Below, in pieces: positions 1 through 64,000 of a stretch of 64,000 bases of DNA. This stretch comes from a virus. Location of the stretch: IMG/VR virus record IMGVR_UViG_3300045988_182866, one strand, 5' to 3'. The first letter of the stretch is position 1. Each line of letters opens with the position of its first letter. The position numbers and the translations under genes are program-made. The notes under the pieces were generated by a model. That model was not told where the DNA came from. It made no database searches and saw only the letters and a program-made list of their open reading frames with translations.

Positions 1-1752
1 TATAAGCAACTTCATGGTAAAAAACTTGCTAAAGGAAATGATTCATTTATTCCGAATGTTTATGATGTTTTAGACCAGGTTGAACCTTCAAAGCTTAGCG
101 CAGATGTTTTAATTGCAGGATTTTCTTGCCAGGCTTTTTCTTTATCTGGTAAACAATATGGCATTTATTCTCGTCAAGTAAAACCTGAAGGATCCAATAA
201 AAAATTTGTCGTCAATATTAAAAGGCATTTAACTGATATTAATGGAGATACTGCAATCACTGTTAATAATGATGAATCTGATCCTTTACCTGAAGGACTT
301 CCCGAAGGAACTAAAGTAACTATTTCTCCAGATTCTGACGGTAAGCTGGCATTTCAAACATTAAAGATTGCCCAAACATTAAAGCCAAAAGTTATTATTC
401 TTGAAAATGTTTCTACTTTTGGCCAGGCTGATATTGAAGATGAAGATGAAGTTCCTTCTGAATTTATTACAGAAGAAAAAGAAATTAAAGTAATTCAATC
501 CAGACTGGGACAATCTGGAAAAGTAGACATATCTGAAGGAGGTTATTTGAGACTCCTTGGAAAGATTTTCAATACTATTGGATATAGTTTTTATCCAATG
601 TACCTTGATCCGACTTCTTATACTAATTCCGTAATTCGTCGTCCACGAATTTATATCGTTGGTATTCGAAATGATATTGAAGCAGGAATTAATCCAAATA
701 AATTAGAAGCTTTTGATGATAAGATGGCAACTAATTTTGGATTGAACACCACTAAATCCGAAAAGGATTATCAAAAGCTTTTGGACAAAACTTTGAACTA
801 CATTATGAGTTCAAAGTATTCTCATGGCTATATGTCCAAAAATCCTCGAGAACTTGTTAAAGGTTTAGTCTCTAAATTTGGCATTAATAGATTTGCAGAA
901 GCTACTGACTATATCTTTAATAAGCTTGTTAAAAATGGAAGTGTTGATCCCAGAAACCTTCAATTAAATCAATTTCAGTATGATTCTAATGTTATTGATA
1001 AAGAATTTAATGATCCTCAGGTTATTAAATTCTTCAAGAAAATCAGAAGCGAACAGCAACCTGTAATTTTGGATGTATCTGAAAAAAGCGATACTGTTGA
1101 TTATCTTTCTACTGTTTTAGCGGAAGGTATTTCTGGTTATTTTGAAGAATATAGCGGTAAATTTACTATTGATAATCCGCAAGGTGAATTAAATTTAGAC
1201 TTTGGAACTAAACCCGCAAAACCAAAGGTTAAGAAAGAAAAACCATTGGTTCAGGGTGAATTGGATCTTGACTATGGGGAAGATCCTTTGGGACAAGTAG
1301 TTCAAGAAGCTTTAGGAAAATATAATAATCAAAAAGTTGATGAAATTGCTATTAAGAAATTTAAAGAAATCATTGCTAAGAAGTTATTGACCCAATTTCT
1401 TTTAAATTCTTATAATAAACGTAATTTAAGTTATATTCCTACAATTCTCAAGAATTCATCTATTCCTATGAAAGTCGGAGGAGTTGGCAATGCAAACTAC
1501 TTTATTCTTCGTAATAAATCCGGACAGTTTAGCTGGGGATATATTCATCCGGCAATTTTGATGAAGTTGATGGGAATGTATTATAATTCAAGTTCCGGAG
1601 ATGATTCAATTTATCAAAGTATAGCAAAAACAAAACTTACAAATGGCCGTCCGATTTCAGTTAATGGAATTATTCGACGAATTGGTAATTCAATGAGTGT
1701 AACAGTTCTTGAAAAATTATTCAAATCGCTAATTTCAATGAAAGCCCTATGA
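1..1752 (+). CDS. DNA (cytosine-5)-methyltransferase, 5'-partial. The frame is open from the window start, and the ORF track begins it only at the first Met (547).
   Basis: Translating frame 1 from position 1 gives ...LIAGFSCQAFSLSGK... (motif IV; Dcm/HhaI have GFPCQPFSLAGK), ...VIILENVSTF... (motif VI, ENV) and ...RRPRIYIVGIRND... (motif VIII, QxRxR). Motif I must lie upstream of the window. There is a long insert between motifs IV and VI and a long C-terminal region. Confidence 0.7.
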   Translation, partial: YKQLHGKKLAKGNDSFIPNVYDVLDQVEPSKLSADVLIAGFSCQAFSLSGKQYGIYSRQVKPEGSNKKFVVNIKRHLTDINGDTAITVNNDESDPLPEGLPEGTKVTISPDSDGKLAFQTLKIAQTLKPKVIILENVSTFGQADIEDEDEVPSEFITEEKEIKVIQSRLGQSGKVDISEGGYLRLLGKIFNTIGYSFYPMYLDPTSYTNSVIRRPRIYIVGIRNDIEAGINPNKLEAFDDKMATNFGLNTTKSEKDYQKLLDKTLNYIMSSKYSHGYMSKNPRELVKGLVSKFGINRFAEATDYIFNKLVKNGSVDPRNLQLNQFQYDSNVIDKEFNDPQVIKFFKKIRSEQQPVILDVSEKSDTVDYLSTVLAEGISGYFEEYSGKFTIDNPQGELNLDFGTKPAKPKVKKEKPLVQGELDLDYGEDPLGQVVQEALGKYNNQKVDEIAIKKFKEIIAKKLLTQFLLNSYNKRNLSYIPTILKNSSIPMKVGGVGNANYFILRNKSGQFSWGYIHPAILMKLMGMYYNSSSGDDSIYQSIAKTKLTNGRPISVNGIIRRIGNSMSVTVLEKLFKSLISMKAL

Positions 1753-1754
1753 TT

Positions 1755-1792
1755 AAAAACCCGAAGGATTTAATCCTTCGGGTTTTTCTTTA
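1755..1792. terminator. Bidirectional rho-independent terminator between convergent genes.
   Basis: Perfect stem aaaacccgaagga/tccttcgggtttt with loop ttta, flanked by A and T runs. It lies between the stop of the + gene (1752) and the stop of the - gene (1790). Confidence 0.55.
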
Positions 1793-3868
1793 TCCAAATA
1801 AAATATTCAAAATAAATTCTGAACAAGTTGTTTCAAGAAGGTTTTCTTCATTCTCTTCCTGTCCCCTTTGCCTTCGCCATTCAAGGGCATCATAAATCAT
1901 GCCTGTTTCCGGATCATATTCCAAAAATCTTCCTGAAGTTGAATCTTTCCAAAGATAATGCCCATTATTCAGGCGTTTACTCTTTTTGGGAGGAATAAAT
2001 CCATCGGGAGCCTTCTTGGGATATTTTTCTTTTTTAGTTGTTTTTTGTTTAGCTTTTCTTTGTTTTTTAGAAGAATCGCTTAAACGCTTTGTATCTTGAG
2101 ATGCTTGAGATTGTTTTTCTGAAGAATAATCTTCTCCGTCAGTAGCTCTGGCATCTTCTCCCTCAAATTCAGTTCCTTGATTTGGACTTTCAGGTTGAGG
2201 CGGAGGAGTTCCTCCTTCAGTTTTACCAAAAGAATCCCCCTCACCTTTATTTTCAGAAGATGTATTGTTCTTTTCAGAAGTTTTATCATTTTGAGTTCCA
2301 TAATTATTAAACTTCCGGAAAGCAGCAAAAATATTAGGATTTTCTCCACCTTTATTGCTATCTATCCATCTTTTAATTTGACTGTCTACAGGTCCTTCAG
2401 TGGCGATTGTACTTCCATTAACTGCTCGGTATTTCTTAAATCCAAATTGAGGATTACTGGAAAAATTACCTTGTTCATCCACCGAAGAAAGTTCAGAATT
2501 GGTTAATAATTCTTCAATATAATTGATAACTTTTTCACCAAGGAATTCAGTGAAAATAGATTTTTCAAAAGCTTCTGCGATAGGAGTAACTTTTCTGGAA
2601 CCTTTAACACCACTGACTAAAACAAATTCAGTTAAAATACCTTTAGACTTAAGTCCATCAACTAACATTCTTCCCAGACGTTTAGTAGTATCAGAATAAA
2701 AATCAGATTTAATATCTGACATTATTTTGTTAAAATCAGTTTCAGCCTGAGGATAATTATCTTTAAGAAAATCTTTAAAAGCCTCTTTCTGATTATTGTC
2801 AAAAAGAACAAGGTAAAGAATAGGCTTATTAACAGAAGCCTGTTCTCTTTGAGTCTTTTCAAATGTTGTTTCTTCTTTAATCAAATTAAAAGAATTTTCT
2901 TGATATGAAGAATTAACAATTTCTGTACTGTCGGATTGTTGCTGTTCTGGATTTTGTTCTTGATTTTGATCCTTCGACTGACCTTGTGAATTATTCTGTT
3001 TATTGCCTATTTGCTTATTTTCATAGGTATAACCAATATAATCAAGAATTTTATAAACTTGAGGATCTTTAACAAATGGGCTAATCGGTTGTCCAGATGC
3101 CATGAATTTATCATTCAAATATTTGAAGATAAGATATTTGTCATCTTTTTGGTAATCTTGAATTTCTTTTTTAGCATCAGCCAAATTCTTTTTAAGAGTA
3201 TCAATACCTTGCCCTATACTCAAATCAGTATTTCCAAGAGTTTTATAAATGTTATAAGCTCCCCGAATCCCGCCTTTAGCAGCTTGGTAAGCTTTGCCGG
3301 CAGTGGATGTTGCTCCAGACGGATTAGTTTTTAATGATTTAGGAAGAAAATTATTTCCGCCATGCATTGCAGTTGATGTATCTTCTTCCTTCAGAGTATA
3401 ATCAACTTCAATCTTCTTATCAGAAATATTATCTTTTGAAATATCGATTAAAGCATCAAGTTCATTTTTAAGAAACTCTTGTCCTAATAAAACTTTATTT
3501 TTATTATTGGACCTGTTACCAACCGTAAAAGGAACATTTAAAAATTCATCAGTGGCAAACTTAACATCAAATAATACTACAGGACGATCTTCAGTTTGGC
3601 CGGCTCCAATATTAATTGTAATAGTGTCCTGAACTTTTTTAGAAACCCTGTGATCTTTACCATTCTCATCATAGGTAGTAAAAACTACAACATCGCCTTG
3701 ATAATAAAAATCTTCGCCATGAATTACATTAAAGGCTCCATTACCGCTATCGACTTTGGCTAAAATATCTCCAACTCCCTTAATAAAAATAGGTTCTTCA
3801 ACTCCAACTACTAATTTTTCCAGCCAAAGTTGATAATTTCTTTTTCTCAAATAGTTTAAAGCTTTCAT
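1790..3868 (-). CDS. Hypothetical 692-aa protein with long low-complexity Q/N/E/S- and K-rich segments. It may be an internal or ejected virion protein.
   Basis: Long ORF with Q/N-rich (NNSQGQSKDQNQEQNPEQQQSD) and K-rich (KKQRKAKQKTTKKEKYPKK) tracts. The N-terminal AKVDSGNGAFNVI weakly resembles a retropepsin-like hhDSG motif. No confident family assignment. Confidence 0.45.
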   Translation of the reverse strand: MKALNYLRKRNYQLWLEKLVVGVEEPIFIKGVGDILAKVDSGNGAFNVIHGEDFYYQGDVVVFTTYDENGKDHRVSKKVQDTITINIGAGQTEDRPVVLFDVKFATDEFLNVPFTVGNRSNNKNKVLLGQEFLKNELDALIDISKDNISDKKIEVDYTLKEEDTSTAMHGGNNFLPKSLKTNPSGATSTAGKAYQAAKGGIRGAYNIYKTLGNTDLSIGQGIDTLKKNLADAKKEIQDYQKDDKYLIFKYLNDKFMASGQPISPFVKDPQVYKILDYIGYTYENKQIGNKQNNSQGQSKDQNQEQNPEQQQSDSTEIVNSSYQENSFNLIKEETTFEKTQREQASVNKPILYLVLFDNNQKEAFKDFLKDNYPQAETDFNKIMSDIKSDFYSDTTKRLGRMLVDGLKSKGILTEFVLVSGVKGSRKVTPIAEAFEKSIFTEFLGEKVINYIEELLTNSELSSVDEQGNFSSNPQFGFKKYRAVNGSTIATEGPVDSQIKRWIDSNKGGENPNIFAAFRKFNNYGTQNDKTSEKNNTSSENKGEGDSFGKTEGGTPPPQPESPNQGTEFEGEDARATDGEDYSSEKQSQASQDTKRLSDSSKKQRKAKQKTTKKEKYPKKAPDGFIPPKKSKRLNNGHYLWKDSTSGRFLEYDPETGMIYDALEWRRQRGQEENEENLLETTCSEFILNILFG

Positions 3869-3869
3869 A

Positions 3870-4268
3870 TTAATTTAAAGGAATGGAAATAATTTGCGGG
3901 ATAGTCACTCGTTTATTTCCAACATTTATAGTTTGCTGAAGATTAATCCCAGAGTTTAACTGGGTAATATAATCTTCCAGAGATAAAGAGATAGCAGTTA
4001 AATCAGCAGTCAATAAAGATCGAAGATAGGATAATTGAGGAGAATCAATTTCATTAGAGCAATTTTGAGAAATAATATCCAACTTACCTTTAATAGAACA
4101 AATCAAATCCTGCAAGCTTTGCTGAGATTCCAATGCTCCTGTCGGCGGTTGCCCTATAGTTGGTTTTTCAACCTCCCAATTAAACGTATTCGACTGATTA
4201 TAGCTTTCTTCAAAGATCCCTTCAGAAATATCTTTTAAAATCTCTAAATTTTCTTCGTCAAGAAACAT
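3870..4268 (-). CDS. Hypothetical protein, 132 aa.
   Basis: ORF packed 1 nt after the upstream minus-strand gene; no recognisable motif. Confidence 0.4.
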   Translation of the reverse strand: MFLDEENLEILKDISEGIFEESYNQSNTFNWEVEKPTIGQPPTGALESQQSLQDLICSIKGKLDIISQNCSNEIDSPQLSYLRSLLTADLTAISLSLEDYITQLNSGINLQQTINVGNKRVTIPQIISIPLN

Positions 4269-4317
4269 ATTTTGTATTTAAAGACAATTCTCGTGATATA
4301 ATGACTTTATAAAAGTT

Positions 4318-5055
4318 ATGAAAATTGCCGTTTCAGGAACAAGTTGCTCAGGTAAATCTACATTAATTCGTGAATTTATTAATACCTTTAAGATGTATAA
4401 AACCCCGGCCAAAACTTACAGAGATAGGTTAAAAGCCGAAAAGATAAATCATTCAAGTAAAACCTGCGAAGAAACGCAAAAGTTTATCTTGGATTATATG
4501 ATTGATCAATTGACAGAACTTAAGGATGAAAAGTATATCATTTATGATCGTTGTCCTCTCGACGTTCTTGTTTATACTGTTTTAGCAGCTGAAGCAAATC
4601 AGGTTAGTGAAGAATTTTTGGTCGAGACTATTCAAAGGGTTCGAGATTCTCTTAGTTTATTAGATGTAATCTTTATTTGTCCCTTTGATGATAAGATCAA
4701 AATCATAGATAATGGCACCCGAGATACTGACATCAATTATATTAAGAAAGTTGATTCTGTCTTTCAAAATTTAATGCAGCAGTATTATACTGATTTTGAA
4801 GCTGACGTTTTCTTCCCTGTTAAAGATTGCCCTGGTATTATTAATCTTGAAAATCTTAATAACCGTTTAGGAGACATTAAAATTATTATTAATCCAAATG
4901 GAGACCTTTATTCTGCTGAAGATGATAAGAATCTTCAGGCTTACTATCTCGGTGGGAATCAGGTTTCTAAAGCTGACAAGACTCGAGGAATGATGGAATC
5001 CTTGATTGAACGTCAGGAATTTTTGCTTCCTCGTACTGAAATTGAAGGATTATGA
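4318..5055 (+). CDS. P-loop NTPase, putative (deoxy)nucleotide kinase.
   Basis: N-terminal Walker A (KIAVSGTSCSGKSTL) and a later IIYDRCPLDV (DR motif of dNK/dNMP-kinase-like enzymes). The size (245 aa) fits a small kinase. Confidence 0.45.
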   Translation: MKIAVSGTSCSGKSTLIREFINTFKMYKTPAKTYRDRLKAEKINHSSKTCEETQKFILDYMIDQLTELKDEKYIIYDRCPLDVLVYTVLAAEANQVSEEFLVETIQRVRDSLSLLDVIFICPFDDKIKIIDNGTRDTDINYIKKVDSVFQNLMQQYYTDFEADVFFPVKDCPGIINLENLNNRLGDIKIIINPNGDLYSAEDDKNLQAYYLGGNQVSKADKTRGMMESLIERQEFLLPRTEIEGL

Positions 5056-5493
5056 TTTAAGAGGAAGCGGATCTAACGGAATAGTAACTCCTGTTGGAAG
5101 ATTGGGGAAAGATGCAGGGTTAAGATTGATAATTTCAATTAACGTATTAATACCAGTTACAACCTCATTATAATTTGAAATATCATTCAAGTTTAACTGG
5201 TTAACTGCATCTGACAAGTTATTCTGGTCTGAAGAAAGATTATTAACAACAATGGTAGAAGTTCCGATTTTATCGATTTGGTCAGAAGAAGCAGAATAAG
5301 AATTCCACATTTCATTAAACTGAGAGCCGAAAGAAACATTGTCAAGTGTAATGATAAAAGATGCAAAATCAAGTAAAGTAGTTGTACCTTCAGCTGTTTG
5401 GACTAAAAATTTATCTCCATCTCGAATATCTTGAATTAAAGACAAATCATTTATGCTTGCCCAAACTTTATTTCCATCTTTCTGAATAGCCAT
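5050..5493 (-). CDS. Hypothetical protein, 147 aa.
   Basis: ORF only; N/S-rich; no motif. Confidence 0.4.
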   Translation of the reverse strand: MAIQKDGNKVWASINDLSLIQDIRDGDKFLVQTAEGTTTLLDFASFIITLDNVSFGSQFNEMWNSYSASSDQIDKIGTSTIVVNNLSSDQNNLSDAVNQLNLNDISNYNEVVTGINTLIEIINLNPASFPNLPTGVTIPLDPLPLKS

Positions 5494-5550
5494 GATTATT
5501 AATATTTAATGGCACCTTCTAATTTTAAGAAATAGATTAAATTAATAAAA

Positions 5551-5949
5551 ATGGATTTTCGCACTGAATTTTTTCCTTTGTTAAACAAAGCATTATATAA
5601 AACTGAAACAGATGTCTCGGAACATATTGTTTCTAATTCGGATATGTTTTTGTTTAATCGTTATACTTCATTTTATAATCCCGGATTAGTAGGAATTATA
5701 AATGAAACAATGAATAAATTTGGTAAAAGCCTTTATTTCGATAATTCAGGACCTTATCTTTACCAAGTTCTTAAATCAATCTTTCCAACCTTGAATAAAG
5801 GAAGAATTAATTATATTTCTAAAAAGAAGTCAGAATTAGTAAAAGGAGCAGATAATTTTGTTAAGAAATATTCTCGAAAATATAATATATCTGAAAGAGA
5901 AGTTTGGGGAATGTTATTCCTAGTAGAAAAAATAAACGAAAAATATTAA
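5551..5949 (+). CDS. Hypothetical protein, 132 aa.
   Basis: ORF with an upstream AT-rich intergenic region; no motif. Confidence 0.4.
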   Translation: MDFRTEFFPLLNKALYKTETDVSEHIVSNSDMFLFNRYTSFYNPGLVGIINETMNKFGKSLYFDNSGPYLYQVLKSIFPTLNKGRINYISKKKSELVKGADNFVKKYSRKYNISEREVWGMLFLVEKINEKY

Positions 5950-5953
5950 AACC

Positions 5954-6364
5954 ATGGTTAAAGACGTAGATGATTATTATAAGATTCCTGAATTTGTTAT
6001 TGACCTTAACAAGCAGGAATATAAGGGAGATATGGGTCTTCAAGATTATTGTTTAGACTGGGTATCTTATGATACCATTCTGCTTGATATGATTGACCTT
6101 GAAGAAGGATTTAAGAAAGTAGGTCAGTTTTTAACTGCAACTAATTCCGATATTAAAGCCTGGCGAAAAGGACAAGTTAAAATGATTGGTCCTCGAGTAA
6201 AAGATTATAAGGTTGGTGATATTGTAATTTTCCCGGGAATTCATGGTCTTGAATCTGGAGGTCTTTATATTACCAATGAATCGGGTGAACGAGAATATGT
6301 TAAGCATGGACATTTCCTTAGCGAAGGACGTATTTTCGGTAAAGTACATAATATTGAAGAATAA
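5954..6364 (+). CDS. Hypothetical protein, 136 aa.
   Basis: ORF whose stop overlaps the next start (taATGg); no motif. Confidence 0.4.
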   Translation: MVKDVDDYYKIPEFVIDLNKQEYKGDMGLQDYCLDWVSYDTILLDMIDLEEGFKKVGQFLTATNSDIKAWRKGQVKMIGPRVKDYKVGDIVIFPGIHGLESGGLYITNESGEREYVKHGHFLSEGRIFGKVHNIEE

Positions 6365-6723
6365 TGGATAGAAACAGATTAGAAAATCTCTTATTTGACA
6401 ATATTTTGATTATTAGTTTTTTTCGACGGACTTACCCTGTTGGGAGAGTCCGTCGAATGATTTGTACCAAGTCGGATATTTTAACTTCTTTTCAAGGACG
6501 AGTAAATTTAAATTATCGACCGCCGAAGCATTCACCAACAATAAACCAGAAAGAACATAATATTGTTATAGTTTGGGATATTCTTTGTCAAGATTATCGT
6601 TGGATACCTTGTGAAAGTGTTAACATTATTGAAGTAATTCCTAAAAATGAATTTTGGAATTATTATAATAATGCTTTACTTCCGATGAGTAAGAGAGATA
6701 AGATTGCATTTATGAATGGTTAA
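6364..6723 (+). CDS. Hypothetical protein. The real start may be the in-frame ATG at 6457, just downstream of a strong hairpin.
   Basis: The ORF track starts at 6364, but a 10-bp GC stem (6423-6456) lies in the first 90 nt and ends exactly at the in-frame ATG at 6457 (MICTKSDIL...). Confidence 0.35.
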   Translation: MDRNRLENLLFDNILIISFFRRTYPVGRVRRMICTKSDILTSFQGRVNLNYRPPKHSPTINQKEHNIVIVWDILCQDYRWIPCESVNIIEVIPKNEFWNYYNNALLPMSKRDKIAFMNG

Positions 6724-6725
6724 TC

Positions 6726-7064
6726 ATGGAATTTGTAGAAATAGAAAAATTATTTGATAACTTTTTGCTTTATGATATTAACATTTATCATGATGATAAG
6801 CTTTTTAAAACAGGAAAGCTAAAAATGGTAACAGTTAAAAATCATTATATTAAATTTTTTATTGAAAGTGCTGGAAGTATTAAAGTATTAGAGTTATTTT
6901 ATCCATTTAGTTTTAAACAAACTGATAATAAGATTATCTTTGATTATAAAGTTGATACAGTCACCAGGGGGAATAAGCTTCTTAATCTAAAAATAGCAAA
7001 TTATAAAGAAGAGATTTCTTCTAAGTTTTTGAATAGTACAGTAACTTTTGAAATTAAAGGATAA
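6726..7064 (+). CDS. Hypothetical protein, 112 aa.
   Basis: ORF only. Confidence 0.4.
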   Translation: MEFVEIEKLFDNFLLYDINIYHDDKLFKTGKLKMVTVKNHYIKFFIESAGSIKVLELFYPFSFKQTDNKIIFDYKVDTVTRGNKLLNLKIANYKEEISSKFLNSTVTFEIKG

Positions 7065-8683
7065 TGGATTTTAAAAAATACTTTCCTTCTCAATATAAGC
7101 CTAATAAAAATCAGGAATATATTCTTGAAGAATTGAATAAAGCCTGGAATCTAGGAAAGAAATATATTATTATCAATGCTCCGACAGGTTCAGGTAAAAG
7201 TATAATTTCTAAAACAATTGCACAGTCTGCTCCCGATATTTCTGCAACTTATCGAGATTTTGTAGATTCGGGGGCAATTTATGATATAGAAGAGGATGAT
7301 GTTCCAGATTCCCTTAAAGAAGGAACAGCTATTTTAACTGTTACCAAATCTCTTCAGGATCAATATAAAAAATTGTTTCCTGAAGATACTATGCTAAAAG
7401 GGAAATCAAACTATCCTTGTTCCATGGTTCCAACTCTTTCATCTGATTTGGGACCTTGTGTTTTTGAACCTGAGCAAAAGGAACTCTGCATTTCTTGTGG
7501 ACAATGTGAATATTTCTTAAAAAGAGATGAGGCATTAAAGCATAAATGTTCTTTTTATTCTTATTCAATGTTTATGAGTCTTCCTCCGGCTTGCAGGGCT
7601 AAAAGGAATATTATTGCTGATGAATGTGCAGAATTAGAAGATTTATTGGTTCAATCTTATACAGTTCCTTTTAATTTTAAGATTTTGAAAAAGCTTAATA
7701 TTGAGATTCCTCCTACGCCAACTCAAGGTTCTAATTATGAAAAATATATTCTTTGGCTGAGGAGTGCGAAAGCTTCAATTTATTCTACTCTCGTAGAAAA
7801 AAGAAAAGAAATGAGAGGCAAGGACCTTAAGAAAATGAGTAAAGAAAAGAAACTTGTTTTCCGAGCCATTAATATTTTTAATGATTCTTGCGACAAGGTA
7901 CTTGACATTATCGATAATAATGAATTTATTATTGAACATAATAAAGAAGAGTTAATTTTTAAACCTTTTAAGGTTGATAAAATTGCCCAACGATTGTTTA
8001 AGCATTGTGATCTAGTGGTTCTTATGTCAGCTACTATTATTGATTATAAGAACTTTGCCAAGCAATTGGGAATTAAGGAGGACGAGTATTATTATATTGA
8101 ATCGGCATCTACATTTGATCCTAAGAAAGCCCCAATTCATTTATCTAATTTTCTTTCTGTTTCTTATTCAAACAAAGCTTTAGTAATTCCCCAACTTTGC
8201 AAGATTGCTAAACAGATTTGTGAAAATTATAAAGGAAAGAAAGGTATTATTCATACTCATACCTTTGAAATTACCGAAGCATTTAAAAAGGCAGTAGGCA
8301 ATAATCCCCGTTTTCTTTTTAGAGAACCAGGAAAAACTAATGAATTTCTAATTAATGAACATATTGAACGAAATGATGATACAATTCTTGTGTCTCCGTC
8401 AATGACTCATGGTGTTGACCTTTGTGGTGCCTTGGGAGAGTTTGCCGTTATTTTAAAAGCTCCATTTCTGCCATTGGGCGATGAACGAGTTAAACGATTA
8501 GCGCAAGATGATAAAGAATGGTACACTAATAAAATGCTAGGCGCTTGTATTCAAATGTGCGGGCGCACTATTAGAAATGCTTCTGACGAGGCAGTAACTT
8601 ATATTTTAGATGGAACATTAACTAAAAGCCTAATTCAAAATAAAGATAAACTTCCAAAATATTTCCTAGAAAGATTTGTATAA
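7064..8683 (+). CDS. SF2 helicase, Rad3/XPD/DinG-like, with a putative Fe-S cluster domain.
   Basis: Walker A (NAPTGSGKS); a Cys cluster (YPCS...GPCV...CISCGQCEY) between Walker A and Walker B, as in XPD/DinG Fe-S domains; DEAH-like box IIADECAE; motif III VLMSATI; motif VI QMCGRTIRNASD. Confidence 0.55.
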   Translation: MDFKKYFPSQYKPNKNQEYILEELNKAWNLGKKYIIINAPTGSGKSIISKTIAQSAPDISATYRDFVDSGAIYDIEEDDVPDSLKEGTAILTVTKSLQDQYKKLFPEDTMLKGKSNYPCSMVPTLSSDLGPCVFEPEQKELCISCGQCEYFLKRDEALKHKCSFYSYSMFMSLPPACRAKRNIIADECAELEDLLVQSYTVPFNFKILKKLNIEIPPTPTQGSNYEKYILWLRSAKASIYSTLVEKRKEMRGKDLKKMSKEKKLVFRAINIFNDSCDKVLDIIDNNEFIIEHNKEELIFKPFKVDKIAQRLFKHCDLVVLMSATIIDYKNFAKQLGIKEDEYYYIESASTFDPKKAPIHLSNFLSVSYSNKALVIPQLCKIAKQICENYKGKKGIIHTHTFEITEAFKKAVGNNPRFLFREPGKTNEFLINEHIERNDDTILVSPSMTHGVDLCGALGEFAVILKAPFLPLGDERVKRLAQDDKEWYTNKMLGACIQMCGRTIRNASDEAVTYILDGTLTKSLIQNKDKLPKYFLERFV

Positions 8684-8685
8684 AA

Positions 8686-8937
8686 ATGAAAAGAGATTAT
8701 AACGAAAAATGTTTAGAAGCGTTGGAATTGGTCTATACAAAGTATGGAATTGATATGAATAACGCACCGGCTGAAAAGATGATTGATGCAATTACTTCTG
8801 AATTGGGTTGTTCAATAGGTTATCATATCATGTCTACTAAAGATGCGAAGCCAATTGATGAAAAAGAATTAGTACTTAATGCTCTAGAAGATGATTATCT
8901 CAATGAAATTGGATTGAAGAATATTCTTTTAGCCTAA
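8686..8937 (+). CDS. Hypothetical protein, 83 aa.
   Basis: ORF only; its stop overlaps the next start. Confidence 0.35.
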   Translation: MKRDYNEKCLEALELVYTKYGIDMNNAPAEKMIDAITSELGCSIGYHIMSTKDAKPIDEKELVLNALEDDYLNEIGLKNILLA

Positions 8938-9464
8938 TGAAGATCTTTTACACTGGAGTTGGGAATAGAGATACTCCTCATGAGTATCTTGAAAAGATGA
9001 CAGCCCTGGCTTCTTTATTAGAAAAAGAAGGCTGTATTCTCAGAAGCGGAGGAGCGGAAGGAGCTGATACCGCTTTTGAAAATGGTGTAAGATCTCTTTA
9101 CAATAAAGAGATTTATCTTCCATGGACTTTTTTCAATAATAAAGTCCATGGATATGTTACACCTTTAGATTTAATAAATTGTATTGATGAAATTCTTAGT
9201 AGAGTTCATCCCAATTTCAGTAATCTTCGAGAAAGCACATTAAAGCTTCATCGAAGAAATGTTCTTCAGATTTTAGGGCAGGATTTAGTGACTCCTTCTC
9301 ATTTTGTTTTATGTTATACCCGGGACGGAGCTGAAACTTTTACTTCTTTTGAAACTGGAGGAACTGGAACTGTTATAAGATTGGCAAATCATTATAATAT
9401 ACCTGTTTTTAATTTAAGAAATAAAAACTGGGCTGATCGATTTAAAGAATTTATGAAAGGCTAG
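8937..9464 (+). CDS. DprA/Smf-like (SLOG superfamily) Rossmann-fold protein.
   Basis: YTGVGNRDTP...LRSGGAEGADTAF matches the DprA/SLOG glycine-rich motifs GSR and SGxAxGxD. Confidence 0.4.
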   Translation: MKIFYTGVGNRDTPHEYLEKMTALASLLEKEGCILRSGGAEGADTAFENGVRSLYNKEIYLPWTFFNNKVHGYVTPLDLINCIDEILSRVHPNFSNLRESTLKLHRRNVLQILGQDLVTPSHFVLCYTRDGAETFTSFETGGTGTVIRLANHYNIPVFNLRNKNWADRFKEFMKG

Positions 9465-9473
9465 TCATTAAAG

Positions 9474-10583
9474 TTGACTAGTCTTTTTCATTTTAAATAC
9501 TTGACAATGTTGGACCAGCAATATAATTCTGAAATTGAAATTCTTTTAGCCCAATTCCTTAGTGCTTTTGATGATTGTGTAATTAGAAGAGGCAAGGATG
9601 AAAATGGAAAAGAAAAATATATTGTTCCACGTTATCTTATCGGAAATAAAACACGGGTTTTTACCGACATTGTAAATGCCGCTGGTAATATTACCTTACC
9701 GGTTGTAGTTGGAGAGGTCCAGTCAATTGCTTTCGACAGTACAAGATCTTTTAATAAGCAGCTACAGCCAAGAACATATATGTCTCCTAAGGAGATAAGA
9801 TATAAACAGCCTACTCCTATTAAAATCAATCTTAGCGTAAATTTTTATACAAAATTCTTCGGAGATATTTGGCAAATGTTTACTAATTTTGCTGCATTTA
9901 CTAATCCCTATTTTTTTATATCCTGGCAGACTCCTCAGGAATTACAGACTGGCTCTCAAGAAATAAGATGTCAAGCTTTATGGGGCGGTAATTTTGTAAT
10001 TGATTACCCTCGAACAGCCGAAGAAAATCAAAATTGGCTTATTCATGGAACATCCGAATTTACTATTGAAGGATGGATTTTCAACAGGCCTTCTCAAAAA
10101 TTCGGAGTTATTACTTCGGTAGAGAACGAAATGGCTTATAATACAAATGTAGCTAAAATTGGAGAAAAAGGAATAGAATATTTTAATAAAGATGGATGGC
10201 CTTCCATTACTAATGTAATTGTCGATAATATTCGGTTGAGAAAAGGAATTGAAAATTATATTTCGATTGAATCTGAAAAAACTTTAATAATTGAAGGGCG
10301 GTCTTTTTTCGCCAATCAATGCACAGGACTCTTAGTTAAACCAGTTGATCCTATTGATTTAGAGCCAGAAGGACTGACCCCTGTTACCATTGATACAATT
10401 AAGATGGGAGAAGTTTCTGGATTTGCAATTACTGAAGAAATAATCTCAATGAGTGAAAATCTTATTAAATTTAAACTGCCTAAAAGTTTAGTTACAGGAA
10501 CTATATTTGACATTTATGTTTTTAATAATGCCGGATTTACTTCTATCTCAAAAGAAAAAGGATTCTTTATTAAGATTGTTTAA
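9474..10583 (+). CDS. Tail completion / sheath stabiliser protein, T4 gp15-like (tentative).
   Basis: Several segments resemble T4 gp15 as I recall it: KYIVPRYLIGNKT against KFIRVPITYASKE, TPIKINLSVNFYTKFFGDIWQMF against SPIKMIYELSIFTRYEDDMFQIV, and FTIEGWIFNRPS against LTFEVNGWMYPP. From memory only. Confidence 0.4.
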   Translation: MTSLFHFKYLTMLDQQYNSEIEILLAQFLSAFDDCVIRRGKDENGKEKYIVPRYLIGNKTRVFTDIVNAAGNITLPVVVGEVQSIAFDSTRSFNKQLQPRTYMSPKEIRYKQPTPIKINLSVNFYTKFFGDIWQMFTNFAAFTNPYFFISWQTPQELQTGSQEIRCQALWGGNFVIDYPRTAEENQNWLIHGTSEFTIEGWIFNRPSQKFGVITSVENEMAYNTNVAKIGEKGIEYFNKDGWPSITNVIVDNIRLRKGIENYISIESEKTLIIEGRSFFANQCTGLLVKPVDPIDLEPEGLTPVTIDTIKMGEVSGFAITEEIISMSENLIKFKLPKSLVTGTIFDIYVFNNAGFTSISKEKGFFIKIV

Positions 10584-10683
10584 ATTCCACACTTAAACAT
10601 TTTAAGAATATTTTAAAATAAAATGAAAGTATTTTAAATGGCAGCAAACTAAAGATTTAATAAAGACTTATTTTAAAGGACTT

Positions 10684-10689
10684 TAAATA
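10684..10689 (+). promoter_or_regulatory. Late-promoter-like TAAATA element upstream of the portal gene.
   Basis: ctttaaatatag lies 10 nt before the ATG. The same motif recurs upstream of other structural genes (see findings). Confidence 0.3.
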
Positions 10690-10698
10690 TAGAAAATT

Positions 10699-12507
10699 AT
10701 GGCAGAGACCAAAAAGAGATTTAAAACTAATCTTGGTAAAGCATTGTCCAAGCTTAGCCAGAATTCAAGAGTTCTTGGTAACTTTATTGAACTCGATACG
10801 GCGGGAGCGAATCCAAAATATGAATTATTTTACAATACAGGAATCCGCCGCAGGGAAGGGTTAGCTAATAATGCAGTCTCTGTCACTTATGATAAGCCTG
10901 ATGAAAAATTTGCCCAGGGAGTTTTCGGGCGTTATCCATACGGTTCAATTTATTATTCGACGCTTAACGACAACAAAAGCGCAAGACTCTATGAGTACAG
11001 AATGATGGCGCAGTACTCAGAAATTTTAAATGCTTTGGAGCATATTACTAATGAGTTTATTACGGTTGATGACCGGGGACGTGTCGCTACAATGAGGTAT
11101 TCCAAGCCTAATGCTGACGTAGTAGAGGAATCAACTCTTTTGGATGAATTTGATTATTTTCAAAAACTTTTCAATTTTGAAGAAAAAGGGTCTTCTTATT
11201 GTTGGCGTTATCTTGTCGAGGGAGAAGTTTTTCTGGAACTTATTGTAAATGATGCAAAACCTGAAAATTTAAAGGAAGGAATTTTAGGAGTAATTGATAT
11301 TTCGGCAGATCTTGTAGATACGATTTGGAAGTCAAAGGCTGCCCGAGTTATTGATTCCTTCATAGGAAGAAAGCCGATTTATGACCCGAATGACGGCAAT
11401 AAGATTCAAAAGATTGAATTAGTGCCTTATCAAGCTAATCAGCTTTTTTATGTTTATTCCGGACAATGGGATGCTGACGGAGAATATATGGTTCCTTTTA
11501 TTGAACGTGCAAGAAGGAGATATATCCAGCTTTCTTACATTGAAGATGCTATTGTAATTTATCGTTTGGTACGTGCTCCTGAACGATTAGTCTTTACAAT
11601 TCCAACAGGAAACATGACTCCATCTGCTGCTGAGCGTTATCTTAAAACGCTCATGGATAATTATTGGAAATCCAAAGTTATGGATATTAATACTGGGGAT
11701 ATTAGCCAACGCTATAATCCTCAAGCCATGACTGATGCTTACTATTTTGCTAAGCCTATGAATGGTGAAGCAATTAGTGTTACATCGTTAAAGGGCGGGG
11801 ATAATCTTGGGGAAATTAAAGACTTGGATTTCTTCTTAAAAGCTCTTTATCGAGATTTAAAAGTTCCTTCTTCTTATCTTAATTTTTCCGAAAAAGCAGT
11901 TAATTCTGATCCTAGCCAGATCTTGGTAGAAGAATTGCGGTTTGCTGATTTTATTACTGATATTCAACGTTCATTTGCTTATGCTTTAAAACAAGCCTTT
12001 ATTACTCATCTTAAGTTTAAAGGTTTATGGCAACGTTATCATCTTCATGAAAATCATATAGATATTAAGTTTAACCAGCCTGGTTCTTATTATCTCATGA
12101 GAGAGCTTCAAATTGCTCAAATGAGAAATGACATCTTTAATGCCGTTTCTTCTAATGAAATTATTTCTAAGATTTATGCCCTTAAGAAATATTTTGACTG
12201 GTCGGATAAGGAAATTCTTGCTAATATTGCATTCCTTAAGACTGAGGCGGCTTTGCTTTGGGAAATTGAACAGCGTCGTCAATATGGCCCTACTTGGAAA
12301 AATATGATTACAGGTGAAGGTGGAGAACAACCCGGCGGAGGAATGGGTGGAGAAGGGTTACCTAGTGAAGGTATGAATCTTGGGGGAGGTTCTCCAGAAG
12401 GTGAAATGGGAGGTTCTGAAAATCCGCCCGAATTTGGAGGCGGACCAGCGGCGACTAGTGAAATAGGAGCTCCAGAGGAAGGAGCCGGAGATATTCAACC
12501 CGTTTAA
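10699..12507 (+). CDS. Portal vertex protein (T4 gp20-like).
   Basis: IEDAIVIYRLVRAPERLVFTIPTGNMTPSAAERYLKTLM... and LDFFLKALYRDLKVPSSYL align with the gp20 core, which I recall as [39 protein letters not shown]... and IRWFRQALYMALRVPLSRI. Gly/Glu-rich C-terminal tail. Confidence 0.85.
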   Translation: MAETKKRFKTNLGKALSKLSQNSRVLGNFIELDTAGANPKYELFYNTGIRRREGLANNAVSVTYDKPDEKFAQGVFGRYPYGSIYYSTLNDNKSARLYEYRMMAQYSEILNALEHITNEFITVDDRGRVATMRYSKPNADVVEESTLLDEFDYFQKLFNFEEKGSSYCWRYLVEGEVFLELIVNDAKPENLKEGILGVIDISADLVDTIWKSKAARVIDSFIGRKPIYDPNDGNKIQKIELVPYQANQLFYVYSGQWDADGEYMVPFIERARRRYIQLSYIEDAIVIYRLVRAPERLVFTIPTGNMTPSAAERYLKTLMDNYWKSKVMDINTGDISQRYNPQAMTDAYYFAKPMNGEAISVTSLKGGDNLGEIKDLDFFLKALYRDLKVPSSYLNFSEKAVNSDPSQILVEELRFADFITDIQRSFAYALKQAFITHLKFKGLWQRYHLHENHIDIKFNQPGSYYLMRELQIAQMRNDIFNAVSSNEIISKIYALKKYFDWSDKEILANIAFLKTEAALLWEIEQRRQYGPTWKNMITGEGGEQPGGGMGGEGLPSEGMNLGGGSPEGEMGGSENPPEFGGGPAATSEIGAPEEGAGDIQPV

Positions 12508-12517
12508 TGTAATTTAT

Positions 12518-12730
12518 ATGAAAACAAACTCACTTCCCCAACAATATAAATCCGAACCATTAAAACACATAAAGGAAGACGATGATTCGATTTATAAATT
12601 TTATCAACAATCATATCTTTTGAAAGATCCACAGTTTGTAGAAGCTATAAAAAAGAGTCCAGAATATTTAGATCTTGTTGAGTCAGTAGAAAATTTTTTG
12701 ACTGAATTAAGAAATCACAATCACAAATAA
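12518..12730 (+). CDS. Small acidic protein, possibly a gp67-like prohead core protein.
   Basis: 70-aa ORF 10 nt after the portal stop, in the position that gp67 occupies in T4; acidic. Position-based inference only. Confidence 0.3.
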   Translation: MKTNSLPQQYKSEPLKHIKEDDDSIYKFYQQSYLLKDPQFVEAIKKSPEYLDLVESVENFLTELRNHNHK

Positions 12731-13038
12731 GTATTTTTAATAGCTTTCCCCAAATCACTATTTTCCTCAATTCTTAACATTTGTATATCTTTTACTGACT
12801 CACTAAACCAAGTCAATTGTTTTGCTAATTTTTGAACTGCCAAAACGCATGATACTGCATTTATCTTATCTTTATCTCCAAAATATACTGATTCCTGTTG
12901 CCTTTTAAAACCTTCTTTTACTAATACTTTTTCAATATCTTTATAAGCATTATTCCATGAAGTATTATAATACAAAGCTTTCAATTTATCTGTATCTAAA
13001 TCAAACACAATCGCATACATACGTTCATTATTAGACAT
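12721..13038 (-). CDS. vapD: VapD / Cas2-like endoribonuclease homolog. The likely start is the MYAIVFDL Met at 13020.
   Basis: MYAIVFDLDTDKLKALYYNTSWNNAYKDIEKVLVKEGFKRQQESVYFG...KLAKQLTWFSESVKDIQMLRIEENSDL matches the VapD family along its full length: MYAIAFDL start, GFxRxQGSVY, L.W...V.DIR.FRIE.WSD. Confidence 0.65.
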   Translation of the reverse strand: MSNNERMYAIVFDLDTDKLKALYYNTSWNNAYKDIEKVLVKEGFKRQQESVYFGDKDKINAVSCVLAVQKLAKQLTWFSESVKDIQMLRIEENSDLGKAIKNTYL

Positions 13039-13106
13039 GCAATTATTTATAATATATTGTCTATTAATTTGTTATTGTAAATGAAACGTCAAGCTTGTGT
13101 AAAGTT

Positions 13107-13922
13107 TCACTCAATATCATACTGAATTCCACCATTGTTTAAAGCATTTTGAAGGTCATTTTCTACACTACAGTTATTAAATTTAACATAACTTAAACGG
13201 TTGGCTTTCTGAGTAAGAAAATCTGTGTTAGAAGTATTCAATACGGTATGATCTCCATTAATAATCAAAGTCTGGATAACATTATTGGAAAGATTAATAT
13301 TTTGAATTTGCGAATTTAAATTTATTTCAAAGGTTCCTGTGATTAATGAATCTCTTATATCAAGATAAGTAAATCTCATTTCTGGGGCTAAATTCAAATA
13401 ACAAAGATTTGTTTCATAGACAGTTAATTCTGGACAAGAAGGAAGATTCAATTCTAAAGAAGTAATATTTTGATTTCTGGAAGTAAAACTCTTGATTAAA
13501 TCTTTATTCTGAATAATCATACCGCTTGAATCAAGGGCAACAGGAGAAAATATTAAAGAATTAATTGCCTGATTTCCTTCATAAATTGTAAATTGTGCAT
13601 TAATATCTTCTTCGGTTGAATTAATGTCAAGGTATCTAAAAACTTTATTATTTGTTTCTACATAAAGCTTTCTTGTTTCTGTTTCGGCAACTTGGTTAAT
13701 ATGATAACCAAAAGATACTGTATTAATATCTGGTAATAAAGTTAAAGCAATACAGTCGGGAGATAATGTATTTTTATATTGAACAAACCTGGCTGTTTGG
13801 TTAAGATCCGATAATTCTCCATTATCTGATAATCCAGGTAAAAAAACTTGATTATCATTAGGAAGTAAATTTTCTAATGATGATGAAGTAATTTGGGAAA
13901 GTTTAATATAGCTATCGGACAT
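13107..13922 (-). CDS. Leucine-rich-repeat protein, 271 aa.
   Basis: Repeats such as LELNLPSCPELTVYETNLCYLNLAPEMRFTYLDIRDSLITGTFEINLNSQIQNINLSNNVIQTLIINGDH follow the LxxLxLxxN pattern. Confidence 0.45.
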   Translation of the reverse strand: MSDSYIKLSQITSSSLENLLPNDNQVFLPGLSDNGELSDLNQTARFVQYKNTLSPDCIALTLLPDINTVSFGYHINQVAETETRKLYVETNNKVFRYLDINSTEEDINAQFTIYEGNQAINSLIFSPVALDSSGMIIQNKDLIKSFTSRNQNITSLELNLPSCPELTVYETNLCYLNLAPEMRFTYLDIRDSLITGTFEINLNSQIQNINLSNNVIQTLIINGDHTVLNTSNTDFLTQKANRLSYVKFNNCSVENDLQNALNNGGIQYDIE

Positions 13923-14676
13923 TGATCGGAATAATATTTTTATCTGCTGCTATTTGAAGTTCGTTTTCTGTGAACTGTTCATTAAGGTAATTCACCATAT
14001 AAAATGGAGTAGGGACATTATAAGGACTTAATGAAGAAATAAACGGAGTAATATTACTCATATTATTACTCATAATTCTTCCATGGGTAAAATTACTTAA
14101 AATATAATATTTTTTATGAAGTTTAGAATATCCTAGAATAATTTTAATAGAATTGCCTTCATCTACATTTAAAGTATTAAAATTATGAAGATTTCTAATA
14201 TCTAAAATATCAGTATCAATCGTATTTGGTCCATTAAAATAAATTGTTCTTATTGTCGGGCAAGCTGAAAGGTCTAATTTACCAACCGTTCCGGTATAAA
14301 TGAATAATGAAACGGGAGAGCCTTCTTTACATGTAATATAGCAGCTTTTATCAAAAGCTAAATCAAAATTTACCGGAATAGTCCCGGTAATGGGACTATA
14401 TGATGTACTTACTTCAGAATAAGGATATTGTATTATTGTTGTCTTAGTACCTCCAGCCGAATCATCATAGCAACTTATTGTTCCGTTAGATGTCCATTTA
14501 CTCCAAATAAAACGTCCTTTGGGAAAGACCATAGTAGTTGGCTTAAGCATATCACCTAATTCTTCTATTAAGAGAGAAGCTTTAATAGAAGATTCATCTT
14601 GTAAAATCAATATTGGACTTTTCAATCCAAGAGATTTACATTTCTCTAAATCACTAAATTGTACAATATTAGACAT
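13912..14676 (-). CDS. Hypothetical protein with an LRR-like C-terminal segment, 254 aa.
   Basis: KLDLSACPTIRTIYFNGPNTIDTDILDIRNLHNFNTLNVDEG is LRR-like. Overlaps both neighbours by 1-11 nt, suggesting an operon. Confidence 0.35.
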   Translation of the reverse strand: MSNIVQFSDLEKCKSLGLKSPILILQDESSIKASLLIEELGDMLKPTTMVFPKGRFIWSKWTSNGTISCYDDSAGGTKTTIIQYPYSEVSTSYSPITGTIPVNFDLAFDKSCYITCKEGSPVSLFIYTGTVGKLDLSACPTIRTIYFNGPNTIDTDILDIRNLHNFNTLNVDEGNSIKIILGYSKLHKKYYILSNFTHGRIMSNNMSNITPFISSLSPYNVPTPFYMVNYLNEQFTENELQIAADKNIIPINVR

Positions 14677-16532
14677 TATAGATAGAAAAGCCAGTTATAA
14701 GTTTTAAGAGTATCTAAAGTTTTGGCAATGGCTTTAGAAGAACCCTGAATACCGCCTGAAGTATATTTTTTACCGTACATGTATATAATTCCAGCTTCTT
14801 TCCCGAATCTATTCGGAAGAAGATTAAGAAATTTTTCCAAATTTGCCTTATTTGTTAAAAGATTGGTTTCTGAAATATTAATATACTGCAAGTCATTTTG
14901 AACATTAATAACTCCTTCTCCAAATGTATCGGGATTTTTTAACTTAATTCCAGTAATATCAAGGCTTGTTAATGTCAGCTGGTCAAAAACTAATTCCAGA
15001 TCAACTTTAGAAGTATTAAGGTCAGATAAATCAATTCTACTAATTTTGGTATTTGAGATATTAAGATATTCTAATTTAGAATCAGTGCCTTTGGGAAGAA
15101 TTAATCTAGTGAGCTGGGAACAATTAGAAACATTAATACTAGTAAGATTGGAATTTGCTGATAAATCCAATTCTTGAATAGGATTGTCACTTAAATCTAA
15201 TATTTGAAGATTGGAACAACTTTTTAAGTTAATTCGAGCTATTTTTTTACCTGGATTTTCAAAAGAAGTGATACTGCCTTTATCTCCGGAAATTTTTAAT
15301 GTTTTATTTTTCTTTTGGAAATAGTCAAAATTAAAAGTTTCATCTGCCGGAAACCATTCTTTGTCAAAAGTAATTTTTCCAGAACTTAAATCAATTTGAT
15401 TTTGTCGATTATTAAAGAACCAATCAATATTAACATTTCCTGTTCCTCCAATATTATAAGAATAATTATCAAAACAATAATTAACTAAATCAACAGAAGA
15501 CTGGAAAATAACTCCGTTCAGAGTATACCTATACTCTGAACGGATGAATGCTTTAAAATTAAAATCCCTAACAACAATAGTCCCTACACCTGGCGTTGAG
15601 TAACATCCCCATTCCGGAGCATTTTTATATGTAGCAGCATCGGTAGAAGCTATAAAATTTTCACGAATAATATTCCAATCTCCGGTTGTTTCATCTAAGA
15701 TATATAATCTGCCGATGATGCCATCATCGGCAGAAGGAGCATATTCAAATTTGAATTTTTTAAAAGATAATCCATCCCAGCCTTCTACAGGAGCACAATT
15801 AGCTAAAGGCTCGCTAACTGAATTACCTATATAAACCATCCAGGTATCTGTAGCTGAATCATAGATATTTCTAAAATTCACAACAAATCTAAATTGAAGA
15901 TTTGGTTTATTATTATCATAAGCTCCAAATGAAATGAAAGAGTGCTGGTTAGGTCTATTTTTAAAGAAGTTCCTATCAATGACATTGATAGGAGTAAAAT
16001 TATATGGCGAAGGCCTCTGAATCTTCATTGGAGGAAGAGCTACAGTAAATGTAGATTCTCCAATGCCTGTACTTTTAATTTGTTCTTGTTGCTCATTGGT
16101 TAATTGTTTGTAATAATAAGCAATTGTGCCTGTTGACGTATCATTAATCCAAACACCTTCTTCATTTAAAAGAGGGGCAGTTTGTTCATCTGGCGTACCA
16201 ATATTACAATTTGCATAAAGTGAACCATACCTTGACCATTTTCCATTTTCTTCTAGCATGGGGTCAGGATTTTCCGGATTCCATGTATAATTCCCAAATG
16301 TATAAAATCCGCCTGGAATTAATTCCAGTCTTTGAATATCATCCAATTCAAAGGAAAGAAAATCTTGCTGATTATCTAGAGTATGAGTAAAACCTTTACA
16401 TGCGTCAACTAATGTATTAAAATCAGCCCTTTTGCTAATAAAATTATCATTAATTAAAACATTGTTGCTCATAAAAGGTCGATAGTATTTAAATGGAAAA
16501 AGAGAACTGAGAATTAAGATTTTAAATATCAA
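14676..16532 (-). CDS. Large leucine-rich-repeat protein, 618 aa, or about 598 aa if it starts at the internal MSNNVL Met.
   Basis: The C-terminal third is a clear LRR array (IARINLKSCSNLQILDLSDNPIQELDLSANSNLTSINVSNCSQLTRLILPKG..LEYLNISNTKISRIDLSDLN). The N-terminal two-thirds is probably a beta-rich domain. Confidence 0.55.
   Translation of the reverse strand: MIFKILILSSLFPFKYYRPFMSNNVLINDNFISKRADFNTLVDACKGFTHTLDNQQDFLSFELDDIQRLELIPGGFYTFGNYTWNPENPDPMLEENGKWSRYGSLYANCNIGTPDEQTAPLLNEEGVWINDTSTGTIAYYYKQLTNEQQEQIKSTGIGESTFTVALPPMKIQRPSPYNFTPINVIDRNFFKNRPNQHSFISFGAYDNNKPNLQFRFVVNFRNIYDSATDTWMVYIGNSVSEPLANCAPVEGWDGLSFKKFKFEYAPSADDGIIGRLYILDETTGDWNIIRENFIASTDAATYKNAPEWGCYSTPGVGTIVVRDFNFKAFIRSEYRYTLNGVIFQSSVDLVNYCFDNYSYNIGGTGNVNIDWFFNNRQNQIDLSSGKITFDKEWFPADETFNFDYFQKKNKTLKISGDKGSITSFENPGKKIARINLKSCSNLQILDLSDNPIQELDLSANSNLTSINVSNCSQLTRLILPKGTDSKLEYLNISNTKISRIDLSDLNTSKVDLELVFDQLTLTSLDITGIKLKNPDTFGEGVINVQNDLQYINISETNLLTNKANLEKFLNLLPNRFGKEAGIIYMYGKKYTSGGIQGSSKAIAKTLDTLKTYNWLFYL
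16524..16529 (+). promoter_or_regulatory. Late-promoter-like TAAATA element.
   Basis: ttttaaatatcaaaaATG, 5 nt upstream of the 16535 start. Confidence 0.3.
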
Positions 16533-16534
16533 AA

Positions 16535-17677
16535 ATGAGTAATCAAGATGTCTGTGAAATTAAGCCCGTAAAGGCATTTTTATCTACAAATCTGAATAAT
16601 AAAACCAAAACATTTAAAGATTTGGCTGATCGAATTATGCGGAGTCTTGGTTATCCTATTGTCAGCGTAGAGCTGCACCGCGATATGGTTTTTGAATTTA
16701 TTTCAATTGCTATTGAATTCTTTTCCAAATATGTCCAGGACCGGGAAATTCTTTTATTTGATTCTAGAATTTACGAAAAAGGAAAAGGAATTAATATCGG
16801 CAAACTTTGTACAATCGCTTCCAAAGCAGCAGCTCAAGAAGGACATGTAAGGCCTGAAAATCTTTTTAATAAGACATATGATAAAACTATTGAACGGTTA
16901 GAACGTGTTTATATTGCCCTGCGGGATATACCGGCTGAAGAGCTACCTTCAACATGGGACAGGCCTGTTAAGAATTGCGAAGTGATTACTGCTGAGCAAT
17001 ATGATGAAATTACTACATATAATTCTTCATTATGTGGATTCTTCAAGATTAGTAAAAAACAAGATTTTACCATTGAAGGAGAAAAAGTAGATAATGTCCC
17101 AACTGAATTTGCCAATGCCTTTGACTATGACTTGATGGATTACAGGCGGTGTGCTCAAGTAATCAGTTATGATGAAAGTTCTAATAGAAGTCCTTATTCA
17201 TTATTTTCTATTCAAAGTGTTCTTTCAGCGCAAGCTTTTTATAGTTACCAGTTTTCAAACCGTGGATTCGACCTTCTTAGTTTTCACTGTCTTCAAGAAT
17301 TTTTGAAAACGCGCCGAAGAGTTCTCGCTTTAGATCGTTCTTTTTACTTTAATCCTGAAACGCAGTATTTTACAATTCTTCCTGAACCTCGATATACCGA
17401 TTCATTTTATGCGGTTCTTCAAGTTTATCTGGAAAAACCGCTTAGAGAGATCTTGCGTGAAATGTGGGTATACAAATATTCTCTTGCTCAAGCTAAAGTA
17501 GCATTGGGATCAATTAGAGGAAAATTTGGTTCTGTTGCTCTTACTGGAGGAGGTCAATTAACAGATGGTCTTGGATTACGGGCAGAAGGCCAAAGAGAAA
17601 TTGAAGAACTTGAAAAAGAACTTATTGACCGAAATGCTTTTGGAGTAAAAGAAAATCCGTTGTTCTTTGTTGGATAA
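16535..17677 (+). CDS. Neck protein, T4 gp13-like (tentative).
   Basis: FKDLADRIMRSLGYPIVSVELHRDMVFEFISIAIEFFSKY resembles the gp13 N-terminus as I recall it ([37 protein letters not shown]). The C-terminal GGGQLTDG...EELEKEL resembles the gp13 C-terminus. From memory only. Confidence 0.5.
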   Translation: MSNQDVCEIKPVKAFLSTNLNNKTKTFKDLADRIMRSLGYPIVSVELHRDMVFEFISIAIEFFSKYVQDREILLFDSRIYEKGKGINIGKLCTIASKAAAQEGHVRPENLFNKTYDKTIERLERVYIALRDIPAEELPSTWDRPVKNCEVITAEQYDEITTYNSSLCGFFKISKKQDFTIEGEKVDNVPTEFANAFDYDLMDYRRCAQVISYDESSNRSPYSLFSIQSVLSAQAFYSYQFSNRGFDLLSFHCLQEFLKTRRRVLALDRSFYFNPETQYFTILPEPRYTDSFYAVLQVYLEKPLREILREMWVYKYSLAQAKVALGSIRGKFGSVALTGGGQLTDGLGLRAEGQREIEELEKELIDRNAFGVKENPLFFVG

Positions 17678-17742
17678 AGACATTTATTTTCGTTAAATTC
17701 ATTCAATTAATACCTTAAAGAATTCAGATATATTTTATTCTT

Positions 17743-18672
17743 TTGTCTATGATAAAAAGACAAAGAAGATTTTTAAACACTGAAATTTTTATAGAATTAG
17801 CAAAACAAATTCATGGAAGCAAATATGATTATTCAAAAGTCAGCTATAAAAATGCTAATACAAATGTTTTAATAATTTGTCCTATTCATGGTTTGTTCAG
17901 TCAAAATCCAAGATCTCACCTAAAAGGGTTTGGATGTGCAAAATGTTCAAATCGAACAGCTAAGACTACTGAAGATTTTATCAAAGAATCAAAGCAGGTT
18001 CATGGAGACAAATATGATTATTCAGAAACAGTTTACGTCAATAATCACACAAATGTAAAAATCTTTTGCAAAAAAGATAAAATATTCTTTATACAAAATC
18101 CTAGAGTTCATCTTCAAGGAACGGGATGTCCCAAGTGTGCAAGAAATCAAAAGTTGACAACTAAGGGATTTATAGAAAGAGCTATAGCTATTCATGGTAA
18201 CAAATATGATTATTCTTCAGTAGTTTATCAATCACATGCCAAAAAGATTATTATAATTTGTCCTATCCATGGGCCTTTCGAGCAAAGAGCAAATGGTCAT
18301 TTGAACGGCAAAGGCTGTTATAAATGTGCAAAGAGTTATAAGCGTTCAAGGGGAGAGATTGAACTTTGTAAATTTATTAAATCAATTTATTCCGGTCAAG
18401 TTTTGGAGAATGACAGAACAGTTATTAAGCCAAAAGAACTAGACATTTATCTTCCTGAATTAAAGTTGGCTCTTGAATATAATGGCGAATATTGGCATGA
18501 TGAAACTAAGAAACGAAAACCGGGTTATCATAAAGAAAAGCAAAAAGCTTGTGAAAAGAAAGGCATTAAATTAATTGAGGTTTGGGATTCAGAATGGCAT
18601 GCAGATAAAGATAGATTTAAAAATCTTATTCAAGAAGTAATAAATTCTATTCAATCACCTTTAAAAATTTAG
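17743..18672 (+). CDS. Homing-endonuclease-like protein with three zinc-ribbon repeats and a C-terminal PD-(D/E)XK (Vsr/DUF559-like) nuclease domain.
   Basis: Three ~55-aa repeats of HGxKYDYSxVxYxNxxTxVxIICPIHGxFxQxPxxHLxGxGCxKC (C, H, C, C ligands), followed by ELDIYLPELKLALEYNGEYWHD...GIKLIEVWDSEW. A paralog lies at 33432-34409. Confidence 0.6.
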   Translation: MSMIKRQRRFLNTEIFIELAKQIHGSKYDYSKVSYKNANTNVLIICPIHGLFSQNPRSHLKGFGCAKCSNRTAKTTEDFIKESKQVHGDKYDYSETVYVNNHTNVKIFCKKDKIFFIQNPRVHLQGTGCPKCARNQKLTTKGFIERAIAIHGNKYDYSSVVYQSHAKKIIIICPIHGPFEQRANGHLNGKGCYKCAKSYKRSRGEIELCKFIKSIYSGQVLENDRTVIKPKELDIYLPELKLALEYNGEYWHDETKKRKPGYHKEKQKACEKKGIKLIEVWDSEWHADKDRFKNLIQEVINSIQSPLKI

Positions 18673-18733
18673 ATTTTTTATAAAATATAAAATGTAATTA
18701 CGTTGCCGTAATTCATTTTATTATTTGTGGTTA

Positions 18734-18776
18734 AAAATCCGAAGAACTTTAATTAGTTCTTCGGATTTTTTGTTTT
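18734..18776 (+). terminator. Rho-independent terminator.
   Basis: aaaatccgaagaac/gttcttcggatttt stem followed by a T-run. Confidence 0.55.
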
Positions 18777-18823
18777 TACATTAATCACCTTCGATTTTAA
18801 AGAAAAGAGTATAATAGTAATAA

Positions 18824-19360
18824 ATGGGATTGTTTAAATCAAATATTCAAAAAACAATAAAGAAATTAAAAGAGGATCAATTAAACAAAATTGAACCCCT
18901 GAAATTATCTTTTAATGTTCTTATTCAGCGGTTGAATAACGAACGAAGAAAATTAAAAGATTTAGAAGAGCTTATTAAACTTCAAGAATCTTCTAAAGAT
19001 ATTGCTCAAAGGAGAGGAAAAGATATTTTAGTAGAAGAGTATGAAAAGCAAATTGAAAATACTCTTGAAAAATGTAATAAACAAGAAGCATTAATTGTTC
19101 AACTTCAACCTGTAATTAATAATTGTAAAAAAATTATTGAGGCCTTGGAAGAGAACTTTCAAGCTAAGTTATTTGATTTAGAAGTCCTGGCTAATATGCA
19201 GTATGCTTCAGATTTAACAGATGGAATCTCCTCAATTGGAGGAAGTAAGCATTCATCTAAAAATAATAAGATTTTAGTAAACAAAATTAAAAGAAAACTT
19301 GAGGCTGAATCTGAACGATTGATTGCCAAGTTTGATGTGGAACAAGATATAAACCTTTGA
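18824..19360 (+). CDS. Coiled-coil protein, 178 aa. The N-terminal MGLF... start faintly recalls PspA/IM30.
   Basis: Heptad-rich, charged, helical sequence. The PspA resemblance is weak and not asserted. Confidence 0.35.
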   Translation: MGLFKSNIQKTIKKLKEDQLNKIEPLKLSFNVLIQRLNNERRKLKDLEELIKLQESSKDIAQRRGKDILVEEYEKQIENTLEKCNKQEALIVQLQPVINNCKKIIEALEENFQAKLFDLEVLANMQYASDLTDGISSIGGSKHSSKNNKILVNKIKRKLEAESERLIAKFDVEQDINL

Positions 19361-19361
19361 T

Positions 19362-20150
19362 ATGAGAATTGCTTTTTTAGCCAGTTTAGCTATTTTTATA
19401 GTTTTGTATATCTATATTGTTTATATTCATGAAAACCTTAAAGATAAAAAAGAAAATAAAGAATTCCTTAAGAAAAGAAATAAACTTTCTTACTGGATTA
19501 GAAATTGCCCAACATTTCTAAATCCTGAAAACTTTTTAGGAATGTTTAATAATATTGATACTAATACCCTTAATCTTCAATATTTTCCTGAAGCAATTGG
19601 CCGATATAATTTTATTGACGAATATAAATTTACATTCAAGGAAATGAAAAATCTTATCAATGATTTTATTCCTTGTTTAATTTATGAAAATATTAAAGGA
19701 GATGAAATTATAGTCATTCCTAATACTGACCCTAATGCTAATCCGGTTATTTTATTTGATATTGTTCCCCGGACAAAATTTGAAGATTTAAACGATATTG
19801 GGTTTCTTCCTGAAACTTTTAGCAACTCTAAAACTTATACTATTAAAACTGACCATGAAATAGACGCTATGGATTTTAGAGTTTTTGCAGAAAAGAGTTT
19901 TCAAACTTATAAAATAGGAGCTGCTTCTATCTTGGTTGATAGAGATAAACTTCAAGAAAAAGGTTTTAATGGTTATGGTGTAATTATTCTTTATCTTTCT
20001 GATAAAATGGCAAAAGAATGTATTGATAATGCTGAAAGGAATTGTTTAGGTTCTTGTATAGATAGACTTTACCGGGAAGGACGATTTAAGGGAATTGTAG
20101 CAACTTATGCAACATTTAATCCTAAAGAATATCACATAAATGAATATTGA
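19362..20150 (+). CDS. Hypothetical protein with an N-terminal transmembrane segment, 262 aa.
   Basis: N-terminal hydrophobic helix (IAFLASLAIFIVLYIYIVYI); no other motif. Confidence 0.35.
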   Translation: MRIAFLASLAIFIVLYIYIVYIHENLKDKKENKEFLKKRNKLSYWIRNCPTFLNPENFLGMFNNIDTNTLNLQYFPEAIGRYNFIDEYKFTFKEMKNLINDFIPCLIYENIKGDEIIVIPNTDPNANPVILFDIVPRTKFEDLNDIGFLPETFSNSKTYTIKTDHEIDAMDFRVFAEKSFQTYKIGAASILVDRDKLQEKGFNGYGVIILYLSDKMAKECIDNAERNCLGSCIDRLYREGRFKGIVATYATFNPKEYHINEY

Positions 20151-20862
20151 ACACACAATAAATGGTAATGTTTATCTTTGTGGAGATCTTCATAAAGATA
20201 TAAATGGCATTTTTCAAAAAATTAAAGAACTTAATATTAGAGATTCCTATATTATTATTCTAGGTGATTGCGAAATAGGATTTTATAAAGAAAAGCCGGC
20301 TAAATTTTATAATTATTTCTCTAAACAGCTTAAATTAAGAAATAATACCGTTTATCTTATCCGAGGAAATCACGATAATCCGGAATATTGGCTAAATCCT
20401 ATAAGATCTGAGGTAGAGGAAAAATGGCCAAATATTATTCATCTTAGAGATAATAGCCTTGTTTCTATTAACGATAAAATTTATTTTATTTGGGGCGGCG
20501 CCGTATCAATTGACCGGGCTATTTTGAAAGAAGGTAGTACTTGGTTTAGATCAGAAAGAACAACGCTTAATATTGCAAAACTTTTATTGTTTAAGGATAT
20601 TAAAATTTTTGGAGTATTGGCACATACTGGTCCACGTCCAGATACTTTAGATGATAAACAATTTAAAAGACGTTGTAAATTTGACAAAAGGTTAATTGAT
20701 GATATTATGGAAGAACAATCAAATATTTGTCAAATTATTAATATGTTAAATCCCGAAGTCTGGTTTAACGGACATTATCATACTTCTTTTGAGAAGACCA
20801 CAACCAATGGGACTAAAGTAACATGTCTTGATATTTTGGAAATAAGAAAACTTATTGCTTAA
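20140..20862 (+). CDS. Calcineurin-like metallophosphoesterase (Ser/Thr phosphatase fold).
   Basis: All canonical MPP motifs are present: GDLH, GDxxxG (ILGDCEIG), GNHDN, AHTGP and GHYH. Confidence 0.65.
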   Translation: MNIEHTINGNVYLCGDLHKDINGIFQKIKELNIRDSYIIILGDCEIGFYKEKPAKFYNYFSKQLKLRNNTVYLIRGNHDNPEYWLNPIRSEVEEKWPNIIHLRDNSLVSINDKIYFIWGGAVSIDRAILKEGSTWFRSERTTLNIAKLLLFKDIKIFGVLAHTGPRPDTLDDKQFKRRCKFDKRLIDDIMEEQSNICQIINMLNPEVWFNGHYHTSFEKTTTNGTKVTCLDILEIRKLIA

Positions 20863-20882
20863 TTGTCATTAACTAATGACAT

Positions 20883-21662
20883 ATGACGGATTCAGCTGAA
20901 CCAATTTATCCTGACATTAGACTTTTATATTATTTGTTTGATCCTGAGACAAAAGAATATCTTTGCTTATATTCTCCTGTCCCTAATCCTTATTATAGTC
21001 CTAAGAAAAACCCGGAATCTAAACCTTATATGCCGTTGCCTTCCAATGTAACGGATAAAGAACCATTGGAAACTGCTGAAAATCAAGTTACAGTCTTTGA
21101 CAAGAAGACTCAAAAATGGAGTATTAAGGTTGATTTCAGGAATAAAAAATATTGGGATAAGCAAAGTAAAAAGCTTAATATCATTACCGAAATCGGTAAA
21201 AATCCAGCCAAAACTTGGACGGATATTGAACCCGATGATGACCGAAAAGTTTGGGATGAAGAATCTAATTCTTGGATTTTTCCGATTGAAGTTCTTTATG
21301 AGCTAAAAATTAAAGAAGTTCGAGAGGCTGCCGATAATGCTGCAAATCTCCTTAAATTAAATTATTCTCAAGCAGAATTTGATACTTGGGAGAAACAAGA
21401 AAAAGGAGCCCGGGCTCTTCAAGCAGATCCAGATTCAACAATCCCAGAAGCTGATTTTGTTCGAACATTAGCGGCAACTCGAGGTTTAACTCTTGATGAA
21501 ATGATTACTAAAATTTTAAATGCTGCTGCTCGAGCATTACTTCCAGGGGCTCAAATCATTGGTATTCAACAACGATTAGAGGATGAAGCAAAAGTTGCTT
21601 TAGAGAATAATGATCAAAAGATATTAGAAAATATTAAATTTCCAGATATTAACAGTCTTTGA
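20883..21662 (+). CDS. Hypothetical protein, 259 aa.
   Basis: ORF followed by a strong terminator; tail-fiber-assembly-like features are weak and not asserted. Confidence 0.35.
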   Translation: MTDSAEPIYPDIRLLYYLFDPETKEYLCLYSPVPNPYYSPKKNPESKPYMPLPSNVTDKEPLETAENQVTVFDKKTQKWSIKVDFRNKKYWDKQSKKLNIITEIGKNPAKTWTDIEPDDDRKVWDEESNSWIFPIEVLYELKIKEVREAADNAANLLKLNYSQAEFDTWEKQEKGARALQADPDSTIPEADFVRTLAATRGLTLDEMITKILNAAARALLPGAQIIGIQQRLEDEAKVALENNDQKILENIKFPDINSL

Positions 21663-21665
21663 ATG

Positions 21666-21704
21666 AAATCCCATGGAGATCAATTCTCCATGGGATTTTT
21701 TATT
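21666..21704 (+). terminator. Rho-independent terminator.
   Basis: aaatcccatggaga/tctccatgggattt stem followed by a T-run. Confidence 0.55.
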
Positions 21705-21720
21705 TTAAATAAAAGTCATA

Positions 21721-22566
21721 ATGACTGTCTTAGAATTTGACAAATTTAAAAAGCTGATTACTCCCTGGCCTATTGCCTATTATGGAGAAACTCAAGATCT
21801 TTCTTTAGAGTTTGATCTTCCTACTTGTGCTTGTTTTGAATCAGTTAATAATATTACTTTGAATTTTTATAAGAAAGGCCAAGTTGGAGTTGAAGATAGT
21901 CTTTTAGTTACTTCTGGTGATTTTACATTATTTGACCAAACTACTTGGACTGGACAAGTCTCTTTTACTGGAGAAGCTTTACTTGAATATATTCAATCGG
22001 TGGCTGAAGGGACTGCAGTTATGGATGGAGAATTTATCTTTCAGGTTGCCGGTAATAAAACAATTAAATCTCAAGTTTTTTATGTAAAGATTTATGACTG
22101 CAAGCCTCCTCTTCCTCCGGAGCCAGAATATCCTAACAAGGATGAAATGGATAAAGCTATTGCAGATGCTATTGAAAAGCATAATACTGATTTAAATGCT
22201 CATAAAGATTTATTAATTTCTCGAGTAAATGAAATTGATGTTCTTAATACAACTTCTTTAGAAAATCATTATGTTTATGATGAGATTAATAAAAAATGGA
22301 TTTTTGATACTACTTTAAACGGTAATGTAATTTATATTAATTCTGTAGATTCAACTATCGAATCTTTAATTTTAGATTTCACTAATAATCGAATTGGCGA
22401 TTTAATTAGAATAGTAATCTATAAACCGCTTAATTGTTCTATTTCTTTTATTGCTAAAGACGGTTCTACAGTTTCTTTGGTTGAAGCAGAAAAACCATTA
22501 GATTGGTATATTTTAGAATTCGTACCAATTCGAGATATGGATCAAATTAAAGTTATTAATAAATGA
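21721..22566 (+). CDS. Hypothetical protein, 281 aa.
   Basis: ORF with its own terminator downstream; contains a PPLPPEPEYP linker. Confidence 0.35.
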   Translation: MTVLEFDKFKKLITPWPIAYYGETQDLSLEFDLPTCACFESVNNITLNFYKKGQVGVEDSLLVTSGDFTLFDQTTWTGQVSFTGEALLEYIQSVAEGTAVMDGEFIFQVAGNKTIKSQVFYVKIYDCKPPLPPEPEYPNKDEMDKAIADAIEKHNTDLNAHKDLLISRVNEIDVLNTTSLENHYVYDEINKKWIFDTTLNGNVIYINSVDSTIESLILDFTNNRIGDLIRIVIYKPLNCSISFIAKDGSTVSLVEAEKPLDWYILEFVPIRDMDQIKVINK

Positions 22567-22586
22567 TTTTTTCATAATATAAACTT

Positions 22587-22622
22587 AAAACCCGGATAAG
22601 TTTTTCTTATCCGGGTTTTTAT
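22587..22622 (+). terminator. Rho-independent terminator.
   Basis: aaaacccggataag/ttatccgggtttt stem followed by a T-run. Confidence 0.55.
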
Positions 22623-22630
22623 GTTATAAT

Positions 22631-23866
22631 ATGTTTATAATGTGTTTGTCAAAGCAAGTCAGAATTGCAGTTGTAGGACCACCAGATTCTGGTAAATCAA
22701 CTTTCATTTCCAAAGCAGTAAAAATATTAACAGGGAGAACAGTTAATCCTGATGCCTTAATGAAAGAAGTTCATTATTCCGATGGTAAAGACATTTATGG
22801 AAATGACGATACTAGAACTATTAAATGTGCAAAAATCTTTTGCAATTATTTCGGGCTTGAAATTTGTTTTTATGATTGTCCCGGACATAAAGAATATATT
22901 GACCAAATTAAACAGGGAATAAATGCTGCTTCATTTGTAATTTTCATTAGTGATTATAATAGAAAAGAGGAAAGTGAAAGATATTTTGAATTTATTAAGG
23001 AACTTCTTCCGAAAAATAAAATATTATATAAAATAAATTCTCATTATCCAGTCGATAATAAAAATACAAGTCCTAATTGTTATAATTTCGATACTGAATT
23101 AGGTGAGGATAATTTTCGATCTATAATTTTTGATTTAATAAAAGAAATAAGAGATAATGAATCTATAGAGCTTATTGATGTAGAGGCAGAAGCTATTTCT
23201 TTATTAAAGGAAAATATTGATTCAACAAAGCATAATGCTATTTTCTTTTCTGGAGGTAAAGATTCTTTAGTCGGACTTCATCTTATTAAACAAGCAGGAT
23301 TAATTGATAATTTTTCTGTTTATGTTCCCTGGTCAGGATTTGATTTTCCGGAAGTAAATCATATAATCAATATCTATGAGCTTCTCTTTAAGAAAAAGTT
23401 TTTTAAATTTGATAATTCTTTAGGTCTAGACTATCAAAGAAATACTTCTTATGAATTAATGGAAGCCAAAGCTTTAGCTAATGAAAAACTTATTAAAGAA
23501 AAGAATATTGATTTAGTTTCTATTCAATTCAGAGCTTCTGACGAAGGAGTAAGAAGTAAAGACCATTATATTGTTCAAAAAGAAAATCATACTAGATTTT
23601 CTCCTGTTTTTAATTTTACCGAAGAAAATATTTGGCGATATATTCAAAAATATACTCTTCCTGTTTGCGAACTCTATTTTAAAGGTTACCGTAGTTTAGG
23701 AGATTCTTTTGTTACCGAACCATGTATGCCTCATTTTAAAACAGTAGAAGAAATAATCAAATATATATATGAACACCCTCATACTTCTGAGCGAGATGGA
23801 AGAAAAGCACAAGATAATTCGGTTCCTTTTGCTATGGAACATTTGAGGGATAAAGGATTTTTTTGA
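22631..23866 (+). CDS. cysD: Sulfate adenylyltransferase (ATP sulfurylase): a fusion of a CysN-like GTPase domain and the CysD PP-loop domain.
   Basis: N-terminal half: GTPase G1 VGPPDSGKST and G3 DCPGHKEY (EF-Tu/CysN-type). C-terminal half: PP-loop FFSGGKDS, LYFKGYRSLGD, and TSERDGRKAQDNSVPFAMEHLRDKGFF, which tracks the E. coli CysD C-terminus ([26 protein letters not shown]). Confidence 0.7.
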   Translation: MFIMCLSKQVRIAVVGPPDSGKSTFISKAVKILTGRTVNPDALMKEVHYSDGKDIYGNDDTRTIKCAKIFCNYFGLEICFYDCPGHKEYIDQIKQGINAASFVIFISDYNRKEESERYFEFIKELLPKNKILYKINSHYPVDNKNTSPNCYNFDTELGEDNFRSIIFDLIKEIRDNESIELIDVEAEAISLLKENIDSTKHNAIFFSGGKDSLVGLHLIKQAGLIDNFSVYVPWSGFDFPEVNHIINIYELLFKKKFFKFDNSLGLDYQRNTSYELMEAKALANEKLIKEKNIDLVSIQFRASDEGVRSKDHYIVQKENHTRFSPVFNFTEENIWRYIQKYTLPVCELYFKGYRSLGDSFVTEPCMPHFKTVEEIIKYIYEHPHTSERDGRKAQDNSVPFAMEHLRDKGFF

Positions 23867-24312
23867 TGGATGAAGAAAAATTTAGAAAAATAAATCAATT
23901 TAATAAATGCTTTAAAGCTGAAGATTCACCTTCTATCCTTTGTATTTGTGGAGAAAGCGGATCTGGAAAATCGACATTGGCTAAAAAGATTCTTGAATAT
24001 CGGGAATCTAATGGAAATATTCATCCGACAGTTGTTCTTGATGGAGATGGAGTACGACATTTTGTTACCCATGATTTAGGATATTCTGACGAAGATCGAA
24101 TAAAAAATAATGAAATAATTGCAGGAATTGCTTTTTTATTAGTCGTCCAGGGTTTTAATGTAATTATTTCTACTGTTCGGGCCAATGTCGCCTATAACAT
24201 TCTAAGTCAATATTGGAATCATAATATTCATTGTTTTGTTTGTGACAAATACACCAGAGATACAGAAGAATATAAAGAAGCATATAATAATTTTATTAAA
24301 AATGAAATCTGA
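23863..24312 (+). CDS. cysC: Adenylylsulfate (APS) kinase.
   Basis: ICGESGSGKSTLAKKILEY...VVLDGDGVRHFVTHDLGYSDEDRIKNNEIIAGIAFLLVVQGFNVIISTV aligns with E. coli CysC (LSGSGKSTVA...[33 protein letters not shown]...VLTAFISP). Confidence 0.8.
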   Translation: MMDEEKFRKINQFNKCFKAEDSPSILCICGESGSGKSTLAKKILEYRESNGNIHPTVVLDGDGVRHFVTHDLGYSDEDRIKNNEIIAGIAFLLVVQGFNVIISTVRANVAYNILSQYWNHNIHCFVCDKYTRDTEEYKEAYNNFIKNEI

Positions 24313-25135
24313 ATTAGTTCAAGGACCAATTAAATTTCCTATTGACATTGACCTGGAGAAAATGATTATAACTTCTCCAAATATGAATTTAGAAATAAAA
24401 ATTTATCATGAAGATGAACAAGGATTTTATGTAGATTATCAAAATCAAGTTTACCGTTTAGAATATAATCCAATTTCCAAAAATTATTGGTTTATGTATT
24501 TGAACAAAACACCATTTATTAGAGGATGCTGGTTTGTTCGAGCTAATATTTGTCATAAATTAAAATTTATTTCTTTTATTATCAGCAAAAATGGTTGTTC
24601 TTCTATTTTAAAAACTTCAATGGTTCATGACGGAACATATGATACTATTCAGGATCATTCTTTTATCTGGAATAATCCGCAATATTGTTTCGAAAAGAAT
24701 GTTATTCAAAATATAGCAAAATGCCATGCTTATCCTGACTATATTAAGTTTGTAGTTTTAGAAGATCCATTTAAAAGATTTCTAAGATGGCTGAATTGGT
24801 CCTGGAAAAACAAATATAACAAATACTATAATTTTAATTTATCAAAAGAGGATTTTATTAAAGAACATCTTTGGTCTCTTCCTTATATTACAAGAGAATT
24901 AGTTTGCTGCGATGAACATGTAATTCAACAGGAAAAATATTTTGAACATATCAGAAAAGAAGGATTTGAACCATTAGTTGTTCAATTATCTGATTTACCG
25001 ATTTTCTTTAAAAATCAATTTGGAGTTGAGTTAATTAAAAATAATGTTTCTTCTCCTTCTGAACGTATTTTTACAAAGGAAGATTTTACTGAAGATCAAC
25101 TAAAGGAAATTTATAAGTTTTTGAATATCAAATGA
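24302..25135 (+). CDS. Putative carbohydrate-type (Sulfotransfer_2-like) PAPS-dependent sulfotransferase. The start is taken at the ATG at 24302; the ORF-track start at 24236 overlaps cysC.
   Basis: Candidate 5'-phosphosulfate-binding motif FISFIISKNGCSSILK (PKxGS/T-type) and 3'-phosphate-binding motif VVLEDPFKRFLRW (RDPxxR-type). The gene sits directly downstream of the PAPS-synthesis genes. Confidence 0.5.
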   Translation: MKSELVQGPIKFPIDIDLEKMIITSPNMNLEIKIYHEDEQGFYVDYQNQVYRLEYNPISKNYWFMYLNKTPFIRGCWFVRANICHKLKFISFIISKNGCSSILKTSMVHDGTYDTIQDHSFIWNNPQYCFEKNVIQNIAKCHAYPDYIKFVVLEDPFKRFLRWLNWSWKNKYNKYYNFNLSKEDFIKEHLWSLPYITRELVCCDEHVIQQEKYFEHIRKEGFEPLVVQLSDLPIFFKNQFGVELIKNNVSSPSERIFTKEDFTEDQLKEIYKFLNIK

Positions 25136-25878
25136 AAAAGTTTTTTGTAAACATTTTTACATATAAAGAAGATGAAGAGATTGTAAAATACAGTGCTCTT
25201 TCAGCCAAATATGTATTAGGCGATGATGTTGAAGTAAATGTTATTGATGATAATAAACATCCCATTTCAGAAGAAAAGATTAAAGAATTAAATGAACTTG
25301 GCATTTTTTATCGTCAATCCACTTTTGACAGAAAACATAATTTAAACGGTAAAGAATGTGTCGTTGGTATTTTAGAAGAAATAAAAAAATCTACTAAAGG
25401 GAGGGCCGGAGTATCAATTAAGCTTGATTCAGATACAATGATTGCACATCGGGAGATATTTGATAAGTTTTATGATACTGAAAGCTGTATGTTTGCTGCT
25501 TCTCATCGGCCAGGCAGTATTTTTTCTGGAATATGCTATCTTATTAAAAATGATATTTTAGATAAGATGATTAAAATGGCTAATGACTGTGATATTCATG
25601 AAACGTCAGCCCCCGAAGATATGACCATTGGATGCTTGGCAACTATTTGTTCTATGCCTAATAGCATTTATATTATGCCTGAATGGAATCCCAATAAAAA
25701 AGAGGATGATGGACTTTGTACTGCCTGGAATTATGATTGTGATTTAAAATATATTGAAAAATATTATAAACTTTTCTTTATTGTTACATTTGGAAACTGG
25801 TTTACGGTCAAAGGCAATACCAAAGCTTGCCGAAATAAACCTATGGAGCTCTTCCTTGATCAAATCTTAAATATTTGA
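25132..25878 (+). CDS. Putative GT-A fold glycosyltransferase.
   Basis: An N-terminal Rossmann-like beta-alpha segment, then VIDDNKHP (the 'DD' region) and KLDSDT (DxD-like). Weak. Confidence 0.35.
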   Translation: MKKFFVNIFTYKEDEEIVKYSALSAKYVLGDDVEVNVIDDNKHPISEEKIKELNELGIFYRQSTFDRKHNLNGKECVVGILEEIKKSTKGRAGVSIKLDSDTMIAHREIFDKFYDTESCMFAASHRPGSIFSGICYLIKNDILDKMIKMANDCDIHETSAPEDMTIGCLATICSMPNSIYIMPEWNPNKKEDDGLCTAWNYDCDLKYIEKYYKLFFIVTFGNWFTVKGNTKACRNKPMELFLDQILNI

Positions 25879-28262
25879 ACATCATGCAAAAGTCCGGTAT
25901 TAGTGACAAGACAGGGAAATCTTATATCAATGGAATTTCAGTAACAAACAGTACCATAACTGTTACTGAAGCTACCTCTTTAAATTTCACCATTGGAGGA
26001 CCAATTACTACTACTGTACAAGGAAGTGAAGAAGCATTAATTTCCTTCAATCTTGATGCAGTAAAAAGCAGGGAAGCTTTAGGATTAGGTACTGCTGCTC
26101 TTATTAATACCGGTACAGCATCTGGACAAATTCCTGTTTTAGACGCCCGGGGTAAATTACCTGAGTCTGTCATTGGAGATATTGCCCTATATGATAAGTT
26201 TGATATAGCTTCTGCTGATAATATAAATGATATTGTAATATTTATTAATGGCATTACTACTGGAATTACTCCTAAACAAGGAGATATGATTTTTGTTCTA
26301 GGAGGAAATGTCCAAGGAACCTATTGGATTACAGTCACTAAAACTCCGGGAACTTATACTGCGGATGATATTTCTGGAATTACTACACCGTCTGGAACCA
26401 TTAGTTCTATTACCTTTTTAGGAACAAATTATACTCCTGTCAATGGTATTATTACTCTCCCGGCAAATATTGGCTGGAGTTCTTTAACTGGAATTCCTGC
26501 AGCTTCTGTATCGGCTTCAGGTATTGTTAAATTAAATGATAATACAAATTCTACTTCTACTACTGAAGCAGCAACTGCAAATGCTGTTAAGAAAGTTCAA
26601 GATTTTGCTAGTACCAAAATTTCTGGTATTTGGTTCGAAACTAACCAAGGATTAACTTCAGAACGAAATAGTTTTACTATATTTGGAACTGGCCCAATTT
26701 ATATTGTAGGGAGTGATGCTGGAGATAAATCTCTTATATCAGTAAATTTAGATACTGCAAGAGTTAAAGACTCTTTAAATATTCAATCTATCGCCCCAGC
26801 AGGACCTTATCCTCCGACTATTCCTGAAACCTACGGAACAGGAGCTGCGCCTGAACTTTTAGGTAAACTTGATAGAAGCTTCATGCCAAGAAATATTATT
26901 GGTTTTACATCTTCTTCTAGTTTGCCGCCAGTAAATCCTCCGTCTGATTTTATTCAAGGTTTTGCTTTTACAGCACAGGATAATAATGGTGAGGAAACTC
27001 CTGGTTTTAGTGTTTCTGTTTTTGAAAAGTATTATTCAACTGGAGAAATATGGAAAGGTATTAATTATTTCCTCAATTCTTCTTTAACAGCAACATCCGG
27101 ACCTGACCCAGTTATTCCAGCAACTGGGGCTGATGGTAAATTAGATGCTTCATTTATTCCAGATAGTGTGAGCGGAGGAATTGGCATTGTTAATTCTAGT
27201 AATCCGGGTACAACACTAACTGCTAAAACTTTAAGAATCGGAGCACTAGACGGGTTAGGCGTATCTATTGCACCTCTTGGCCCGAATAGTTCAGAAATTA
27301 ATGTTTTTTATGGATTAGAAGAAACTTCATTTAAATCTTATCTGACTAATACTATTGGCATTAAAACTGCTGCTTATCAAAATACAGGAACTACAAATGG
27401 AACAATCCCTTTAATCGGTGCTAATGATAAATTACCAGCAAGTATTATTCCAGATGAAATTGGCGGAAATTTTAGTTCCTTTACTATTAATAATGGATAT
27501 GAAGCTACTCAAAGTATAAGCTCTAATCCTAATCAAATTAAAATTTGGAACTCTCCATTTTTTATTGGACCTCATGAAGCCACTGATTTAGTTAATGAAT
27601 TATATCTTAATAATGAGGGTGAAGTTACTTTATCTCAGCGTTTTACTGATAGGGCCGCCCTTCGTTATATTACTTGTGTTGAAGATTCAGGTAATTATCG
27701 CTTTACTACATATTATTGTGGCCCCTTATTGATATTTGAATCATTTTCAGCTTATACTAAAGGACCATTTTTAAAGAATTCTACTAATTTTAATTATACT
27801 GGTACTCATCCCGGTGAACTAAGTAATAACGCTTATACTAAAATACAAATAGATCCTTATTTTGCTTTAGCAAGAAGTAATTATATTATAAATAATACAA
27901 CTAGTGGAAGTTTAATTGATATTTATACAGATCTTTTAACTAGAAAATATTATTTTCGGCCAAGCTCATTATCTTCAACAAATACTCTTATCGTTAATCT
28001 TTATATTGATGAAATAACATTACAAAATTACCATATTGATAATACTCTTATTTTAGACCCCAGGAACCTTTCAGTTGCTCCTCAAAATATTCAAATATTA
28101 TTGCCGAATGAAACTACAGGAAACTATAAGCTGTTTATAGACCAGGGCGATGTTGGGACATTAACGAATACTCATCTGTATAATATTAGTATTGGTATTA
28201 TTCGACCAACGGAAAGTCCAGCTCTAATAATGGTAAAATATTCTCAGTTTGTACCAGTTTAA
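25875..28262 (+). CDS. Tail fiber protein, 795 aa.
   Basis: Repeated fiber motifs: GTAALINTGTASGQIPVLDARGKLPESVIGD, GKLDRSFMPRNIIG, ADGKLDASFIPDSVSGG and TNGTIPLIGANDKLPASIIPDEIGG. Gly/Thr/Ser-rich. Confidence 0.65.
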   Translation: MNIMQKSGISDKTGKSYINGISVTNSTITVTEATSLNFTIGGPITTTVQGSEEALISFNLDAVKSREALGLGTAALINTGTASGQIPVLDARGKLPESVIGDIALYDKFDIASADNINDIVIFINGITTGITPKQGDMIFVLGGNVQGTYWITVTKTPGTYTADDISGITTPSGTISSITFLGTNYTPVNGIITLPANIGWSSLTGIPAASVSASGIVKLNDNTNSTSTTEAATANAVKKVQDFASTKISGIWFETNQGLTSERNSFTIFGTGPIYIVGSDAGDKSLISVNLDTARVKDSLNIQSIAPAGPYPPTIPETYGTGAAPELLGKLDRSFMPRNIIGFTSSSSLPPVNPPSDFIQGFAFTAQDNNGEETPGFSVSVFEKYYSTGEIWKGINYFLNSSLTATSGPDPVIPATGADGKLDASFIPDSVSGGIGIVNSSNPGTTLTAKTLRIGALDGLGVSIAPLGPNSSEINVFYGLEETSFKSYLTNTIGIKTAAYQNTGTTNGTIPLIGANDKLPASIIPDEIGGNFSSFTINNGYEATQSISSNPNQIKIWNSPFFIGPHEATDLVNELYLNNEGEVTLSQRFTDRAALRYITCVEDSGNYRFTTYYCGPLLIFESFSAYTKGPFLKNSTNFNYTGTHPGELSNNAYTKIQIDPYFALARSNYIINNTTSGSLIDIYTDLLTRKYYFRPSSLSSTNTLIVNLYIDEITLQNYHIDNTLILDPRNLSVAPQNIQILLPNETTGNYKLFIDQGDVGTLTNTHLYNISIGIIRPTESPALIMVKYSQFVPV

Positions 28263-28264
28263 AA

Positions 28265-28720
28265 ATGGGAGAATTAGGATTAGCTAGAAATAAACGATAT
28301 AATCAAGGTTATTTTTATCCAAAAAATAAACATAAGTTTATCGGAGAATATGCAATTTACCGTTCAGGTTTAGAGTTAAAGTATTTTCAATTTTTGGATA
28401 ATAATCCCAAGTGTATCAAATGGAATTCAGAAGGAGTAAAAATTCCTTATTTCTGGGAAGGAGATAATAAGTGGCATACTTATTATATCGATTTGGCTGC
28501 TTCTTTTAAAAAAGAAAATAAGATAGAAACTTTTTTAATTGAAATTAAGCCTTACCGGCAAACTATAGAGCCTGAAGCAACAAAGCGAAAAAGGAAAAAG
28601 ACTTTATTAACTGAACAAATAACATTCAGTCAAAATCAAAGTAAATGGAAAGCCGCTTCTGAATTTGCATCCAAAAACGGCTTAAAATTTATTATTCTTA
28701 CTGAAAAAGATATTGGTTAA
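28265..28720 (+). CDS. PD-(D/E)XK nuclease-fold protein (TnsA-N/endonuclease-like).
   Basis: YRSGLELKYFQFLDNNPKCIKWNSEGVKIPY...YYIDL...ETFLIEIKP matches the TnsA-N-type pattern (SxLE...W.yE..IPY...Y.PDF...EVKP). Confidence 0.4.
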   Translation: MGELGLARNKRYNQGYFYPKNKHKFIGEYAIYRSGLELKYFQFLDNNPKCIKWNSEGVKIPYFWEGDNKWHTYYIDLAASFKKENKIETFLIEIKPYRQTIEPEATKRKRKKTLLTEQITFSQNQSKWKAASEFASKNGLKFIILTEKDIG

Positions 28721-29340
28721 ATTTCTTCTTCAGTTTCTTTATATTGTTCTTTACCGGTGGGATTAAAGGCAATCAATGTTTCTTCAGAAGGCATTTTCGG
28801 AGTTACCAATACTCGATAAGAATGCCTGTTTGCTCCGGAAGGGCTCATTTCATCAAAATTAAAAGTAATAATATCAGGATATTTCTTTAACGCAGAAACA
28901 TTAGAAATATCTTTAAATTTGATATTTTGAGCTGAACCTTTTCGTCCATATCCTAAGGCTTTTTCTCCACGGTTAAATGTTTTAATTTGACGAGGAATAA
29001 AACTATTATTAATAGGTTCAGTAATTTTAATCGGAGGAACTCGAGTACCGGATCCAATTTGATCGGTATCAACAACAGTAATATAAAAGCCGGGGTTTAA
29101 CTTCATCCATTTTCTTAATTGATCTACGGAAGCCCTTCTCCATTCAGATCCTTTATTAAAGATTTTAGCTAAACTGCCATACTTGTTATCATCATATTTT
29201 AATAAATCCTTAGCCTCTTCTCTGGCTGAAGCTCTTCGTTCTTTATCGGCAAGCTTCCTTTCCCATTCGTCCCACTTTGCGGGATCATCAAAAACTCCTT
29301 CATTAAAAATTTCTAAAGCGATTTGAGATAAATCAGTCAT
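28717..29340 (-). CDS. Hypothetical protein, 207 aa.
   Basis: Minus-strand ORF convergent with the nuclease gene; no motif. Confidence 0.35.
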   Translation of the reverse strand: MTDLSQIALEIFNEGVFDDPAKWDEWERKLADKERRASAREEAKDLLKYDDNKYGSLAKIFNKGSEWRRASVDQLRKWMKLNPGFYITVVDTDQIGSGTRVPPIKITEPINNSFIPRQIKTFNRGEKALGYGRKGSAQNIKFKDISNVSALKKYPDIITFNFDEMSPSGANRHSYRVLVTPKMPSEETLIAFNPTGKEQYKETEEEI

Positions 29341-29419
29341 GAAAGATATTTAAGGAATGAAATTTAATTAAAAATCTTTGCAAAAAGCGCTAATCTTTTA
29401 AAAATTAGTTGTTCATACG

Positions 29420-29425
29420 TAAATA
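29420..29425 (+). promoter_or_regulatory. Late-promoter-like TAAATA element.
   Basis: cgtaaataag lies 20 nt upstream of the prohead protease ATG. Confidence 0.3.
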
Positions 29426-29445
29426 AGTTTAATTATTAATAAAGT

Positions 29446-30159
29446 ATGGTTTCAACAACCCCTTATAAATTAATTTGTGAAATGCCTGATCCTTCCCGAA
29501 TGGATCCTTTACAAATATTATATGAAGAAGAAAGTCTTCACAAAGAACGGGCTTTATATTTGACTGGTCCTTATCTTGGTTCTGAAATTATTAATAGAAA
29601 TAATCGTTTATATCCAGCTGAAGAACTTCGCCGCGAAGTTAATCGCTATACTGAAGAAAAGATTAAATTTGGGCGTGCACTTGGAGAATTAAATCACCCC
29701 GAATCTGCTTCAGTTGATCTTGGAGCCGCTTGCCATTTGGTTGTTGAATTAAAGGAAGATAATAATGTTTGGTACGGCAAGTCTAAAGTTTTAGTTGGTA
29801 CGCCTAAAGGCGATCTTTTGAAATCTCTCCTTAATAATGGCGTTCAAGTTGGTATGTCTTCTCGCTGTCTTGGTCAGCTGACAGAAACATCTGAAGGATA
29901 TTCAAGAGTTTCAAATTTGCGCATGGTCGCCATAGATGCGGTTTCGGATCCAAGTTTTTCGAGCGCCTATGTAGACGGTATTTTAGAGTCTGCCCAGTTT
30001 GTTTGTGAATCTGACGGTTCTATTCGAATGGAAAAACTTTACGATGATACTAGTAAGAAATTTGCGAATCTTCCAGTTGGAGACCGAAACGACTATATTA
30101 AACGATCAGTGATTGACTTCCTTAAGAGCTTTAACGAAATTACTACAAATCGTAAATAA
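29446..30159 (+). CDS. Prohead core protein protease (T4 gp21-like).
   Basis: IINRNNRLYP, ALGELNHPES and GMSSRCLGQLTETSEGYSRVSN...AIDAV align with T4 gp21 (VNRNKRLYP, ALGELNHPPR, GVSSRGLGSLTDTNEGYRIVN...GVDAV). Confidence 0.8.
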   Translation: MVSTTPYKLICEMPDPSRMDPLQILYEEESLHKERALYLTGPYLGSEIINRNNRLYPAEELRREVNRYTEEKIKFGRALGELNHPESASVDLGAACHLVVELKEDNNVWYGKSKVLVGTPKGDLLKSLLNNGVQVGMSSRCLGQLTETSEGYSRVSNLRMVAIDAVSDPSFSSAYVDGILESAQFVCESDGSIRMEKLYDDTSKKFANLPVGDRNDYIKRSVIDFLKSFNEITTNRK

Positions 30160-30163
30160 CCTT

Positions 30164-30334
30164 ATGTCTAAGAAAACAAAGAAAGTAAAACAATTAGATA
30201 AAGATTGCTTATCTTTTGTACAGGCAATTTTAGAAGAAGACGCCAAATCTGCCGCTTCTGTACTAAAAACCATCGTTAAGAAAAATATCGCCAAGAAGCT
30301 TAAAAAGGCTGAACGCGAAACCGACTTATTTTAA
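30164..30334 (+). CDS. Small basic prohead core protein (gp68/gp67-like by position). The start is taken at the ATG at 30164.
   Basis: 56-aa K-rich ORF between the protease and the scaffold, the position the core proteins hold in T4. Position-based only. Confidence 0.3.
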   Translation: MSKKTKKVKQLDKDCLSFVQAILEEDAKSAASVLKTIVKKNIAKKLKKAERETDLF

Positions 30335-30343
30335 TAATAGAAT

Positions 30344-31213
30344 ATGAAAATTCCCGAAAGTTTAAAGAATGTTTTATCGGAAGCCGATCTTGCCGATATT
30401 AAAAAAGAATTTGACAAGCAGGTTCAAATTCAAGTAGAATCTGCACTTCATCAATATGACGATGAAGCTGAAAAGCGAATTTTAGAACTCGTCAAGCAGA
30501 TTGATGAAAACCATAAGGTAAAGTTGGTTAATCTTCTTAAGAAGAAAGACGCTAAAGATAAGGCTTTGCTTGAATCAATTAAAGCCAAATATACTGAAGC
30601 TCTTCGAACAGATGCTGAAAAGTTCAAAGCTTCCCTTGCCAAAAATATCGAACGATTCATTGAATCTAAAATTGGCAATATTGTAGATTATTCTATTATC
30701 AAAGAGGCTGCCCTTAATAATACGGCCCGCATTGTTCTTGAAGGCCTTCGCACTCAGCTTGGCGTTGATTCCGCTTTAATGAAGGAATCTATTTCCGGCC
30801 CAATTCTTGAAGCTCGTGAAAAAATGACCAAAGCTCTTTCTTATATTAAAAAGCTTAAAGAAGAAAACCAGCGCCTTGAAGAATCTCTTTATAATTCCGA
30901 GGCTAATCTTTTGATTGAATCCAGGACTGCCAAGCTGCCGGAAGCTGAAGCCTCTCATATGAAACGCATGCTTCATGGCAAGGATATTAAGTTCATTAAT
31001 GAAAATTTCAATTATATTTTAGATCTTTATAGGCAAGGTCAAGAAAAGAAACGTACTGTTCTTAAGGAAGAAGCCCTGAAGGTACGAGATAAGAAAAAGC
31101 TTCCGACCGAACCCCGCCGTACAAAAGATCTAATGACAGAAAACTCTTCTAATAACTCCGGTTTCTCTCTTATTGATGAAATTGCTGCCGAAATGGCGTC
31201 TTCTGATTATTAA
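30344..31213 (+). CDS. Prohead scaffolding protein (gp22-like).
   Basis: 289-aa helical, coiled-coil-rich, highly charged protein immediately upstream of the major capsid gene, as in T4. Confidence 0.5.
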   Translation: MKIPESLKNVLSEADLADIKKEFDKQVQIQVESALHQYDDEAEKRILELVKQIDENHKVKLVNLLKKKDAKDKALLESIKAKYTEALRTDAEKFKASLAKNIERFIESKIGNIVDYSIIKEAALNNTARIVLEGLRTQLGVDSALMKESISGPILEAREKMTKALSYIKKLKEENQRLEESLYNSEANLLIESRTAKLPEAEASHMKRMLHGKDIKFINENFNYILDLYRQGQEKKRTVLKEEALKVRDKKKLPTEPRRTKDLMTENSSNNSGFSLIDEIAAEMASSDY

Positions 31214-31361
31214 GAGTTGCTTTAAAAACCTAAATATCAATTGTTATTAGAGTATAACCAAAGAAATTAACTATACAATTTTCAAGCATCAGTTAATTTA
31301 ATCTTACGGACAAGAATTCCGTCTCCTCAAAAATCGCTTGATATTCAAGCAAAAACAAAGA

Positions 31362-31367
31362 TAAATT
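31362..31367 (+). promoter_or_regulatory. Late-promoter-like TAAATT element upstream of the MCP gene.
   Basis: gataaattaatataatttttATG. Confidence 0.25.
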
Positions 31368-31379
31368 AATATAATTTTT

Positions 31380-33290
31380 ATGAAAAAGACTCAACAAGTA
31401 CAAACTCAGTCTGTTGGCGCTGCTGTTCAGCAGAACAAGCAGTTCTATCAGAACTGTGTGAATAAGTGGAAGAAGCTGCTCGTTTCTGAACACGTTGCTC
31501 CTATTGAAAATAAGCATACGCGTGCCGTTACAGCTGTTCTTCTTGAAAACCAGGCTAACGCCCTGATGGAAGATATGAACCCGAACAGCTCCAGCATTTG
31601 GGGTGCCAACGCCTCTTTTGGTGGTGCGATTACTCAAGGCGATACCTATGCGAAGGGCGACAATCGTTTACCGAAGATTCTTCTTCCGATGATTCGTCGT
31701 ACGTTCCCGGAACTTATTTCCAATGAAGTTGTCGGTGTCCAGCCGATGTCCGGACCTGTTTCCCTTGCGTTTGCTATTCGTTATCGCTATGACCAAGGGC
31801 CTCTTCATGAAGCTCGTTCTTCCGGTACGCTGACTAAGCCGCCTACGGCTGGACCTCAATACGGTGTGAATACTTTCCGTGCCGAAGATACTGCCAATCC
31901 TCCGGCTCCTGCGGATATGAAGCAGCTTGAAGCTACGGTTAAGTCCCCTGGAACTGAAATGGGTTATAACTACCTCGACACTTCCTTTACTGGTCGTCGT
32001 AACAACCTCTTTAACCGTACGATCAATAAAGAAACGGGTGCTCCTTATACCGATGCTGATATTGTAACCACTTGGAATGCTTCTGATGCTGGTGCTACCT
32101 ATCGGATTAAGGCTGTTGCCGACCTTGTGATTATCTCCGGAGCTACTCCTGATGTTGAATTCACATTGTCCGACGGTACAACCAAGTATACAATTCTTGA
32201 CCATGATGAAGGTAAGAAAGCGATTGCTGCTGCGAATGCTCTCTTTAAGGCTACCCACATTGCCGGTGGTAAGTTTACATTCTCTGATCAGGACCTCGGT
32301 ACTGCCGCTCTCTTGGGTGACTATGAAGCTACTGGCCGTATTCCTCGTACGAAGTTTACCTTCGAGAAGAAAGCTGTTGAAGCTGGTACCCGCCGTATCG
32401 GTACCTCCTGGACGCTTGAACTCGAACAGGATATTCGTAACATGAACGGTATCGACATCGAACAGGAAGTTACTTCCATGATGTCCTACGAACTTCAGGC
32501 CGAAATTGACCGTGAAATGATTGTTCGTATGCTCTATGCCGCTCTTTCTGCTAATGAATATTCCTATTGGGATGGTTCTAAGGCTGATGCTCGTTGGATG
32601 GGTGAACGTGACCGCGCGTTTTATCAGTTCATCATTCAGATGGCTAACCGTATGGCTGTTCGTAACCGTCGTGGCCCAGCTAACTTCATTATCGCTACTC
32701 CGGATGTCTGCTCCTTATTGGAAACGCTTCCTCAGTATGCTATTATGGAAGTTAACGGTACGATCTCTACGGATAGTTCCGGTATTGCTAAGGTTGGTAC
32801 AATCGGTAATGGCCGATTCACTGTCTTCCGTGATACCCGTACGCCTGTTCAGAATAATTCCTGGATGAATAATTCCTGGGATAATCAAGGACAGTATACC
32901 ATTGGTGGAGAAGCTCGTACTCAGGGTATTCCGGACTTTGCTCTACTTGGCTATAAGGGTAGCGAATACTGGGACGCAGGCATTCTGTTTTGTCCGTACA
33001 TCCCAATACTCCTGCAAAGGGTTGTGGATCCTGTGTCGTTTGAACCTCAGGTTGGTTTAATGACCCGATATGGTGTTGTTGATAACCTTTTTGGCGCCAA
33101 TCTCTATTATCATGTCGTATTAATCGATACGCTCGGAAATAGCTTGCCGCCGTCTGGCGCTCCTGCCAATAACTGGCCTGGAACATTCCCGAATGGTTCC
33201 GCTCTTACTGATGTTCGTCAGCAAGGTGGTTATCCGGTTCAGGTTACCAACACTCCTGAAAATCCGGTTAATACGAAGCCTATTGCTTAA
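31380..33290 (+). CDS. Major capsid protein (T4 gp23-like).
   Basis: RLPKILLPMIRRTFPELISNEVVGVQPMSGPVSLAFAIRY, GPANFIIATPDVCSLLETL and GYKGSEYWDAGILFCPYIPIL...FEPQVGLMTRYGV align with gp23 (MGMVRRAIPNLIAFDICGVQPMNSPTGQVFALRAVY, GEGNFIIASRNVVNVLASV, GYKGPNEMDAGIYYAPYVAL...FQPVMGFKTRYGI). Codon usage has higher GC, typical of a highly expressed gene. Confidence 0.9.
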   Translation: MKKTQQVQTQSVGAAVQQNKQFYQNCVNKWKKLLVSEHVAPIENKHTRAVTAVLLENQANALMEDMNPNSSSIWGANASFGGAITQGDTYAKGDNRLPKILLPMIRRTFPELISNEVVGVQPMSGPVSLAFAIRYRYDQGPLHEARSSGTLTKPPTAGPQYGVNTFRAEDTANPPAPADMKQLEATVKSPGTEMGYNYLDTSFTGRRNNLFNRTINKETGAPYTDADIVTTWNASDAGATYRIKAVADLVIISGATPDVEFTLSDGTTKYTILDHDEGKKAIAAANALFKATHIAGGKFTFSDQDLGTAALLGDYEATGRIPRTKFTFEKKAVEAGTRRIGTSWTLELEQDIRNMNGIDIEQEVTSMMSYELQAEIDREMIVRMLYAALSANEYSYWDGSKADARWMGERDRAFYQFIIQMANRMAVRNRRGPANFIIATPDVCSLLETLPQYAIMEVNGTISTDSSGIAKVGTIGNGRFTVFRDTRTPVQNNSWMNNSWDNQGQYTIGGEARTQGIPDFALLGYKGSEYWDAGILFCPYIPILLQRVVDPVSFEPQVGLMTRYGVVDNLFGANLYYHVVLIDTLGNSLPPSGAPANNWPGTFPNGSALTDVRQQGGYPVQVTNTPENPVNTKPIA

Positions 33291-33314
33291 TAGGTTAAGC
33301 TAACCAAAACTTTA

Positions 33315-33352
33315 AAAATCCCGATGAGAATTGATCTCATCGGGATTTTTAT
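33315..33352 (+). terminator. Rho-independent terminator after the MCP gene.
   Basis: aaaatcccgatgaga/tctcatcgggatttt stem followed by a T-run. The ORF-track ATG at 33324 lies inside this hairpin and is unlikely to be a real start. Confidence 0.6.
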
Positions 33353-33431
33353 TTTATACCTGTCCAAACCACCTATTATTTTTCAGACATTTATTAAATT
33401 AAAAAAAAAGAATTTAATTTTAATTTATAAA

Positions 33432-34409
33432 ATGCCAAAGAAGCTTTCGCAAGAAGAATTTATTGAACGATGTAAAAAGAAACATAATAATTATTACAGT
33501 TATGATAAAACAGTTTATACTGGTATGAGCAATGATGACTATATTATTGTAACTTGCCCTATTCATGGTGACTTTAAACAACTGGCTGCCGGACATATAC
33601 GAGGAAAAGGCTGTAAAGATTGTGCCGGAACCATTACCAAAACTACTGAACAATTTATCATAGACGCCAGAAAAGTTCATGGAGATGAATATGATTATTC
33701 AAAATCAAAATATATTAATGCAATGACATATATTGAAATCATTTGTCGAAAACATGGTTCATTCTGGCAAAAACCTAATACTCATTTAATCGGCAAAGGA
33801 TGTTTTGAATGTTATGGCTCTAAAATGCTAACACAGGAAGAGTTTATCAATCGCTGTATTGAAAAACATAATGGGTTTTATATCTATGACAAAACAGTTT
33901 ATACAGGTTGTAATTATACAATTACCATTACTTGTCCTGTCCATGGCGATTTTCAACAAAAAGCAGGAGCCCATTTATATGGGCAAGGATGCAGTCAATG
34001 TGCTCATTTAATTTCTACTCAAGAGCTTGAACTTAGAGAATTTCTCGGAACAATTTATGAAAATGAAATGATTTTTAATTCAAGAGCTTTTATTAAGCCC
34101 AAAGAATTAGACATTTACCTTCCTGATATAAAAACTGCCTTTGAATATAATGGGAATTATTGGCATGCTCTATATGAAGAAAATGATCCAGGGTACCATG
34201 ACTATAAAAGGCAACTTTGTAAAAATGCCGGAATTACTTTAATTGAAGTATGGGGAAATGACTGGACTGAATTTAATAAAGAAACCAAAAATGAAATTAA
34301 AGATTTTTTCTCAGCAAAAAGGTTAAAAGAGTATAAGCATATACAGATAAGCAATGCCGAAGAAGCAAACATTAGAAGAATTTATCAAGAAATCAAATAT
34401 TGCCCATAA
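33432..34409 (+). CDS. Homing-endonuclease-like protein with zinc-ribbon repeats and a PD-(D/E)XK nuclease domain; paralog of 17743-18672.
   Basis: Starts MPKKLSQEEF. Three CPIHGDF...GxGCxxC repeats, then ELDIYLPDIKTAFEYNGNYWHAL...GITLIEVWGNDW. The ORF track extends the start to 33324, inside the terminator. Confidence 0.6.
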   Translation: MPKKLSQEEFIERCKKKHNNYYSYDKTVYTGMSNDDYIIVTCPIHGDFKQLAAGHIRGKGCKDCAGTITKTTEQFIIDARKVHGDEYDYSKSKYINAMTYIEIICRKHGSFWQKPNTHLIGKGCFECYGSKMLTQEEFINRCIEKHNGFYIYDKTVYTGCNYTITITCPVHGDFQQKAGAHLYGQGCSQCAHLISTQELELREFLGTIYENEMIFNSRAFIKPKELDIYLPDIKTAFEYNGNYWHALYEENDPGYHDYKRQLCKNAGITLIEVWGNDWTEFNKETKNEIKDFFSAKRLKEYKHIQISNAEEANIRRIYQEIKYCP

Positions 34410-35004
34410 TTTCAAGTACAACTATGATAAATCAATTTATATCAACAAACAAACAAAAGTAATCGTAATATGCCCGGAACATGGAGATTTTGAGGTTACT
34501 CCAGGCGCTCATTATATTTTAAAAAGCGGATGTCCAGAATGTGCAAAAATATCTCGTTCCAAAACAAAATCAAAAGGATTAGAAAAGTTCATTAAACAAG
34601 CTAATCTAAAGTGGAATAGCTTTTATAATTATTCCAAAGTCAACTATATCAATAATTATACTAAAGTAGAAATTATTTGTCCAATTCATGGTTCATTTTT
34701 TAAAGATCCTAGATCTCATATTGACCCACAAAGATATGGAGGCTGCCAAAGCTGTTCAAAAGAAAGACTTAGCAAAATAATATCTAAAGTTCAGCAGCAA
34801 AAACCAAAAGGGACAAATAGAGAAGCTTTTATTGACTATTGTAATGGCATTCATAATAACAAATATTCTTATGATAAAATGAATTATGTGAATATGATGA
34901 CTCCAATTGAAATCATATGTCCTATTCATGGAACTTTTACTCAAGATTGTTTCTTTAGACCAGAAAAAATAGATATACAAAAGAAACTCTTGAATTTTGC
35001 TTAA
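34354..35004 (+). CDS. Truncated paralog of the homing-endonuclease-like family: zinc-ribbon repeats only, no nuclease domain. It may be a decaying copy.
   Basis: Starts MPKKQTLEEF, like the upstream copy, and overlaps that copy's 3' end in another frame. Two CPxHGxF...GCxxC repeats and a third incomplete one (CPIHGTF only); then the ORF ends. Confidence 0.4.
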   Translation: MPKKQTLEEFIKKSNIAHNFKYNYDKSIYINKQTKVIVICPEHGDFEVTPGAHYILKSGCPECAKISRSKTKSKGLEKFIKQANLKWNSFYNYSKVNYINNYTKVEIICPIHGSFFKDPRSHIDPQRYGGCQSCSKERLSKIISKVQQQKPKGTNREAFIDYCNGIHNNKYSYDKMNYVNMMTPIEIICPIHGTFTQDCFFRPEKIDIQKKLLNFA

Positions 35005-35213
35005 TAAAATAAAGAGTAGAGGCTATAATGGTGTAGCCAATTATTAAACATAATAAACTAATTTTAATAATTTTTAATAAAATTAGAAACCATGACAATT
35101 TGCTCATTTAATAGTAACTTTTTCAAATTCAAACCTGATTTTGATCTCGGATTCAAATATGATTTTGAACTCGAATTCGAATTTTAAATTATTCATTAAA
35201 ACAATTTAACCTT

Positions 35214-35255
35214 AAAAAAGGCTTAGGCAGAAACTAATCTGCCTAAGCCTTTTTA
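35214..35255 (+). terminator. Rho-independent terminator.
   Basis: aaaaaggcttaggcag/ctgcctaagccttttt stem followed by a T-run. Confidence 0.55.
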
Positions 35256-35295
35256 TTTTAAGCGCAGTCTAATCATCTGCCTATCTAAAGTAATT

Positions 35296-35301
35296 TAAAT
35301 A
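35296..35301 (+). promoter_or_regulatory. Late-promoter-like TAAATA element.
   Basis: atttaaatattcatattATG. Confidence 0.3.
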
Positions 35302-35309
35302 TTCATATT

Positions 35310-36644
35310 ATGCAAAAAGATGTTACGCAAGGCAAAAGTTATTGCCTCACTGTTTATTCTGTTCCATGTAAAGTAACAGCAATTGGTGAAAATAATATAG
35401 AATATACTCTATTAAATGTTTCTGAAACTGGACAATATTTGTTTATTGCTCCTACTTGGAAAGTTAATATTTCTCAAGATGACGCATCTATCGTTGAAAC
35501 TTTTAATTTAGCCGGAACCGGTAAAGTTGGCGGATCTGGTTCCGGCTCTGACCCAACTTATGGATTTTTAAAAATTATATTTGTCGATGCTCTTCCTCCT
35601 ATTTCTGAAGCAAAAGAAAATACTTTATATTTTGTTCCTAAAAATGGTTCAGCCCCTGATAATTATGATGAATATATTTTTGACCCGGTTAATCAACAAT
35701 TTGAATTAGTAGGTCAAAGTGCTATCGATACATCTGATTTTGCAAAACTTTCCTCTACAAATATCTTTTTAGCTCCTAATACTTTTAATGAAATTATTAC
35801 TTTTAAAAAGGGCTTAAAAGTTTCAGAATCTGGACCTGTAATTACATCAAATGATACCACTCTTAATTTGCCAAACACTAGTACACCTTTATTAAAAGCA
35901 CAAGGTCTAATTTTAACTGGAGTAAGTACATTTAATAATGAAATAAGAGTTCCTACTATAGCTGGTTTAACTTCAACACCAATTAAGGTAACTAGTGCTG
36001 TTAATTTTAATAAACCGATTAAATTTAATGATACCATACGGGTTGAAACCGGGAAGATTGACCCCGGCAAGTTCGGCAACACCTGGACGTTCGGCTCGCT
36101 GATTGATTCCCCCACGACTGCCGACAACAACAATCACCGGTTGTGCTGCAAATCCACCTCCGACAACGGGGCCTACATCATCTACCACGAGCGGGTGATC
36201 AACGGCGCATGGATGAAAGATAAGATTATTCCCGCCTGCCAGTTCGATTTTACCTGGCACAACGACGCTTCCATTCTTGTCAAAACCCCCACCAAAGCGG
36301 AACAGGCTGCCAATAAGAATTATGTAGATACCCAAATAAGTACAATTTCTCAGTTTGATTCTTCAAGTGATCAAACTATTTCCGGTACTTGGAAATTTTC
36401 TAAGCCTTTAAAAATTACAGAAGCACAACTTACAGATGAAGCTGTAAGTAAAGGTTATGTTGATGAGACAATTCAACAAAATCTCAATACAACATTAGAA
36501 GGTGTTATTAAGTTTGTTTCCATGACAAAAGCTGAATATAAAGCATTAGAAACAAAATCACCGTCAACCATTTATCATTTGACTGATGTTTCTATGTGGG
36601 CTATTGGTGACCAAGAGATTGTTACATCGAACATGCCTGCATAA
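35310..36644 (+). CDS. Tail fiber or collar-fiber-like protein containing a high-GC in-frame mosaic segment.
   Basis: Tail-fiber repeat signatures AANKNYVDTQI and DEAVSKGYVDETIQ; Gly/Ser-rich linkers. Residues encoded by about 36036-36315 come from a roughly 55% GC patch. Confidence 0.55.
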   Translation: MQKDVTQGKSYCLTVYSVPCKVTAIGENNIEYTLLNVSETGQYLFIAPTWKVNISQDDASIVETFNLAGTGKVGGSGSGSDPTYGFLKIIFVDALPPISEAKENTLYFVPKNGSAPDNYDEYIFDPVNQQFELVGQSAIDTSDFAKLSSTNIFLAPNTFNEIITFKKGLKVSESGPVITSNDTTLNLPNTSTPLLKAQGLILTGVSTFNNEIRVPTIAGLTSTPIKVTSAVNFNKPIKFNDTIRVETGKIDPGKFGNTWTFGSLIDSPTTADNNNHRLCCKSTSDNGAYIIYHERVINGAWMKDKIIPACQFDFTWHNDASILVKTPTKAEQAANKNYVDTQISTISQFDSSSDQTISGTWKFSKPLKITEAQLTDEAVSKGYVDETIQQNLNTTLEGVIKFVSMTKAEYKALETKSPSTIYHLTDVSMWAIGDQEIVTSNMPA

Positions 36645-36696
36645 TAAAACAATTTAATTTTATAACTGTATGATGCTAATTTAAATAAAGGTAATT

Positions 36697-37005
36697 ATGG
36701 CTTTACCTCCAACATTTAAAGTAGATGTCTTTTCCGATGTAGGTTGGAAAACAAATCAATTTGCATTAATTGCAGAAGCTTCAACTTACGATGAAATGAA
36801 AGTTGCAATTACAAATAATGTAAAGGGAAAAAAGACAATCGATGAAACGCCTAAACCGGCTAGTCTTTCTCTTCGAGTACATTGTTATGATGGTGTTGCA
36901 ACCTTTGATTTCGATCAAACTGATGAGGGAGCATTCACTTTAAAATTTTCTGTTTGGGCTGAAATCGGTTTTCAAGCAGAAATTACAACTTTAATTAATT
37001 CTTAA
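36697..37005 (+). CDS. Hypothetical protein, 102 aa.
   Basis: ORF only. Confidence 0.35.
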   Translation: MALPPTFKVDVFSDVGWKTNQFALIAEASTYDEMKVAITNNVKGKKTIDETPKPASLSLRVHCYDGVATFDFDQTDEGAFTLKFSVWAEIGFQAEITTLINS

Positions 37006-37006
37006 G

Positions 37007-37267
37007 ATGTCAGTTTCTGAAGATGAGTTATTGGGTAAATTTATCGATCGCTACATGAAAAAAGCGATCGATAATTTAATTTTTAAACTAGAATCCAAGT
37101 ATAATGTTGAATTAAGTGAAAGTTCAACTTTAGAAGTTGTATTATTAAGTTCCGATTTTATTAATCGAATTTCTCAAGTAATTGAAAGTGAACAATTAAG
37201 AGAACCTGAAGCATTTGAGAATGAACCAAATGACCAATCTGGAAATTATCGATATAAAAAATACTAA
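37007..37267 (+). CDS. Hypothetical protein, 86 aa.
   Basis: ORF only; packed 1 nt after the previous gene. Confidence 0.35.
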   Translation: MSVSEDELLGKFIDRYMKKAIDNLIFKLESKYNVELSESSTLEVVLLSSDFINRISQVIESEQLREPEAFENEPNDQSGNYRYKKY

Positions 37268-37280
37268 TAAATATTAATTA

Positions 37281-37505
37281 ATGAATACTAATGGTTTAAG
37301 ATTAGATGAGCATGGTCGAGTTGTTCTTTGCGGAGATAAGATTTGCTGTGCTAATTTAGAAAGATGTGGAGACGGTAGGTATAAACTTACCGATGACAAT
37401 GGTAATTTCTGCTATATTACTGCTCAAGAAGCTGCATTAATGGAAGCTGGAATTAAAGCTTGCGATAATCAACCCGTAGTTAAAGAACAACTTATTTTAG
37501 GCTAA
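37281..37505 (+). CDS. Small Cys-rich protein, 74 aa.
   Basis: CGDKICCANLERCGDG... may bind metal. Confidence 0.3.
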   Translation: MNTNGLRLDEHGRVVLCGDKICCANLERCGDGRYKLTDDNGNFCYITAQEAALMEAGIKACDNQPVVKEQLILG

Positions 37506-37506
37506 T

Positions 37507-37836
37507 ATGTATTACGGTATTGATGGTCTTACTGAAATTATAGAAGAGATGCTTAATGATGAACCATCTCAAATGAGTGACACTGAATCTCTAGTTTATA
37601 ATTTTATTCAAAATCCTTATATAAGTCGGTTAGTTCGAAGTGGAGATGGCATTGAGATTAATAAATCTCCTGTTCGGGGAACTAATGTTGAAATGATTTT
37701 TAGATCTTTAAATTCCGACGGTAAAACAAAAATTAAAAAACGGGATATTGAGTATGCAGTTCTTGACTTATTGGCCGATGACAAAATCAAATTTGCCCGT
37801 ATGAACGGCGGATTCTTTTTGGTTCCTCGAGAATAA
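37507..37836 (+). CDS. Hypothetical protein, 109 aa.
   Basis: ORF only. Confidence 0.35.
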   Translation: MYYGIDGLTEIIEEMLNDEPSQMSDTESLVYNFIQNPYISRLVRSGDGIEINKSPVRGTNVEMIFRSLNSDGKTKIKKRDIEYAVLDLLADDKIKFARMNGGFFLVPRE

Positions 37837-38126
37837 TGACTGAATTTTTTGCAGCATTAGGTATAGCCTTAATTATTAAACAAGGACGAATCTTCAAAGA
37901 AGTTCGTTCTTTTTTAATTTCTAAATTTCCAATATTTCAAGATTTCTTTTCTTGCTTAATGTGTATTGGATTTTGGACTGGCTTATTTATTGGAATCATT
38001 ACTGAAAAGTCTTTAATAGATTTAATACTATTCAGCTTTTCTTGCTCATTTTTTGGGCTAATATTTCAAACAATTTTGACTTTCCTTGAAAAGATATTTT
38101 TAAAATACTTTAAAGATATTTCTTAG
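37836..38126 (+). CDS. Small membrane protein, 96 aa.
   Basis: Two or three hydrophobic helices (ALGIALIIK..., CLMCIGFWTGLFIGIIT..., LILFSFSCSFFGLIFQTIL). Confidence 0.35.
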   Translation: MTEFFAALGIALIIKQGRIFKEVRSFLISKFPIFQDFFSCLMCIGFWTGLFIGIITEKSLIDLILFSFSCSFFGLIFQTILTFLEKIFLKYFKDIS

Positions 38127-38195
38127 ATTAGAATAAAATGAAAGTGGTTAACTCTATTAAATGTAAATTTAATCTTATAAATCAAATTTAGAAAA

Positions 38196-38435
38196 TTGGA
38201 GTTAATCTTTCAAAATCACCTCAACTTTTTAAGAATAAAACCAATATTAAAGAAAATGGACTTTTTTAATAAGTGTTCTTGTAATCCTCGGACTGTTACT
38301 AAATGGACAGTTTATAAAGAAGGTTCTTATTTCATTTATAAATGTACTGAATGTGGAAACTCCTTTAAACGTCCAGTTAATTGGGAAACAATCCAGAAGG
38401 ATAAAATGAAAAATTTAATGAAGCATGGAAGATAA
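38196..38435 (+). CDS. Small zinc-ribbon protein, 79 aa.
   Basis: CSCN...18 aa...CTECGN, two CxxC-like pairs. Confidence 0.3.
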   Translation: MELIFQNHLNFLRIKPILKKMDFFNKCSCNPRTVTKWTVYKEGSYFIYKCTECGNSFKRPVNWETIQKDKMKNLMKHGR

Positions 38436-38811
38436 AAAAACTTTAAAGGTTAAATGTTTTATTACCGGAGAAGAAAGTATTTTTTCTGGTGATTATTTGA
38501 ATAAACTTATTGAAAGATATGGTTCAAGAGAAAATATTTTAAAATATTACATTACATATCGAGCTAAGAATTTCCTTTTTAAAGGATATACAATTCCAGA
38601 AATCAGGAAAATTCTTCTTTTAAAGAAGACTGAACTTGAAGATCCTTCTTCTCCTAAAGGAATCGAATTAATAAAATATTGGCAAGACCAGAAAAATCTC
38701 AAGGTTAAGTATAAAATGAAAGATCAAAAAGATAATGTTTCTTTCATTAAAACTGATCCGGAAGTAAAAGATTTTATTAACAATTGGATTAAATCTAAAA
38801 AAATAGAATAA
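38425..38811 (+). CDS. Hypothetical protein, 128 aa.
   Basis: ORF only. Confidence 0.35.
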   Translation: MEDKKTLKVKCFITGEESIFSGDYLNKLIERYGSRENILKYYITYRAKNFLFKGYTIPEIRKILLLKKTELEDPSSPKGIELIKYWQDQKNLKVKYKMKDQKDNVSFIKTDPEVKDFINNWIKSKKIE

Positions 38812-38865
38812 AAAATTAAAATTTTATCACTGATTTATTATCAATAATTTTTTAATTTATATACA

Positions 38866-38915
38866 TTTTTAAAATTGATAAGTCCCTTAAAATAAGGGAC
38901 TTATCAATTTTTAAT
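38866..38915 (+). terminator. Rho-independent terminator.
   Basis: gataagtccctt/aagggacttatc stem with loop aaaat, followed by a T-run. Confidence 0.55.
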
Positions 38916-38950
38916 TTGAAAAAATTTTATACATAAATACAAAATACACT

Positions 38951-41824
38951 ATGTTGAATGGATTAGAAGATGTATTAAAGGCAGATACAGCAAAGAGTAC
39001 AAAAATTGATTGTACACAGTCAGTAGAAGAATATATTAATAAAAGTGACTGGCGTATATTTGCTAATGCTAATACAGGATATAGTAATGCTGGATTAGTA
39101 AATGGACTAGCTGGTAAAGTAATAGCCAATTATTGGTTAGATAAAGTTTATTCAAAAAAAGAGGGTGATGCACATAGAAATGGCGATTATCACATTCATG
39201 ATTTAGATTGTTTAAGTGGTTATTGTTGTGGTCATGATTTACAACGATTATTAAATGAGGGTTTTAATGGTGTAGTGGGAAGAGTAGGTTCAAAAGCACC
39301 AAAACATTTTAGAGAAGCTTTATATCAAATGGCTAATTTCATTGGTATTTTACAAGCTGAATGGGGTGGTGCTCAAGCGTTTAGTTCTTTTGATACATAT
39401 CTTGCACCTTATGTTTTTTTTGATATGTATTATAGTGGTTTAACTTATAAAGATATTAAGAAAGCCATCTTAAATTTCATTTATAATTTAAATGTGCCAT
39501 CACGCTGGGGACAATCTCCGTTTTCAAATATTACAATTGACTGGATTGTCCCTAATGATATGTCTGCCCAATATCCTCTAAGAAATGATAAGAATTATTT
39601 TAAAACAATTTATGAAGATTTATCAGATGAAGAAAAAACAAAATTTAGAACGACAGTTATTGAAGAACTTAAAAAACGTTTAGAGAATATAGAAAATTCT
39701 ATAGATAGTCTATTTGATAAAATAACATATAAGTTATTTCAAAAAGAAATGAATCTTATTAATAAAGCTTTTTATGAATGTTTAAACGAGGGCGATATTA
39801 ATGGATTACCTTTTACATTCCCAATTCCTACAGTTAATATTACAGAAAATTTTGATTGGGATGGAGAAAATACTGATCTTCTTTTTGAAAATGCTGCAAA
39901 ATATGGATCTTCTTATTTCCAAAATTTTATTGGTTCGCAATATAAACGAGATGAAAATGGTAATTTAGTTCCTGATCCAAATGCTTATAGTCCAAATGAT
40001 GTACGAAGTATGTGTCCACTAACTGGTGATACGGAAGTATTAACACTTAGTAACAGAGGTATTAGTAAGACACAAATAGTACATTTAAATGAAAATAGCC
40101 ATAAAGTATTTTCTAATGGAAATTGGTTTAATTTTAAACGTATCGAAATTAAGCCACAAAAAGTATATGAAATTAAATTATCAAATGGTACTTCTATAAA
40201 AATGGGAGAACATCATTTACAACCAATATATGGTAGTACTAAAGAATGTAAAGATCTTAAAGTTGGTGATTTAATACCATTTAATAGTCAAATAATTAAT
40301 TGGGACAAAGCTGTTGGTGATTATCATCTTGGTTATGCAATCGGTGCTTATTATGGTGATGGCTCAACCGATGGTAATACTGTAATATATTCTCTTTCTG
40401 TTGATGAAAAAGATAATATAACTGAAGAAAAATTACGAAAATTTTGGACTTCTAATGGGTATCATGTTAAAACAATAAATGTTAACAATGTTCGTTCAAT
40501 AGTGGTTACTGGAAATGCTTTTAATTTAATTGGACGATTTTGTAGTGGTAATAATGCTCTTACTAAAGGTATTCACAGTTTAGCATTTAGTTTATCAGTA
40601 GATGCTCGTCAGGGAATTATAGATGGATATATTGCTACAGATGGTAATAAAGATCGCAGGCGAATTAGTACTTCATCCCAAGCAATGGTTAATGATTTAT
40701 TAACTTTGTTTACTTTACAGGGTAAAAAAGCTTTATTATCATCTATAGATAATCGTGAAAATCGTCTAGGAAGTAATCCAAATTATATTGTTTCTTATCC
40801 TGAAAAAGACAATTATAGTGATTTTTATCAAACTATTGATGGTATAATATATTTTATAATTAAAGAAATAAAAGAAATTCCGCAACAAAAACTTTATTGT
40901 ATTGAGGTTGATAATGAAGATCATACATTTGTATTAGGTAACGGGATGATTACGCATAATTGTCGTCTTCAATTAGATAAGCGAGAATTACGAAAACGTG
41001 GAGGAGGCTTATTTGGTTCAGATGCACAAACTGGCAGCATAGGCGTAGTAACAATTAATATGGCCCGCCTTGGCTATCTTTACAAAGGTAACTTTCCGCT
41101 TCTTAAGAAAAAACTTATTCATTTAATGGAATTGGCTAAATCGACTTTAGAAAAAAAGCGTTCTTTTATTAATGAATTATATCTAAGAGGATTATACCCA
41201 TATACAAGACGATATCTTAAAGGCTTTAATACATTTTTTAGTACAATCGGCGTTAATGGAATGAATGAAATGGTTCGTAATTTTTCAAATGACGAATATG
41301 ATATTACTTCATATGAAGGCCAGAAAATGTGTATAGAACTATTAGATTTAATTCGCTCTAAAATGTCTGATTATCAAGAAGAAACTGGAAATCTTTATAA
41401 CCTTGAAGCTACCCCGGCAGAAGGAACAACTTATCGATTTGCCAAAGAGGATATTAAACGTTTTCCGGACATTATTCATGCTGGTACTGAAAAAGAACCT
41501 TACTATACAAATAGCTCTCAGCTCCCGGTAAATTTTACGGATGATCCCTTTGAAGCACTTGATAAGCAAGATGAGCTTCAATGCAAATATACTGGTGGTA
41601 CAGTAATCCATTTATATATGACAGAAAGACTTTCTAATGCAACAGCTTGTAAAAATCTTATAAAAAAGGTACTTACAAATTATCGCTTGCCATATATATC
41701 TATAACTCCAACATATTCTACATGTCCAATACATGGTTATATTCCTGGAAATCATGAATTTTGTCCAAAATGTGACCAAATAATTTTAGAAGAATATGCT
41801 AAAGAAATTGATTTTAACGAATAA
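38951..41824 (+). CDS. nrdD: Anaerobic ribonucleoside-triphosphate reductase NrdD (class III RNR) containing an in-frame intein. It lacks the glycyl-radical C-terminus, which is on a separate ORF.
   Basis: Extein features: VRSM|CRLQLDK...GGGLFGSDAQTGSIGVVTINMARLGYL (NrdD finger-loop Cys motif, GGLFG, TGSxGVVTxNLxR) and a C-terminal Zn-ribbon-like CPIHGY...CPKC. The gene is followed by nrdG. Intein at 40013-40960. Confidence 0.8.
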   Translation: MLNGLEDVLKADTAKSTKIDCTQSVEEYINKSDWRIFANANTGYSNAGLVNGLAGKVIANYWLDKVYSKKEGDAHRNGDYHIHDLDCLSGYCCGHDLQRLLNEGFNGVVGRVGSKAPKHFREALYQMANFIGILQAEWGGAQAFSSFDTYLAPYVFFDMYYSGLTYKDIKKAILNFIYNLNVPSRWGQSPFSNITIDWIVPNDMSAQYPLRNDKNYFKTIYEDLSDEEKTKFRTTVIEELKKRLENIENSIDSLFDKITYKLFQKEMNLINKAFYECLNEGDINGLPFTFPIPTVNITENFDWDGENTDLLFENAAKYGSSYFQNFIGSQYKRDENGNLVPDPNAYSPNDVRSMCPLTGDTEVLTLSNRGISKTQIVHLNENSHKVFSNGNWFNFKRIEIKPQKVYEIKLSNGTSIKMGEHHLQPIYGSTKECKDLKVGDLIPFNSQIINWDKAVGDYHLGYAIGAYYGDGSTDGNTVIYSLSVDEKDNITEEKLRKFWTSNGYHVKTINVNNVRSIVVTGNAFNLIGRFCSGNNALTKGIHSLAFSLSVDARQGIIDGYIATDGNKDRRRISTSSQAMVNDLLTLFTLQGKKALLSSIDNRENRLGSNPNYIVSYPEKDNYSDFYQTIDGIIYFIIKEIKEIPQQKLYCIEVDNEDHTFVLGNGMITHNCRLQLDKRELRKRGGGLFGSDAQTGSIGVVTINMARLGYLYKGNFPLLKKKLIHLMELAKSTLEKKRSFINELYLRGLYPYTRRYLKGFNTFFSTIGVNGMNEMVRNFSNDEYDITSYEGQKMCIELLDLIRSKMSDYQEETGNLYNLEATPAEGTTYRFAKEDIKRFPDIIHAGTEKEPYYTNSSQLPVNFTDDPFEALDKQDELQCKYTGGTVIHLYMTERLSNATACKNLIKKVLTNYRLPYISITPTYSTCPIHGYIPGNHEFCPKCDQIILEEYAKEIDFNE
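40013..40960 (+). mobile_element. Intein (316 aa) with a LAGLIDADG homing endonuclease, inserted in nrdD.
   Basis: Block A CPLTGDTEVL starts with Cys; LAGLIDADG motifs LGYAIGAYYGDGS and IIDGYIATDGN; C-terminal block G ...FVLGNGMITHN followed by the +1 Cys (CRLQLD). The length is a multiple of 3 (948 nt). Confidence 0.8.
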
Positions 41825-41835
41825 TAATTTATAAT

Positions 41836-42003
41836 ATGAGTAAAACTGAATTATTGAAACAATTAGAAGCTAAACGTACACGTTGTCAAGTTTGGACGCG
41901 TGTAATGGGTTATCTTAGGAATACTGATAATTTTAATATTGGTAAAAAAGGTGAATTTAAAGAACGAACATTTTTTACTGAGTCAAAGTGTCGGTGTTTA
42001 TAA
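41836..42003 (+). CDS. Stand-alone glycyl-radical domain of NrdD (55 aa). Not in the ORF track because it is under the size cut-off.
   Basis: MSKTELLKQLEAKRTRCQVWTRVMGYLRNTDNFNIGKKGEFKERTFF... matches the NrdD C-terminal glycyl-radical motif (RVCGYLG...W..GK..E...R). It starts 11 nt after the nrdD stop, in a different frame. Confidence 0.55.
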   Translation: MSKTELLKQLEAKRTRCQVWTRVMGYLRNTDNFNIGKKGEFKERTFFTESKCRCL

Positions 42004-42029
42004 AAAATAAAAAATAAAAAATTAATATT

Positions 42030-42070
42030 AAAAAAATTAACTGATATAAATTATATCAGTTAATTTTTTA
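42030..42070 (+). terminator. Rho-independent terminator.
   Basis: aaattaactgatata/tatatcagttaattt stem followed by a T-run. Confidence 0.5.
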
Positions 42071-42082
42071 TACAATAATGAA

Positions 42083-42796
42083 ATGAATTTATTTGAAAAT
42101 AGAATAGGCGGCGTTGAACCATTTACGTTAATCGATTTTCCTAATAAAATAGCCGGTATTTTATTCTATACAAATTGTAATCTGCATTGTCCATATTGTT
42201 ATAATGTAGAACTTGTTAAGAATATATGTACTAAATTAAATTCTAACGACGTCCTTAATTTTATAAAAAAACGAAAAAATAAATTAGACGGTTTTGTATT
42301 TTCTGGAGGTGAATGTACTATACATGGTAATAATTTAATAAATGATATTATTTTTGTTAAAAACGCAGGATTTGACATTAAAGTTGATACAAATGGAACT
42401 AATCCTGATGTTATTCAAAAATTATTAAATTTAAATCTTGTCAATTATTTTGCTTTAGATTATAAAGCTCCTATTAATAAAAAAGATTTATTTTTTTCAA
42501 ATATACAAACCTATGATAATTTTATCAAGACATTATCTTTATTAAATTCTTCTGAAATTCCTTTTGAAATCAGAACAACAATTCATACTGATATTATTGA
42601 TGAAAATGATATTAATTTAATTCTAAAACATTTAGAAAGTATAAATTATAAAGGTAATTATTATATCCAATTTTATTTTAAAACTAAAAAAACTCTCGGT
42701 AACGTATCAAATAATCCAAGATATTTTGATATTACAAAAATTATTAATAAAAAAAATATTAATATCCAATATAGAAACATTGAAGCTAATATATGA
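42083..42796 (+). CDS. nrdG: Anaerobic ribonucleotide reductase activating protein NrdG (radical SAM).
   Basis: CNLHCPYC is the CxxxCxxC radical-SAM cluster motif in the NrdG context (..TNCNLHCPYCYN..). GGE motif FSGGECT. Lies directly downstream of nrdD. Confidence 0.75.
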   Translation: MNLFENRIGGVEPFTLIDFPNKIAGILFYTNCNLHCPYCYNVELVKNICTKLNSNDVLNFIKKRKNKLDGFVFSGGECTIHGNNLINDIIFVKNAGFDIKVDTNGTNPDVIQKLLNLNLVNYFALDYKAPINKKDLFFSNIQTYDNFIKTLSLLNSSEIPFEIRTTIHTDIIDENDINLILKHLESINYKGNYYIQFYFKTKKTLGNVSNNPRYFDITKIINKKNINIQYRNIEANI

Positions 42797-43410
42797 GTGA
42801 ACAATCTAAAAATGAAGATTATATCTCCTTAATTGAATCTGAAAATGAAAAACATTTATTTTTCTCTGGATCATTAAACCGGCTTTCTGCCTTTAACTTA
42901 AATGGCCAGCTAGTTGCATGCGATATGGCTTATCGAGAAAAAAAAACTGAAAATGAATTTGGTTTTATACAAAAAGATGAACAAAAAGAAGTCAATGATA
43001 AACTTATTATTCATTTAAATTGTCCAGGAGGCCAGGTATCTTATGCTTTCTTAATTGCCGATGTTATTAAATCTTTAGAAATTCCTGTTTATTGTATAGG
43101 TGAAGGATCTATCGCTTCTGCAGGAACTGTCTTATTATTAGCCTGTGAAAAACGGACAGCTCTTCCTCATTGTACCTTTTATTTTCATGAAACAATTCAT
43201 TCTATTGAACAATTAAGCTTTGATGAATTAGAATCTTTTATGGAAGAGTCAAAGAGAGTTAATGAAGAGCTTAAAAATTATTATCGTATCAGAAGTAATA
43301 TATCTATAGCTGATATTGATACATTAATGAGGTCTGAGGCTATCATTAGTGCTTTAGAGGCATATAATAAAGGCTTTTTAACTGATTTACCAGGAACTAT
43401 TTTAGTTTAA
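42793..43410 (+). CDS. ClpP-family (S14) serine protease-like protein.
   Basis: LNCPGGQV (compare INSPGG), GSIASAGTVLLLA (compare GQAASMGAFLL, catalytic Ser), HCTFYFHE (His region), and C-terminal MRSEAIISALEAYNKGFLTD (compare RDRFLSAPEAVEYGLVDSI). Confidence 0.7.
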   Translation: MSEQSKNEDYISLIESENEKHLFFSGSLNRLSAFNLNGQLVACDMAYREKKTENEFGFIQKDEQKEVNDKLIIHLNCPGGQVSYAFLIADVIKSLEIPVYCIGEGSIASAGTVLLLACEKRTALPHCTFYFHETIHSIEQLSFDELESFMEESKRVNEELKNYYRIRSNISIADIDTLMRSEAIISALEAYNKGFLTDLPGTILV

Positions 43411-43446
43411 TAAATTAAAATAAAAAGGCCCATTAAATATTGACTA

Positions 43447-44163
43447 ATGGGCCTTAATAGCTTAAAAAATTTAGCCAATGGCTTGGCAGCTACTGGAGCT
43501 AATTTTAAAATTGGAGGATTTACTGTTAATCTTCCAACTCTTAATATTTTTAATTCAAATATTGAATCTCCTTCTACTGGAACTTTTATTGCATCAGCCG
43601 GTTCTATTGTTCAAACTTTAACTCAGGGGGCTAAAGGGGTTATGTGTATCGGGACACTTTTAATGAATCCCAATCAAATGTTAAAAGCCCTCAACCTTGC
43701 TGGAGATTTTATTCTTGGCCTTGGCCTTCAATTATTAAATGATGTTTATCGGACTTGCATGGCGCGAGTTAATAATATCCTTGCTACTTCTTATGGATTA
43801 GTTTTAGGATATTTTAAAACAATTAAAAACATTATTTCAGCCATCCAAGGTGTAGGAGATATGCTCAACAATATCTACGAATTCTTTACCGACAGGTCAA
43901 AGAGTAAAGTAGATTTTATAATGAAAAGCGATGATTGCGCATACTTCATCGCTAACATTTTGCGTTGTATGATTGGCAAAATGGTTACTCCATATTTGAA
44001 TGAGCTACAACTTAAGGCAGATCAAAAAATTAATAATATTGCTGGAGGAATTGAAAATAAAATTACTCAAAATACTGAAGTTTTAAACTCAATGTCTTCT
44101 TATCTCAATAATCAGGCAATGTTTGTTAATAAATTCACTTCTCAAGTAAACTCTATATTCTAA
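43447..44163 (+). CDS. Hypothetical protein, 238 aa, possibly a baseplate or hub component by position.
   Basis: ORF only. Its start codon sits in the 3' arm of a hairpin (43427-43453). Confidence 0.35.
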   Translation: MGLNSLKNLANGLAATGANFKIGGFTVNLPTLNIFNSNIESPSTGTFIASAGSIVQTLTQGAKGVMCIGTLLMNPNQMLKALNLAGDFILGLGLQLLNDVYRTCMARVNNILATSYGLVLGYFKTIKNIISAIQGVGDMLNNIYEFFTDRSKSKVDFIMKSDDCAYFIANILRCMIGKMVTPYLNELQLKADQKINNIAGGIENKITQNTEVLNSMSSYLNNQAMFVNKFTSQVNSIF

Positions 44164-44164
44164 T

Positions 44165-44770
44165 ATGTCTAATAAATTATTTGGATCTTATATTGGGATA
44201 GTAATTGATGCTGTTGATCCAGAACATTTAGGAAGAGTTCAAGTTTTTATTCCAAGCCTGGATTGTAATTTAATAAGTTCTTTCACCGGACAAAGTTCTT
44301 ATATTTTTCCAGGAAACGATACAGGAGGAGATTTATCAATAAGAGATTTAAATCTTCTTAAAAAAAGTTGTGTCTGGGCATATACTTCTCAGCCTATTTT
44401 TGGAGGATCTTCAATTGGCCGAGTAAATGAGTCAACTGGAAAAACAACAGTTTCTGATTCTGTAACTGATACTGAAGCTTTTTCTATTTCGGAAAATGGA
44501 GAAGCTCCAAAAGCTTTCGGAGCAAAGTTCAACTATTATGGAGCAAGACATGATGCTTTCGCTGTTCCTTCTAATACATTAACTCAAAAAGGTAATTTTA
44601 CCGGAGAAGATTATTTTCCGGAAAATTATATTAACTCCCCTAAAGGTTCATTTTCTTTGCCTAATGTCGGTGCCAGAGTACTTGTCACTTTTATTGGCGG
44701 AATTAAAAATCAAGCAGTAATTACTGGTAAAGTTCCTTTTGCCCGAGAATATCAAATGATGATAGAATAA
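44165..44770 (+). CDS. Baseplate central spike N-terminal OB-fold protein (T4 gp5 N-terminus / Phage_base_V-like).
   Basis: GIVIDAVDPEHLGRVQVFIPS and the C-terminal GARVLVTFIGGIKNQAVITG fit the gp5/VgrG OB-domain pattern (GxVxDxxDPxxxGRVxV ... GSRVxV.F..GD.NqPV..G). Confidence 0.5.
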   Translation: MSNKLFGSYIGIVIDAVDPEHLGRVQVFIPSLDCNLISSFTGQSSYIFPGNDTGGDLSIRDLNLLKKSCVWAYTSQPIFGGSSIGRVNESTGKTTVSDSVTDTEAFSISENGEAPKAFGAKFNYYGARHDAFAVPSNTLTQKGNFTGEDYFPENYINSPKGSFSLPNVGARVLVTFIGGIKNQAVITGKVPFAREYQMMIE

Positions 44771-44771
44771 T

Positions 44772-45395
44772 ATGCAAGTTTCCCCTAATACTAAATCTAT
44801 TTTGGCTTCTCCCGGAGGTACTATCGAAGCTTCTGATACAGTTACTGGAAGTGTTCTTAATATTACTCATCCGTCAGGATCTAATGTTCAATTCGGAGAT
44901 CAAACAACCTCTTATTTTAATTCCGGGAAAAGTCAATCTTTAACACTATCTGATTCATTTGCAACAATTTATGGAGGTAGTTCAACTTATATTAAAGGAA
45001 CTGCGGAAATAAGAAATGAAGGAGATCAATTTAATTTAGTTGGACCTACTTCTATTATCCAGGAAGAGGTAATCGATAAATGGATTGAAGCTTATGGGCA
45101 AGGCATAGGGGCTCTCAAATCTCAATGGAGAGATAACCGGTTTGATTTAGCTATTACCGATTATCCAATTAATACTGTTTATTCAGTTCCTTCCGGATTA
45201 AGTTCAGTTACAGTTTGTCCACCATTATTAAATGGTACTGCTGAAAATAATAAAGATGCAAATACTAAAGCTGAATTCGAAAAACAAATGATGGAGGCCG
45301 GACAAAAAAGTACTGAAGAATTACAAAAATCAATAATGGAAACGTATTCTAATTTTAATGCTAATGCAAAAGCATTGTATAATTTAAACAAATAA
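44772..45395 (+). CDS. Hypothetical protein, 207 aa, within the spike/baseplate module.
   Basis: ORF only. Confidence 0.35.
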   Translation: MQVSPNTKSILASPGGTIEASDTVTGSVLNITHPSGSNVQFGDQTTSYFNSGKSQSLTLSDSFATIYGGSSTYIKGTAEIRNEGDQFNLVGPTSIIQEEVIDKWIEAYGQGIGALKSQWRDNRFDLAITDYPINTVYSVPSGLSSVTVCPPLLNGTAENNKDANTKAEFEKQMMEAGQKSTEELQKSIMETYSNFNANAKALYNLNK

Positions 45396-45397
45396 TT

Positions 45398-47080
45398 ATG
45401 GCAGACAGAGATACAGTAATTGTCGGCATTGGTCATTCTTCTTTACATCCAAATGCTACATCCCAGAAATTGGTTAATCCCGGCTTATTAAAATTGGCTA
45501 AACAAGATTCTGGATATGATTCTAAAAGAAATGTTATTACCGAATATTTCTATTGCCGAGGTTTAGCCTTAATGATTTGTGAAGAACTTTCTAAACTTGG
45601 GTTAAAAGGAGTGACTTCCAATCGTTATAAAGATTCTGATATTAATGGAGGGTCTATGCAAGATCGTGCAATGGGGGCGGAAATTTCTGCTATTAATAGG
45701 GCTCTTCCTTCTCTTAATAATCCTAAATGTGCTATTAATCTTCATTTAAATGCCTTTAAAGCTAATCAAGCTTCAGGTGCAGAAGCTTATTGTCCAAATA
45801 CTGAGCATGGTAAAATTCTTGGACGGATGCTTAATAAGGCAGTAAGTAATACTCTTGGGATTAATTTCCGTAAAGTTGTTCCTGCTTCAGTTACTACTAA
45901 AGATCTTCCAGGAATGGGTTTTCCCCGCTCGGTTAGAGTACCTGGTGTCCTTTTAGAATTATTTTTTGTTGATAATAATGAAGATTTAAAAAAAGGTTTA
46001 GAAAAAAAGAAGGAATTAGCTGTTAATCTTGCAAAAGCTTTAAAAGATTTTTGTGATAAAAATTATCCTGCCTTTGATCCTAACCAGGCATTAGAAGAAT
46101 CTTATGTCAAATCTTCAGCCTTAGTTCAGGATAAAATTCAAAATAAGGTAGATGATGACCAATTAAAAACTATTGCTATTCAAACACAAGAAAATCTTCT
46201 TCCTATTGAAAGGGCATTAGGAGAAGGCGGAGATAATTATGATTATTATCTCAAAAATAATATTCGAATTGTCGGTACTAAACCTGTACCGTTTACTCCA
46301 TCATTAATTGATGCAACTGGGAATGTTACCACTACTATTACTTTAAGAGAAGGCGGAACAGTTAATAAACAAATTCCTTATCCTTTATTTCAAAATACTG
46401 ATTATACTTCTGACTTTCCTACCGGTAAAGAAATAGTATATGTTCAGACGCTTTATGAGATGAATTCCTATGAGATTAATTTTAATTCATCTGGACATAC
46501 TCGCATTAATGCCGGAGGAAATGTAAAAATTACAGCAGGGCAGCAGGTTGATATTATTTCTCCTTATGTTCTTAATATGGAAGGCGGAGAAATAGTAAGT
46601 ATTTCAGCAAATAATATTGCAGTCTCGGGCAATACTACAATAGAAGGAGTTCTTGGAGTTACTAAAGGCGTTATTTCTTCTGGTCCAATTTATGCCCAGG
46701 GAGGATTAGCTGCACCGGCTTTTAATGGTCCCGCAACTATTGATAAAACTAACGAGCAAGAATTATATGGTTATCTTGCAGCAGCATTAGAATTAATGAT
46801 TCAGCAAGGTAGAATCAATGTTAATGTAACTGGTACTTTAGCAACTGCTCCTATTTCAGAAAGTGCCACTTCAATTACTGTCACTGGAGGTTCTTTAGAC
46901 TTTACTGTTTTAGGAGGAGGAAGCTTGACAGTAAATGATGTTAAATCTGGATTAGGAGTTGAAGGTAAAGCTTTAGTAACTACACCGCCACATTTGCATT
47001 ATTTTAAACGTCTTAATGGAACATTGGCAAATTCAGCCATAGATATTCAACAATCTGTCGCTCCTACTCTAAATCAGTAA
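45398..47080 (+). CDS. Tail-associated cell-wall hydrolase: an N-terminal N-acetylmuramoyl-L-alanine amidase (Amidase_3-like) fused to a C-terminal beta-helix/fiber-like domain.
   Basis: VIVGIGHSS (compare IDAGHGG), AINLHLNAF, GAEAYC and VLLELFFVDNNEDL (compare ELGFISN.ED). The C-terminus has Gly-rich repeats (NVKITAGQQVDIISPYVLNMEGGEIVSISANNIAVSGNTTIEG) typical of spike beta-helices. Confidence 0.6.
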   Translation: MADRDTVIVGIGHSSLHPNATSQKLVNPGLLKLAKQDSGYDSKRNVITEYFYCRGLALMICEELSKLGLKGVTSNRYKDSDINGGSMQDRAMGAEISAINRALPSLNNPKCAINLHLNAFKANQASGAEAYCPNTEHGKILGRMLNKAVSNTLGINFRKVVPASVTTKDLPGMGFPRSVRVPGVLLELFFVDNNEDLKKGLEKKKELAVNLAKALKDFCDKNYPAFDPNQALEESYVKSSALVQDKIQNKVDDDQLKTIAIQTQENLLPIERALGEGGDNYDYYLKNNIRIVGTKPVPFTPSLIDATGNVTTTITLREGGTVNKQIPYPLFQNTDYTSDFPTGKEIVYVQTLYEMNSYEINFNSSGHTRINAGGNVKITAGQQVDIISPYVLNMEGGEIVSISANNIAVSGNTTIEGVLGVTKGVISSGPIYAQGGLAAPAFNGPATIDKTNEQELYGYLAAALELMIQQGRINVNVTGTLATAPISESATSITVTGGSLDFTVLGGGSLTVNDVKSGLGVEGKALVTTPPHLHYFKRLNGTLANSAIDIQQSVAPTLNQ

Positions 47081-47339
47081 GTTTAGGCTTATAAGAATCT
47101 GATATGATAAAATTATTAAACTTCTTTGTATCAAAATCATAATCAAAGCTAATGCAAAGATAATAATTTCGAAAATTAATCAGCATATCTTCAAATTCAG
47201 AATAAGGAATCTTTTCCTTACAATATCTGATGAATTCTTTATACCCTTCTTTCCATTTATCAGGATTAGAGTTCATATTCTTTTCATTAAGAAACTTCCA
47301 CAAATAAGTTTCTTCTTTAGTCAAATGTTCATATGCCAT
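47064..47339 (-). CDS. Hypothetical protein, 91 aa.
   Basis: Minus-strand ORF overlapping the end of the spike gene by 17 nt. Confidence 0.35.
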   Translation of the reverse strand: MAYEHLTKEETYLWKFLNEKNMNSNPDKWKEGYKEFIRYCKEKIPYSEFEDMLINFRNYYLCISFDYDFDTKKFNNFIISDSYKPKLTDLE

Positions 47340-47988
47340 ACAGCCTTTTAACTTCTTTATAAAGATTAATATTAGGATTATTCACGATAAATTTAAAATA
47401 ATCATTGAATTTACCATATTCATCTTCAGGAATAGGAGATGCTCCATATTTTAATAAATTTAAAATGACATTTTTAGAGAACTTTTCAGAATCAGGCCAA
47501 TTAATTCTTTCATGATTAATATAGTTGAACCCGACAGTATTATAAATTAATTTATTTTTATATTTTGTAATAAATGGAATAATGTCTTCAGTCTTACAAT
47601 AAATTGTAAAAAAATCTGATTTAAAATTAAAAAAGATATAATCTGAATTTAAAGAAATATTATCTTCATCAATACTTTGAAAATTATTATTAATGATAAT
47701 CCTATTAGACATATAGGTATTTTTCATTTTTTGCTTAGGAATAATTCTTTTCTGAGTTGACTTTACTTCAATTTTCTTGTTTGGAAATAATTTAGAGTTA
47801 ATAATGTCACAACCAACTTCATATGCTACTTCCCCCTGTAAGATGTCAGCAATGATATATTCTTCTAATTTTGATGTAACAAATCGGGATTCTCTGGAAT
47901 TACAAGCTGTATTCAAATCTATATAACTTTGAAATCCATTCATTAATGATGAAAATGTCCGGAATTTATCTGATTTTAATTTTTTCAT
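47329..47988 (-). CDS. Hypothetical protein, 219 aa. A PD-(D/E)XK-like D...E-V-K motif is weak.
   Basis: GCDIIN...KIEVKST could be a nuclease core; not asserted. Confidence 0.35.
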   Translation of the reverse strand: MKKLKSDKFRTFSSLMNGFQSYIDLNTACNSRESRFVTSKLEEYIIADILQGEVAYEVGCDIINSKLFPNKKIEVKSTQKRIIPKQKMKNTYMSNRIIINNNFQSIDEDNISLNSDYIFFNFKSDFFTIYCKTEDIIPFITKYKNKLIYNTVGFNYINHERINWPDSEKFSKNVILNLLKYGASPIPEDEYGKFNDYFKFIVNNPNINLYKEVKRLYGI

Positions 47989-48180
47989 TTTTTATTCATT
48001 AAAAATATATTCTGAAAAATAACAGGTGACTTGGCAATTTTCAAGAATAATATATGAAATTTTCAATTGAGCACCACTGAAAATTCAGATTCAGTTTATA
48101 TTCACATTTGTGAAATTTATTGATAAAAATATATTATAAAATTGATTTAAAATAATAAAAGAAATAATAGATCAAATTTA
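47989..48180. promoter_or_regulatory. Divergent AT-rich intergenic region between the minus-strand genes and the plus-strand early-type array.
   Basis: 192 nt non-coding and very AT-rich; a likely promoter region. No consensus asserted. Confidence 0.3.
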
Positions 48181-48807
48181 ATGGCTAATTTTTATGTTCC
48201 AAATTATACAGAAGAAGAATTTGAAGAATTAGATAATAAAGTTCTTCTTTTATCAAAAGAAAAATATACTCAACTGGGAATTAAATTTAACGATTATAAT
48301 CCAATAGTTGACACGAAGAAAATAATTTGTTCAATATCTTATAATGATCCAAAAGTTAATTATATTATATATGATGATATTGAAAATGTAAAATTATTTG
48401 ATGAACTTGGTGTAAATTTTTGGTATACAGTTCTTATTCAATATTTTTTACTTACTGCCAGAATAGGATCAAATGAAGCTCAAGATAATTTAAAGTATTT
48501 CTTTAATATTTCGGCAAGAAAAGATAGGACAGCTTTAAACTTTCTTAAAGTAAATCAGAATAAAAATTCAGGGATATTTTTAAAAAAAGGCTATCTTACT
48601 GAAATTGCATATTATCTTTCTAAAAAAGATTTATCTAGTTTAAGATATAATTTTATTGCTCAAGATGTATTAGATAAATTTTTTTATGTTTTTAAAAAGC
48701 TTGGGGAAAATAAAAATATTGAAATTAAAAGTAAAGATAAAATCTTGGTAAAAATTGGTATGGCAGCATTAGAAGCAATTTTAACTTTTCCTGAAACATG
48801 CGTTTAG
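48181..48807 (+). CDS. Hypothetical protein, 208 aa.
   Basis: First ORF of a tightly packed same-strand array; no motif. Confidence 0.4.
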   Translation: MANFYVPNYTEEEFEELDNKVLLLSKEKYTQLGIKFNDYNPIVDTKKIICSISYNDPKVNYIIYDDIENVKLFDELGVNFWYTVLIQYFLLTARIGSNEAQDNLKYFFNISARKDRTALNFLKVNQNKNSGIFLKKGYLTEIAYYLSKKDLSSLRYNFIAQDVLDKFFYVFKKLGENKNIEIKSKDKILVKIGMAALEAILTFPETCV

Positions 48808-49115
48808 ATAATTATACTAGAAAAACTTTATCTGTACAAATAACATGCAATTATCAATATGGTAAAGGTGAGAGAGAACTTGGTATTTGGCGCATTTTTG
48901 ATAAAAATATTGGAATATGTACAATTAATGAAGCTATTATCAATAATTTTAATGAGATAAAACAATATTATGCAGTAAAATTTAAACCTATTCTTAGACA
49001 AATTAATATTTTAATTTGTTTTATTACTCCTAAACAGGAAAAGGCTCAATTAGAAAATCCTTATAAGGATTTTCAAGGAGCTATGCTTATTGGGAAAAAT
49101 TCTGTATTGATGTAG
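48798..49115 (+). CDS. Hypothetical protein, 105 aa.
   Basis: ORF only. Confidence 0.35.
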   Translation: MRLDNYTRKTLSVQITCNYQYGKGERELGIWRIFDKNIGICTINEAIINNFNEIKQYYAVKFKPILRQINILICFITPKQEKAQLENPYKDFQGAMLIGKNSVLM

Positions 49116-49335
49116 AATATGGAAGAAATAATCAGTCAAAAGAAATATTTTTTTCATCTTCTACTTTTGAGTATATCAAAACAATTTATGATTTTCTTGA
49201 TATAAATCTTTATAATGAAGATATATTAGAAAAATTTAAAGAAAAATGCTGTAATGTTTGCCATAAAAATAAAAGAAAGTATTTGAAAGTTAATATACTG
49301 AAGTTTCTTTATTTTTGTAATGAAATTGGATATAA

Positions 49336-49800
49336 ATGGTTACAGCACCATTAAAATTTAAGAAAAATAATTTAATTATTTTAATGAGTAAATGGATTTC
49401 ATGGGATTTTGATGATACTCTTTATGATCCATATTCTGGCCAATTAATTGGACAAACTTATAAGATCTTTAAAAATCAATTAAAATCTGGAGCAAAACTT
49501 TGTATTACAACATATAGATACAGAGATGAATGTGAGACTATTGAAAAATTGTTTCCAAATATTCCAATTTTTGCAACTGGAAGAGAATCTAAAGTTGAGT
49601 TATTAAGAGGTTTAGAAGGCGGAGTAAAGAGTCATTATGACGATCATTTAACATTATGTCTTGAATTATTAAACACTAAAATTTGTCAGCCAATTTTTAT
49701 TAAGCATCATTGGATGCCAAATTATGATTTGCCAAAAGAATTAAAGATAATTAATATTACAGAAGTAAAACAAAAAGGATTTAGAGGATTATATGGATAA
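49336..49800 (+). CDS. HAD-superfamily hydrolase-like small protein.
   Basis: ISWDFDDTLYD (HAD motif I, DxDxT), CITTY (motif II Thr) and HYDDH (motif IV acidic pair). Confidence 0.45.
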   Translation: MVTAPLKFKKNNLIILMSKWISWDFDDTLYDPYSGQLIGQTYKIFKNQLKSGAKLCITTYRYRDECETIEKLFPNIPIFATGRESKVELLRGLEGGVKSHYDDHLTLCLELLNTKICQPIFIKHHWMPNYDLPKELKIINITEVKQKGFRGLYG

Positions 49801-50029
49801 AGAATTATTTGAACCATGGTTTGGAGAAGTTTTCTTTGATGGTATTGTTGCCGGGTTTATTACTATCTCTGAACCAAAAGTAATTATATTTGTTTCTGAA
49901 ATTGGTAATTGCCCAACATACGGTGGTGTTTTGCTTTCTGAAAAAGATAAAGTAGGAAAAATAATTTTATTTCCTCCGGATAATAAAATTGAAAATATAG
50001 TAGAGACTGTTCGAAATGGAGGAGAATAA
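49793..50029 (+). CDS. Hypothetical protein, 78 aa.
   Basis: ORF only. Confidence 0.35.
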   Translation: MDKELFEPWFGEVFFDGIVAGFITISEPKVIIFVSEIGNCPTYGGVLLSEKDKVGKIILFPPDNKIENIVETVRNGGE

Positions 50030-50798
50030 AGAAGTTGATTATTCTTATGTGACTTTTTATCGAGATAAAACTGGAGAAGTTTTGAGGTATAAATTTGGAA
50101 GATGCCTTAATGACTGTATTTCTGATTTTAAAGTTTATCTTGATGAAAATAAAAATCTGATTCAACTTTATAAAAATAATAAAAGAATTTTTTCTGGAAA
50201 TTTATCTAATGAAGATACTTGGAAACGTAAAGTTTATTTCTATCTTTTGAAAGACATATTTCCAAATGAACCAATTAAAATTGACTGGAATTGGAACAAT
50301 CAAAATATTCATATTCTTCAAAAAGAATTAAGCAAGGAACGAAAAGAAAGATTTGAGAAAAATCCAAGACATTATGTTCTCAAATATGGGCTTGACTCTG
50401 AAGAAGGAAAATTATTAATAGAAGCCCCCTATATTCCAGGAAAAGAATTTAAGAAAATTATAGGAGGACCTAAATGGAAAGATTGGAAACTTGCAATTAA
50501 AAAAGATCCGAAAATGCCTCTTCGAGTCATATTGACTCATATACGACACACTAAGACCAATTATGATTTATATATGAGACAAAGAATGTGTATAAAGCTA
50601 GCCCGAGAAAAGGTTAAAGATGAAATTTTTAATATTGCTTTATCTTGGGGAATTGACGAAAAGAAACTAGAAAAAGCTTTAACTCCAAGAATTATTAAAA
50701 GGGAAAGTCGCAATATACAAACAATAATTAAAAAAGCCATGAGGCTTACTAGAACTAATGAATGGCAGAATCAAAGACTACGCTCCAAGAAAGCTTGA
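50016..50798 (+). CDS. Hypothetical protein, 260 aa.
   Basis: ORF only; Lys-rich. Confidence 0.4.
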   Translation: MEENKEVDYSYVTFYRDKTGEVLRYKFGRCLNDCISDFKVYLDENKNLIQLYKNNKRIFSGNLSNEDTWKRKVYFYLLKDIFPNEPIKIDWNWNNQNIHILQKELSKERKERFEKNPRHYVLKYGLDSEEGKLLIEAPYIPGKEFKKIIGGPKWKDWKLAIKKDPKMPLRVILTHIRHTKTNYDLYMRQRMCIKLAREKVKDEIFNIALSWGIDEKKLEKALTPRIIKRESRNIQTIIKKAMRLTRTNEWQNQRLRSKKA

Positions 50799-51021
50799 AG
50801 AAAAACAATTGAGTACATTAACTTTTGTTGAAAAGATTTATTCTCCTTCAGATAATTTATTAGAATTCACTTGTTTTTTACCTATTGAAGATACTATGTA
50901 TAAGATAAACTATTCTAGAAAAAAATTTGATGATGGAGGAGAACCCGTTGGAGATTTTTACCTTATTGGCGGAAGATGTATCCCTTGCAGTATAAAGTAT
51001 AAAATTACAGACGAAGACTAA
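50758..51021 (+). CDS. Hypothetical protein, 87 aa.
   Basis: ORF only. Confidence 0.3.
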   Translation: MNGRIKDYAPRKLEEKQLSTLTFVEKIYSPSDNLLEFTCFLPIEDTMYKINYSRKKFDDGGEPVGDFYLIGGRCIPCSIKYKITDED

Positions 51022-51022
51022 A

Positions 51023-51385
51023 ATGGACGAATCATATACATTTAAAAAATATTTGTTGGGCCTGGTTAAAAACACAGAAAATCACGATATATTTTATTTT
51101 AAACCAGGAACAATTTTTATAAATTGCTATTTCCCAGGTAATTTTATAATTGAGATTAATAAAGAATATCCTATGGGAGGAGCTACAAAATTTATTGCTA
51201 GCTTAATAGATGCTAAATTTAGAACAACTATTCTTACTTGTTTCCTTGATGAAGATGAATATCATACGTTTCACTCGGCAGCAAGAAATTATCGAACTAA
51301 ACGAGGAAAACAGATTGAAAATCACATGAAATATATTTTAGAACAGTGGAAGAAAGACGAGTTCTATGATAGAGATAAAATGTAA
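51023..51385 (+). CDS. Hypothetical protein, 120 aa.
   Basis: ORF only. Confidence 0.35.
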   Translation: MDESYTFKKYLLGLVKNTENHDIFYFKPGTIFINCYFPGNFIIEINKEYPMGGATKFIASLIDAKFRTTILTCFLDEDEYHTFHSAARNYRTKRGKQIENHMKYILEQWKKDEFYDRDKM

Positions 51386-51424
51386 AGCACCTTTGATTTT
51401 ATAGAAAAAATATAAAAATAAGTT

Positions 51425-51994
51425 ATGTTTAAAAACCTATCCATCATTTTTCTGATGGCAATTTTACCATCGTCTGCCCTTGAATATGGTTTTAGTCTTT
51501 CGGGTTCAGCTTATACAGGGCATGGTAAAATAACTGAGAATTTCGATATTCCAGATCTTTCTGGATTCGAATTATCATTATGGGGTAAGCAACAAAAGGT
51601 TGATTCAAAGTTTTCTCATACTTTTTCTTTTATTTTTGGCCAATTGGGAGGAGAAAAAGAATATCTTAATAAAAATATTGGCCTAGATCTTACCATTTAT
51701 CCATTCATGTTTGGTTATAAAGCCCAGTACAATTATACTGATCGAATTGGATTTTATGGTGAAGTTCTAGGCGGAATATCTTATGGAGAAGTTAAAGTTG
51801 ATTGGCCGTCTCAATTTGGACCAGGTTTCGAAGAAAACCGATATAAAGCGGCTATGGGAACCTTTGAATTTGGAACAGGTATTTCAATTAGACTTGATGA
51901 AGATGTTCGTCTAAATGTTGGATATTCAATGTATAAATTTGAATATTGCCAACCATTCAATGGTGTTAAGATCGGGCTTTCCTTGTCTTTTTAG
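51425..51994 (+). CDS. Outer-membrane beta-barrel protein with a signal peptide (Ail/Lom/OmpW-like small OMP).
   Basis: N-terminal signal (MFKNLSIIFLMAILPSSALE), alternating amphipathic beta-strand pattern rich in Gly and aromatics, and the C-terminal ...GVKIGLSLSF ending in Phe, which is the OMP beta-barrel signature. Confidence 0.5.
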   Translation: MFKNLSIIFLMAILPSSALEYGFSLSGSAYTGHGKITENFDIPDLSGFELSLWGKQQKVDSKFSHTFSFIFGQLGGEKEYLNKNIGLDLTIYPFMFGYKAQYNYTDRIGFYGEVLGGISYGEVKVDWPSQFGPGFEENRYKAAMGTFEFGTGISIRLDEDVRLNVGYSMYKFEYCQPFNGVKIGLSLSF

Positions 51995-52208
51995 TAGGCT
52001 TAACTTCTTTAATTAATTCTTCGGTTTTAACTTCAGCAGAAGGCGTTTCAGAAACAATTTCTTCGGCTTTCTTCGCTTCAAATATTTCAGCTAACTTAAT
52101 TTCTTCAGGAGTCATATCAGCCTCAGTAACAGGTTGAGGCTTAGTAACTGGAAACTGGCTGTTAAGCATTTCAACTAAACTCATTACAGGTCCATTAGTC
52201 ATAGACAT
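51966..52208 (-). CDS. Hypothetical Lys/Glu-rich small protein on the opposite strand, 80 aa.
   Basis: ORF on the minus strand overlapping the OMP gene's 3' end by 29 nt; may be spurious. Confidence 0.25.
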   Translation of the reverse strand: MSMTNGPVMSLVEMLNSQFPVTKPQPVTEADMTPEEIKLAEIFEAKKAEEIVSETPSAEVKTEELIKEVKPTKKTRKARS

Positions 52209-52214
52209 ATATTT

Positions 52215-52445
52215 ATGATAAACATTATAATTTATATAATACTATCAATAGTTGTAGTTATTGCGAATTTTTGCGCTCTTTTATTAATAGGCGATTCTAT
52301 TACTATTATTTGGACCTGGTTTAAAAAGAAAGAAATTTGTGAAACCAAAAAGGAATTGTTGTTCAGTAATACTACTGGGCTTGGATTGATTTTTATGCTA
52401 GATGTTATTGTAATTCCTTGTATGTATTTGATTGCAACAAATTAA
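52215..52445 (+). CDS. Small membrane protein with two transmembrane helices, 76 aa.
   Basis: IIIYIILSIVVVIANFCALLLIG and GLGLIFMLDVIVIPCMYLIA. Confidence 0.35.
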   Translation: MINIIIYIILSIVVVIANFCALLLIGDSITIIWTWFKKKEICETKKELLFSNTTGLGLIFMLDVIVIPCMYLIATN

Positions 52446-52479
52446 GCTATATAGCAAGTTTTGAATTTAAAAGCGATAT

Positions 52480-52785
52480 TTGATGATGAATACCTATGAC
52501 ATTAGAGAATATTTTGATAATATTTTATTAGGAAATCCTGAAGAAATTATTGATAATCTTTCTATTATAGAAGATCATTTTTTCTATGTTGTTAATTTTA
52601 TAAATGAAAATAATGAAGATTACATCTATAGTATAGATAAATCTTTAATTTTTAATTTATGGGGATTGTTAGGACATCATGTTCGGGTATATTTGAATAA
52701 CGAAGAACATAATTATAAGTTTACATATAGAATATCTCATAAAAAGTATAAGAAAATTTTGCAAGAAATAAAGGAACGAAAGTAA
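52480..52785 (+). CDS. Hypothetical protein, 101 aa.
   Basis: ORF only. Confidence 0.35.
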   Translation: MMMNTYDIREYFDNILLGNPEEIIDNLSIIEDHFFYVVNFINENNEDYIYSIDKSLIFNLWGLLGHHVRVYLNNEEHNYKFTYRISHKKYKKILQEIKERK

Positions 52786-52790
52786 CAAAA

Positions 52791-53183
52791 ATGATAAAAA
52801 ATCTTATTATAAAAGTTATAAAGGAAAATATTAAAAAAGGAAAATATTATACCTTTGATGATAAAGTAATTAGTCAAAATATTTGTATTGAAGATTATTT
52901 TGATAATTTTGGTCTTGAAATTAGAATTCATACTGATGAAGATTCTTTAGATAATACTATTCAAATTAAGCATAATGGTATCTTGATTAAAGAATTTAAT
53001 ATTGATAAAAGTAATTTAGATATTGCTTCTCTTCAAGAAGAATATCATCAGGAAAAACTTTCCGAAATTGAAAATGCTATTTTAGAAAAATATAATATCA
53101 TTAAAACCAAACCTATTAAAATGGGTGTCGATAAAGATACCGGTCTTCCTTTTACATATTATACTGATGGTCTAGCAGAATGA
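52791..53183 (+). CDS. Hypothetical protein, 130 aa.
   Basis: ORF only. Confidence 0.35.
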   Translation: MIKNLIIKVIKENIKKGKYYTFDDKVISQNICIEDYFDNFGLEIRIHTDEDSLDNTIQIKHNGILIKEFNIDKSNLDIASLQEEYHQEKLSEIENAILEKYNIIKTKPIKMGVDKDTGLPFTYYTDGLAE

Positions 53184-53485
53184 ATGATGATATAGTTTTA
53201 GAATTCTTGGAAAAGCTAAGTAAAAATCTTGATAATATTAAAGTTGATTATGATAGCGACCAAGTAATATTTCAGGAACCGGGTAATCCTTATAAGTTTG
53301 TATATTACAAAGAAAGTATGTATCCTTATAGAGGAGAAAGAATTAAAGTATATGTTTATGAAAATGATCAGAAACTATATGAATATAATGTCGATGGCCA
53401 GCAAATGTATAGTTTAGCCGAAAAAGTTTTTTATTTTAAGGTTAATGCTTTAAAAACTTATATTAATCGTTTTCTTAACTCATGA
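53180..53485 (+). CDS. Hypothetical protein, 101 aa.
   Basis: ORF only; overlapping start and stop. Confidence 0.35.
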   Translation: MNDDIVLEFLEKLSKNLDNIKVDYDSDQVIFQEPGNPYKFVYYKESMYPYRGERIKVYVYENDQKLYEYNVDGQQMYSLAEKVFYFKVNALKTYINRFLNS

Positions 53486-53778
53486 ATTGGAAAATTTATT
53501 CTGAAGAAAAACCTAAGCCTTTTAAACAGGTAATTGCTTATAATCCTAAATGGAGAGGTGATAAAATTGTTCTGGGATATTTGGACGACAGCGATATTGA
53601 TGAAAAATTCAATTATATGCTATTAATGTCCTCGGACCAGAAATTTCATACTTTCGAAGGCAAACCGACGCGATGGATTGATCCTGAAGAATTGATTAAA
53701 GATATTGGATTAAAGGGAGTCTTTGAAAGTTTTAATCATGTATTTGATACGGTTTTTGGTTCATGGAATGGAAATTAA
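53482..53778 (+). CDS. Hypothetical protein, 98 aa.
   Basis: ORF only. Confidence 0.35.
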   Translation: MNWKIYSEEKPKPFKQVIAYNPKWRGDKIVLGYLDDSDIDEKFNYMLLMSSDQKFHTFEGKPTRWIDPEELIKDIGLKGVFESFNHVFDTVFGSWNGN

Positions 53779-54191
53779 TTAATATCTGGGATGTTGTCCA
53801 AACTAAAACAGGTGTAGTCGGAATTGTTATTACAAAATTTACAGATCACATTAATTTAGCTTTACACGGGCATATTCAAACAATTTTAATTACAGATATT
53901 GAATTTAAACTTGGGAATATTAAAAGTTTAATTGATATATTTCCTATTTCTAAACAATATTCCAGCCAGAATTTTGAAGAAGAAAAGGAGCAACAGATTT
54001 ATTTTGACTATGAGAAAGATTCTTTAAAGGATAAATTGGGAAAAATTTCAATGGACATTCTCTTTAAACGAAAAATTTTAGAAGTTTCTTTTCATAAAAA
54101 TTCTGAACATCCTGTGCTATTCCATGCGATAAGAAGCGTTTCTCAAAAAGAATATGAAGAAATCTTAGAAGAGATGAACAATGAAAATTAA
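53763..54191 (+). CDS. Hypothetical protein, 142 aa.
   Basis: ORF only. Confidence 0.35.
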   Translation: MEWKLINIWDVVQTKTGVVGIVITKFTDHINLALHGHIQTILITDIEFKLGNIKSLIDIFPISKQYSSQNFEEEKEQQIYFDYEKDSLKDKLGKISMDILFKRKILEVSFHKNSEHPVLFHAIRSVSQKEYEEILEEMNNEN

Positions 54192-54570
54192 AATTCAAAC
54201 TCAATATATTATTTTTGAAAATCCGTCTTCAGAAGAAATTTGTAAGAATACTCCAATGGTTAAGGTATACCTTAAAGACGGAGTTATTTCAACATTTGTT
54301 TGGAAGAATTCCAGAGAAGCATCCTGGCCGATTTATGAAGACCGCGAATGCCTGAATCCATTTAAAGCCGATGAAGTGATTGATAAATTTATTCAATATC
54401 CTTGCGAGTTTATATGTATCTTAAGAAAAGCTTTTGAATTTCATAATGAAGAACTGCTTAAAGATAAAGATCAGTATTATTTGAAGGGGTTTCAAAGGAA
54501 AAGCAACCAGAAAAAAGTAGTCGGAGACGGGGCCGAATTAAAAATTACTTTTTATGCAAACCACAATTGA
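54181..54570 (+). CDS. Hypothetical protein, 129 aa.
   Basis: ORF only. Confidence 0.35.
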   Translation: MKIKIQTQYIIFENPSSEEICKNTPMVKVYLKDGVISTFVWKNSREASWPIYEDRECLNPFKADEVIDKFIQYPCEFICILRKAFEFHNEELLKDKDQYYLKGFQRKSNQKKVVGDGAELKITFYANHN

Positions 54571-54934
54571 GCTAGTATTATCAATATATGTTGATGATAA
54601 TGGAACCCTTTTTTGTTTAATATACAAAAACAGGACTGTTGAAAAAAGTCTTCCTATTGACCTTTTTTATTTGACATATGAAGATGAAAAAACTGCTCGA
54701 GAAGCGGCTGACATGCTTTTCAGTGATCTAGATGTTCGGAATAAAATCATTGAAAAAGCCGAAAAGCGCTACAAAATAGAAAAAAAAAAAGAAAAATCAT
54801 TTCAAAGAAACGGATGGAGCAGGAAGAAAGCTTTGAGGCGTAACCTTAAAAAAGATTTTAGAAAAGTATGCGACTGGTATCTGCATATTCCATTCGATGA
54901 TGATTTTGAGAATGGCAAGAAGTATTTTTGCTGA
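54554..54934 (+). CDS. Hypothetical protein, 126 aa, with a basic C-terminus.
   Basis: ORF only. Contains an A10 run at about 54781-54790, which is a slippage-prone homopolymer. Confidence 0.35.
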   Translation: MQTTIELVLSIYVDDNGTLFCLIYKNRTVEKSLPIDLFYLTYEDEKTAREAADMLFSDLDVRNKIIEKAEKRYKIEKKKEKSFQRNGWSRKKALRRNLKKDFRKVCDWYLHIPFDDDFENGKKYFC

Positions 54935-55035
54935 ACGGAACCTTGTTAAAGTTTATTTCTTACCAAGTAATGTCTGTTAATGAAAATTTCAGAATATAAT
55001 ATTATTTTTTTACATTTATAAAAAAAGTTTGATTT

Positions 55036-55413
55036 ATGAAGCAGTTTGAAATAATTATTCATACTTTCTTTTTAAAAGATGGTTTGTCCAGGTTATTTGT
55101 ACATAAGAATAAAAAAATTAAACAAGGTTCTCCGATTAATTTTTACATGTTTAAATTCAACAATGCGGAAGAAGCGGTAAGAAATATTGATTCAATGATT
55201 TTGGACAAAACTTGGCTGTCTGAAATAGTAACTGCTTCTTTTGATTTTTATAGAAATTTTTATAATAATCAATTCGGCCGCTTCCAGAAAGAGATAAAGA
55301 AAGAACTTAATAGAATTAAAGCAAAAGAAAAAGTATACCTGCTGAACGTCTTTGAGATTTCTGGAAATGATATTAAGGCGAATTATTATAGACAATTGGA
55401 TTTATCATTATAA
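55036..55413 (+). CDS. Hypothetical protein, 125 aa.
   Basis: ORF only. Confidence 0.35.
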   Translation: MKQFEIIIHTFFLKDGLSRLFVHKNKKIKQGSPINFYMFKFNNAEEAVRNIDSMILDKTWLSEIVTASFDFYRNFYNNQFGRFQKEIKKELNRIKAKEKVYLLNVFEISGNDIKANYYRQLDLSL

Positions 55414-55614
55414 AAGTAATTTTAAAGAAGTTATTAACAGTATCAGTTTTTTCTATATTAGAAGTTGATTAAACGGTTTTAAGATTTCTTAACTATTGTA
55501 CTGTTACTTTTACCTGCATTTATGTAAACGGTTCAGAAGGCGTTAATTATGTTTAATTTTTTGATACCCATGTAATCATCATGTCGGACAATATATAAAG
55601 TTTATGTTGAAGCT

Positions 55615-56070
55615 ATGAAAAATGCAGTTGATAATCAGCATTTTTTCAATGACTCAACAGGTGATGCCAAGGTTGTATTGACTGAATTCATCAATTCAGC
55701 AGAAAATAGTGTTCGTATCTTTACTCATAGTTTAAATCATGAAATTTATAATGATTTAGAACTTATGTATGCTATTAAAAAAGCCTTAGATAGGAAAGTA
55801 CATTTTGATATTATGATTCAATCAGAAGAACCTGATGAAAAGAGTTTCCGTTTAGTGTCTTTATTAGAAGACTCTAAGTATGCTGGACTTGTTTCTTTTG
55901 AGAAAAATAAAGGAATAGGATTGAATCATAATGTTTGCACCGTAGATTCTAATAAATTCCGTTTTGAATATAATCCAGATGAGAGAAAAGCTGAGGCATC
56001 TTGGAACGACGAAGCTACTACACATAAGCTTAATAGCCTTTTAGATTCTATTAAAAATATAGCTTGTTAA
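55615..56070 (+). CDS. Hypothetical protein, 151 aa.
   Basis: Last ORF of the plus-strand array. Confidence 0.4.
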   Translation: MKNAVDNQHFFNDSTGDAKVVLTEFINSAENSVRIFTHSLNHEIYNDLELMYAIKKALDRKVHFDIMIQSEEPDEKSFRLVSLLEDSKYAGLVSFEKNKGIGLNHNVCTVDSNKFRFEYNPDERKAEASWNDEATTHKLNSLLDSIKNIAC

Positions 56071-56380
56071 TTTTTGTATTGTCTCACATATAGAAATTTA
56101 TTTGTAAAAAACTTTCTTTTTTGAAAGAAGTTTTTATTCCTCTTTCCATGGAGCAGGAGAGGATAATTCCGAAAAATTTTAAAGAAAATAATATTCATCA
56201 TAATTCAGCGGGCTGAATTTAAATTTTTATTTTCAATTTTTTATTTTTTAAAATTAAAATGCCTTGGCAGGGCACCTTCGATTTATTAGGCTATTTATAT
56301 ATTAGCATTCCTTAATGCAGGACCTTTCATATATGGCAGGTCTATTCTATATCAAGCCTCAATTTACATAGGTGTATATA

Positions 56381-56425
56381 TAAAAAGAAGCACCGGTGCG
56401 GTATAAGGCCACACCGGTGCTGGGA
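56381..56425 (-). terminator. Rho-independent terminator for the minus-strand small ORF.
   Basis: GC-rich 10-bp stem agcaccggtg/caccggtgct. On the minus strand it is followed by a T-run (ttcttttt). Confidence 0.5.
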
Positions 56426-56450
56426 AGTCCTGCTTCAGTTTAGTTCAGGA

Positions 56451-56594
56451 TCATTCTTCGTGAAGCAAACTCCAGTTTTGAGTTGCCATATCTTCAATCA
56501 TAATCTTTGCATTATGTTCTGCCATATTCCTGCTGAATCCTTTACGAAGAAGCATTTCAATTATCATCTCCAAAAGTTTATTATCTTCATTCAT
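56451..56594 (-). CDS. Small ORF A (47 aa, MNEDNKLLEMIIEML...), not in the ORF track.
   Basis: ATG-initiated ORF followed by the terminator above. Its 5' leader is paralogous to the leader of the next small ORF. Confidence 0.3.
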   Translation of the reverse strand: MNEDNKLLEMIIEMLLRKGFSRNMAEHNAKIMIEDMATQNWSLLHEE

Positions 56595-56665
56595 AATATT
56601 ATTATATGATTGATCTTAATCAGTTAAGGTAGCTTTGATAAAAGCTATTAAAGGTGGCTTTGATT

Positions 56666-56863
56666 TTATAAACTATAAATGTCTTCTTCCTGTAATCTAT
56701 TTGCATAGGCCTTTTTCTCTTCTTGATTGAATGCAATACATGCAACAGTAATAAGAAGAGTTACTATTCCCAAACCAATTCCTCTTTCAATATCTTCCAT
56801 TAAGAAGTAATCACAAGAAAGTACCAAGGTAGGAATAGTAAGAATGTATTTGAGCATCTTCAT
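56666..56863 (-). CDS. Small membrane peptide (65 aa from the ATG at 56863; the ORF track begins it at a TTG at 56878).
   Basis: MKMLKYILTIPTLVLSCDYFLMEDIERGIGLGIVTLLITVACIAF... has one or two hydrophobic helices. The leader is duplicated upstream of ORF A. Confidence 0.35.
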   Translation of the reverse strand: MKMLKYILTIPTLVLSCDYFLMEDIERGIGLGIVTLLITVACIAFNQEEKKAYANRLQEEDIYSL

Positions 56864-57110
56864 AATATTATTGTACAACTGATCTTAAACAGCACAGGTG
56901 ACTTTAACGACAGTTAAGTCATCAAAGGTGATGATCAATAAGGTGATATTACATCAGAACAGCACCGGTATATTCTGAGGAATTCTTATAATAACTTTTT
57001 TAGAATATAAAAATAAGATTTCTTAGTCTTATACTCAACTTAAGACTTATATTCTTACAAATTCTTTTAGGATATTTTTTATAAATATTCTCGAAATATT
57101 TTGTATAAAA

Positions 57111-57150
57111 AAGGGTTCCTAAGACTGTCTTTCAAATCTTAGGAACCCTT
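57111..57150 (-). terminator. Rho-independent terminator downstream of the 57162-57566 gene.
   Basis: Perfect 14-bp stem aagggttcctaaga/tcttaggaaccctt. The T-run follows on the minus strand. Confidence 0.55.
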
Positions 57151-57161
57151 GAATTAATTCA

Positions 57162-57566
57162 TTATTTGACAATACTCAAGGACATTTCTTCCTTTGAGTC
57201 TTCTTCGGTCAGGTTGAAAGTAACCTTCCTTTCTCCATGAGAACCGCAGTCGAAGACCATGAGGGTATTGGCTTCAGTGAAAGAGATAGATCCTTCAAAT
57301 CCCTTAAACAGATTAGTAAGAAACGGTTTAACCAGTTCAAGATACTTCTGAGAGATTTTCTTAATTTCTTCTTCTCCTTTCTCAACCTCATTTCTTTCAA
57401 AATGCAAAGTGATCTTATCTTTATTCTTGGACTTGGTTGACTGAAGGCCTTGATAACCCGATTTAGCTACTGGAATGATAAGGATGACTTCCTGCCCATT
57501 CAGGTTTGCTTTAACTTCGGTATTCTTAGTTTCAACAGTCGTTTCTTGATTTTTAGCTTTGCTCAT
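57162..57566 (-). CDS. Hypothetical protein P1 (134 aa); paralog of 58965-59351 on the opposite strand.
   Basis: Shared blocks IIPVAKSGYQGLQS / IIPVDKSGYQSLQS, KYLELVKP / KYEELVKP, and TEANTLM. Confidence 0.5.
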   Translation of the reverse strand: MSKAKNQETTVETKNTEVKANLNGQEVILIIPVAKSGYQGLQSTKSKNKDKITLHFERNEVEKGEEEIKKISQKYLELVKPFLTNLFKGFEGSISFTEANTLMVFDCGSHGERKVTFNLTEEDSKEEMSLSIVK

Positions 57567-57681
57567 GTGTATTCTTATTATAAAGGAAATCTTAAACTAT
57601 TAGGGTGATTACTGATAATAAAATTTAATATACAGTATATTGTATATTGTTTCTTATTTTTTATAGAGAAAAACTATTCTT

Positions 57682-57734
57682 GAAAGTCCGTTTGCCCTAT
57701 ATCAACAAACTTGATTTAAAAAATATTGATTTGC
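57682..57734. repeat. Left copy of a roughly 52-bp perfect inverted repeat (extended imperfectly to about 90 bp).
   Basis: gaaagtccgtttgccctatatcaacaaacttgatttaaaaaatattgatttgc; its reverse complement occurs at 58378-58429. Confidence 0.8.
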
Positions 57735-57770
57735 ACTTTATTGATTTATTTTTAATAAGTTATAATAAAA

Positions 57771-57810
57771 GCACAGATTGGAGGAAGTTTTATTTTCCTC
57801 CAATCTGTGC
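57771..57810. terminator. Bidirectional terminator hairpin.
   Basis: gcacagattggagga/tcctccaatctgtgc stem flanked by an A-run and a T-run. It lies just downstream of the 57838-58233 minus-strand ORF. Confidence 0.5.
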
Positions 57811-57837
57811 TTTTATCTTAGTATACTGTATATTGTA

Positions 57838-58233
57838 TTACAATCTGCTGACTGTATATATAATCGGTTCAAACCTTCTGACTTGTTCAATTGAATTATA
57901 AACATAAATTAAATGTTCAGAAACAAGTTTATTCCTCATAATATAATCTATAAATGATTTGCAGATATCTGTTCTGAAAGAAAACAATGATTTATATTGT
58001 CTTTTGCCTATGCTTATTTTTCTTGAATAAAAAGGATTTTGAATATAAATCGCAAGTTCAGCCTTACTTGCGATATAGCTTAAGCCAGGACCTGATACCT
58101 TATCAATATTTTCTATCATTCTACAAATATCAATAAACAGTTCCTTTAATTCACCATTAAAAAATGAATCAGTTATTTTAATAATATATTGACTTTGGCC
58201 TAATTGCATTTTCAGTTGGTAACTGTTATTCAT
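57838..58233 (-). CDS. Hypothetical protein X (131 aa), the only ORF enclosed by the inverted repeats.
   Basis: ORF with no HuH or recombinase motif that I can see. Confidence 0.4.
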   Translation of the reverse strand: MNNSYQLKMQLGQSQYIIKITDSFFNGELKELFIDICRMIENIDKVSGPGLSYIASKAELAIYIQNPFYSRKISIGKRQYKSLFSFRTDICKSFIDYIMRNKLVSEHLIYVYNSIEQVRRFEPIIYTVSRL

Positions 58234-58377
58234 ACTTTTATAATATATTATATCTTGATCCTATCAGGTGAATATACCGTTTGAGGTACTTTTTACAATA
58301 TAAAGAAATTAACTGCTTAAAAAATAGCCTAAAATATGATGGTCTTATATAACTTATTGATTTTAAGTCAATAAAGC

Positions 58378-58429
58378 GCAAATCAATATTTTTTAAATCA
58401 AGTTTGTTGATATAGGGCAAACGGACTTT
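58378..58429. repeat. Right copy of the inverted repeat.
   Basis: Reverse complement of 57683-57734. The ORF-track peptides LPYINKLDLKNIDL appear on both strands as artefacts of this repeat. Confidence 0.8.
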
Positions 58430-58964
58430 TCAGATAAAAATCAAACTGAATTGTCTTCTTCTTAATGAATCAAAACTATACCATAATTGGTGCAATCAAT
58501 ATTATTTTTTAGTATAAACGATAATTAAAACTGAATTACTGTAAAAATTGTTCTTATATAATGAGAACAATACGGTATTATACAATTTTAATTATATGGT
58601 AAGCCTTAGCAAATACAGGTGATTATTCAAAGGTGGTAAACTTAGGGAAAATTAAATATAATACCTTGATAATCAATGGTGCTTCATCTCGGGTGAATTA
58701 TATTCTGAACCTTAATAGCTATAGGTGATTGGTCGATTATAATAAAAATGCACCTCCAAAGGTTATGTAAAATATTATTATAAAAGTGTACCTGATAACA
58801 ATCAATGTTAAAAGGAACAATATGATAAGTCAATAATATAATAAAAGATGAAACATTTTTTATATCAGCAATTAAGGTTAGCACCTGATGAAAATGTGGA
58901 TTCAGTTATTATAAAAGTGTTGGCAATCAACAAATAAAACACAAACCACAAATAATATAATAAT

Positions 58965-59351
58965 ATGAAAGCAGCGGCAGATAAGAAGAATACTGAAGTT
59001 AAAGTCAGCATCAACAACGGCAATCCGTTTGTAATCATCATCCCTGTAGACAAGTCCGGTTATCAATCGCTTCAATCGGTTAAGACTAAGCAGTCTCCGG
59101 CAATTGAACTGGCTTGTGTCAAGGGTGAAATGGACAAGGTTGAAGAACTCATCGGGAAGATTACATCTAAGTATGAAGAACTTGTGAAACCTGCTCTGCA
59201 GGAGGCATTTGGAGATATTCCCCTCAGGTATACTGAAGCTAATACGTTGATGACCTTCCAGAAGGGAGAAGAAGTATATCAAGCTTACTTTGAACTGAAT
59301 ATGGAAGAACGTCCGGCCGGTGAGGAACTGGTTGTAACTAAGAAGAAGTAA
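58965..59351 (+). CDS. Hypothetical protein P2 (128 aa); paralog of 57162-57566.
   Basis: See P1. It has its own terminator at 59378-59418. Confidence 0.5.
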   Translation: MKAAADKKNTEVKVSINNGNPFVIIIPVDKSGYQSLQSVKTKQSPAIELACVKGEMDKVEELIGKITSKYEELVKPALQEAFGDIPLRYTEANTLMTFQKGEEVYQAYFELNMEERPAGEELVVTKKK

Positions 59352-59377
59352 ATCAAATCAGATAAATTATAACGGAA

Positions 59378-59418
59378 ACCCCTCCGACTGAGCTGAATCA
59401 GTCGGAGGGGTTTTTTAT
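59378..59418 (+). terminator. Rho-independent terminator.
   Basis: aacccctccgactga/tcagtcggaggggtt stem followed by a T-run. Confidence 0.6.
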
Positions 59419-60032
59419 TTGCTTTAATATGATGGAATTTGATCGGAAATGTATTGAATTATAATAAGTTGAAACAAAATTCGATCATTCCATCGATGTA
59501 TGGAGAGGATGTCATTTGACCGGACTTTCTCTGATTAAATTGAATTTTCTCTTATTTGACTGGAATGAATGTAATATGGATGCAGCTTTCTCTGAACCAG
59601 AACGAATATAATCTAGCCTGGGATAATATATTCCTATATAAAACAGAACTTGATTGCTTAATCATCCGTTAGTTCGAATTTGGCGGAAATAAAATAATAA
59701 TATGACTTAAGCGGATTATTTTACATATAATCTGAATCTTCATCATCTCCTTCACCTGTTTCGCATCATCCGGAAACATCGACGATCTTTTATATACTCC
59801 TTATATTTGAAAGCAATACATTACATAAGGAAGGACTTCCGGAAACAATAACGATACCTTAAAACACATTTTTTATTATAAAAATCATCATTTTATTATT
59901 TGACAACTTATTATACTCTTATAGAATCTGCCAAATTCCTGAAGTCTTTATCACGGACATCCGCTTTATACCACTTTTTCTTACTTTTTATTTCACAATA
60001 CGTTATACATTTCCACTCATAAATGTAAAAAA

Positions 60033-60072
60033 ATCCCGGCTTAAATTAATTTAAGCCGGGATTTTTTCAAAT
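60033..60072 (-). terminator. Rho-independent terminator (perfect palindrome) downstream of the 60106-60729 gene.
   Basis: aaaatcccggcttaaatt/aatttaagccgggatttt. Confidence 0.55.
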
Positions 60073-60105
60073 ATTAATGATTTAATTCAATCGGTTTATA
60101 TACAA

Positions 60106-60729
60106 TTAACTGTCTTTTGCATATTTCGTACAATACTCGTTAATTTCTCGTTTAAGTTTCGCGATTTGTTTCAGATTATTTTTAAAATCAACCACCTCTA
60201 CTTCATTCCAATACTCGTCGCTTCTGAACGGAATGGAACTACCTTCGGATTTGAATAAAATTTCATCATCGTCATATATAAGCATATAGCATTTTTCATC
60301 CTTAATACTATTCCAACATATTCCGTTCCAATTCGGATGATGACTTATTCTTACACTATCCATAATACTTTTATCCAAGCTGCTAATAAATTTTTCAACC
60401 TCAGGCCAAAGATTAACGGTTAAAAGAAGCTTTTTTTCGATAAAAATATAATATTTTGTATTATAATTAAGAATATTCTGAATATATCCAAGACATTTGT
60501 CGTTTTCATTTATTATAATCCATTGTTCATCCGGTTTAATATTCCTGAACATTGTTTCATCAAAATAAAGACTTGTCCGTCCGCAAATATTATTCAGATA
60601 AAAACGCAAATATTTTTCTTTAATTTTATCGAGTAAAATACCATTTACTTTGATATGTTTTCTTTCTCCTTTATTCAAAAAGTTATATAATTTGAAAGCA
60701 TTTTCAGAAGAAGCACTAAGTTCAATCAT
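60106..60729 (-). CDS. Hypothetical protein, 207 aa.
   Basis: ORF only. Confidence 0.4.
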   Translation of the reverse strand: MIELSASSENAFKLYNFLNKGERKHIKVNGILLDKIKEKYLRFYLNNICGRTSLYFDETMFRNIKPDEQWIIINENDKCLGYIQNILNYNTKYYIFIEKKLLLTVNLWPEVEKFISSLDKSIMDSVRISHHPNWNGICWNSIKDEKCYMLIYDDDEILFKSEGSSIPFRSDEYWNEVEVVDFKNNLKQIAKLKREINEYCTKYAKDS

Positions 60730-60768
60730 ACTTTTATTATATCTTAATCCTCAATGTTTTGCGGTGCT

Positions 60769-61029
60769 TTAGCAATACTTTTGGATTTCTTTGTTGAAGC
60801 TTCCTACGAACTTGTTTCCGTTCAGGTCCCAGAGACTTATGTTGTCTCTCCCTCGAAAATCGGAAAGGATCTCTTTCAATTTGGCGGAACTGAACACCGA
60901 CGTTTCAAGCTTGCCGTTTTCGTCTTTGTACTGGATAAACCACCAGGGCTTGCCCTCCAGGAAAATATTTGCAGGAATCTTGCCGGTCAAGAAATAAACG
61001 TCAATATGACCAAGCGATTCCCTGCACAA
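60769..61029 (-). CDS. Hypothetical protein (86 aa, TTG start). It may be the frameshifted continuation of 61035-61367.
   Basis: Starts 6 nt after the upstream gene's stop, in a different frame. It is more protein-like than the overlapping plus-strand ORF 60754-61134. Confidence 0.3.
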   Translation of the reverse strand: MCRESLGHIDVYFLTGKIPANIFLEGKPWWFIQYKDENGKLETSVFSSAKLKEILSDFRGRDNISLWDLNGNKFVGSFNKEIQKYC

Positions 61030-61034
61030 ATTAC

Positions 61035-61367
61035 TCAGGAAGATTTGGAGTCCGCAATAAGATTTGAAAGAAGCGAGCTTAAGCTGCTTATACCAGACCT
61101 CGAAAGGAAAGTCGGCTTGCTGTTGTCCAAATAAGCCAGGACGCGATCATTTGCATCCTGAAGTACTCCGGTATTGGAAAGGATGAACTCCCGGTTAACG
61201 TTTTCAACTGAAAACATTCCGTCCTTGTTGGAAAATACCGGAGTATTCCAAAGGTAACTTAGCACCGGTTTTTCGTCTACCACGGCTTGTTTCAGAATAT
61301 CCTGGGGCAGGCTTTTGGTGATTTGCCGGATTTGAGAGATATTATTGACTTTTATTAAAAGGTCCAT
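61035..61367 (-). CDS. Hypothetical protein, 110 aa.
   Basis: ORF in the block with elevated GC. Confidence 0.35.
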   Translation of the reverse strand: MDLLIKVNNISQIRQITKSLPQDILKQAVVDEKPVLSYLWNTPVFSNKDGMFSVENVNREFILSNTGVLQDANDRVLAYLDNSKPTFLSRSGISSLSSLLSNLIADSKSS

Positions 61368-61392
61368 GATTTTATTATATTAGCAAAGAATT

Positions 61393-62001
61393 TTACAGAA
61401 GCTTGGAAACCAGGTCCGGAGAAAAACAGCCGATGAAAATTCCTTTCTGAATATCCCAGATCTTGACCGATTCGCCCAGCTTGATATTGCTCAGTATATC
61501 ACGGAAAGAATCGTCTTCATCTCCCGCCAGCATCGGTTCATTTTCAGTCAAAGAATTTTTCCTTTCAATATAGTACCGCCACTTTTTTTCCAAAACATAA
61601 ATGGCCTTGATAGTAAGTTCACCGCAAACAACCTTAAGCCTTTTCTTTACGTTATCTTCGAAAATCGACAAAGCATCGGCAAGCTCTTGGTAAGTCCAAA
61701 CACTAAAAAGCATTGTCTTATTAAGATAAACCTCAAATCCGGGGCTCCCGGAATGATTAGCACAATGACCAATTACCTTATCACAAGAATCGACAATATC
61801 CGTTTCTTTCAACTTAAGCAAATCCTCAAACGTCAGAATATATTGATATTTACTTGGCTTTCTGTTTGTCAGCTTATTGCGAAGAAACACCCTCGAATTA
61901 GAATTAGGCAATTTTAAGCACGGAGGCAATAAAATATTATCAGACTGGTTCTGAATCAATTCATTGAACAGTACGAAAATCTTTTTAACTTCTGGATTCA
62001 T
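61393..62001 (-). CDS. Hypothetical protein, 202 aa.
   Basis: ORF only. Confidence 0.4.
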   Translation of the reverse strand: MNPEVKKIFVLFNELIQNQSDNILLPPCLKLPNSNSRVFLRNKLTNRKPSKYQYILTFEDLLKLKETDIVDSCDKVIGHCANHSGSPGFEVYLNKTMLFSVWTYQELADALSIFEDNVKKRLKVVCGELTIKAIYVLEKKWRYYIERKNSLTENEPMLAGDEDDSFRDILSNIKLGESVKIWDIQKGIFIGCFSPDLVSKLL

Positions 62002-62007
62002 ATATTT

Positions 62008-62775
62008 TTATGTTTTTATAATGCTTTTTCCCTTATTATTCTCTGGTGCTTTTTCCGGAACAAACTCATTGACAAATTTTAATTTTACCGGACTCACTAT
62101 ATATTTTTCTTTATAGCCCAAGAAAGACCCCTTTTTCCAGTCTTCAACAAAGCGAACGTTAAACGGCTTTAACGGCCTCCAGATGTGCTTAACATCATAA
62201 CTGTTTCGTCCGGATTGCCTGGTGTACTCTTTCATTAGAAAATCCCAGAAATAAAACCTCCTTTGCATAGCGTAACTATCCCAAACTTTATCATCTTGCC
62301 TCCGAGGGTCATAGTAAAGGTACTTCAAAAAGAAGTTATGGCAAAACTCTTCATATTCGTCAAGAAGCTCTTTATCTTCGAGCACGCTATAAACAGAATG
62401 CCTGAAATGCCATTTCTCCTTTAAGTCCGGGCGAAGAAACAAAATCGGAGAATGCTCTTCCCTTGTATTAAAGAAATATAATTCATCCGTATGTTTAATA
62501 AGCTTGAGCGGATCATATTCCGTCCTGAACTTTCCCCATTCTTCCTCGAATTCTTCCCAAGGATTCCCGTTGAGAACCTGAGTACAATGATAATGCCCGA
62601 TGTTTACTCCGTATTTTGGATTATGAAAAGTACTGCCCGCATCCCAGAAATTGCCTTTCAATGGATATGACCAATAGTCTTCATAACTTGACATATCCCA
62701 GGTATATTTCCGTATAGAACAATACGGAATTGTCAAAAACCTGAACAAGCAGTCATTTGTAGGCCTCCAGAGCAT
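62008..62775 (-). CDS. Hypothetical protein (255 aa), rich in Trp/Tyr/Phe and acidic residues.
   Basis: ORF only. Confidence 0.4.
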   Translation of the reverse strand: MLWRPTNDCLFRFLTIPYCSIRKYTWDMSSYEDYWSYPLKGNFWDAGSTFHNPKYGVNIGHYHCTQVLNGNPWEEFEEEWGKFRTEYDPLKLIKHTDELYFFNTREEHSPILFLRPDLKEKWHFRHSVYSVLEDKELLDEYEEFCHNFFLKYLYYDPRRQDDKVWDSYAMQRRFYFWDFLMKEYTRQSGRNSYDVKHIWRPLKPFNVRFVEDWKKGSFLGYKEKYIVSPVKLKFVNEFVPEKAPENNKGKSIIKT

Positions 62776-62777
62776 AA

Positions 62778-63098
62778 TCAGAGAATAGTTGTATAAAGAT
62801 TCTCAAAAGGTTCTAATTCAATATTCGCCTCATCAGAAATGACCCAGTCTTCATCTGCAATAGAACTAATTTCAAGATGCTTAAAAAGCTCTTCAGGCGA
62901 AGAAAACATGCAATAACAGACTGCACTTAATTTTAATGTTCTGAAAGGTCGAGTAACGCACTTGAAAGGTTCAATTTTCAGTTCTCGAAGAAGAATGTAT
63001 CCGTCTTTTCTTTGAAGAGAATAATGAAGATCTCCAACTCGTGTATAACGAACTTTGTTATCTTCACAAATCGTTTCAATTAGATTATTCTTATACTT
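62778..63098 (-). pseudogene. Open reading frame of 106 codons with no usable start codon. It is either a gene remnant or a gene with a non-canonical start.
   Basis: Stop-free frame ...KYKNNLIETICEDNKVRYTRVGDLHYSLQRKDGYILLRELKIEPFKCVTRPF...ENLYTTIL*. The only in-frame ATG is 43 codons from the end, which is why the ORF track did not call it. Confidence 0.25.
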
Positions 63099-63122
63099 TT
63101 ATCATATTCTTTTCCTTAAACT

Positions 63123-63413
63123 TTACAGGTAATCGGTCACAAATCTTCCATTATCGAGCCTGAGAACACTATACCCGGCATTTTCAAGGTCTTCAAGAGA
63201 TTTGAATTCATCGACATTTAAGTCTTTGATAGAATCATATTCATTCCATTGAAAAAATACGTCATCCCGGGTTACGCAAAGATTGCCTTCTTGCGTTTCA
63301 GCCAATTCCTCAAAGAAATTATACAAAGCGTTAATAGCTTCCCATGAATAATCATCGGTAATTTTCAGAAATCTTCCGAATTCATCCGCGCAAGTAATAT
63401 CAGTAGTCAACAT
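63123..63413 (-). CDS. Hypothetical acidic protein, 96 aa.
   Basis: ORF only. Confidence 0.35.
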   Translation of the reverse strand: MLTTDITCADEFGRFLKITDDYSWEAINALYNFFEELAETQEGNLCVTRDDVFFQWNEYDSIKDLNVDEFKSLEDLENAGYSVLRLDNGRFVTDYL

Positions 63414-63445
63414 AAGCCGTTAAGGAAAATATATTTTTATTATCT

Positions 63446-63652
63446 TTATAATCTTATTATTTGATGGTATTTTGTGCTTTTCAATATTTTTCCTGAAAAG
63501 ACGTCAACATATTGATTATCTTCTATTCGAATAAAAAGATCATCAGATTGATTTTCACTCAAATACTGCTTAATTTCATCAATATTTGATGTTTGAAACA
63601 ATATTTGATTTAACTCAGGAGATTTCTTTATGAAAATTGTAGCATTCATCAA
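63446..63652 (-). CDS. Hypothetical protein, 68 aa.
   Basis: ORF only. Confidence 0.3.
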   Translation of the reverse strand: MMNATIFIKKSPELNQILFQTSNIDEIKQYLSENQSDDLFIRIEDNQYVDVFSGKILKSTKYHQIIRL

Positions 63653-63953
63653 GCTTTAATATGTCCTTAATTGTTTTCTTTTGGCGTTTAATAATAGTTT
63701 GAACCTTTTTATAGAGTTTTCGAGCATGTGTCAAGTAGGTATATTGAATCCAAAAGAAATCTCCTTGATAATGTCCGGCAATCGAATAAAGATCTATTTC
63801 AGGATTCTGACACCAAAGAGAAACATAGTTGTCTTCATTCAACATAAAAGTTTCAGTTGCTCCTAAAAGGAGTTGTTCTTTAGTCAATCTTTCTTTATGA
63901 TTGATAGTACCAATGAGAATTTCTTCTCCTTCGAGAATTACTTTGTCAATCAT
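63615..63953 (-). CDS. Hypothetical protein, 112 aa.
   Basis: ORF only. Confidence 0.35.
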   Translation of the reverse strand: MIDKVILEGEEILIGTINHKERLTKEQLLLGATETFMLNEDNYVSLWCQNPEIDLYSIAGHYQGDFFWIQYTYLTHARKLYKKVQTIIKRQKKTIKDILKLDECYNFHKEIS

Positions 63954-64000
63954 GATTAAATTCCTTTAAAGAGTTCAAAACGCTTGATATGGCAAATTTC

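What the first reader, a model, noticed from the sequence alone, without database searches (positions are those of the whole stretch)
22631..25878. Phage-encoded PAPS biosynthesis (CysN-G/CysD fusion and CysC) plus a carbohydrate-type sulfotransferase and a glycosyltransferase, directly upstream of a tail fiber gene
Four consecutive, tightly packed + genes form what looks like a complete sulfate-activation and transfer pathway.
- An ATP sulfurylase: a GTPase domain (GPPDSGKST, DCPGHKEY) fused to a CysD PP-loop domain (SGGKDS, LYFKGYRSLGD, TSERDGRKAQD...MEHLRDKGFF).
- An APS kinase, which aligns almost motif for motif with E. coli CysC.
- A protein with candidate 5'-PSB and 3'-PB sulfotransferase motifs (FIISKNGCSSILK, LEDPFKRF).
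- A GT-A-like glycosyltransferase.

The block ends at a 795-aa tail fiber gene. It lies in accessory DNA inserted between the portal and the head-maturation genes.

The possible targets are host surface polysaccharide, giving a sulfated seroconversion or superinfection-exclusion effect; the phage's own fiber or glycans; or DNA. The domain order of the fusion, with the G-domain N-terminal to CysD, is the reverse of the usual cysD-cysN operon order. The calcineurin-like phosphatase two genes upstream (20140-20862) might remove the PAP by-product, but that is speculative.
Basis: partly seen in the sequence, partly recalled or inferred. Interest (0 to 1): 0.85.

Follow-up and report, generated by a model that had tools for sequence, protein, structure and literature searches.

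The report
Phage sulfation cassette beside tail fibre
A common ~200-kb T4-like phage, probably from an anaerobic or gut habitat, carries a compact four-gene set that appears to activate sulfate and attach it to a sugar; no cultured phage in the collection searched has this set, and what gets sulfated is still unknown.

Summary
Four tightly packed + strand genes lie at 22631-25878.

- **Gene 1** fuses a stripped EF-Tu/EF1A-type G domain to a CysD-like PP-loop domain.
- **Gene 2** is an APS-kinase homologue of 148 aa.
- **Gene 3** is a divergent Sulfotransfer_2-family protein.
- **Gene 4** is a GT-A-fold glycosyltransferase.

A strong terminator sits just upstream. None lies before the downstream tail-fibre gene.

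The fused gene 1 defines about 94 metagenomic protein clusters. In 8 distinct loci it sits beside a sulfotransferase (6-7 of 8), a short APS kinase (5-6 of 8) and glycosyltransferases (6 of 8). That makes this a conserved phage sulfation cassette, similar in logic to NodP/NodQ/NodH.

- The kinase lacks the whole lid and C-terminal third, which published work calls essential.
- The G domain has no NKxD motif and no domains II/III.
- The sulfotransferase's 3'-phosphate-binding motif is non-canonical.
- The PAP-phosphatase idea has no support.

The acceptor is unknown. My order of preference is a virion or fibre glycan, then a host envelope glycan.

I rate it a new variant of a known kind, of moderate to high interest. 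All functions are inferred, not assayed.

The parts
22587..22619 (+). Intrinsic terminator (14-bp stem, T-run) that closes the upstream gene and marks the 5' boundary of the cassette's transcription unit
   Evidence: stem-loop AAAACCCGGATAAG...CTTATCCGGGTTTT followed by T-run; sequence. No comparable terminator lies between 22620 and 28720.
22631..23155 (+). Gene 1, N-terminal domain (aa 1-~175): a minimal EF-Tu/EF1A-type G domain. G1 is GPPDSGKS (aa 16-23), the switch-I-like motif is DTRTIK (aa 60-65), and G3 is DCPGH (aa 82-86). There is no NKxD (its place holds S-H-Y-P, aa 137-140) and no domains II/III.
   Evidence: Pfam GTP_EFTU 8.3e-08, 32.5 bits against a cut-off of 26.5. The family alignment shows G1/G2/G3 invariant or nearly invariant and G4 degenerate. 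Profile hits to eRF3/EF1A/EF-Tu G domains at 1e-5 to 1e-3.
23162..23866 (+). Gene 1, C-terminal domain (aa ~178-411): a CysD-like PP-loop ATP pyrophosphatase and putative sulfate adenylyltransferase. Motifs: SGGKDS (aa 207-212), RASDEGVRSKD, GYRSLGD, and the C-terminal tail TSERDGRKAQD...MEHLRDKGFF.
   Evidence: Pfam PAPS_reduct 2.1e-17. NCBIfam CysD is the best hit. The family profile scores CysD 1zun_A at 6.3e-15, against 2.9e-10 for PAPS reductases, and the tail aligns to the CysD tail. There is no C-terminal reductase Cys motif.
23866..24312 (+). Gene 2: a lid-less 'mini' APS-kinase homologue (148 aa). P-loop GESGSGKS, LDGDG and the DLGYSDEDRxxN helix are present. The protein ends just after beta4.
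   Evidence: Pfam APS_kinase 1.3e-15, but only profile positions 3-82/152. PDB APS kinases align only to residues 25-126. Relatives are about 100-130 aa and end at the same point.
24302..25135 (+). Gene 3: a divergent Sulfotransfer_2-family sulfotransferase (277 aa from ATG 24302). The 5'-PSB is ISKNGCSS (K96), the putative base motif is CDEHVIQQ (H206, Q210), and the 3'-PB is the non-canonical VLEDPFKRFLR. There is also an N-terminal ~80-aa domain of unknown role, predicted beta-rich only by a low-confidence model.
   Evidence: The gene caller in identical contigs also starts it at the ATG (277 aa).
25132..25878 (+). Gene 4: a GT-A-fold glycosyltransferase (248 aa) with invariant DD (aa 39-40) and a DxD-type motif D99-S-D101
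25884..28262 (+). Tail-fibre gene (792 aa), immediately downstream with no intervening terminator. It is context and a candidate acceptor or partner.
   Evidence: Pfam Phage_fiber_2, PHROG tail-fibre families, terminator scan.
20883..21662 (+). Tail-fibre-assembly-like gene, two genes upstream (context: the cassette lies inside a fibre or host-recognition cluster)
   Evidence: phrog_105 'tail fiber assembly' 4.7e-16. It has its own terminator at 21665-21699.

Best explanation
This is a self-contained phage sulfation cassette that is probably transcribed with the adjacent tail-fibre gene.

1. **APS synthesis.** The CysD-like PP-loop domain of gene 1 condenses sulfate with ATP to give APS. The reaction is pulled by NTP hydrolysis in the fused, minimal EF1A/CysN-type G domain. 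This would be a one-polypeptide version of the CysD-CysN ATP sulfurylase.
2. **PAPS synthesis.** The lid-less CysC homologue phosphorylates APS to PAPS, possibly only when docked on a partner.
3. **Sulfate transfer.** The Sulfotransfer_2-type enzyme moves the sulfate to a sugar hydroxyl on a glycan to which the GT-A glycosyltransferase adds a sugar (in relatives, several GTs).

All four proteins are soluble, so the acceptor must be reachable in the cytoplasm.

My preferred acceptor (about 40%) is a glycan on the phage's own fibre or virion proteins. Second (about 35%) is a lipid-linked envelope glycan precursor of the host.

Shown here: homology, motifs, fold and conserved gene neighbourhood. 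Inferred: every enzymatic step, the nucleotide used by the G domain, the activity of the truncated kinase, and the acceptor.
For: **Gene identities.**

**The fusion is a real family.** About 94 clusters of 343-465 aa share the architecture, with invariant G1/G3, PP-loop and CysD-type tail.

**Conserved neighbourhood across 8 distinct loci**:
- window: fusion + kinase + ST + GT
- L003: ST + fusion + orthologous GT
- L008: ST + fusion
- L009: GT92::ST fusion protein + fusion + kinase + more GTs
- L043: GT11 + fusion + kinase + 2 GT2
- L044: weak kinase-like ORF + fusion + ST
- L045: GTs + fusion + kinase + 2 ST
- L001: 792-aa multi-GT + fusion + kinase

**No reduction genes.** No cysH/cysIJ-type reductase turned up in the Pfam listings of any locus.

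**Transcription.** A terminator lies upstream and none lies before the fibre.

**Cytoplasmic location.** None of the four proteins has a TM segment.

**Fibre or late-gene link.**
- The cassette sits between a fibre-assembly-like gene and a fibre gene.
- The GT's only cultured-phage homologues sit between the two largest genes downstream of the major head protein gene in Akkermansia phage Chantilly, a position consistent with the tail module.
- Relatives carry in-frame TAG (= Gln) codons inside cassette genes. A survey of gut phages links such recoding to late and lytic genes (bioRxiv 10.1101/2021.08.26.457843).
Against: - The kinase lacks the lid. In M. tuberculosis CysC the lid supplies the transition-state Lys and an adenine-contacting Arg, and its closure is reported as essential (PMC4373884).
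- L003 and L008 show no kinase next to the ST and fusion. PAPS may therefore not be obligatory, or the host may supply the kinase.
- Gene 1 scores far below NCBIfam's CysD cut-off (82 against 195 bits). It also lacks two CysD-specific insertions.
- The G domain lacks the guanine-specificity motif.
- The ST itself is below Pfam's threshold, its 3'-PB lacks the canonical Arg and Ser, and its structure could not be modelled (pLDDT 39.7).
- Adjacency to a fibre is not conserved in relatives.
- There is no biochemical evidence at all.
Confidence: 0.68

Rival explanations
1. Same chemistry, different purpose. The cassette sulfates a host envelope glycan (O-antigen, capsule or teichoic-acid precursor on the cytoplasmic face) during infection. 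The changed cell surface would block superinfection or stop progeny from adsorbing to debris.
For: GT families next to the fusion in relatives are of the LPS/CPS-building type: GT11, GT2, GT92 and Caps_synth/Gly_transf_sug. The same proposal has been made for GTs in the host-recognition clusters of marine T4-like phages (PMC7029224). The enzymes are soluble and cytoplasmic, which is compatible with lipid-linked precursors.
Against: - The phage looks T4-like and lytic: gp20/gp21/gp23/gp13/gp15 are present, and no integrase was seen among the window genes scanned. Classical seroconversion therefore does not apply.
- No flippase, polymerase or membrane-associated component is present in the cassette.
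- The gene position and probable co-transcription point towards the fibre.
Confidence: 0.3
2. An auxiliary metabolic gene set that boosts the host's assimilatory sulfate reduction (cysteine supply) during infection. This is how viral cysC/cysD/cysN genes are usually catalogued.
For: Viral cysD, cysN, cysC and cysNC have been reported and read as assimilatory-sulfate AMGs (bioRxiv 10.1101/2021.01.05.425418). PAPS is an intermediate of that pathway.
Against: The genes are consistently paired with sulfotransferases and glycosyltransferases. They are never paired with cysH/cysIJ/cysK in the 8 loci examined. The enzymes are highly derived, phage-specific forms rather than recent host acquisitions.
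Confidence: 0.06
3. Not sulfur chemistry at all. The PP-loop/G-domain fusion adenylylates some other substrate, such as a sugar phosphate, a nucleotide or a nucleic acid. The truncated P-loop protein is then a different small kinase or an NTP-binding adaptor, and gene 3 uses a different donor.
For: - Every membership score is sub-threshold against curated equivalog models.
- The kinase lacks the lid.
- The ST lacks the canonical 3'-PB residues.
- The PP-loop domain is about as compact as PAPS reductases and FAD synthetases.
Against: - Three independent sulfate-pathway homologies co-occur repeatedly.
- The CysD-type C-terminal tail and the APS-binding helix motif of CysC are retained.
- Distant ST relatives have the full PAPS-binding motifs.
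Confidence: 0.1
4. The cassette hypermodifies phage DNA with a sulfated sugar on a modified base.
For: From general knowledge, T4-like phages commonly glycosylate DNA. The enzymes are cytoplasmic.
Against: - From general knowledge, the T4 DNA glucosyltransferases are GT-B fold. Gene 4 is GT-A.
- Sulfotransfer_2 enzymes are carbohydrate and glycoconjugate sulfotransferases.
- No base-hydroxymethylase or related gene is adjacent.
- The cassette's position is in the fibre cluster.
Confidence: 0.03

Closest known systems
Rhizobial NodP/NodQ/NodH and, more generally, bacterial CysD-CysN(C) + CysC + carbohydrate sulfotransferase pathways
   Same: The logic is the same: a dedicated ATP sulfurylase (PP-loop subunit plus G protein), an APS kinase and a sulfotransferase are encoded together to sulfate a glycoconjugate rather than to make cysteine. 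The homologies are to the same superfamilies.
   Different: - The G domain is fused N-terminally to the CysD-like domain. The fusion reported in the literature read here is CysN-CysC (PMC4342817).
- The G domain is cut down to about 175 aa, with no domains II/III and no NKxD.
- The kinase has no lid.
- The ST belongs to a divergent Sulfotransfer_2 clade.
- The system is on a lytic-type phage and was not found in 185,579 species genomes by pattern search.
CysD-CysN ATP sulfurylase complex (PDB 1ZUN)
   Same: It is the best structural-database relative of the PP-loop domain (6.3e-15). The SxGxDS, R-x-D-E-x-x-S-K, W-x-Y-I and C-terminal ER-x-GR...GYF elements all align. The G domain is of the EF1A/eRF3/EF-Tu class from which CysN derives.
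   Different: - It is a single chain rather than a heterodimer.
- It lacks the ~25-aa and ~35-aa CysD insertions, so GYRSLGD follows LYFKG directly, as in PAPS reductases.
- It scores 82 bits against a 195-bit family cut-off.
APS kinase CysC (e.g. M. tuberculosis CysC domain 4BZP, A. thaliana APK 3UIE)
   Same: The P-loop, the LDGD motif and the APS-binding helix pair are conserved, with E-values of 1e-10 to 1e-7.
   Different: It ends after beta4. The 30-residue lid (with the catalytic Lys and adenine-contacting Arg), beta5 and the last helix are all absent. This holds consistently across phage relatives of about 100-130 aa.
Viral cysC/cysD/cysN 'AMGs' and isolated phage sulfotransferases
   Same: Viral homologues of the sulfate-activation genes have been catalogued. 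Phage sulfotransferases (Sulfotransfer_3) have been noted in marine phages, with the remark that their function 'remains unclear' (PMC10580990).
   Different: Here the activation genes, a sulfotransferase and GTs form one conserved operon-like unit, which points to glycan sulfation rather than assimilation. The full-text searches found no paper describing such a cassette. The protein architectures also differ. Other phage CysC hits are roughly full-length (ORFs of about 180 aa and up to 239 aa) and lack the cassette.
Phage-encoded virion glycosylation (mycobacteriophage GTs next to structural genes)
   Same: GT genes are embedded in the structural or fibre region of a phage genome. The concept is cited.
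   Different: No sulfation is known in that system, and here the acceptor has not been shown. The resemblance is positional only.

Membership tests
CysD (sulfate adenylyltransferase subunit 2) | PP-loop SxGxDS ATP-pyrophosphatase motif | tested here: met
   FSGGKDS is invariant in 28 family members and aligns to YSIGKDS of 1zun_A.
CysD (sulfate adenylyltransferase subunit 2) | Closer to CysD than to PAPS/APS reductases or FAD synthetases | tested here: met
   Against the PDB, the profile scores CysD at 6.3e-15 (58 bits) and the best reductase at 2.9e-10 (43 bits). CysD models are the top three NCBIfam hits.
CysD (sulfate adenylyltransferase subunit 2) | Reaches the curated family score | tested here: not met
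   NF003587 scores 82.3 bits against a cut-off of 195. TIGR02039 scores 58 against 396.6.
CysD (sulfate adenylyltransferase subunit 2) | CysD-type C-terminal tail (T-x-ER-x-GR ... M-E-x-x-[KR]-x-x-G-[YF]-F) and no reductase Cys motif | tested here: met
   The tail aligns to residues 269-325 of 1zun_A. It is also present in canonical CysD P0100/P0104 and in the minimal 228-aa relatives. The tail has no invariant Cys.
CysD (sulfate adenylyltransferase subunit 2) | Sulfate-dependent APS formation | not testable with these tools
   Needs an enzyme assay.
CysN / translational-type GTPase | G1 (GxxxxGK[ST]), switch-I Thr, G3 (DxPGH) | tested here: met
   GxPDxGKS, DTRTIK and DxPGH are invariant or nearly invariant. 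Pfam GTP_EFTU scores 32.5 bits against a cut-off of 26.5.
CysN / translational-type GTPase | G4 NKxD guanine-specificity motif | tested here: not met
   The equivalent position reads [ST]-[HR]-[SAY]-x with no conserved Asp. The window protein has S-H-Y-P.
CysN / translational-type GTPase | Beta-barrel domains II and III | tested here: not met
   Only about 175 residues precede the PP-loop domain. Matches to EF1A/eRF3 stop at about profile position 161.
APS kinase (CysC) | P-loop, LDGD motif, APS-binding helices | tested here: met
   GESGSGKS, VLDGDGVRH and DLGYSDEDRIKNN align to PDB APS kinases. Pfam scores 58.2 bits against a cut-off of 21.1.
APS kinase (CysC) | Lid region between beta4 and beta5 carrying the catalytic Lys/Arg, plus beta5 and the C-terminal helix | tested here: not met
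   The Pfam match stops at profile position 82/152. PDB alignments end at query residue 126 or earlier. Relatives end about 10 residues after the IISTVRA strand-helix. The role of the lid is described in PMC4373884.
APS kinase (CysC) | Reaches the curated equivalog score | tested here: not met
   TIGR00455 scores 62.1 bits against a cut-off of 138.7.
Sulfotransfer_2 (carbohydrate-type PAPS sulfotransferases) | Sequence membership | tested here: inconclusive
   The ORF itself scores 18.8-18.9 bits against a cut-off of 22. However, 27 of 52 profile-search relatives hit PF03567 (best 9.9e-12) and no competing family recurs.
Sulfotransfer_2 (carbohydrate-type PAPS sulfotransferases) | 5'-phosphosulfate-binding loop with Lys (xPKxGxT/S) | tested here: met
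   I-[SP]-K-N-G-C-S-S is conserved, with K96 present in the window protein.
Sulfotransfer_2 (carbohydrate-type PAPS sulfotransferases) | 3'-phosphate-binding motif (R-D-P-x-x-R-x-x-S) | tested here: not met
   The window clade has V-L-E-D-P-F-K-R-F-L-R: the first Arg is lost and the Ser is replaced by Arg. Distant relatives keep RDPxxRFxS.
Sulfotransfer_2 (carbohydrate-type PAPS sulfotransferases) | Conserved His as candidate catalytic base | tested here: met
   D-x-H-x-x-x-Q, with H206 and Q210 conserved in at least 90% of 52 sequences. Its catalytic role is an inference.
Sulfotransfer_2 (carbohydrate-type PAPS sulfotransferases) | Sulfotransferase fold | tested here: inconclusive
   The AF2 model was unusable (mean pLDDT 39.7). 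The profile search against PDB sequences gave nothing.
GT-A glycosyltransferases | GT-A (nucleotide-diphospho-sugar transferase) fold | tested here: met
GT-A glycosyltransferases | DxD metal/nucleotide-sugar motif | tested here: met
   D99-S-D101 and D39-D40 are invariant across six homologues, including an Akkermansia phage protein.
GT-A glycosyltransferases | Assignment to a CAZy/Pfam GT family | tested here: not met
   No Pfam, NCBIfam or PHROG hit. The L003 orthologue gives only a weak Glycos_transf_2 hit at E 0.0068.

The most novel reading that the evidence does not exclude
A widespread ~200-kb phage, probably from an anaerobic or gut habitat, makes its own activated sulfate with a previously undescribed minimal machinery: a single-chain G-domain/CysD sulfurylase plus a lid-less APS kinase that works only in complex. 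It uses that sulfate to decorate its own tail fibres or virion with a sulfated glycan. That would be the first sulfated phage particle. If the habitat is the gut, the glycan might mimic or bind sulfated mucin or glycosaminoglycans, or tune receptor binding.
Probability: 0.25. Interest if true: 0.88.

Novelty: new variant of a known kind. Interest (0 to 1): 0.68.

Why it matters
Phage cysC/cysD/cysN genes are normally booked as 'assimilatory sulfate AMGs', and phage sulfotransferases as 'function unclear'. This locus and its relatives argue that at least one large group of phages carries a complete, dedicated glycan-sulfation module, and that reading changes how such genes should be interpreted in viromes.

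It also offers two enzymological curiosities. One is a one-chain G-protein-coupled ATP sulfurylase with a minimal G domain that lacks the guanine-specificity motif. The other is an APS kinase without the lid thought to be essential. Both are small and easy to express.

If the product ends up on virions or on the infected cell surface, it is a new kind of phage-host or phage-mucosa interface. The closest protein cluster has 567 member sequences, and one variant alone occurs on 172 contigs.

Tried and rejected
- **AF2 model of the sulfotransferase.** With only 3 sequences it failed (pLDDT 39.7), so no fold search was run on it. A profile of 52 relatives against PDB sequences gave only a chance hit.
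- **afdb50 fold library.** Unavailable.
- **Cultured-phage searches.** DNA and tblastn searches of 50,697 phage records found no cassette. The fusion hit only CysH-like genes of Clostridium and Methanosarcina viruses, and the ST hit nothing. The CysC hits examined (LR756500, MT838634) are roughly full-length kinases with no fusion or ST nearby.
- **IMG/VR.** It held only one true fusion locus, L009. The other 33 loci are ordinary PAPS-reductase-like genes.
- **Genome scans.** Two scans of 185,579 species genomes found no fusion. They gave one 41-aa ST-like fragment at the end of a Clostridia MAG contig that otherwise carries housekeeping genes. I judged it uninformative.
- **Metallophos as PAP phosphatase.** Rejected. 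The Metallophos protein near the cassette in L001 shares only the GNHD motif with the window's.
- **Conserved fibre partner.** Rejected. The large protein downstream in L003 is unrelated to the window fibre.
- **T4 late-promoter motif TATAAATA.** Not enriched: 5 found against 16 expected. The sigma-70 scan was uninformative in this AT-rich DNA.
- **Defence-system membership.** PADLOC gave only a 16.9-bit BrxP (PAPS-reductase domain) hit and generic P-loop hits.
- **tRNAs.** None in the window.

Full report
**1. What is there**

The window is AT-rich DNA (about 30% GC) of a distant T4-like myophage.
- The portal gp20 is at 10699-12507 and the sheath stabiliser gp15 at 9474-10583.
- A gp13-like neck gene lies at 16535-17677, the prohead protease at 29446-30159, and gp23 at 31380-33290, about 30% identical to cyanophage capsids.
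- An anaerobic ribonucleotide reductase is present. From its function, this suggests an anaerobic host.

Near-identical contigs exist in ENA assemblies. The closest protein cluster has 567 members. One variant occurs on 172 contigs, the longest being about 200-269 kb. This is therefore a recurrent phage of about 200 kb.

Between 22631 and 25878 there are four + strand ORFs with overlapping or abutting junctions. A 14-bp-stem terminator at 22587-22619 precedes them. No comparable terminator follows until after the fibre gene (25884-28262) and the TnsA-like gene (28265-28720). Two genes upstream lies a tail-fibre-assembly-like gene (phrog_105). The cassette thus sits inside a fibre or host-recognition cluster and is probably co-transcribed with the fibre.

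**2. Gene 1 (411 aa)**

*Domain matches.* Pfam finds GTP_EFTU (aa 10-110) and PAPS_reduct (aa 203-363), both above threshold. The three best NCBIfam hits are CysD models, but they score far below the family cut-offs.

*The family.* A database search returned about 94 clusters of 343-465 aa with the same two-domain architecture. All are from metagenomes and none is informatively named.

*Conserved motifs.* An alignment of 28 members shows these elements invariant or nearly invariant:
- GxPDxGKS, DTRTIK and DxPGH in the G domain
- FSGGKDS, RASDEGVRSKD and GYRSLGD in the PP-loop domain
- the tail ERDGRKxQD...MEKLRNxGFF

*Relationship to CysD.* A profile of this alignment hits CysD (1zun_A) best, at 6.3e-15 against 2.9e-10 for PAPS reductases. 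The tail aligns to CysD's own C-terminal tail. There is no reductase-type C-terminal cysteine motif.

*The G domain.* Its best matches are eRF3/EF1A/EF-Tu G domains, the lineage from which CysN is derived (PMC4342817).

*Differences from CysD-CysN.*
- The G domain is only about 175 aa.
- It has no domains II/III, and the NKxD position reads [ST]-[HR]-x-x.
- The PP-loop domain lacks two CysD insertions.

*Nearest relatives outside the family.* The closest non-fused relatives are 226-229-aa stand-alone proteins with the same tail, followed by canonical CysD at 22-24% identity.

*Distribution.* A pattern-plus-tblastn scan of 185,579 species genomes found no relative. IMG/VR held only one.

**3. 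Gene 2 (148 aa)**

It is an APS-kinase homologue (Pfam 1.3e-15). The P-loop, LDGD and APS-binding helices align to solved APS kinases. The match stops at profile position 82 of 152, and the protein ends shortly after beta4.

The homologues next to the fusion in L001, L009, L043 and L045 are about 100-130 aa and end at the same place. This is a conserved lid-less form, not a truncation artefact.

In M. tuberculosis CysC the lid between beta4 and beta5 carries the Lys that stabilises the transition state and an Arg that contacts the adenine. [quoted passage not shown]

Whether the phage protein is active alone is therefore doubtful. Retention of the P-loop and LDGD argues that it still transfers phosphate, perhaps in a complex (inference).

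**4. Gene 3 (277 aa from ATG 24302)**

Alone it gives only a sub-threshold Sulfotransfer_2 hit, and it has few close homologues.

An exhaustive profile search found 61 representatives. Of the 52 that I aligned, 27 hit Sulfotransfer_2 (best 9.9e-12) and no other family recurs.

The alignment shows:
- a conserved 5'-PSB loop (I-[SP]-K-N-G-C-S-S)
- a near-invariant D-x-H-x-x-x-Q
- in distant members, the canonical 3'-PB R-D-P-x-x-R-F-x-S

The window clade has L-E-D-P-F-K-R-F-L-R instead, with the first Arg lost and the Ser replaced by Arg.

The AF2 model failed. Family membership therefore rests on transitive sequence evidence and on context.

**5. Gene 4 (248 aa)**

DD and D-S-D motifs are invariant.

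Its only homologues in cultured phages are in three Akkermansia muciniphila phages. In Chantilly, the one examined, the homologue lies between the two largest genes downstream of the major head protein gene. This is consistent with the tail module, though neither neighbour gave a PHROG hit.

**6. Conserved neighbourhood**

I scanned eight distinct loci with local HMMs built from these families, supplemented by Pfam.

| Locus | Gene content around the fusion |
|---|---|
| window | fusion + kinase + ST + GT |
| L003 (169-225-kb T4-like contigs) | ST + fusion + orthologous GT; no kinase within 8 kb |
| L008 | ST + fusion |
| L009 | a GT92::ST fusion protein + fusion + kinase + further GTs |
| L043 | GT11 protein + fusion + kinase + two GT2 |
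| L044 | weak kinase-like ORF + fusion + ST |
| L045 | GTs + fusion + (inserted resolvase/TnpB-like element) + kinase + two STs |
| L001 (362-kb contig) | 792-aa multi-GT + fusion + kinase |

No sulfate-reduction genes appear in any of them. This pattern is the strongest argument that the genes work together in sulfating a glycan.

**7. Mechanism and target**

Best reading:
1. A single-chain, G-protein-coupled ATP sulfurylase makes APS.
2. The mini-kinase makes PAPS.
3. The ST sulfates a sugar on a glycan that the GT helps to build.

None of the four proteins has a TM segment, so the acceptor must be cytoplasmic or on the inner face of the membrane.

Evidence pointing towards the virion or fibre:
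- the cassette's position and probable co-transcription with the fibre
- the placement of the GT homologue in Akkermansia phage Chantilly
- in-frame TAG = Gln codons inside cassette genes of L043 and L044, a recoding that has been linked to late and lytic genes

Evidence pointing towards host envelope glycans:
- LPS/CPS-type GT families in relatives
- the precedent proposal for marine T4-like phages

Fibre adjacency is not conserved across relatives. I cannot decide between the two targets. I lean slightly towards the virion.

**8. Comparison and novelty**

The logic is that of NodP/NodQ/NodH or CysDN + CysC + sulfotransferase.

Viral cysC/D/N genes have been catalogued as assimilatory AMGs, in a paper that does not mention sulfotransferases. 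Phage sulfotransferases have been noted with 'unclear' function. Four full-text searches found no description of a phage cassette combining activation, transfer and GT genes.

The domain architectures (G-domain::CysD fusion, lid-less CysC) are, as far as I could check, undescribed. I rate this a new variant of a known kind. Everything functional is inferred from sequence.

Noticed in passing
L043 10718, 10742, 10865; L044 11615, 11873: The cassette genes of two related phages contain in-frame TAG codons at positions where the family has Gln (for example 'LI*YRASDEG' against consensus IQYRASDEG, and 'D*H' against DQH/DEH). Those phages therefore use TAG->Gln recoding. The window itself reads cleanly in the standard code.
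   Followed up: partly
window 38951-41824 (+): The anaerobic ribonucleotide reductase NrdD (957 aa) carries an intein (Pfam Intein_splicing, aa 393-670) between its two halves.
   Followed up: no
L047 (Akkermansia phage Chantilly) 6013-6750; also Chambord and Moulinsart: The only cultured-phage homologues of the GT-A gene (26-28% identity, DD and DSD motifs kept) are in Akkermansia muciniphila phages. In Chantilly the gene lies between a 722-aa and an 834-aa protein downstream of the major head protein gene. Neither neighbour gave a PHROG hit.
   Followed up: partly
L045 11239-13132 (-): A resolvase plus an SSO2105_N (TnpB-like) gene pair is inserted between the fusion gene and the APS-kinase gene, splitting the cassette in that phage.
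   Followed up: no
window 28265-28720 (+); L003 15089-15511; L044 18570-19043: A small TnsA-like endonuclease gene recurs in these phages. In the window and L003 it lies close to the prohead-protease gene. In the window it directly follows the fibre gene with no terminator.
   Followed up: no
window 17743-18672 (+) and about 33.4 kb; L003 300-1503: Several paralogous DUF723 genes are scattered among the structural genes. The window copy at 17743-18672 has repeated Cys-containing segments.
   Followed up: no
window about 12.7-13.0 kb (-) (= L006 82-399): A 105-aa product with a weak precomputed Pfam CRISPR_Cas2 hit lies just downstream of the portal gene.
   Followed up: no
window 14676-16532 (-); L009 5360-6601 and 12731-13519; L003 4335-6421: Leucine-rich-repeat (BspA-like), PA14 or DUF285 proteins flank the cassette in several phages. 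Such domains are typical of adhesins, so the cassette tends to sit in a surface-interaction or host-recognition neighbourhood.
   Followed up: no
L043 13570-14898; L044 17665-18531: Choloylglycine-hydrolase-family (CBAH/AAT) genes are present in two related phage contigs. From general knowledge this family includes bile-salt hydrolases, which would fit a gut habitat.
   Followed up: no
window 21721-22566 (+): A 281-aa ORF lies between the fibre-assembly-like gene and the cassette. It has terminators on both sides and no hit in Pfam, PHROGs or PADLOC. It is conserved in the near-identical contigs.
   Followed up: no

What the first reader, a model, noticed from the sequence alone, without database searches (positions are those of the whole stretch)
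36036..36315. A roughly 280-bp, roughly 55% GC, in-frame patch inside an AT-rich tail-fiber gene
Within the tail-fiber gene 35310-36644 (about 30% GC), the segment from about 36036 to 36315 is strikingly GC-rich, for example ccggcaagttcggcaacacctggacgttcggctcgctg. Third codon positions there are G or C, as in a high-GC donor. The reading frame is nevertheless preserved (…RVETGKIDPGKFGNTWTFGSLIDSPTTADNNNHRLCCKSTSDNGAYIIYHERVINGAWMKDKIIPACQFDFTWHNDASILVKTPTKAEQAAN…).

The 3' boundary falls inside the conserved tail-fiber motif AANKNYVD. That is consistent with homologous recombination at a conserved fiber motif, which would have imported a receptor-binding segment from a compositionally foreign source (high-GC host or phage). 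The patch also generates spurious stop-free ORFs on the minus strand (35714-36133, 35973-36335).
Basis: seen in the sequence. Interest (0 to 1): 0.65.

Follow-up and report, generated by a model that had tools for sequence, protein, structure and literature searches.

The report
Foreign high-GC cassette in phage fibre gene
A roughly 270-base stretch inside a fibre gene of an AT-rich, T4-like human-gut phage was copied, more than once and recently, from the fibre gene of an unrelated phage lineage with about 53% GC; this is a clean example of a known way phages swap fibre modules.

Summary
Window 36039-36311 has 55% GC against 30% around it, and GC at third codon positions is 0.76 against about 0.12. 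It is the most GC-rich 280-base stretch in the 64 kb window, and the reading frame is kept.

Fibre genes of an unrelated human-gut phage lineage (contigs of 83-90 kb, 51-55% GC) match the window only across 36024-36335, at 84.5-91.5% nucleotide identity without gaps. The patch composition is native to that lineage.

The patch is a nested mosaic. An outer shell (36039-36089 and 36252-36311) is shared with AT-rich sister phages and lies closest to donor group 2. An inner 162-base core (36090-36251) is 100% identical to a group 1 donor. A sister phage has the same shell but a different 149-base core, from another donor subtype and with other breakpoints. Other sisters carry an intermediate-GC allele or an AT-rich allele of the same domain.

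The outer junctions lie in conserved motifs: FNDT(I/V)RVETGKIDPG on the 5' side and AANKNYVD on the 3' side. The exact protein is encoded on 11 contigs, so an assembly chimera is unlikely. A diversity-generating retroelement (DGR) is not supported.

A role in receptor binding, and a host shared by the two lineages, are inferred, not shown. This is a new member of a known kind.

The parts
35310..36644 (+). Fibre-like gene of 444 aa, a putative tail fibre or receptor-binding protein, in an AT-rich T4-like phage
   Evidence: Intact ORF. Pfam Phage_tail_C (PF24243) hits aa 401-423 at 29.5 bits, above the 23.7 cut-off; there is a weak 'tail protein' hit to phrog_1197. The neighbouring gene 31380-33290 is a Gp23-type major capsid protein (E = 1.7e-78).
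36039..36311 (+). GC-rich patch (aa 244-334), bounded by the compositional change-points
   Evidence: 55.3% GC against 30.2% outside; GC3 0.76.
36024..36329 (+). Full stretch with nucleotide homology to fibre genes of the high-GC phage lineage
   Evidence: Ungapped blastn matches of 297-306 nt at 84.5-91.5% to L004-L006, L010-L014, L016-L020, L032 and L033. Nothing else in window 33001-39000 matches the donor loci compared; for L032/L033 only the gene itself was compared.
36090..36251 (+). Inner core: a recent gene-conversion tract from a group 1 donor
   Evidence: 162 nt are 100% identical to L012 (OMET01001834.1, locus GC 54%). The informative sites form one unbroken run of 23-31 donor-type sites, with breakpoints at 36089-36098 and 36245-36252; 0 of 100000 shuffles reach that run length.
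36039..36089 (+). Outer shell, 5' part: remnant of a separate, presumably earlier import
   Evidence: Identical to the AT-rich sister phages L009 and L015. Positions 36039-36078 are an exact match to group 2 donor L017.
36252..36311 (+). Outer shell, 3' part
   Evidence: No differences from L009 or L015, and 3 from L017 (36263, 36269, 36294). The group 1 donors L012 and L004 differ at 11-13 positions here.
36024..36068 (+). 5' junction motif FNDT(I/V)RVETGKIDPG, conserved in both phage lineages
   Evidence: Homology with the donors starts at 36024-36039. The AT-type allele of L002 loses homology with the window at 36009.
36306..36329 (+). 3' junction motif AANKNYVD
   Evidence: Donor homology ends at 36329-36335, and L002 homology resumes at 36303. 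The same 35-nt stretch (36296-36330) matches otherwise unrelated AT-rich phage contigs L007, L008, L023 and L024 at 88.6%.
35973..36335 (-). Stop-free antisense ORF of 120 aa, judged spurious
   Evidence: Listed. Equivalent antisense ORFs cover the homologous stretch in the high-GC loci. No independent support for a gene.
35714..36133 (-). Stop-free antisense ORF of 139 aa, judged spurious
   Evidence: Listed. It is extended by the GC-rich patch. No independent support for a gene.

Best explanation
The patch is a module of about 90 codons in a fibre-like gene. An AT-rich (31.5% GC), roughly 200 kb, T4-like human-gut phage acquired it by homologous recombination from the fibre gene of an unrelated phage lineage of 83-90 kb and about 53% GC.

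At least two nested events made the allele in this window. One import, presumably the earlier, used the conserved motifs FNDT(I/V)RVETGKIDPG and AANKNYVD as crossover points. It gave a 'shell' allele that is closest to donor group 2. A later gene conversion replaced the central 162 nt with sequence identical to a group 1 donor.

Sister phages show independent conversions with other donors and other breakpoints, so gene flow between the two lineages appears to be ongoing.

- **Shown:** the compositional anomaly, the donor lineage, the nested mosaic and its breakpoints, and replication of the allele in independent assemblies.
- **Inferred:** that recombination took place in a cell holding both genomes (co-infection, or a resident copy of the donor), probably using the T4-like phage's own recombination system.
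- **Also inferred:** that the module is a surface-exposed specificity domain whose exchange changes or tracks receptor recognition.
For: - **Composition.** Patch GC is 55.3% against 30.2% outside; GC3 is 0.76 against about 0.12. The donor fibre genes have GC3 of 0.68 along their whole length, with the same C > G > T > A order at third positions.
- **Donors.** High-GC loci from IMG/VR and from ENA human-gut assemblies match only window 36024-36335, at 84.5-91.5% nucleotide identity.
- **Sister phages.** The AT-rich sisters L001, L002, L009 and L015 are syntenic and 93-99% identical outside the patch.
- **Inner core.** There is a 162-nt exact tract with L012. Informative sites read 1...1 / 2 x 23-31 / 1...1, and 0 of 100000 shuffles reach that run.
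- **Independent event.** Sister L027 carries a 149-nt exact tract (36114-36262) with donor L006, with different breakpoints.
- **Allele classes.** Sister phages fall into shell, mosaic, intermediate and AT-rich classes.
- **Replication.** The exact window protein is on 11 contigs. L025 and L026, from different samples, are 100% identical in nucleotides over the gene.
- **Domain.** The module is predicted as a compact beta-rich unit followed by a helix over AANKNYVD, at moderate confidence (pLDDT 66.6, pTM 0.59). Amino-acid differences between alleles cluster in a few short stretches.
- **Literature.** Exchange of fibre and adhesin segments at conserved motifs is established in T-even phages (Tetart 1996/1998, as cited in PMC3157838).
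Against: - No donor is 100% identical over the whole patch; the best is L012 at 92.7% over 36039-36311. The shell's real donor has not been sampled: L017 is 88-89% identical to the shell alleles L009 and L015.
- No read-level evidence could be examined.
- The host of neither lineage is known, so co-infection is inferred only from the exchange itself.
- The fold of the module matched nothing, so a receptor-binding role is unproven.
- The gene's identity as a tail fibre rests on one short Pfam domain plus weak hits.
Confidence: 0.87

Rival explanations
1. Assembly chimera: the assembler switched between two co-occurring phages within a shared fibre motif.
For: Both lineages occur in human-gut metagenomes and share about 300 nt at 85-92% identity. 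Reads could not be inspected.
Against: - The exact 444-aa protein is on 11 contigs, 7 of them about 200 kb. L025 and L026, from different samples and different assemblers' k values, have the gene 100% identical.
- Sisters L009, L015 and L027 carry GC-rich patches in the same AT-rich context in other assemblies.
- At the inner breakpoints, the runs that are identical between the L009-like shell and L012 are only about 6-8 nt. That is far below assembler k-mer sizes.
Confidence: 0.02
2. Targeted hypermutation by a diversity-generating retroelement (DGR): the patch is a variable repeat rewritten from a template repeat.
For: - The segment is the most variable part of the gene among close relatives.
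- It contains AAC/AAT-rich stretches (DNNNH).
Against: - There is no second copy of the patch anywhere in the 64 kb, using blastn with word size 7 and the repeat finder.
- Differences between alleles are of all substitution types and many are synonymous T/C changes at third positions.
- Exact tracts of 149-162 nt are shared with another phage lineage.
- The segment is not at the C-terminus of the gene.
Confidence: 0.01
3. An ordinary, intrinsically GC-rich domain: the GC content is set by amino-acid composition, by a second coding layer on the minus strand, or by an RNA structure.
For: Two long antisense ORFs overlap the patch.
Against: - The shift is at third codon positions; GC1 and GC2 hardly change.
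- The homologous domain is encoded with GC3 of 0.0-0.33 in L002 and 0.07-0.47 in L003.
- Similar antisense ORFs occur all along the high-GC donor genes.
Confidence: 0.02
4. The direction or route differs: both lineages draw the cassette from a third, unsampled source, or the high-GC lineage is the recipient for some tracts.
For: - The shell allele has no sampled donor closer than about 89%.
- The intermediate allele (L001, 44% GC) has no identified source in IMG/VR.
- The donor fibre genes are themselves highly mosaic, ranging from 498 to 975 aa.
Against: - The patch composition matches the whole donor gene and its locus, and it is foreign only in the AT-rich phage.
- Exact tracts of 149-162 nt link the AT-rich phages directly to sampled donor subtypes.
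Confidence: 0.08

Closest known systems
Modular exchange in T-even distal tail-fibre and adhesin genes (g37/g38) by recombination at conserved motifs (Tetart et al. 1996/1998; Trojet et al. 2011, PMC3157838)
   Same: - A T4-type phage.
- A variable segment bracketed by short, highly conserved motifs.
- Crossovers within or next to those motifs.
- Several allele classes in otherwise near-identical genomes.
   Different: - There is no sequence similarity to gp37 or gp38, no glycine-rich motifs and no His boxes.
- The gene sits after the major capsid gene, not in a recognisable long-tail-fibre locus.
- The partner is an unrelated phage about 22 GC points higher, so the import is visible by composition alone.
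- Any effect on host range is untested.
Horizontal transfer of tail-fibre segments between unrelated phages (T4 g37/g38 C-terminal part replaced by sequences from another phage; P2, Mu, P1 and lambda fibre homologies)
   Same: Fibre gene segments are shared by phages of different families, which implies recombination in a common host. The T4 case is from PMC3157838; the P2 and lambda cases are from my own knowledge of the literature.
   Different: Here the tracts are short (150-300 nt), nested, repeated, and partly 100% identical, so they are very recent. Both partners are uncultured.
Diversity-generating retroelement (DGR) target genes in gut phages
   Same: A localised hypervariable segment in a phage fibre-like gene.
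   Different: There is no template repeat and no adenine-specific pattern. The variation is explained by sequence shared with another lineage.

Membership tests
Tail-fibre cassette exchange at conserved motifs (T-even g37/g38 type of mosaicism) | The gene encodes a tail fibre or adhesin | tested here: inconclusive
   Pfam Phage_tail_C scores above its cut-off at aa 401-423, and there is a weak phrog 'tail protein' hit. Donor homologues carry faint BppL_N hits. The full-length model is poor (pLDDT 43).
Tail-fibre cassette exchange at conserved motifs (T-even g37/g38 type of mosaicism) | A variable segment flanked by motifs conserved among otherwise unrelated fibre genes | tested here: met
   FNDT(I/V)RVETGKIDPG and AANKNYVD are shared by the AT-rich and the high-GC lineages. 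AANKNYVD is also conserved at the nucleotide level in the unrelated contigs L007, L008, L023 and L024.
Tail-fibre cassette exchange at conserved motifs (T-even g37/g38 type of mosaicism) | Recombination breakpoints fall in or next to the conserved motifs | tested here: met
   The outer junctions are at 36024-36039 and 36296-36335. The inner breakpoints, at 36089-36098 and 36245-36252, lie between the last shell-type and the first donor-type informative site.
Tail-fibre cassette exchange at conserved motifs (T-even g37/g38 type of mosaicism) | The exchange alters receptor or host specificity | not testable with these tools
   No cultured phage or host is available. The fold search gave nothing.
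Horizontally acquired segment (compositional island with an identified donor) | Composition deviates from the resident genome and matches the donor genome | tested here: met
   GC3 is 0.76 in the patch, about 0.12 in the rest of the gene and 0.68 in the donor gene. Donor loci are 51-55% GC.
Horizontally acquired segment (compositional island with an identified donor) | Close relatives of the recipient lack the segment or carry a different allele | tested here: met
   L002 has an AT-rich allele, L001 an intermediate one, and P0045 and P0059-P0074 lack the domain.
DGR variable region | A template repeat of the variable region in the same genome | tested here: not met
   There is no second copy in the 64 kb window. 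The remaining roughly 140 kb of the genome was not examined.
DGR variable region | Substitutions confined to template adenines | tested here: not met
   All substitution types occur, and many are synonymous C/T changes.
Intein, intron or homing-endonuclease insertion | An inserted element that is absent from homologues, with splicing or endonuclease motifs | tested here: not met
   The segment is homologous, codon for codon, to the same domain in all allele classes, and it has no Pfam hit.

The most novel reading that the evidence does not exclude
Two uncultured and abundant human-gut phage lineages share one bacterial host. One is a roughly 200 kb T4-like phage at 31% GC; the other is an 83-90 kb phage at about 53% GC. 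They keep a common pool of one fibre specificity module through frequent, ongoing gene conversion.

If so, the GC-discordant patch is a built-in marker that links the two to the same host, possibly a high-GC gut bacterium. There are two weak and conflicting host hints. The donor fibre's N-terminus is 28-38% identical to Akkermansia phage proteins. A short homologue sits in a Gastranaerophilales genome bin.
Probability: 0.35. Interest if true: 0.5.

Novelty: new member of a known kind. Interest (0 to 1): 0.4.

Why it matters
- **A resolved example.** Most evidence for fibre mosaicism comes from ancient, blurred events in cultured coliphages. Here the donor, the recipient, the nested events and the breakpoints can be read to within a few bases in uncultured gut phages. 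The 22-point GC difference labels every imported base.
- **Tempo.** The exact tracts show that exchange between very different phage types is recent and repeated.
- **Host link.** The exchange gives a testable link, a shared host, between two abundant gut phage lineages with no known host.
- **Engineering lead.** The two conserved motifs could serve as natural junctions for engineering this fibre family.

Tried and rejected
- **INPHARED phages.** blastn and tblastn of the fibre gene found no match. The major capsid protein is only 24-31% identical to cyanophage and Vibrio T4-like phages, so the phage has no cultured relative.
- **Bacterial and archaeal genomes.** Searches with the patch and with the donor fibre found no host or prophage source.
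- **IMG/VR.** Scans with the intermediate (L001) and AT-rich (L002) alleles found no source lineage.
- **Patch-only protein search.** It returned only short fragments.
- **NCBI names and records.** These gave no host. The window has no tRNA genes.
- **Structure.** The full-length model was poor (pLDDT 43). The patch-only model was moderate (pLDDT 66.6), but Foldseek against PDB and BFVD gave nothing below E = 0.15. The only PDB sequence hit was weak, a phage hyaluronidase at E = 0.0039.
- **DGR.** Rejected.
- **Amelioration.** The shell allele shows no AT-ward bias against L017 (10 against 17 sites). The intermediate allele does (42-51 against 16-23), which fits an older import or a donor of intermediate GC.
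- **Other GC peaks in the window.** These are explained by amino-acid composition or by a uniform codon bias, so they are not imports of this type.
- **Literature on Akkermansia phages.** The search gave nothing relevant.

Full report
**1. The observation**

The window is AT-rich, at 31.5% GC.

A two-state likelihood scan of 34001-38000 places the deviant segment at 36039-36311, with 55.3% GC inside and 30.2% outside. That is about 9 binomial SD. It is also the highest of all 280-base windows in the 64 kb (0.546; mean 0.315, SD 0.056).

The shift is almost entirely at third codon positions. GC3 is 0.00-0.30 along the rest of the gene and 0.65-0.93 inside the patch, while GC1 and GC2 stay put. 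Third positions in the patch are C 0.52, G 0.24, T 0.165, A 0.077. In the upstream part of the gene they are T 0.535, A 0.34, C 0.086, G 0.037.

The other GC peaks in the window are different in kind:
- The C-terminal tail of the T4-type portal gene (12225-12504) is rich in Gly, Pro and Glu, with GC3 of 0.20-0.25.
- The Gp23-type capsid gene is uniformly and moderately raised, with GC3 of about 0.4.

**2. Context**

The window belongs to a T4-like phage.
- It has a Gp23 major capsid protein (E = 1.7e-78) and a T4-type portal protein.
- It has an anaerobic ribonucleotide reductase (NrdD) carrying an intein.
- It has several DUF723-type homing-endonuclease-like ORFs.

It has no cultured relative. 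The fibre gene finds nothing in INPHARED, and the capsid protein is only 24-31% identical to cyanophage and Vibrio T4-like phages. Contigs carrying exactly this fibre protein are about 200 kb and come from human-gut metagenomes.

The 444-aa protein has a Phage_tail_C domain (PF24243, 29.5 bits, above the cut-off) at aa 401-423 and weak tail-protein hits. 'Tail fibre' is therefore plausible but not proven.

**3. Relatives of the gene**

A protein search found 135 homologues. Close relatives are near-identical outside aa 244-334 and most divergent inside it.

DNA of sister phages shows that the same domain comes in different compositions:
- The window has GC3 of 0.60-0.93.
- L001 has 0.33-0.53.
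- L002 has 0.00-0.33.
- The distant L003 has 0.07-0.47.

Outside the patch, L001, L002, L009 and L015 are syntenic with the window and 93-99% identical. L002 loses homology at 36009 and regains it at 36303. By amino-acid similarity, sister phages fall into four allele classes:
- a GC-rich 'shell' type;
- shell-plus-core mosaics, including the window;
- an intermediate type;
- an AT-rich type that is only 35-39% identical.

Some relatives lack the domain altogether. So the GC-rich segment is not a constant feature of this gene.

**4. The donor lineage**

Scanning IMG/VR and the metagenome collection with the 110-aa patch peptide returned, besides AT-rich sisters, 13 loci of 51-55% GC. They come from contigs of up to 83-90 kb from human-gut or human-microbiome samples. 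Group 1 is L004-L006, L010-L014 and L016; group 2 is L017-L020.

Their only nucleotide homology to window 33001-39000 is 36024/36031/36039 to 36329/36335. It is ungapped, 297-306 nt long, and 84.5-91.5% identical.

In these loci the stretch lies inside an 801-aa fibre-like gene; shorter variants exist, such as the 649-aa gene in L032. That gene has GC3 of 0.68 along its whole length, with the same C > G > T > A order at third positions. The composition that is foreign in the window is native there, which sets the direction of transfer.

The donor fibre ends with the same C-terminal tip motif as the window protein (...AEYAAL...TLYRITD). The two genes are therefore distant members of one fibre family that share only short motifs at the DNA level.

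**5. Nested mosaic**

Site-by-site comparison shows three parts.
- Positions 36090-36251 (162 nt) are 100% identical to group 1 donor L012.
- The flanking parts of the patch (36039-36089 and 36252-36311) are identical to the AT-rich sisters L009 and L015.
- Among donors, those flanking parts are closest to group 2; L017 matches exactly over 36039-36078.

With L009 or L015 as one parent and L012 as the other, the informative sites read as shell, then one unbroken run of 23-31 donor sites, then shell. The switches fall at 36089-36098 and 36245-36252, and 0 of 100000 shuffles reach that run length.

Sister L027 has the same shell but a 149-nt exact tract (36114-36262) with a different donor subtype (L006) and different breakpoints. 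L009 carries a shorter group 1 tract.

This indicates at least three separate conversion events on top of the import that created the shell. The shell allele shows no AT-ward drift relative to L017 (10 against 17 sites). The intermediate allele of L001 is strongly AT-biased relative to all others (42-51 against 16-23 sites). That fits an older, partly ameliorated import or a donor of intermediate GC. No source for it was found.

**6. Junctions**

The outer 5' junction lies in FNDT(I/V)RVETGKIDPG (36024-36068). The 35 nt around AANKNYVD also match otherwise unrelated AT-rich phage contigs at 88.6% (L007, L008, L023, L024). It is therefore a widely conserved fibre motif.

Exchange at conserved motifs is the pattern described for T-even tail-fibre and adhesin genes (Tetart 1996/1998, as cited in PMC3157838).

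**7. Artefact and rival readings**

*Chimera.* The exact protein is on 11 contigs. In two assemblies from different samples the gene is 100% identical in nucleotides to the window. Other assemblies carry sister alleles that are also GC-rich, in the same AT-rich context. At the inner breakpoints the runs shared between an L009-like shell and L012 are only about 6-8 nt, far below assembler k-mer sizes. Reads could not be checked.

*DGR.* There is no second copy of the patch in the window. Substitutions are of all types, and many are synonymous.

*Intrinsic GC or an overlapping gene.* The same domain is encoded AT-rich in L002. Antisense ORFs also overlie the homologous stretch of the high-GC donor genes.

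**8. What the module does**

This is the weakest part. A patch-only AlphaFold model is of moderate confidence (pLDDT 66.6, pTM 0.59). It shows five beta strands followed by a helix over AANKNYVD.... The full-length monomer model is poor. Foldseek against PDB and BFVD found nothing.

Differences between alleles cluster in a few short stretches, namely aa 254-259, 279-290, 300-306 and 311-314. That would suit exposed loops of a specificity domain. I therefore infer, but have not shown, that the module contributes to receptor recognition and that its exchange tracks a receptor common to both phage lineages.

**9. Host**

The host is unresolved. No bacterial genome carries the cassette or the donor fibre. 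There are two weak and conflicting hints:
- The donor fibre's N-terminal 130 aa are 28-38% identical to Akkermansia phage proteins.
- A short homologue sits in a genome bin labelled Candidatus Gastranaerophilales.

Recombination requires both genomes in one cell. T4 itself is about 15 GC points below its host (from my own knowledge), so a shared higher-GC host is conceivable.

**10. Verdict**

The phenomenon, fibre module exchange at conserved motifs between unrelated phages, is well known, so this is a new member of a known kind. Its value is the unusual resolution (donor, direction, nesting, breakpoints, recurrence) and the host link it implies between two abundant uncultured gut phage lineages.

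Noticed in passing
window 38951-41824 (+): The anaerobic ribonucleotide reductase NrdD (957 aa) carries an intein (Pfam Intein_splicing hit spanning aa 393-670; NRDD domain split in two). The homologous gene product in sister locus L001 is 751 aa, so the intein may be present in some phages and absent in others.
   Followed up: partly
window 33324-35004 (+) and 17743-18672 (+); loci L001, L002, L026, L027, L036: DUF723-type homing-endonuclease-like ORFs sit between the capsid gene and the fibre gene and form a repeat family within the window. This spacer varies a lot among sister phages: some have a TnpB-like gene (OrfB_IS605 / Cas12f1-like) just upstream of the fibre gene, which the window lacks, and some have DUF723-fibre fusion ORFs (P0012, P0016, P0030).
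   Followed up: partly
window 35310-36644; proteins P0006, P0010, P0059-P0074: The fibre gene is mosaic at other points too. Some relatives share the first 82 aa at 95-100% but have an unrelated remainder (522-564 aa). Others are 771 aa, with about 300 extra residues inserted before the last 70 aa.
   Followed up: no
window 59000-59400, 60800-61200 and 61400-62800: Moderately raised GC (0.39-0.46). The ORFs there have GC3 of 0.40-0.45, against about 0.2 for most genes, and none has a Pfam hit. These could be other acquired segments.
   Followed up: partly
window 31380-33290 (+): The major capsid gene is 47% GC (GC3 0.42), uniformly along its length, in a 31.5% GC genome. This looks like expression-linked codon bias or amino-acid composition, not a patch.
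   Followed up: partly
L032 1927-3666 and 14296-17950; L034 251-6017 and 17074-20928: The high-GC donor phage contigs carry one (L032) or two (L034) ParB_N-TAGT gene pairs. They also carry a cluster resembling sulfate activation: sulfotransferase, PAPS reductase, an EF-Tu-like GTPase and APS kinase.
   Followed up: no
window 57678-57791 and 58321-58434: An inverted repeat of 114 nt with 82% complementarity and arms 529 nt apart, flanking ORF 57838-58233 (-).
   Followed up: no
protein P0126 (NCBI DAB17659.1): A 166-aa partial homologue of the fibre lies on a 30.5 kb contig binned as 'Candidatus Gastranaerophilales bacterium HUM_18'. This is either a host hint or a binning artefact of an AT-rich phage contig.
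   Followed up: partly
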